Below, piece by piece: positions 1 to 25,619 of a stretch of 25,619 nt of DNA. The notes under the pieces are model-generated. The model saw nothing but the letters and a program-made list of their open reading frames with translations. It did no database searches and had not been told where the DNA came from. Numbering within the stretch: position 1 is the stretch's first letter; each line of letters opens with the position of its first letter. Origin of the DNA: Bugula neritina (Eukaryota > Animalia > Bryozoa); contig CAXIUT010000005.1 in assembly GCA_964035545.1 (NCBI GenBank), positions 1 to 25,619 on the forward strand, written 5' to 3'. A program made the translations under genes and the position numbers.

Positions 1-106
1 CCCAACCCCAACCCCAACCCCAACCCCAACCCCAACCCCAACCCCAACCCCAACCCCAACCCCAACCCCAACCCCAACCCCAACCCCAACCCCAACCCCA
101 ACCCCA
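1..106. repeat. Left telomere, (CCCCAA)n
   Basis: Perfect C4A2 hexamer array at the 5' end of the contig, the oligohymenophorean (Tetrahymena-type) telomeric repeat. Confidence 0.97.
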
Positions 107-152
107 TATTGATATCTATTCAATTGTCAATTCAATTAATAAATAAAGATTC

Positions 153-1301
153 ATGGCATAACCTCAAAGCGACCACTCTTCTTCCTTCATCTCATAAGAT
201 CAACCCAATATCTTTCTAAGAGTTCTCAGAGCCATAGATATCTTCTCCTTTATTCCTGTTCCCAAAGACGATACAGTCTCAACTAAACCATCTCTCGTAG
301 GGACAGCCTTGTTCTTCATCATCTTCTTCACATACATAATCATCGATTTCGTTGGTTTTGTGACCGACAATCCACCTATTATCCAAGCATACAACACTCC
401 CCTCGACGACAAATACTACACTCTACCTAGTTTTTCATTGGCATTTATGGACAACAACCCAAACTACGACAAAACCTAACTCTATGACAACTTTCTTAAC
501 CACAGCTGGACCACAAAAGTAAAAACAATGGGAAGCTAGAGTTCAGTACCAATCGATATCTCACTAGTAACCTATAATAAAACAACTGGCACCTAAACCA
601 ACTTCGACATGATTAAATGGATGAACACACCAACTAAACAATTCTACTACATTATGAGAACACCAAGTTAACCACTAAAAGCAAGAGGTTTACTATTTTC
701 ATCTAACACTACCGTATATCCATCAATAAAACTAAATTTCTGTCGAGACAACGACACAATCACTTGTCTTTCAGGCATAGATAAAAATCTACTAACAAAT
801 TTTGCTAGAATATTTTTATTTATCCAAGAACTACCTGACAACAGTTCAATATCTATGGATGATATCAGTGCAAATGGCAATGATTACCTCCAGTATAATT
901 TCTTTTTAATTTAAGGATTTTACAAAAGAATAACTATAAATTTCCAAGTAGTTCGCACATAATTACTACCTGATTATTTCTGGAGATGGAGTCACTAAAA
1001 TACACAAACTATACAAATCGATAACATTCAAGAACAAATATCTAAGGTTGATTCGTTAAGTAATAATCCAGATGCTATTGCTTTTAACTTTCAATTATCT
1101 CCTACTATACTAAACAACAGAATTAGTTTTAAAACATTTATTGATCATGTCAGTCTATGGGGTGCTTTCTGGGGAGTACTATTCGCTATATTTGCTTTGT
1201 TCTTTTTAGGATATAATCGAAGAAAATTTTATAAAAAAAATCCCAATTGGGATAAATTCAAAGACTAAGTCAATAGAACATTAAATTCTCATCATGCTTG
1301 A
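153..1301 (+). CDS. Two-transmembrane protein with a large luminal/extracellular loop, 382 aa, function unknown
   Basis: Open from ATG153 to TGA1299-1301 when TAA/TAG are sense. Hydrophobic segments near the N terminus (LVGTALFFIIFFTYIIIDFVGFV) and C terminus (LWGAFWGVLFAIFALFFLGY), with several N-x-S/T sites between. Topology resembles ERGIC/ENaC-like two-TM proteins, but the family is not established. Confidence 0.8.
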
Positions 1302-1400
1302 TCACTATAAATATCTTATTATCTTTATCATAGTTATTATATAAAGGCTAATAAAATTATGCATTGATTTATATGTTATCTTTCAGCAATAAATATAATA

Positions 1401-2429
1401 ATGATGGAGTAAAATTTAACTTTGAGTAGAATCAATAGAAAAAATACAGCCAGAAATTAACTACAAACAGCATATATACGTCTCAATGATTTCATAGAAG
1501 TCATACTTTATCTATTTAGAAACTCAATAACAAAATTAATAGTCGAATACAGCTAGTCCAACAAGTCTATGTTGAAGACTACAAAACTCAAGTTAAATAA
1601 ATGGCCTAAGAACTTGTTAAAATACGATCTGTCCTCGATTAATAACTACTAAAACAAAGAGGTATTTAGATATAAATATAGCTAACTAGAGATTGTTTTT
1701 TTTGGAAGAGGAAAGAGACTTTTTTAGAGGGCAGGTACTCAAACTCAATGAGGAATTGACTAATTTAAGTAAAAATAATACCAAATTAAAATAAGCTTTA
1801 TAAGAATCTAGAGCATAAGCTCAGAATTATAAAAATCTGGTCTCAGGAATGCAAAGAAAAATAGTCAAAATACAAAATTAGGCTTTTTAAACATAAAAAC
1901 TAAAAGATTCATCACCTGTTACATCAATGCCTGTCATCTAAGCTAAATAAACAATATCGACTTTCCAAACTAGACCAGCAAACAGCAAACTTCTACCCTC
2001 TTAAACTATCTCTAGAACTATCTACAGATCAGCAGATCTAAGACGTCAAAAAAGTCATGATATATTGGATAACTAACTAAAGAGAAAAGAGGAAATTCTT
2101 GAAGAATGTATAAAAGATATAAAAAAGAAAATATTTTACCGTACTTTGAATAGTTCGTACTTTATCAATTATTAAGACCAAGCAAAAAAATGTACTTCGA
2201 CTAACACAAAAAGATAACATTCGATAAATTTACAAGAACCGATAAGTAAGAGTTAATTCAGTCTATACTATCAGATCCTAAATTGCTAGATCAATTCTTA
2301 AATTTTATGACAAGTAATAAATAGAGTGAAAGTGGTAGTCCTTTTTCAAAAACGCAAGTAAATAAGGTGGAATTGAAAGATAAATTGTTTAAGTTGAAAT
2401 TGGCAGGAATCAATCGAGAGTATAAGTGA
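1401..2429 (+). CDS. Coiled-coil hypothetical protein, about 322 aa, three 20-nt introns (1500-1519, 1662-1681, 2157-2176)
   Basis: Removing three GT..AG 20-mers gives one continuous frame from ATG1401 to TGA2427-2429. E/K/L-rich heptad segments such as FLEEERDFFRGQVLKLNEELTNL. Confidence 0.72.
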
Positions 2430-2467
2430 TTTCTTAGAATTATATTATTTAAGATTATTTGAATTAG

Positions 2468-3489
2468 ATGTAGATTTAGAAAGAAAAACCTACCATCACA
2501 GATTAGAAAGAACTGCTGGCTTTGTTCATAGATATCGAGTCAAGATGTATCAAGTTGTAGAACTTTGAAGATGCTGGCATGACTGTTGAAGATATGATAT
2601 AGAAAATGATGATAGTACTCCAATCTATCAAAGATATGCAGATGTTTTCAGCGAATGAAACCCTAAAAGAAGTTCACACTGAAATAATGAAGTAAAGTTT
2701 ATTATATTTAGATTTTTGATTTTACCCTATCGATTGGGATGGCTTTATAGTCGTGTTAAAGAACCAAGAATGAAAGCTATTCTTTCAGAAAAAGATTTTC
2801 TTAATTCATTCTTACAACTTATGCAGCAGTTTAGTTGCTAGGAGGAATAAATCTTTCCTAAAAACCTTCATAAAATGTGGTCAGCTCAACTACAAGAAAG
2901 ATAATATAGACCTCCAAGAGATGAATTAATTCAAGCTATGAAAGATAGAAAAACAGCCTAAAAAAGATATTAGAACTGGTAGAAAATAAAAGAATAAAGT
3001 TAAAAGCGTCAAGCTATCAAAGATTACATCACTATTCAGATTCATGAAGCTATAACAATGCTTCGTCATATCTAATAGGAAATAGACATTCTAAAATACA
3101 AAGATTCTCTTCAAAAAGATCAATAAGCCAAAGAAAAACATTAAAATGAGATGAATAAACCTATTCCTAAGATGAAAGTTTGGCAAATTCCTCCAAAAGA
3201 TGTTATTCAGCAATACATGTGTCCATCAGAACAAAGAAAAGATTTTGTTGCTAAAGTATGGCAATAAAATGCAAACAAACCTACCATGACTCTTGAAGAG
3301 GTAGGTCAGATGGAAATAGACAATGCTGAAGCTAGAGCAAAGAGATAAGCCAAACAGAGATAAGAGAACTGGGTTGATACTGACAGTGATAAAGAGGAAA
3401 ATGATGCAAGAATGAAGAAAGAAGCTTAAAGTATGGCATATTGGAAAGATAATCATCAGAAAGGAGCTGGTAACCTTAACAGACATTGA
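2468..3489 (+). CDS. TAP42: TAP42/alpha4 (IGBP1)-family PP2A regulatory protein, copy 1, 333 aa, 20-nt intron 2692-2711
   Basis: Family motifs MFSANETLKEVHTEIMKFLILPYRLGWL (completed across the intron), NLPTMTLEE and C-terminal YWKDNHQKGAGN match the TAP42 pattern FSxNE..LLxPY / LPTMTxEE / WKDxxxxGxGN. Confidence 0.88.
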
Positions 3490-3692
3490 TTTGTTAAAAG
3501 ATATGACTTTATAAGTATAAATTAATCTACAAAATCTTTAGAAATATACTATTTATTTTATTTATTTCCCATTCTAAGATAAAAATGGTTGAATAGTGTT
3601 TTACAGATTGTTATATATATGAATAATATAAAATCAGATAAACTTCATGATTAAAGTAATTGTAATGAAATATGAGTATACATAATTAAATT

Positions 3693-4328
3693 ATGAGTTA
3701 GGAAAAATCAATTACTGTTGAGGTAACTTTTCACCCTTCTGCTAACCTTTAACTGGTTCTTCAGAACATCATCGACGACCATCCATGCGTCGATAACTTT
3801 TAAAAAACTTAAGAAAGTCAGTTACTAATAAGACTAGATTCGATTATTGATTTTCTAGATATCGATTTTATCCAGTCTTATGGAGCTATCTCTTGTAAAA
3901 TTGTCTCATAGAAGGTCTAAGATGAAGAAAACTCAAAGAAACCTGAAGATCTTTACTCAACTTTACATTAATCTGATGAGGAAAGCAGTTAATAATATCT
4001 GAATAGCCATCATTAACTATACTTATAAGGTTTAAACAATCTAAAAATGCCTCTTAAGTGTTAGAGACTAACTTCTCTTGAAGACTAACTGATTTAGTAA
4101 GAGAAAATAAAGGAATATTTTAAATTATATGACAGTGATAACAATCTAAACTGGTAAAAAAAATCAACAGAAGATGAATAGATCTATACCACTCTTGAAG
4201 ACGAATTGATAAAAGATGAATACTAAACCAAATAGACCGAAGGATGGATACCAATGATCGGAGGAATGGCAATGACTGCTATTTTGCTTGGAGGATACAA
4301 AGTTCTTAAACTAGCTTTTAATCAATGA
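3693..4328 (+). CDS. Acidic hypothetical protein with a C-terminal membrane anchor, copy 1, 211 aa
   Basis: Intronless frame from ATG3693 to TGA4326-4328, D/E-rich, ending WIPMIGGMAMTAILLGGYKVLKLAFNQ (tail-anchor-like). Intact in both duplicate copies. Confidence 0.75.
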
Positions 4329-4368
4329 TACTGTTTTTTAATATTTTCACTAATATAAATTTATTGAT

Positions 4369-5897
4369 ATGTCTAGCTGGTTTCTCTTCAACAAAAAACC
4401 AATGACCTATCTGACTAAGTTGATCTTAATCTGTATGCTTTCTACAACTGCGGTATCTATTGTGGACGCACTTCCGGGACTCTATACTGGTATTTGCTTT
4501 TCAATAAAGATCGGATATAAATATGGAGTACTACCGGTTCGAACAACCTATTCACAACAAATGGCTACAACTTCACTAAAACTTGGAGATAAAATCTAAC
4601 AAATATTCAAACTACAGCTCTACTACTTTATAACTTCAAAACGGCTCCTCAGAAAACATTGAGCTACAATGCTGAGATAGTAACATCAAATTAGAATTCA
4701 GCAATAATCAATATAAATCCCACCAGTACAGGCGGTGGTATAATATATCTAGCTTTTACTATTTTAGTAGTAACATAATCAAACCACTTTTTCTAGCTGC
4801 TTACCATCACCCAAACATCTCTAGATCCATCACTAACACAACACTAATTTAACAGTCAAAATTCAAGTTTATCACTAAGTAATATCAATCCAACAGTTAC
4901 ATCTTACTACCAATGGATAACAGCTTCATAAGCCAACTCATCATAAACCAGCATTAATTACCATAACTGGTTGGACGTCGAAATCGATTCCACCTTTACT
5001 TTTATCACTCTATTTCTAGATGCAAGCGATGCTGTGTATCTAACTGGATTTAAGGTGAACATATTGATTCTTGCCTCATAGGCCAATTCTACAACTATTC
5101 ATCAAACAAGAGTTGTATCATAGGATGGCGTTCAATAAGAATATAATTTTATTCATAATTTCGGAGTAGATTAATCTCTATACGGTAAACCTCTGGATAA
5201 ATACAACTGTATCATTGGATTAGATTTACTCGATATCTATCTGATAACTAATGCATAATCACCAAGTTCATATCTATTCACTATGGATAATGTATCCGAT
5301 GTCACTGCCACAGTTGATACATAAGTTGCATCAGTAAAGTTGATAACCATTTGCACAGGAGTACTATGCAGTCCTCGAACATATTATGATGATACAAATA
5401 AAGTATGTTCAACATCTGCCTGTCCCTATGATTGCTACTAGTGTTCGCAAAACGGATATTGCCTCTCTTGCAATACAACTACTGATTTTAGACAGCTTTC
5501 TGGCAATAGATGTGTTCCTATCACTGGATACTACTAGAGCGGCGTAACTGTGGCTGGCAAATGTCCAGATGAATGCGATATCTGTTTTAATTCTGTTCTC
5601 TGTGAGGAATAGAAAACATAATAATAGGATAGCAATTCTCTTTTTTTGTATATATTGATTGGTGCTGGAGGGCTACTAATCATCATAATAATAGTTATAG
5701 CTGTTTTAGTATGGAGATGCAAGAAGAATGAAAATAAAAAGGATAAAAAAGTGACAAATCAGGTTTAGTCTAGTAATAACATCAATACTATAGAAGAAAT
5801 CAATGGCAATAATGAAATTAAACCTGATTAAAATGCTATGGTCAAATAGCAACCATAAATTCCAATGGAATAAAGGGAACCTAATAGATCCCTATGA
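4369..5897 (+). CDS. Type I membrane/surface protein with a Cys-rich furin-like repeat, copy 1, about 502 aa, 20-nt intron 4490-4509
   Basis: Signal-peptide-like N terminus (start could be ATG4402), S/T/N-rich ectodomain, Cys-rich segment CPYDCYECSQNGYCLSC...RCVPITGYYESG...CPDECDIC, one TM helix (LFLYILIGAGGLLIIIIIVIAVLVW) followed by RCKK. Confidence 0.82.
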
Positions 5898-5958
5898 AAT
5901 TAAAGTGTTTGCTTTATCTTGATTTAATCTACATAATTATATAAATTATTTGAATTAG

Positions 5959-6980
5959 ATGTATATTTAGAAAGAAAAACTTACCATCACAGATTAGAAA
6001 GAACTCTTGGCTTTGTTCATAGATATCGAGTCAAGATGTATCAAGTTGTAGAACTTTGAAGATGCTGGCATGACTGTTGAAAATATGATATAGAAAATGA
6101 TGATTGTACTCCAATCTATCAAAGATATGCAGATGTTTTCAGCTAATGAAACCCTAAAAGAAGTTCATACTGAAATAATGAAGTAAAGTTTATAATATTT
6201 AGATTTTTGATTTTACCCTATCGATTGGGATGGCTTTATAGTCGTGTTAAAGAACCAAGAATGAAAGCTATTCTTTCAGAAAAAGATTTTCTTAATTCAT
6301 TCTTACAACTTATGCAGCAGTTTAGTTGCTAGGAGGAATAAATCTTTCCTAAAAACCTTCATAAAATGTGGTCAGCTCAACTACAAGAAAGATAATATAG
6401 ACCTCCTAGAGATGAATTAATTCAAGCTATGAAAGATAGAAAAACAGCCTAAAAAAGATATTAGAACTGGTAGAAAATAAAAGAATAAAGTTAAAAGCGT
6501 CAAGCTATCAAAGATTACATCACTATTCAGATTCATGAAGCTATAACAATGCTTCGTCATATCTAATAGGAAATAGACATTCTAAAATACAAAGATTCTA
6601 TTCAAAAAGATCAATAAGCCAAAGAAAAACATTAAAATGAAATGAATAAACCTATTCCTAAGATGAAAGTTTGGCAAATTCCTCCAAAAGATGTTATTCA
6701 GCAATACATGTGTCCATCAGAACAGAGAAAAGATTTTGTTGCTAAAGTATGGCAATAAAATGCAAACAAACCTACCATGACTCTTGAAGAGGTAGGTCAG
6801 ATGGAAATAGACAATGCTGAATCTAGAGCAAAGAGATAAGCCAAACAGAGATAAGAGAATTGGGTTGATACAGATAGTGATAAAGAGGAAAATGATGCAA
6901 GAATGAAGAAAGAAGCTGAAAGTATGGCATATTGGAAAGATAATCATCAAAAAGGAGCAGGCAACCTTAACAGACATTGA
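5959..6980 (+). CDS. TAP42: TAP42/alpha4-family protein, copy 2, 333 aa, 20-nt intron 6183-6202
   Basis: Colinear with 2468-3489, only scattered substitutions, same motifs and stop. Confidence 0.88.
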
Positions 6981-7183
6981 TTTGTTCAAAGATATGACTT
7001 TATAAGTTTAAATTAATCTATAAAATCTTTATAAATATACTATTTATTTTATTTATTTCCCGTTCTAAGATAAAAATAGTTGAATAGTGTTTTACAGATT
7101 GTTATAAATATGAATAATATAAAATCAGATAAACTTCATGATTAAAGTAATTGTAATGAAATATGAGTATACATAATTAAATT

Positions 7184-7819
7184 ATGAGTTAGGAAAAATC
7201 AATTACTGTTGAGGTAACTTTTCACCCTTTTGCTAACCTTTAACTGGTTCTTCAGAACATTATCGACGACCATCCTTGCGTCGATAACTTTTAAAAAACT
7301 TAAGAAAGTCAGTTACTAATAAGACTAGATTCGATCATTGATTTTCTAGATATCGATTTTATCCAGTCTTATGGAGCTATCTCTTGTAAAATTGTCTCAT
7401 AGAAGGTCTAAGATGAAGAAAACTCAAAGAAACCTGAAGATCTTTACTCAACTTTACATTAATCTGATGAGGAAAGCAGTTAATAATATCTGAATAGCCA
7501 TCATTAACTATACTTATAAGGTTTAAACAATCTAAAAATGCCTCTTAAGTGTTAGAGACTAACTTCTCTTGAAGACTAACTGATTTAGTAAGAGAAAATA
7601 AAGGAATATTTTAAATTATATGACAGTGATAACAATCTAAACTGGTAAAAAAAATCAACAGAAGATGAATAGATCTATACCACTCTTGAAGACGAATTGA
7701 TAAAAGATGAATACTAAACCAAATAGACCGAAGGATGGATACCAATGATCGGAGGAATGGCAATGACTGCTATTTTGCTTGGAGGATACAAAGTTCTTAA
7801 ACTAGCTTTTAATCAATGA
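7184..7819 (+). CDS. Acidic tail-anchored hypothetical protein, copy 2, 211 aa
   Basis: Almost identical to 3693-4328. Confidence 0.75.
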
Positions 7820-7868
7820 TATTCAATGATACTGTTTTTAATATTTTCACTAATATAAATTTATTGAT

Positions 7869-9421
7869 ATGTCTAGCTGGTTTCTCTTCAACAAAAAACC
7901 GATGACCTTTCTGGCTAAGTTGATCTTAATCTTTATGCTTTCTACAACTGCGGTATCTATTGTGGACGCACTTCCGGGACTCTATACTGGTATTTGCTTT
8001 TCAATAAAGATCGGATATAAATATGGAGTACTACCGGTTCGAACAACCTATTCACAACAGATGGCTACAACTTCACTAAAACTTGGAGATAAAATCTTAC
8101 AAATATTCAAACTACAGCTTTACTACTTTATAGCTTCAAAACGGCTCCTCAGAAAACATTGAGCTACAATGCTGAGATAATAACATCCAATTAGAATTCA
8201 GCAATAATCAATATAAATCCCACCAATACAGGCGGTGGTATAATATATCTAGCTTTTACTATTTTAGTAGTAACATAATCAAACCACTTTTTCTAGCTGC
8301 TTAGCATCACCCAAACCTCATTAGATCCATCACTAACACAACACTAATTTAACAGTCAAAATTCAAGTTTATCACTAAGTAATATCAATGCAACAGTTAC
8401 ATCTTACTACCAATGGATAACAGCTTCATAAGCCAACTCATCATCAACCAGCATCAATTACTATAACTGGCTTGTCGCCGATATCGATTCAACCTATACT
8501 TTTGTCACTCTATTTCTAGATGCAAGCGATGTTGTCTATCTAACTGGATTTAAGGTGAACATATTAATTCTTGCCTCTTAGGCCAATTCTACAACTATTC
8601 ATCAAACAAGAGTTGTATCATATGATGGTGTTCAATAAGACTACAATTTTACTCATAATTTCGGAGTTGATTAATCTCTATACGGCAAACCTTTGGATAA
8701 ATACAACTGTATCATCGGATTAGATGTACTCGATATCGATCTAATAACTAATGCATAATCACCAAGTTCATACCTATTAACAATGAGTGGATCTGATGTC
8801 ACTGGTACAGTTGATACCTAAGTTGCCGCAGTATAGTTGATAACCATTTGCACTGGAGTACTATGCAGTCCTCGAACATACTACGATGATACAAATAAAG
8901 TATGTTCAACATCTGCCTGTCCCTATGATTGCTACTAGTGCTCACAAAACGGATATTGCCTCTCTTGCAATACAACTACTGATTTTAGAGAGCTTTCTGG
9001 CAATAGATGTGTTCCTATCACTGGATACTACTAAAGCGGCGTAACTGTGGCTGGCAAATGTCCAGATGAATGCGATATCTGTTTTAATTCTGTTCTCTGT
9101 GAGGAATAGAAAACATAATAATAGGATAGTAATTCTCTTTTTTTGTATATATTGATTGGTGCTGGAGGGCTGCTATTAATCATAATAATAATAGTTATAG
9201 CTGTTTTAGTATGGAAATGCAAAAAGAATAAAAATAAAAAAGATAAAAAAGTGAAAAATCAGGTATAGTCTAATAATAATATTCATACTATAGAAGAAAT
9301 CAGTGGCAATAATGAAATTAAACCTGCTTAAAATGCTATGGTCAAATAGCAACCATAAATTCCAATAGAATAAAGGGACCCTAATAGACCCTATGAAATT
9401 AACCTATTTCCTTCATCTTGA
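7869..9421 (+). CDS. Cys-rich type I surface protein, copy 2, about 510 aa, 20-nt intron 7990-8009
   Basis: Same architecture as 4369-5897. Ectodomain is more diverged and the C terminus runs on to ...RPYEINLFPSS-TGA (9419-9421). Confidence 0.82.
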
Positions 9422-9466
9422 TTTAATCTTATAAATATTAATATTAAATATAAAATAAATAAGCAA

Positions 9467-10576
9467 TCACAGCACTTTACTATCTTTAATAGTCCTCTTC
9501 AAATGCATATAGTGTTACTGACCCATCGCCGTCCTTTCTGATGGAATACCAAACTATTAATCTATTACCTACTTACATTTATATTCCTACAATTCAGTCT
9601 GTTTTCCTTAAAGCTATCCCTGCAATTTATTAATCATGGATTTCAAAAAAACCTATCTCTCCTTTCTGGACAACTCCTCTTCTTTCCTCACCTTCAAGCC
9701 CAACCCCTTCATCATCTGTATCATCTTCTATTCATGATCGAATATTGCCTCATGAAGTCGAATGACTGAATAGGTCGTTATGTCTGTTATATTCTATGAA
9801 GCAATTTCTTGCTAGAGATGCAATTGAGCACTAGAGCTGTTTGTCTGGACATGTCTGATGATAAAGAAGATGATGTTGTTGTTGGGTAGTTGTAATTTAG
9901 TGTAGAGTTAGGGTGTTTATATCTTTTTTAGTTTTTAACTTGAAAATCCAAAAACTCGTCTCATTAGTTGCTATCTTTATAGTTGTACTTTAGATAGTTG
10001 CACTTTATTTTTCCAAACCTCACATCCCTAACTTTCCAAAGACAACAAATCATATCGTTTATTATGACTAAAAGCCGCCAAAGACCATGTCCCCTTCCCA
10101 TACCCCAAACAAACCAAAGCATAATCTAGCAAAACATCAATAAGAGCAATAGACTAAGTCGACCACAATTAAACAGCAACAGCTTTGCATTTCTAACTAT
10201 CAACCAAAAGTAAATTCCTCTCAACAATTTACTCAACATTCGATGAAAACTAAGTCGCATTTTGAATGATCTATCATAACCAATTTTATACTTTAGCAAA
10301 CTAGATAACAGAATTAGACAAACAAAACCAATTATTATTAATTTTGATATTATTTGGTATATCTTTGCAATATCTCTGATCCAAAAACCATCCGTTTGAT
10401 TTTTTATTGCTACCTATGATATTTGTCTATGTCTTTGTTTTGTTCTTTTTGGTTTTAGTGGTCGATGATAGCTGATAATTATGGTTTTATTTGTCTTTAT
10501 TGGAGTAGAGTTGATAGGCTTTTTCTTTATCTTTTGTTAGTAATTTTTTGAAAAATGCCTTTGAAGTATTCTACAT
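9467..10576 (-). CDS. Hypothetical protein, about 362 aa, 21-nt intron 10271-10291
   Basis: Minus-strand frame open from ATG (10574-10576) to TGA (9467-9469) except for one TGA inside GTATAAAATTGGTTATGATAG, a GT..AG 21-mer. No recognised domain. Confidence 0.68.
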
Positions 10577-10719
10577 CTAACGACACTATTATAATATATT
10601 ATTTATTATTGTTGATTTAGATATTTACCTATGAATGATTAATATAAGCAGATAGATTCAATAAATATCATTAGAGTTTAAAAACTATGTAAAAGAATTA
10701 TGATTTAATTACTTTTTAA
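10577..10719. promoter_or_regulatory. Putative bidirectional promoter
   Basis: 143 bp AT-rich spacer between two divergently oriented start codons; inferred from geometry only. Confidence 0.45.
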
Positions 10720-13700
10720 ATGTAAGATATATCTCTGCTTCCCTCCTGGGATCCAGAATAACATACTGCCGCTCTACTCAAAACCCCCCTAGAACAAAAA
10801 ACACTCAAAACAAAACTAGATAAAATCTATCAAATCAGTTCCTACAATGAACTCGAATACGTTGACTAAGTTCTCGACGCATATATCTGGATCAGATTAA
10901 CTCATTAGTATCCAGAATCAGAAAAGTTTTTTGCCACTGAAAAAGCCCACAAGTGGTTCTTCTAGGAATTCATCAGCACATCTATCCGCTACATGATCAT
11001 ATGCCGAAGGTTCCAGAATCTAGTGATGATGGTCCTCACTCAACAAATGATGGTTGAAGCTTTAAAACTCTATTCTAAAAGATTCGACTTGCTGGACAAA
11101 TACCCAAAAACAAACAATATCCTAAAAATAGTGTTCGAATTCGATAAACAATTCTACAAACTCAACTACATCAACAACCACCTCCACCTACCCACCAGTC
11201 CATCATCATAAACCCTATCAAATAATGATGATTTCATTGCCACTTTAAAACCTGACATGAAAGTTGATATTATCAAAATAGATCCTCACTCTAGAAGGTT
11301 TTCTTGGCTGCCTGGTCTTATCAAAAAAATAACATCTATCAATGTACATGTAGTACCATAAAATGATAAAACTATCTATCCTTTTGAAAAGAAAATGATG
11401 TATGTCTATCCCCATGGCTCCATGAAAAACAAATATTAATGGAGATATACCCTCGCTAAGGGAGATAAAGTTGATTTCCAAGATAATAGGTCTTGTTGGG
11501 TCGAAGCTACTGTCAGCGATATCAGAGCTGAGTAACTAGATCCATAAGGACAACATGTTGAGTTGTAGCTGTCCTGGGATGAACAGAGCTAGTGGATTGG
11601 ACAGTGTGATACAAGAATACAAGCCCATGGGACTTTTTCTAATGGACCTTGCAACATATCAAGAGGAATGGCATAAAGCTATCTCGATGATTTCAATGAT
11701 ATGCTTCTAGATCCATAAATGAAAAGTATTGGAGTAATCAGATATGAATACTGTCGCTCATAAATGCTGATAGAACTTATCAATTATGTCAACAAAGATT
11801 TGAATCTCTTTGAAAGAGTACTAGAAGCTATTCAAAATAGAAAATTTGGAATTGAAGCCACAGCTGATCTAGTTGCCTGCATTTCACAGTTACATCCTCT
11901 TTTGCATCGGAAATTTGCTTTAAGTTATCTCAGTAGGATGTCTGAAGTACTCTTGGAATATGTTACTAAAGCTGATGATATTACTATAAGAAACTTCACC
12001 AAATAGAGATTTGAATCAGTTAACAGTGCATTGACTGAGTTCCTAAAAAGAGTAAAATCTTCAGCTCAAAGAAAAGCAGTCTGTGAATAACTCCAACTAT
12101 GTCTATCAATCAGATTCCTTGAATCAGACTTTTTAGATAGAAAGCTCTATGCTGTTACAATCATAACTAGTTTATTGAAACAAAGTAAGCACAAGGCACT
12201 TAAGCGATCTTTCGATGAGTTGATTGATTGGATCAGAGATAAGAAGGTACTAAATTGTATTTATAATTAGAAATCACATTCTTAGTTGATTTCTCGATCA
12301 GCAGATCTACTTCAATATTTCTTACTCTCACATCCTACTTTTGATTAGTTGTTACCTCTTTTAGAATGGAACTAATATATTCTTAAGTTGTTGAATGAAT
12401 GCTACTAATACTTCCCTGAAAGTTTCAGATAGTAGCTAGTCAAAAGAATAAAATCAAGAAAAAACGTCAAGAATAAAGATGCCATAGATATAGTAAAGAG
12501 GACATTGGGATGTGAGTTATGGTTATTATAAAATGGCGGATAATGTTGGGTTTCAGTAATAAGAGATAAAATGAAAAGAAAAGCTGATATAGCTTAGGTA
12601 TTCAAATGTCCATTTCCTGTTGTTGATAAAATAACAAAGTAAGTTTCACAAATTAACTAATGTAAATTCAGAACCTAATATTTCTTATTACTACATGAAG
12701 CTAACTATCTATCTATTGTACTTAAAAATTAAAATCTACCATTTCTGGAAAGAGTACAATTTGCTGCCTTAGCTATTGAACCTTTCTCTAAAATTAAAGA
12801 TTAACTCTTCCAAGCCCTAGCTCCTTATACTCTCAAAATTGATTAACTACCTATTTAGGCACAAAATTTCTTTATCTCAGTATTGCCTAAAATAAGTTCT
12901 CAAAATGTATCACAACTATTCAAAGAAAACTTCAGTTAATAATAAAAACTAAAAAGTATGGGTAGTGGTCAATTCGAATTATTCAAAAGTTGTTTCCTTA
13001 GAGTTAATGAAGAAGAACGTCTGATAGATCGAAGAATAGTTAGTGTATATCCCACTGCTCATTCTTATCGTAAATAAAGAAAATAAATTTTGACTATTAA
13101 AGCTAATCCTAATCAATTGATGGGTATGAGTGAGTTGATGATTGTTGTTTTTGGAAGTGCCAATATGAAAGTCACACAACTTAGTTTATAATTTATTGGG
13201 TTCTTGTTTTAACATCTATCGCCTTAACTCGCTTCTAGTGTGCTTACTTTTAGAACTACTTTTCTTGAAAATTGTCTCAGTAAGTTGTATTAATCAACTT
13301 CTCATCAGTAAAAATATCTCAGAATTATCGAAGGTATCCTTGATTAATCATAAAAAGCAGGTATTGATGCAGAACCATCAGTTAGTTCACTATTCATTAC
13401 TCAAAGTTTAACTCTCAAGTTAGTTGATCACTTCAATGTTAATAAATCAAGATCATTGCTTGAAGTATCAGCCAGTTTAACTCTCCATTAACTTAGAGGA
13501 TAGATCTCAAGACATCTAAATGCATATCCTCATGAAGTCAAATTGCTATTAGGAGATAAATAACTTGATCCAAGAATGAATGGAAGAGTCATCCACACTT
13601 TAGGTTTAACTAATATGTAGCTAACAGCTGAAAAAAGAGTAAGTGTTGATAAAGTAAATCTAACTGAGACGGATGGTAGTTTAACTGAAAAGTGCAAAGA

Positions 13701-16700
13701 CGTTCTTAAAAGAATATTCAGATAGTTTAGTCAGATGGGATTGATGAGCAAACCTCAATGTCAAAAATATCATCAACGTTGTGTAGGATAGGTAAGTTCA
13801 ATGAGTGAAAGTAAGGTAGATAAAATCTATTAGAGCTACGATACTGATAAAGATGGATATTTAACAGAAGATAATTTCTTATCATTTTATGCTCATTCTG
13901 CAAAAACAAGATAAAGTACAGTTTGGAATAATCTTGAAACTTTTGGCATCAGAAATGATCTAGAAGATCTTACTCAACTTGATATCGAGTATCCTAATCC
14001 AGATTCTTTGATAAGACATCTTCTATTCAATAACAAACATTTCATGTCTCTGCTCATTAAACTTTTGCAAAGCGATGATGATAAATTAGCACTGACTGCT
14101 TGGAGAGTTGCAAGTCGATTGCCTATACTTCCTTCTGAGACTTTCTTTGCATAAAATGGAAATATAATGAAACCTTTGCTTTTCAGATATTGGCTTTTTG
14201 AAGTTATTTCCAGTAGTAGCTGGTAACTACTAAGTGCTGAAGTACTTGAACGCATTTTAAACTCATAAATATAGACAACATGTATTGGTCTTAGAGCAGC
14301 TATCAACAGTCCTAACTTCTAAGCTTAAACTTTTGACAAAATATTGAATAACTTGAAGAAATTAAATATTCACAACCAGCTATCATTCCATTCTCAGGTA
14401 GTTCTTGACAATACATTGAGGATATTATAGTGGTTATTGAGGGAAAATGAGGGAATAAGAAAGTACTATTCTTAGAAATATTCATAATATGCTCCATTAT
14501 TGGCTGCAGGCCTGATGAGTAAAAATATGGTAATAAGAAAGATGTATTGCTAGGCTGTTAAAAATATATTAGTCTAATCTGCTTCGAACCATATTGAAAT
14601 ATTTGAACCATTCTTTATGTTGGTTTATGGTAATTTCTAAAAATGTGATAAATCAACTCTATCCTTCTAATACTTTGATCTTTACTCAGAACTGCTATAA
14701 ATATTGAAATTGCATCAATAATTGCTACCTAAATTAGAACTCAACTGGTTGATTCTTACACAAAGCATGATTTCTCTCTTTTTGGCTCATAAATCAACTG
14801 AAGCTGGCCTGAATTCTCCTCCAGATCAAGTTGCCCAGGGATATCTTCGCATTCTAAGAAAAATGTTAAATGATAACACTTTACCTCACATGGTTCCTTT
14901 GGTTAAATTTTTATTCCAACATTCTTTGTTCCCTGATTCAGGTCAAAACAAATTAAAAAATAGTAAATCAAGAAAAGAAGGTTATTAACTCTTACATACT
15001 ATTTGTGACATGCGTGACGGAGATGGTGATTCCCCAGGATTGAAAGAACTATTTTCCGCAGGTTTCAAAAGTGTATACAAGAAGATGTCGTCAAATAAAA
15101 CATCAAGTTACAGTTTCTCATATTTCTATAGCTACAACTAGGCTCGTTCTTAGCTAGGTTATGCAGGAATACGTAATCTTGGTTGCATATGCTATATGAT
15201 ATCAATGTTACAGCAACTATTCATGACACAATCTTTCAGAAGTCTAGTTATGATGGCATAAGATGGCCAGCCTGAATGTTTAGTAAAGAAAGGTACAAAA
15301 GAAGTAGATGATAATTTGTTCCATCAACTACAAAATCTATTTTCTAACTTGACTCTAACATAAAGACAAGAGTACAATCCTGATTAGTTTTGTTTTGCTT
15401 TCAAAGATACAGATGGACAACCAGTCAATGTCTCAATTCAACAAGATGCACAATAGTTTTTAAACATTTTCTTTGATAGAATATAGACTCCATTGAAGGA
15501 AACTCCCTTCAAACATATAGTTGAAGATATATTTGGTGGAAAGACATCAAATCAAACCCAATGTTCGAATTGCAAAGCAATAAACTAAAGATTATAAAAC
15601 TTTTATCCTTTATCTCTATAAATAAAAGGCATAAAAAGTATTTACGAATCATTGACTAAATTAATTCAAGGAGAAGTAATATCAGATTATCAATGTGATG
15701 CATGTAATAAGAAAGCAGATGTAACAAAGAGTTGTTTGATATCAAAGGTACCTAACTATTTTATAATCCATCTTCAAAGAATATGTTTTAACTATGATAA
15801 ATTCTAAAACTAAAAAATCAATTCTAAATTTTAATTTCCACAAAATCTTAATGTCTACAATTATACTACAGATAAACAAAAAAATAAAGGCAATGCTGAT
15901 GATTATTAATTTACATTAAAAGGTATTGTACTACACTATGGCAGTGCATAATTTGGACACTATTTTAGTTATATCAAAGAATCTTAAAATAAATGGATCT
16001 AATTCAATGACTAAAGAGTTCGATAATTTGATCCTAGTGATATTTAGGCTGATTGTTTTGGTGGATAAAATTGGAGAAGGTAAAGTCAAAGCGCTTATCT
16101 ATTAGTTTATTAGAAAGTTAAAAAAGTACCACTCAGATTATAATTTAATTCAACTTAACAATAAAATACTATCATGAGGAATTTTGGATTAAAAGATGCC
16201 ATCTATGTTCCACCTCTCAAAATGGAAGAATAATAAACAAGAAATTAGTTCAATGAGTAACTTCTATAAAAAGAAAAGATGGTTTAATAGAAATAAAAGT
16301 AAATCGAGAAGGGATAGTAAAGCTAGAATAAATAAAAATAAGCATAAAAGAAGATAATAGTAGAATTAGATCCTAATATCATACCAACATATATATCAGA
16401 ATAGCAACAAAATAAAATATCAAAAGCTAATGAATAATTCAGTTTTACTCTCAATTTGTCTAATGATTAATTTGCACATTTCCTACATAAAGTATTAACC
16501 ATTGATCCGCCTTAACAACTGACTACATAATTTTTATAATTATGCTATGAATGTTTCAACCTTAGAACTATGGTCGATGATGGCTAAGGTCTTAGTTTGT
16601 CTGAATGGGCAGCCAGAAGGTTCAAACAAATTATTGGAGGTCATGGCTGGGAGTTTCTTAAATCTTTTGGACAAAATTGGTAAGCAGATATCCTATCAAT

Positions 16701-18402
16701 TGAACGATCTACCAGAGTTGGTGTTAAAAATTTGTTACAATGCGTTATCACTGATATCATCAAAACTGCTCAAAAAGAAGAGGATTCAACTGAAAAAGAT
16801 CAACTTGTTAAAAACTTCCTATAAAAATATACTCTTATGTTGAACAGTGAAGTAGGCAAGAACTGGACCCGCTTCCGTGAGTATTTCTAGGTATGGATAA
16901 CTCTTATCCAAGATTCTTCAACAGTTCAACAATGGTGTTCAGACATAAAAATGGTATAAAGACTATTAGATTTCATAATGTAATAATATTCACCTTTTTC
17001 TAGAGGACATAAAAGATTTTCATTGAGAAATATGCATTATGGAGCATAATTCGAATATCCCTTGGAAATGTTGACATTATTACTTAAATAAAATTATCAA
17101 GTATCTGATGGATAAAAGAAATGTATGAGACATTATGCCTTCATGGAAAAAGCTATCAAATATCCTACCGATTTGAACATGGTTTAATATCTATGTAAAA
17201 ATGATCGCCCACTTTCATAAAAATTTGCTTATCTCATCTTAGTTTAAACAAGTAAAGTGACTCAAAGTGACGAAGTAAAACCAATTATTTCTACTATCCA
17301 TCGTTTTGTTGAGATAAAAGATTAATTCCAAGAGATGAGACTTAGCTGGCTAATCGGATTCCCTCAAGCAGTCTAGAATCCTAGAACTACATCATATGGT
17401 ATCTATGGCATTTACCCTGATCAAGATACTATCGTCAACTTCATTTCACCCATAAGAGGCCAACCACTGACCCAACAACTTATTAAATTCAAAAACAAGA
17501 TGCAACATGTAGCAGCTTTACTCTTCTCGATGTTTTTGCAATTATAAGCCGATGGATTTATTTAAAATCTTGATAGCTATCCAGGCATTTTTGCATTTGC
17601 AACCAATTTTACATGTTGGGGACAACAATTTGTCGATTCGTATTTTGAAGATACACATCGATCATATACGACCAAGTATTATACTTAGTACGGAGATAGG
17701 TTGAAGGCTTTGTGGGAGGGAAGACCTGGTCGACCTTATGAGAAATATCCTTTGTATTTGGTTGGAAAGACTGTATCTAGAGAGACAGTTAAAGAAGTTC
17801 AAGCTAGTGAGCTATTATAAGTAGAGTATATTGATATAACTTCTAAGATATTACTAATGACATAATAAAATTCATTTTTGAATAAGAGAAATATAAAGAA
17901 CTTTGCTGGTAGTTAAGATTTCAAGGTGAAATTGAACAGTCCTTATGGAGGTGCAGGATATCTTAACATCAATATTGATCGTAGTAATCTATCTAGTGAT
18001 GATGAATAGCCTCAAGACAAGCCATCTAACAATCCTTTTGATAAGGTATTCCAAGGCATACTATTTCGTCGCATTGTTATCAAAAACTTATCATGTTAAA
18101 ACCTTTTGATGATCGGTACAATTAAATCAACAGCTCCTAAACCTAACTTTGAACCAGCTAATATCTAGACTAGTTTCTAGATCAAGGGAGAATCATCATT
18201 TGTTATTACTCTAAAGAAACACAATATTGAGTAACCTTTGGGTGATTTGACATTGTAGTTGAAGATGCTAGGAGCAGCTACTAAGGAAGGATACTGGCCA
18301 AGACAGCTGATAACTGAAATACCACAGCAAGCGCATAATTAAGAAGAAGGAGATAGTTCTGACAACGAACAAGAACCATCAACCAATTCATGGACTATCT
18401 GA
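10720..18402 (+). CDS. Large ubiquitin-specific protease (peptidase C19, USP9X/USP24/USP34-like), 2560 aa, intronless
   Basis: Single 7683-nt frame ending in TGA. Cys box GIRNLGCICYMISMLQQLF (catalytic Cys 15190-15192), QQDAQEF, two CxxC pairs, His box LKGIVLHYGSAEFGHYFSYIK, KWIEFND and SAYLLVYE. Confidence 0.95.
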
Positions 18403-18468
18403 TCGCATATAATTAAATTGCCTTTTATACAGCCTTTTGCATTTATATCAATATTATCTTTATCATAT

Positions 18469-18551
18469 TTGGGGTTGGGGTTGGGGTTGGGGTTGGGGTT
18501 GGGGTTGGGGTTGGGGTTGGGGTTGGGGTTGGGGTTGGGGTTGGGGTTGGG
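18469..18551 (+). repeat. Internal telomeric tract 1, (TTGGGG)n
   Basis: Perfect G4T2 array of 83 nt, 66 nt after the USP stop, ending TTGGG one base before the first tRNA-like gene. Confidence 0.93.
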
Positions 18552-18552
18552 A

Positions 18553-18654
18553 GACACTGTGGCCGAGCGGTTAAGGCGTATCATTTTAAAAACGTATTCA
18601 ACCTTTTGGATGATAACTTAAAAAAGTGCGTGGGTTCAAATCCCACCAGTGTCT
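18553..18654 (+). tRNA. Class II tRNA-like gene 1 with a 27-nt anticodon loop/insert (nominal anticodon UUA; identity uncertain)
   Basis: Acceptor GACACTG/CAGTGTC, A box TGGCCGAGCGGTTAAGGC, anticodon stem TATCA/TGATA, variable arm ACTT/AAGT, T arm GTGGG-TTCAAAT-CCCAC, then a T5 run (18654-18658). Confidence 0.8.
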
Positions 18655-18785
18655 TTTTGACATCATCTATTCATCATATCTATAATCCAAATATTAGTAA
18701 TTATAGACTGTAAAGCTAAGCAAAGAATATATATTTTTGATGGTTAGCTGAGATAGAGTTAAAAATAAGAGAAAAAAGTAAGGAA

Positions 18786-18899
18786 GACACTGTGGCAGAG
18801 CGGTTAAGGCGTATCATTTAAAAATTAACAGAAGAGGGCTGCAAAGCTTTTAGATGATAACTTACAAAAGTGCATGGGGTTCGAATCCCATCAGTGTCT
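18786..18899 (+). tRNA. Class II tRNA-like gene 2 with a 38-nt anticodon loop/insert (nominal anticodon UAA)
   Basis: Same body as gene 1. T stem ATGGG(G)/CCCAT has a compensatory pair plus one extra G, the D stem has one mismatch, T5 run at 18899-18903. Confidence 0.75.
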
Positions 18900-19023
18900 T
18901 TTTATCTATCTTTAACTATTTAGATAATTTATCCATTCTTTTTAAAATAGATTAAAGAAAGATTTATCATTTTTTATGAAAACCAAAAAGTATTTTTGTT
19001 TACTTGATAAACTATTATGGGAA

Positions 19024-19135
19024 GACACTGTGGCCGAGTGGTTAAGGCGTATCCTTTCGAAATAAATCGATGAAGGCTGTCCGCGCCCAATTGGATAGCT
19101 TCAAAAGTGCGTGGGTTCGAATCCCACCAGTGTCT
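19024..19135 (+). tRNA. Class II tRNA-like gene 3 with a 38-nt anticodon loop/insert (nominal anticodon UCG)
   Basis: Same body. Anticodon stem TATCC/GGATA (compensatory change), variable arm GCTT/AAGT, perfect B box GGTTCGAATCC, T5 run at 19135-19139. Confidence 0.8.
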
Positions 19136-19198
19136 TTTTAATCAATATTAAATCTTCTCAATAAAACATAATTTTTTACCAAAAACAACTATGAAATA

Positions 19199-19951
19199 TC
19201 ACTGAGTCCAACTCCACATTAACAGGGCGCCAAATCCTATCATTCCTCCGACAAATCCAAATACATATGCATATAGAATAATCTTATTCTTCTCTCCAAT
19301 ACACTTTCCAATCCACAGACAATGATGACTGAAATCTTAGCAGCAAAGATTGCATATTTAACAGTGATAAGTCAAGTTGTCAACATGCGTGCTGCATATT
19401 TTGCAAAGAGTTGAAGATGATTGAGCGCTATTGGAAGAACGAGGTTGAGTGTATCCTGGGTTCGAGAAGCATAGGATTGTTAGGAAAGTTACCTGGTAGA
19501 TCATCCAGATTAGGCAGTAGTAAATTATGATCTCATCTACTCCCAATAAACACTGCAAATATACCAAATTAGATTTTCCACTAAAATTTTTAAAGCCTAT
19601 ATTGTCATTATTGCTATTTTTGCAATTCGGCTGGATCTTTGGCAAGATGACCATACCCAATGTTCCTGTTAATACTACACAGATGCTCAAAATAAATGCC
19701 AAATTGCCCAGATAGTATTTATACCATCCTTTTTGAAGTGTCATCCTTGGAATCATGGTGTCTTTATGCGAGAAGAGAGGTATGACTGTTCCCCAATGGA
19801 TAGATGGTTGTTCTGGAATGCTGGCAGCTGTTGGAGGAGCAGTAGATAGGTTGGAGGAGACTGGCATGCAGTACTAGAGTTTTTAACTGGGATCATGTTC
19901 AGGAAATTCTCCTTGTATTTCTTCCGAATGGATTGAAGGACGTTTAAACAT
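19199..19951 (-). CDS. DHHC-family palmitoyltransferase-like protein with an SHHC variant motif, 250 aa
   Basis: Two N-terminal TM segments, SNPG motif, Cys-rich domain CKICSTHVDNLTYHCEICNLCCEDFSHHCLWIGKCIGEKN, then one TM segment and TGA. Confidence 0.85.
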
Positions 19952-20007
19952 TTTTAGAAATCGAATATGAGTAAATCAAGAAATAGGTATAATATTAAAA
20001 TTTAAAT

Positions 20008-20097
20008 GGGGGTTGGGGTTGGGGTTGGGGTTGGGGTTGGGGTTGGGGTTGGGGTTGGGGTTGGGGTTGGGGTTGGGGTTGGGGTTGGGGTTGGGTT
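20008..20097 (+). repeat. Internal telomeric tract 2, (GGGGTT)n
   Basis: About 90 nt G4T2 array between the divergent DHHC-like and arrestin start codons; the last unit is GGGTT. Confidence 0.93.
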
Positions 20098-20111
20098 ATA
20101 ATTTAAAAAAC

Positions 20112-21263
20112 ATGGGTTCTTCTTTGAACAACGACTCAAGTGTTCAGATCTTCTTGACTACATCTAAAAGGATGTACTATGCAGGCTAGACAGTAGAAGG
20201 AGCAGTCCATATCAACTGCACAGACAACAGACTTTACCATACTCTACGCCTCAGAATTTAAGGAAGATAGTAAGTCCATTGGACCGAGCAACATGGATCA
20301 GGAAAACATAGGCGTACAGTCCACTACCGCAACAGCAAAGATACTTACTTCCACTAATTTGACTTGGCCAAGTTTCCTGGTGGAATACAACTAGGTCATT
20401 ATAGTTTTCCTTTTACCCTGCAACTACCAACAGCCTTTCCTTCTAGCTTCAAATACAATGTAAGTAACTACATTCAATACTATCTATCTCCTTACTTGCC
20501 TGGATACGATGGAGACAGTAGAAATCAGATGTTTAGAAAATCTTTACATATAAGATAACCAGTTAGAGGAACAGGATAGAATGTTAAAGGAGATGGTTAT
20601 AGTTAATCTTTATGCTGTGGATGTTGCTGTAGTGGAGGTATCGTTAATTTGCAATTGCTAATAGATCAGAATCATCTTGAATACAACAAAACTTTCAGGG
20701 TAATGGGAGTAATAGATAATTCAAGTAGTCAGTCTCCAATCAAGAACTTTAAAATTACAATTCGATAAAAAGTAAAATTAATAGCAGCTGGAGGCAAACA
20801 AAGAAATTATTCTAATGATACTCTTATCTATGACTCTTTGAAAGGAGTTTAGATAGGCATGAAGGATTAGTTCAATAGCTAAGTTATTGTCCCTCCTTAG
20901 GTTTTAGGTTACACTGCTATTGGTAGCATCATATCCAGATCATATTGTCTTGCATTGATAGCTGAGGTTAAGTGTTGCTATACTAATCCTCAAATAGAAG
21001 TACCAGTCGTTTTAAATTCAATTAACTAGCCTTAATTCTAAGAAAGTGAACAACAAATGCCTCCCGATCTATGGAATCCAGTCGTTGCTCAACCTCTATC
21101 TTTTGTCAATTTGAAACCTTACATCTACCAACCAATGCCAGGAATAGGAGTGAAAAATCAGGAAGGAATGGCAGTGATGGGTCAAAACTAGATGATGCAC
21201 CAGATGCCAGGAAATAATATGATGTAACAAGCTGAGATGACCAATAATTATATGGGATATTGA
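20112..21263 (+). CDS. Arrestin-domain (alpha-arrestin-like) protein 1, 383 aa
   Basis: Arrestin_N motifs YYAGETVEGAVHI, IEGREEVHWTE and GHYSFPFTLQLPTAFPSSF; N-terminal MGSS; CCGCCC cluster. Confidence 0.88.
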
Positions 21264-21411
21264 TCACATCAATTTAATAATATGATTAATTTTATAAAAA
21301 ATTATTATTAAATAAAATTCGTGAAATGAACCTCATATCTGAAGATATTTTTTTTTATTTTATCAAAGACATTATCAAAGATTAATTGATTGGTCATTAT
21401 ATCTAAATTCT

Positions 21412-22572
21412 ATGGGAGCATCTTTAAACCCATCCATAAACAATGACCCAAATATTCAAATATTTCTAACAACAGCTAAAAGAGTTTACTACGCAGGTTA
21501 GACAGTCTAAGGAGCAGTCCATATCAACTGCACAGATAACAGGCCTTACCATACTCTACGCATGAGAATATAAGGAAAATAAAAAGTTTAATGGAGTTAA
21601 TAACATGGATCTGGATAACATACTTATACAGTAACCTACTACAATGATAGAGATTCCTATTTTCATTAATTCGATCTAGCACAGTTCAATGGAGGAATAC
21701 AACTAGGACATTACAGTTTCCCCTTTACTCTTCAACTACCTACAGCTTTTCCCTCGAGTTTCATCTATAACTTCCAAAATTATATACAATACTACCTGTC
21801 TCCCTACTTGGCTAGCTACGATGGAAGCAGTTCTAACCAGATGTTCAGAAAATCTCTGCATATCAGATAACCAGCTAGAGGAATGCTGACTAATGTTAAA
21901 GGAGATGGCTACAGCTAATCACGATGCTGTGGATGTTGCTGTAGTGGAGGTATTGTTAATTTGGGCTTTTAAATCGATCAGAATCATCTTGAGTATAATA
22001 AGACTTTCAGGATGATGGGAGTAATAGATAATTCAACTAGTTAGTCACCAATCAAGAACTTTAAAGTTGTGATCAGGTAGATAAACAAAATGATCTAAAG
22101 TGGAGGTCATCAAAACAATTCTTTTCGATAAACTCTTATCTATGATTCTCTTAAAGGAGTTTAAGCAGGAATGAAAGATTCCTTTTCAGCTGAAGTCATT
22201 GTACCTCCAGAAGTAATAGGGTATACTGCTATAGGCAATATTATATCAAGGACTTATTATCTTGCATTGATTGCTTAGGTCCAATGTTGCTATTCTAATC
22301 CTCAAATACAAGTTCCAGTGGTTTTGAATAGCATCAATTAACCATAGATATAATCAGGATAGTAAGTGCTCCCTCCTGATTCTTGGAATCCAGTCGTTGC
22401 CCAGTCTCTATCTTTTGTCAACTTGAAACCTTACATCTACCAACCAATGCCAGGAATAGATGTTATAAATCAGGAAGGAGTGGCAGTAATGGGTCAAAAC
22501 TAGATGATGCACCAGATGCCAGCAAATAACAACACTACAAAACATGTAGAATCATACCAAATGTAATATTGA
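21412..22572 (+). CDS. Arrestin-domain protein 2, 386 aa
   Basis: Colinear paralog of 20112-21263 with the same motifs, open to TGA22570-22572. Confidence 0.88.
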
Positions 22573-22604
22573 TTTATTTCTCTATAATAAATTTAATATA
22601 TCTC

Positions 22605-23743
22605 ATGGGTTCATCACTAAATAAAGACGAAAACATCTAAATTTTTATGACTCTTGACCAACGTATGTACTTTGCTGGGTCTACCGTTAAAGGTGTCGTT
22701 CATATCAACTGCAAAAGCTAAAGACCCTATCGCTACCTTAAAATAAAAATATAAGGTTAAATTAATAAGTATTGTGGAGTGAACACTACGGACAGCATTC
22801 CCATGTAACATACCACAACTCAAGACAAAGTTACATTCATGAATTTGATTTGGCAAAATTCGATTTAGGAATACAAAGTGGTCACTACAGTTTTCCTTTT
22901 ACTTTGGAGCTACCAAATGCCTTTCCTTCCAGTTTCAAGTATGACTTCGCCAACTATATTAAATACTAGATATCTGCTTTTCTTCCTCTATATGACTAAA
23001 AAAGTTCAGACCAGGTCTACAAACGTTCCTTACATATCAGAGAACCTCCAAGAGCTATTACTGGCAATTTGAAAGGATAAACTACAAGTGAGTCACAGTG
23101 TTGTAACTGTTGCTGTAGTTGTGGAGTGACTAGTTTGTACTTGTAAGCTGATGTGACACATATTGAATACAATAAAAATTTCCATGTAAGAGGAAGAATC
23201 GATAGTCGTATGAGCAAAGCAGATATAAAAAATTACAAAGTAGTCCTGAGATAAATAGTTAAACTTGTATCTAGTGTAGGTCGTTGTCAAACTCATTCCA
23301 CAGACACCCTACTCTATTAGTCTCAAAAGTCTCTTTCTGTTGGATAAAATGATCAATTCCAAGCTGAAGTCAAAGTTCCATAAGGAGTTATCGGATATAC
23401 AGCTATTGGCAACATCCTCTACCGGGCTTATTTCTTAACTCTCATAGCTGAAGTAAGTTGCTGCTATTCTAATCCTAAAATTGAATTACCAGCTGTCTTG
23501 AATACATCTTTGTTGCCTGACTTTTAGGATGGAGAGGAAGAGCAACCACCAGTTGGTTGGAATCCAGCAGTTGCTCAATCTTTATCTTTTGTTAACCTTA
23601 AACCATACATCTATGCACCTGAAAATGAGATAGATGTAAATAATCAAAATGGAAAAGCTGTAATGGTATAAAACTAAATGATGCAAAAAATGCCTGCAAA
23701 CCAACCAATGAATCAAACAGATATTACTTTGCAGACTCTATGA
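22605..23743 (+). CDS. Arrestin-domain protein 3 with an apparent frameshift near 22758-22762
   Basis: Homology to paralogs 1 and 2 runs in one frame up to GGT22755 and continues in the +2 frame (EEVLWSE...GHYSFPFTLELPNAFPSSF) to TGA23741-23743. Confidence 0.72.
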
Positions 23744-23839
23744 TCTATTATTCTCTAATTTGACAACACAAAGCATTTCTAGCATTTATATTTTATTTTA
23801 AAAAATGATTGATATTAATACTTATTATATTCGCTAGTA

Positions 23840-24119
23840 ATGCTTGGAGTTATCAAAAAAGACAAAGATATAGATTTAAGTTTGAAGTGAAAAAAAATCT
23901 AAAACAGATTTGGCTAAAAATTGAAAGGATATGTCTACATCAACTGCATCAAAGATAGTCCTTATTGATTGTTGAATTTAAAGATCAAAGGACGAGAGGA
24001 AGTCAAATGGAATAAATTTAACTCAGTATTTAACTCAGTTTATCAAAATAAAAGAGATAAATACTACTGCTAATTTAACCTTGGATAGTTCAATTAAGGT
24101 ATTAAAAAAAGACATTATA
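23840..24119 (+). pseudogene. Decayed, truncated fourth arrestin copy (N-terminal fragment)
   Basis: Translates as ...KLKGYVYINCIKDSPY*LLNLKIKGREEVKW...YCEFNLGEFNEGIKKRHY, alignable to the paralogs. In-frame TGA at 23888 and 23966; similarity ends near 24120. Confidence 0.78.
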
Positions 24120-24244
24120 AAAACTTTTACTCTATGACAAATAATCGAATCCTTTTCTATTAAATAACTTTTCATCTAAATATCGAAATAAAAATAAATA
24201 AAATAAAATAAAGATTTCAAGTATAAAGACAATACCACAAACAA

Positions 24245-25439
24245 TCATCTAAGATGAGCGATATGAGACCCAGTCTGTCCTAGCCGAGCAGTCACAGTAT
24301 CCAACATACTTTTCATTCCAGCTTTCCTATCCAACTTATTTCTAGCTTCCTAATCATACTCAATATAGTGCTGAATCTCCTTATGCATCTCTCCATTAGT
24401 TTTCTCACATTCTATAATCTGCCTCAATATCGAATCGATTTCCGAATTAAGGATCTGGTATTATTCATTATAATCCGCATTCTAATGCTGAAGAGCATCA
24501 TGCTATAGTTCTGCCTGGTCAAGTTAGTTTTATATATTTCTTAGAGAATGTTCTCCCTGTTTGATTCGTTTAGTTTGCTCCTTATTTTTTAATATTATCG
24601 ACTACAACTGCTATTAAGTATGCCTCAACTCCTGTGAATTTCTAGAACACTACTTGTCCAACTTATTGATTTTATCTTTCAACTCCTAGATCTACCTCTG
24701 CAACTGATCCAACTTACGATTGGTCGTACTCACCATATCATCTCGACTTCGCATCTACGATACCAACTACATTTGACAAAACCAATACCTCTGTATGATC
24801 CTTCTATGCCACGAGAAGCATGCTGGCTAATTTGTTATTAGAAGACTACAAAAATCTAGCTTCTTTCTATAGAGATTTCAATTTGGTGATTGCCTATTCG
24901 AGATTAAACTACAACTTCTAATTTTAGTTATCAAATTTATTTCTATCATCTTTTAAAGTTTTAATCTAAATAGTTTTAATTGATACTTTTCCAACAATAC
25001 TTTTATTTTATTATTCTACTTGCTAGTTTTTACCCTAAACATCTCTATTACTTGTCATCAAAGAAGCGATCTCATTCTATCTGTTATCACTGGCTCTTTT
25101 GATAGTCTGCGCCTCTCTTAGCACATCTTAGATATGAACAGATGTTTTATGTATTTGTATTTTAAGATGATCCATTTCCATCCTCAAATCTGATATATTC
25201 TTTTTATTGATATCCGTCTTCAACCTAAATCAATACAAAAGTAACCTATTCTCATTCTATATTCTTTCTTTTTAATCTTTCAACATTGAATATCTTGTCT
25301 AACAATTATGAACATCATCTGTCAATGATATCTCTTCATGCTCTTTGTCTCGTAATTCGTAGAGTTCTTTCTTTAATGCAGAAATAAGAGCATCACGCTG
25401 GAGGGATTAGGATTGGTCCGATGTGTTTCCTCTGTACAT
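24245..25439 (-). CDS. Coiled-coil hypothetical protein, about 376 aa; introns 25225-25245 (21 nt), 24966-24986 (21 nt, probable), 24767-24788 (22 nt)
   Basis: MYRGNTSDQSESLQRDALISALKKELYELRDKE... heptad-rich throughout. The introns remove an in-frame TGA and restore frame; stop at 24245-24247. Confidence 0.75.
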
Positions 25440-25563
25440 ATATTTATCGTTAGTTTTTTATATATAAATTGACATACTGCGACCTATATCAGAATATATA
25501 ATGATTTATCCTGTCCTGACTAACTATATGATTAATATAGGTTGACTGTAATTGTTATGTTTA

Positions 25564-25619
25564 GGGGTTGGGGTTGGGTTGGGGTTGGGGTTGGGGTTGG
25601 GGTTGGGGTTGGGGTTGGG
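25564..25619. repeat. Right telomere, (GGGGTT)n
   Basis: G4T2 array at the 3' end, with one GGGTT variant unit, ending TTGGG. Confidence 0.96.

What the first reader, a model, noticed from the sequence alone, without database searches (positions are those of the whole stretch)
18553..19139. Array of three tRNA-like genes with a fixed class II body and hypervariable inserts in place of the anticodon loop
Seen: three head-to-tail genes spaced 233 and 238 nt apart, with unrelated spacers. They share the acceptor stem GACACTG/CAGTGTC, A and B boxes, a 4-bp variable arm and a T5 run. Stems covary (anticodon stem TATCA/TGATA vs TATCC/GGATA; T stem GTGGG/CCCAC vs ATGGG/CCCAT; variable arm ACTT vs GCTT against AAGT), which points to selection on structure. 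The 7-nt loop is replaced by 27, 38 and 38 nt of largely different sequence, with nominal anticodons UUA, UAA and UCG. Established: eukaryotic long-arm tRNAs are Ser (G73), Leu (A73) or Sec, and SerRS ignores the anticodon. Here position 73 is U and one body carries three unrelated anticodons. Inference: an undescribed family of tRNA-derived Pol III RNAs, either a natural tRNA scaffold displaying variable cargo or guide sequences, or mismatched-identity tRNAs analogous to nematode nev-tRNAs and bacterial allo-tRNAs.
Basis: partly seen in the sequence, partly recalled or inferred. Interest (0 to 1): 0.88.

Follow-up and report, generated by a model that had tools for sequence, protein, structure and literature searches.

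The report
Ciliate long-arm tRNA genes, shifting anticodons
Three neighbouring genes in a ciliate contig are real, intron-containing long-arm tRNA genes that share one body ending in an unusual U before the CCA end but carry three unrelated anticodons, and the same family turns up in related ciliates from metagenomes, so it may be a natural case of tRNAs whose anticodon and amino-acid identity do not match.

Summary
Rfam calls three tRNAs at 18553-18654, 18786-18899 and 19024-19135 (52.6, 36.2 and 50.0 bits). They share the acceptor stem, U73, a long variable arm, compensatory stem changes and a T5 run.

The "hypervariable inserts" are most simply ordinary anticodon loops interrupted by introns of 20, 31 and 31 nt at the canonical 37/38 site. 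That gives anticodons UUA, UAA and UCG. No RNA data exist, so splicing is inferred.

- **Host organism.** It is a peritrich-type ciliate with TTGGGG telomeres, UAR = Glu and UUR = Leu.
- **Other class II tRNAs.** The same assembly holds ordinary tRNA-Ser with G73 and a tRNA-Leu(AAG) with A73, so U73 marks a third class II type.
- **Copy number.** The assembly holds only these three copies.
- **Relatives.** Sequencing runs of three studies and four metagenome contigs, at least one from another UAA = Glu ciliate, carry tandem relatives. These have the same acceptor stem, U73, a conserved motif at -65, and anticodons UAA, UGC, UCC and UCA.
- **Selection.** Exons are conserved, while introns and spacers drift.

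Best reading: a conserved ciliate family of U73 class II tRNAs prone to anticodon shifts. The UAA members probably read leucine codons, and the others are mismatched paralogues resembling nematode nev-tRNAs. Amino-acid identity and expression are untested. The guide/scaffold idea finds no support.

The parts
18553..18654 (+). g1: class II tRNA gene, U73, nominal anticodon UUA (18586-18588), T-loop TTCAAAT
   Evidence: Rfam tRNA 52.6 bits; segments parsed. ARAGORN with introns gives the alternative Leu(UAA) in a +1 register.
18590..18609 (+). g1 intron, 20 nt, at the canonical 37/38 site (inferred)
   Evidence: Position and length. One strain variant, 18593 C>T.
18786..18899 (+). g2: class II tRNA gene, U73, anticodon UAA (18819-18821). 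It has an A12.G23 mismatch in the D stem and an extra G in the T stem in this assembly only.
   Evidence: Rfam tRNA 36.2 bits. The extra G is left out in runs X1 and X3, and no difference is listed at A12 (18797) in X1 or X3.
18823..18853 (+). g2 intron, 31 nt (inferred)
   Evidence: Strain variant 18837 G>A. No antisense match in the assembly.
19024..19135 (+). g3: class II tRNA gene, U73, anticodon UCG (19057-19059), with the compensated anticodon-stem pair C31-G39
   Evidence: Rfam tRNA 50.0 bits. ARAGORN with introns calls Arg(UCG) with a 31-nt intron. Found unchanged in run X1.
19061..19091 (+). g3 intron, 31 nt (inferred). It contains UCGA, complementary to anticodon plus A37.
   Evidence: Strain variant 19082 C>T. 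No antisense match in the assembly.
18654..18658 (+). T5 run directly after position 72 of g1. Its first T is position 73. The same holds at 18899-18903 and 19135-19139.
   Evidence: Ordinary tRNA genes of the assembly have N73 followed by TTTTT. The family has C72 followed by TTTTT.
18721..18740 (+). Upstream motif CAAAGAAT..TTTTT at -65 of g2
   Evidence: The same motif lies at -65/-66 of all four metagenome family genes, and not at that place in ordinary tRNA genes.
18953..18975 (+). Upstream motif TAAAGAAAGAT..TTTTT at -71 of g3, a variant of the same element
18471..18552 (+). Internal GGGGTT tract that ends two bases before g1 (one A lies between its last G and +1), so g1 has no upstream motif

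Best explanation
**What it is.** The array holds three real tRNA genes of a peritrich-type ciliate (UAR = Glu). They belong to a conserved, lineage-specific family of class II (long variable arm) tRNAs with a fixed acceptor stem and U at the discriminator position.

**How it most likely works (inferred).** RNA polymerase III uses the internal A and B boxes, probably helped by a family-specific element at about -65, and stops in the T5 run that starts at position 73. The 20-31 nt surplus in the anticodon arm is an ordinary intron at the 37/38 site. The tRNA splicing endonuclease removes it, leaving 7-nt loops with anticodons UUA, UAA and UCG.

**How the family evolves (shown).** It changes by tandem duplication and anticodon shifts. 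Every organism sampled keeps a UAA member, while other slots carry UUA, UCG, UCC, UGC or UCA.

**Likely roles (inferred).**
- The UAA members serve UUA/UUG leucine codons.
- The UUA and UCG copies are anticodon-shifted paralogues. They either carry the family's amino acid, most likely leucine, to UAA (Glu) and the rare CGA (Arg) codons at a low level, or they are poorly charged. This resembles nematode nev-tRNAs.

**Shown versus inferred.** Shown: gene structure, covariation, U73 against A73/G73 in the same assembly, cross-organism conservation, the genetic code, and drift of introns. Inferred: transcription, splicing, charging and use in translation.
For: - **Three tRNAs.** All three score above the Rfam threshold. 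RNAalifold on seven members gives a cloverleaf of 26 pairs, 5 of them with compensatory double changes.
- **Selection on exons.** Exons are 86-92% identical while introns and spacers are near shuffle level. Strain variants: exon 2/246, intron 3/82, spacer 9/255.
- **Loop anatomy.** All eight members have U32, U33 and U34; 7 of 8 have a purine at 37. The surplus is 11-31 nt and lies at 37/38.
- **Family beyond the window.** Four metagenome contigs each carry a tandem pair. Outside the variable arm and anticodon loop, their U73 members differ from g1 at no more than 3 positions; L061-B is identical. Their upstream motif lies at -65/-66.
- **A fourth paralogue.** Contigs of runs from two studies show a fourth paralogue that reads UCC.
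- **Genetic code of the carriers.** In the window, TAA and TAG align mainly with E, and TTA and TTG with L, in paralogue alignments. In L061, TAA sits at sites where 67/69, 40/69 and 46/63 homologues have E.
- **U73 is a third type.** tRNA-Ser(UGA) and tRNA-Ser(GCU) have G73, and tRNA-Leu(AAG) on C213 has A73.
- **UAA members recur.** A UAA member is present in all three organisms: g2, L060-A and L061-B. L061-B has G37, as leucine tRNAs do.
- **Published context.** A73 is conserved in tRNA-Leu of all life, and all 115 nev-tRNAs have it (PMC3333845).
Against: - **No RNA evidence.** No RNA run holds the locus, so transcription and splicing are unproven.
- **Splicing motifs are weak.** No strict bulge-helix-bulge motif is present. 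The anticodon-intron pair (a purine three nt before the 3' splice site, able to pair with U32) is possible in 6 of 8 members, but not in g1 or g2.
- **U73 argues against leucine.** It departs from the A73 that leucyl-tRNA synthetases need wherever tested.
- **The body also resembles serine tRNAs.** The acceptor GAYAYUG is like Ser(UGA), the variable arm is like Ser(GCU), and one metagenome relative has G73.
- **g2 is the weakest copy.** The UAA member of this window has an A12.G23 mismatch in its D stem.
- **g1 looks harmful if used.** A UUA anticodon charged with anything but Glu would misread the commonest Glu codon (TAA, 180 of 437 Glu-type codons).
- **The register is not proven.** ARAGORN reads g1 as Leu(UAA) in a shifted register.
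- **The tRNA set is incomplete.** The ordinary Leu(UAA), Arg(UCG) and Glu(UUA) genes could neither be shown nor excluded.
Confidence: 0.55

Rival explanations
1. One chassis, many identities. Each member is charged by the synthetase that reads its anticodon (ArgRS for UCG, GlyRS for UCC, a leucyl enzyme that reads A35/G37 for UAA). U73 acts as an anti-determinant that keeps the seryl and leucyl enzymes off a long-arm body.
For: U73 is neither the Ser (G73) nor the Leu (A73) letter found in the same assembly. Arginyl and glycyl enzymes rely mainly on positions 35 and 36 (established knowledge, from memory). The body is kept intact around different anticodons.
Against: The UGC member has C3-G70, not the G3.U70 that alanine charging needs. 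No long-arm tRNA for Arg, Gly or Glu is known in eukaryotes. An ordinary class I tRNA-Ala(UGC) exists in the assembly.
Confidence: 0.12
2. Non-canonical splice sites or a shifted register give ordinary anticodons, so the genes are plain Leu and Ser tRNAs.
For: ARAGORN reads g1 as Leu(UAA), L061-B as Leu(CAA) and the G73 relative L061-A as Ser(CGA) when the intron position is left free. In L061-A the canonical register leaves an odd C37.
Against: The shifted register needs two bases between the D and anticodon stems, fails for g3 (its stem cannot shift), and gives AAA for g2 (my reading of the segments). g3 reads UCG in every register. No bulge-helix-bulge motif supports any alternative site. 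U73 still fits neither Leu nor Ser.
Confidence: 0.1
3. Decaying tRNA-derived copies (pseudogenes or SINE-like repeats) without function, at least for g1 and g3.
For: Only three copies occur in the assembly. g1 has lost the upstream motif to a telomere tract. g2 carries stem defects. Anticodons misfit the body.
Against: Compensatory changes occur in four helices. Exons vary about four times less than spacers between strains. In other organisms whose spacers are unrelated, the U73 members differ from g1 at no more than 3 positions outside the variable arm and anticodon loop; L061-B is identical there.
Confidence: 0.08
4. Unspliced tRNA-like RNAs that display the insert as cargo or guide.
For: Inserts differ fully between copies, while the body and an 8-bp extended helix (positions 32-34 pairing with the last two intron bases and position 38) are kept in most members.
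Against: Inserts change at the spacer rate between strains. The g2 and g3 inserts have no antisense match with up to 3 mismatches in the 216-Mb assembly. The shortest surpluses are only 11-12 nt. The first six insert bases keep the anticodon-loop pattern.
Confidence: 0.05

Closest known systems
Nematode nev-tRNAs (Hamashima et al. 2012, PMC3333845)
   Same: A class II body with a long variable arm carries anticodons of amino acids other than Leu or Ser. Both families are conserved within one lineage and hold several anticodon types on one body.
   Different: All 115 nev-tRNAs have A73 and are leucylated in vitro; here position 73 is U. Introns lie at 37/38 here, and the nev-tRNA paper reports none. 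The host is a ciliate with UAR = Glu. One member reads a reassigned stop codon. Charging is untested.
Ordinary intron-containing eukaryotic tRNA-Leu(UAA)/tRNA-Ser genes
   Same: The cloverleaf, the A and B boxes and the GGTTAAGG D loop are shared; the host animal's own tRNA-Leu(UAA) has the same D loop. The long arm, the intron one base after the anticodon and the T-run terminator also match.
   Different: U73 replaces A73 or G73. One acceptor stem is shared by anticodons UUA, UAA, UCG, UCC and UGC. The terminator starts at position 73. A family-specific motif lies at -65.
tRNA anticodon shifts (tRNA gene remolding) in eukaryotic genomes
   Same: Paralogues differ mainly at positions 35-36. 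Between the metagenome organisms, the UAA anticodon sits in a different array slot.
   Different: Shifts from a class II body to class I anticodons are rare. Here they recur and are kept with compensatory changes.
Bacterial allo-tRNAs and tRNA-Sec
   Same: A long-arm, Ser-related body carries unusual anticodons.
   Different: Those have 8/4, 9/3, 9/4 or 8/5 acceptor/T-stem geometry, and tRNA-Sec has G73. Here the geometry is the normal 7/5. Position -1 is not conserved, so there is no eighth pair.
Ciliate stop-codon-reading tRNAs (Glu-type tRNA(CUA) of this genome; Leu-type tRNA(CUA) of phyllopharyngeans, PMC11687900)
   Same: g1 has an anticodon that reads a reassigned stop codon. A precedent exists for class II stop-codon readers in ciliates.
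   Different: Here UAA means Glu, not Leu. The UAG readers found in this assembly are class I with a Glu-type T arm. g1's body does not fit that meaning.

Membership tests
tRNA (Rfam RF00005) | Covariance-model score above the gathering threshold over the full model | tested here: met
   52.6, 36.2 and 50.0 bits against a threshold of 29, model positions 1-71.
tRNA (Rfam RF00005) | Pol III type 2 gene layout: A box, B box and a T-run terminator | tested here: met
   TGGCNGAGYGG, GGTTCRAATCC and T5 are all present.
Eukaryotic intron-containing tRNA | A single intron between positions 37 and 38 | tested here: inconclusive
   The position fits: U33 in all members, a purine at 37 in 7 of 8, and 11-31 nt of surplus. 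No RNA data are available.
Eukaryotic intron-containing tRNA | Anticodon-intron pair and a 3-nt bulge at the 3' splice site | tested here: inconclusive
   A purine able to pair with U32 lies three nt before the 3' splice site in 6 of 8 members, but not in g1 or g2. No strict bulge-helix-bulge motif is present.
tRNA-Leu | Discriminator A73 | tested here: not met
   U73 in all three genes. The assembly's tRNA-Leu(AAG) has A73.
tRNA-Leu | Leucine anticodon on a long-arm body | tested here: inconclusive
   Met by g2 (UAA) only. g1 reads UUA and g3 reads UCG.
tRNA-Ser | Discriminator G73 and a serine anticodon | tested here: not met
   U73 and no serine anticodon. The assembly's Ser(UGA) and Ser(GCU) have G73.
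tRNA-Sec | 13-bp acceptor plus T domain (9/4 or 8/5), anticodon UCA, G73 | tested here: not met
   The geometry is 7/5. Position -1 varies (A or U), so there is no eighth pair. Rfam's clan competition kept tRNA, not tRNA-Sec.
nev-tRNA | Class II body with a non-Leu, non-Ser anticodon | tested here: met
   g1 (UUA) and g3 (UCG). Relatives carry UCC and UGC.
nev-tRNA | A73 and leucylation by LeuRS | tested here: not met
   Position 73 is U. Leucylation cannot be tested with these tools.
Peritrich UAR-reading tRNA-Glu | Class I Glu-type body with a UUA or CUA anticodon | tested here: not met
   g1 is class II. The assembly's tRNA(CUA) genes at C10:16818 and C256:3992 are class I with a GGGTTCGATTCC T arm.

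The most novel reading that the evidence does not exclude
UAA = Glu ciliates keep a third kind of long-arm tRNA, marked by U73. Its anticodon is free to change, giving UAA, UUA, UCG, UCC, UGC and UCA on one body. Either one synthetase, possibly a dedicated paralogue, charges all members regardless of anticodon, so the cell has built-in low-level recoding of several codons ending in A, including the reassigned stop UAA. Or the body serves as a universal chassis charged according to its anticodon.
Probability: 0.22. Interest if true: 0.85.

Novelty: new variant of a known kind. Interest (0 to 1): 0.66.

Why it matters
The rule that eukaryotic long-arm tRNAs are Leu (A73), Ser (G73) or Sec has one known exception, the nematode nev-tRNAs, and those still obey A73. 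A second, independent family would therefore be informative. This one occurs in ciliates that have already reassigned stop codons, has a discriminator used by neither Leu nor Ser, and has anticodons that keep shifting.

Such a family would give a natural system for three questions:
- how tRNA identity is decoupled from the anticodon;
- how codon reassignment starts;
- whether cells tolerate or use low-level mistranslation.

If the mundane reading holds (a leucine tRNA with an odd discriminator plus drifting copies), it still shows that A73 is not universal for tRNA-Leu(UAA).

Tried and rejected
- **ARAGORN without introns.** It finds no tRNA in the window; intron mode was needed.
- **More copies in the assembly.** Three pattern searches (5' half, D arm plus anticodon stem, T arm plus 3' acceptor) found only the three genes.
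- **Fetching ciliate contigs for a full tRNA list.** I did not try to get around it. Only short pattern matches were used afterwards.
- **RNA evidence.** No RNA run holds the locus. The four runs laid are contigs of unknown library type, so they say nothing about expression.
- **Strict bulge-helix-bulge search.** No motif is shared by the members.
- **Guide hypothesis.** The g2 and g3 introns have no antisense match.
- **Class I tRNA(UUA) search.** None was found and only tRNA(CUA) appeared. A search keyed on a Glu-type D arm gave noise equal to its control.
- **Other collections.** The viral contig scan gave one chance hit with no tRNA. The scan of bacterial and archaeal genomes gave nothing.
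- **Literature.** A search for the sequences returned only unrelated primer matches.
- **Protein atlas on the L061 gene.** It gave the family (glycoside hydrolase 31) but no useful taxon.
- **8-bp or 9-bp acceptor stem (Sec-like or allo-like).** Rejected, because position -1 is not conserved.

Full report
**1. Setting**

The window is contig C14 of a 216-Mb, 321-contig assembly. Its large contigs belong to an animal host, and many small contigs belong to a ciliate.

- C14 starts with CCCCAA repeats and ends with GGGGTT repeats.
- It has two internal GGGGTT tracts in the same orientation, at 18471-18552 and 20009-20092.
- Other small contigs (C10, C11, C15) show the same layout.
- Long reading frames exist only when TGA is the sole stop. 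In 4749 codons of the window's long frames there are 180 TAA and 75 TAG, against 140 GAA and 42 GAG.
- In alignments of the window's own paralogues, TAA faces E 13 times and TAG 12 times. TAG faces E 5 times. TTA faces L 13 times and TTG faces L 17 times.

The organism therefore uses UAR = Glu, the peritrich code, and UUR = Leu. CGA is rare (15 of 4749 codons).

**2. The observation**

Rfam finds three full-length tRNAs at 18553-18654, 18786-18899 and 19024-19135, scoring 52.6, 36.2 and 50.0 bits against a gathering score of 29.

- acceptor GACACTG/CAGTGTC and T at position 73;
- a D arm of the GGTTAAGG type and a 4-bp variable arm;
- A and B boxes;
- five T directly after position 72;
- inserts of 27, 38 and 38 nt between the anticodon-stem strands.

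Two pairs changed on both sides: 31:39 (A-U to C-G in g3) and 49:65 (G-C to A-U in g2). Exons are 86-92% identical. Introns are 41-56% identical (shuffles average 41-46%), and spacers are at the shuffle level.

**3. What the inserts are**

In the canonical register, one base (G26) lies between the D stem and a 5-bp anticodon stem. Each insert then reads U32, U33, three anticodon bases, position 37, a surplus, and position 38. The surplus is 20, 31 and 31 nt in the window, and 11, 11, 12, 15 and 23 nt in relatives. That is the position and size range of eukaryotic tRNA introns.

- **Variation between strains.** Contigs of public runs from three studies differ from the window at 2 of 246 exon positions, 3 of 82 intron positions and 9 of 255 spacer positions. 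One of the two exon differences removes the extra G that spoils g2's T stem. The surplus therefore drifts like spacer, which fits an intron and not a guide.
- **No targets.** The g2 and g3 introns have no antisense match with up to three mismatches in the assembly.
- **Weak points.** No strict bulge-helix-bulge motif exists. The anticodon-intron pair is possible in 6 of 8 members, but not in g1 or g2. RNAalifold prefers to pair positions 32-34 with the last two intron bases and position 38. No RNA run holds the locus.

Splicing is therefore inferred from anatomy only.

**4. The family is wider than the window**

The assembly holds only these three copies.

Run contigs from two studies show a fourth paralogue. 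It has the same first 34 bases, then CC, so it nominally reads UCC. Its intron is different and its upstream sequence is not telomeric.

One scan of metagenome contigs found four contigs (L060; L061-L063, three near-identical copies of one locus). Each carries a tandem pair:

| Gene | Acceptor | Position 73 | Anticodon | Position 37 | Intron |
|---|---|---|---|---|---|
| L060-A | GACACTG | U | UAA | A | 12 nt |
| L060-B | GACACTG | U | UGC | A | 11 nt |
| L061-B | GACACTG | U | UAA | G | 11 nt |
| L061-A | GGCGCTG | G | UCA | C | 15 nt |

L061-A is a diverged relative. Its acceptor has one compensatory pair change, and C at position 37 is odd.

- Outside the variable arm and anticodon loop, L061-B is identical to g1, and the other two U73 members differ from it at 1-3 positions. 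Spacers and introns are unrelated.
- RNAalifold on seven members gives a cloverleaf with 26 pairs, 5 of them with compensatory double changes.
- A motif [C/A/T]AAAGAAT followed by a T-rich stretch lies at -65/-66 of g2 and of all four metagenome genes. It lies at -71 of g3. It is not at that place in eight ordinary tRNA genes of the assembly.
- g1 lacks the motif because the telomere tract ends two bases before it.
- The L061 organism also reads UAA as Glu. In its glycoside hydrolase 31 gene, TAA sits at sites where 67/69, 40/69 and 46/63 homologues have E.

**5. Identity**

The same assembly contains tRNA-Ser(UGA) and tRNA-Ser(GCU), both with G73 and no intron. A small contig, C213, carries a tRNA-Leu(AAG) with acceptor GTAGAGG, a GGTCTAAGG D loop and A73. 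I did not confirm that C213 belongs to the ciliate.

U73 is therefore a third state among the long-arm tRNAs. Ordinary tRNA genes here have N73 followed by TTTTT. The family has C72 followed by TTTTT, so its position 73 is also the first T of the terminator.

The body has both Ser-like and Leu-like traits:

- **Ser-like.** The acceptor GAYAYUG resembles Ser(UGA), the variable arm resembles Ser(GCU), and one relative has G73.
- **Leu-like.** The D loop is the one the host's own tRNA-Leu(UAA) has. A UAA member is kept in all three organisms. L061-B has G37.

TTA and TTG make up about 4% of codons and clearly mean Leu. A conserved UAA member charged with serine would be very costly. If the family has a single identity, leucine is therefore the better guess. 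Against this, A73 is needed by leucyl-tRNA synthetases wherever tested and is conserved in all nev-tRNAs (PMC3333845).

The UAG readers I could find are class I with a Glu-type T arm (C10:16818, C256:3992). No class I tRNA(UUA) was found.

**6. Alternatives**

- **Shifted register or free intron site.** This turns g1 into Leu(UAA), L061-B into Leu(CAA) and L061-A into Ser(CGA). It breaks the one-base D/anticodon-stem junction, fails for g2 and g3, and leaves U73 unexplained.
- **Pseudogenes.** This fits g2's defects and g1's lost upstream motif. It does not fit the compensatory changes or the cross-organism conservation.
- **Scaffold or guide.** This is disfavoured by the intron drift and the absence of targets.
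- **Anticodon-driven charging on one chassis.** This cannot be excluded, but it fails for the UGC member, which lacks G3.U70.

**7. Verdict**

The genes are best read as intron-containing class II tRNA genes of a conserved ciliate family with U73 and shifting anticodons. The closest analogue is the nematode nev-tRNAs, but this family fails their defining A73.

Function in translation is unproven. I score it as a new variant of a known kind, of fairly high interest. Direct tests are tRNA-seq, charging assays and proteomics.

Noticed in passing
window 1-105, 18471-18552, 20009-20092, 25581-25619; also G000 C10, C11, C15: Contigs start with CCCCAA repeats and carry several internal GGGGTT tracts, all in the same orientation, each followed directly by new unique sequence with no CCCCAA tract. 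Simple end-to-end joining of minichromosomes would give paired tracts. The cause (alternative telomere addition, real interstitial tracts, or an assembly effect) is open. A diverged run contig continues past 20007 with non-telomeric sequence.
   Followed up: partly
L061:9068-9166 (-), also L062 and L063: A long-arm tRNA gene with G73, related to the family, has the nominal anticodon UCA with C at position 37 and a 15-nt surplus. It is either a UGA reader on a Ser-type body or a Ser tRNA with an intron at an unusual site (ARAGORN says CGA).
   Followed up: partly
G000 C10:16818-16847 (+) and C256:3992-4021 (-): Two class I tRNA genes have anticodon CUA and a Glu-type T arm. They are the likely UAG = Glu readers. 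No UUA counterpart was found in the assembly, although TAA is 2.4 times commoner than TAG in frame.
   Followed up: partly
window 18873-18876: g2 has a run of four G where runs X1 and X3 have three. The extra G would make an 8-nt T loop. This is probably a homopolymer error or a strain variant.
   Followed up: yes
runs X1, X2, X4, not in G000: A fourth family paralogue (nominal anticodon UCC, different intron, non-telomeric upstream sequence) is present in other samples but absent from this assembly.
   Followed up: partly
window 2330-5894 and 5820-9418: A tandem duplication of about 3.5 kb carries three reading frames in nearly identical copies.
   Followed up: no
window 19971-23740 (+): Three diverged tandem paralogues encode a cysteine-rich protein (CCGCCCS motif) with many in-frame TAA and TAG. 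I used them to read the genetic code.
   Followed up: partly
window 19202-19975 (-): A DHHC-type palmitoyltransferase-like frame has SHHC in place of DHHC. It shares the 1.5-kb telomere-bounded segment with the tRNA array.
   Followed up: no
window 10639-18399 (+): One open frame of 2587 codons has 109 TAA and 41 TAG in frame. It ends about 70 bases before the internal telomere tract.
   Followed up: no
G000 C214:41188-45349: A dense cluster of at least 11 tRNA genes includes a long-arm tRNA-Tyr, so it is of organellar or bacterial type. It is unrelated to the finding.
   Followed up: no
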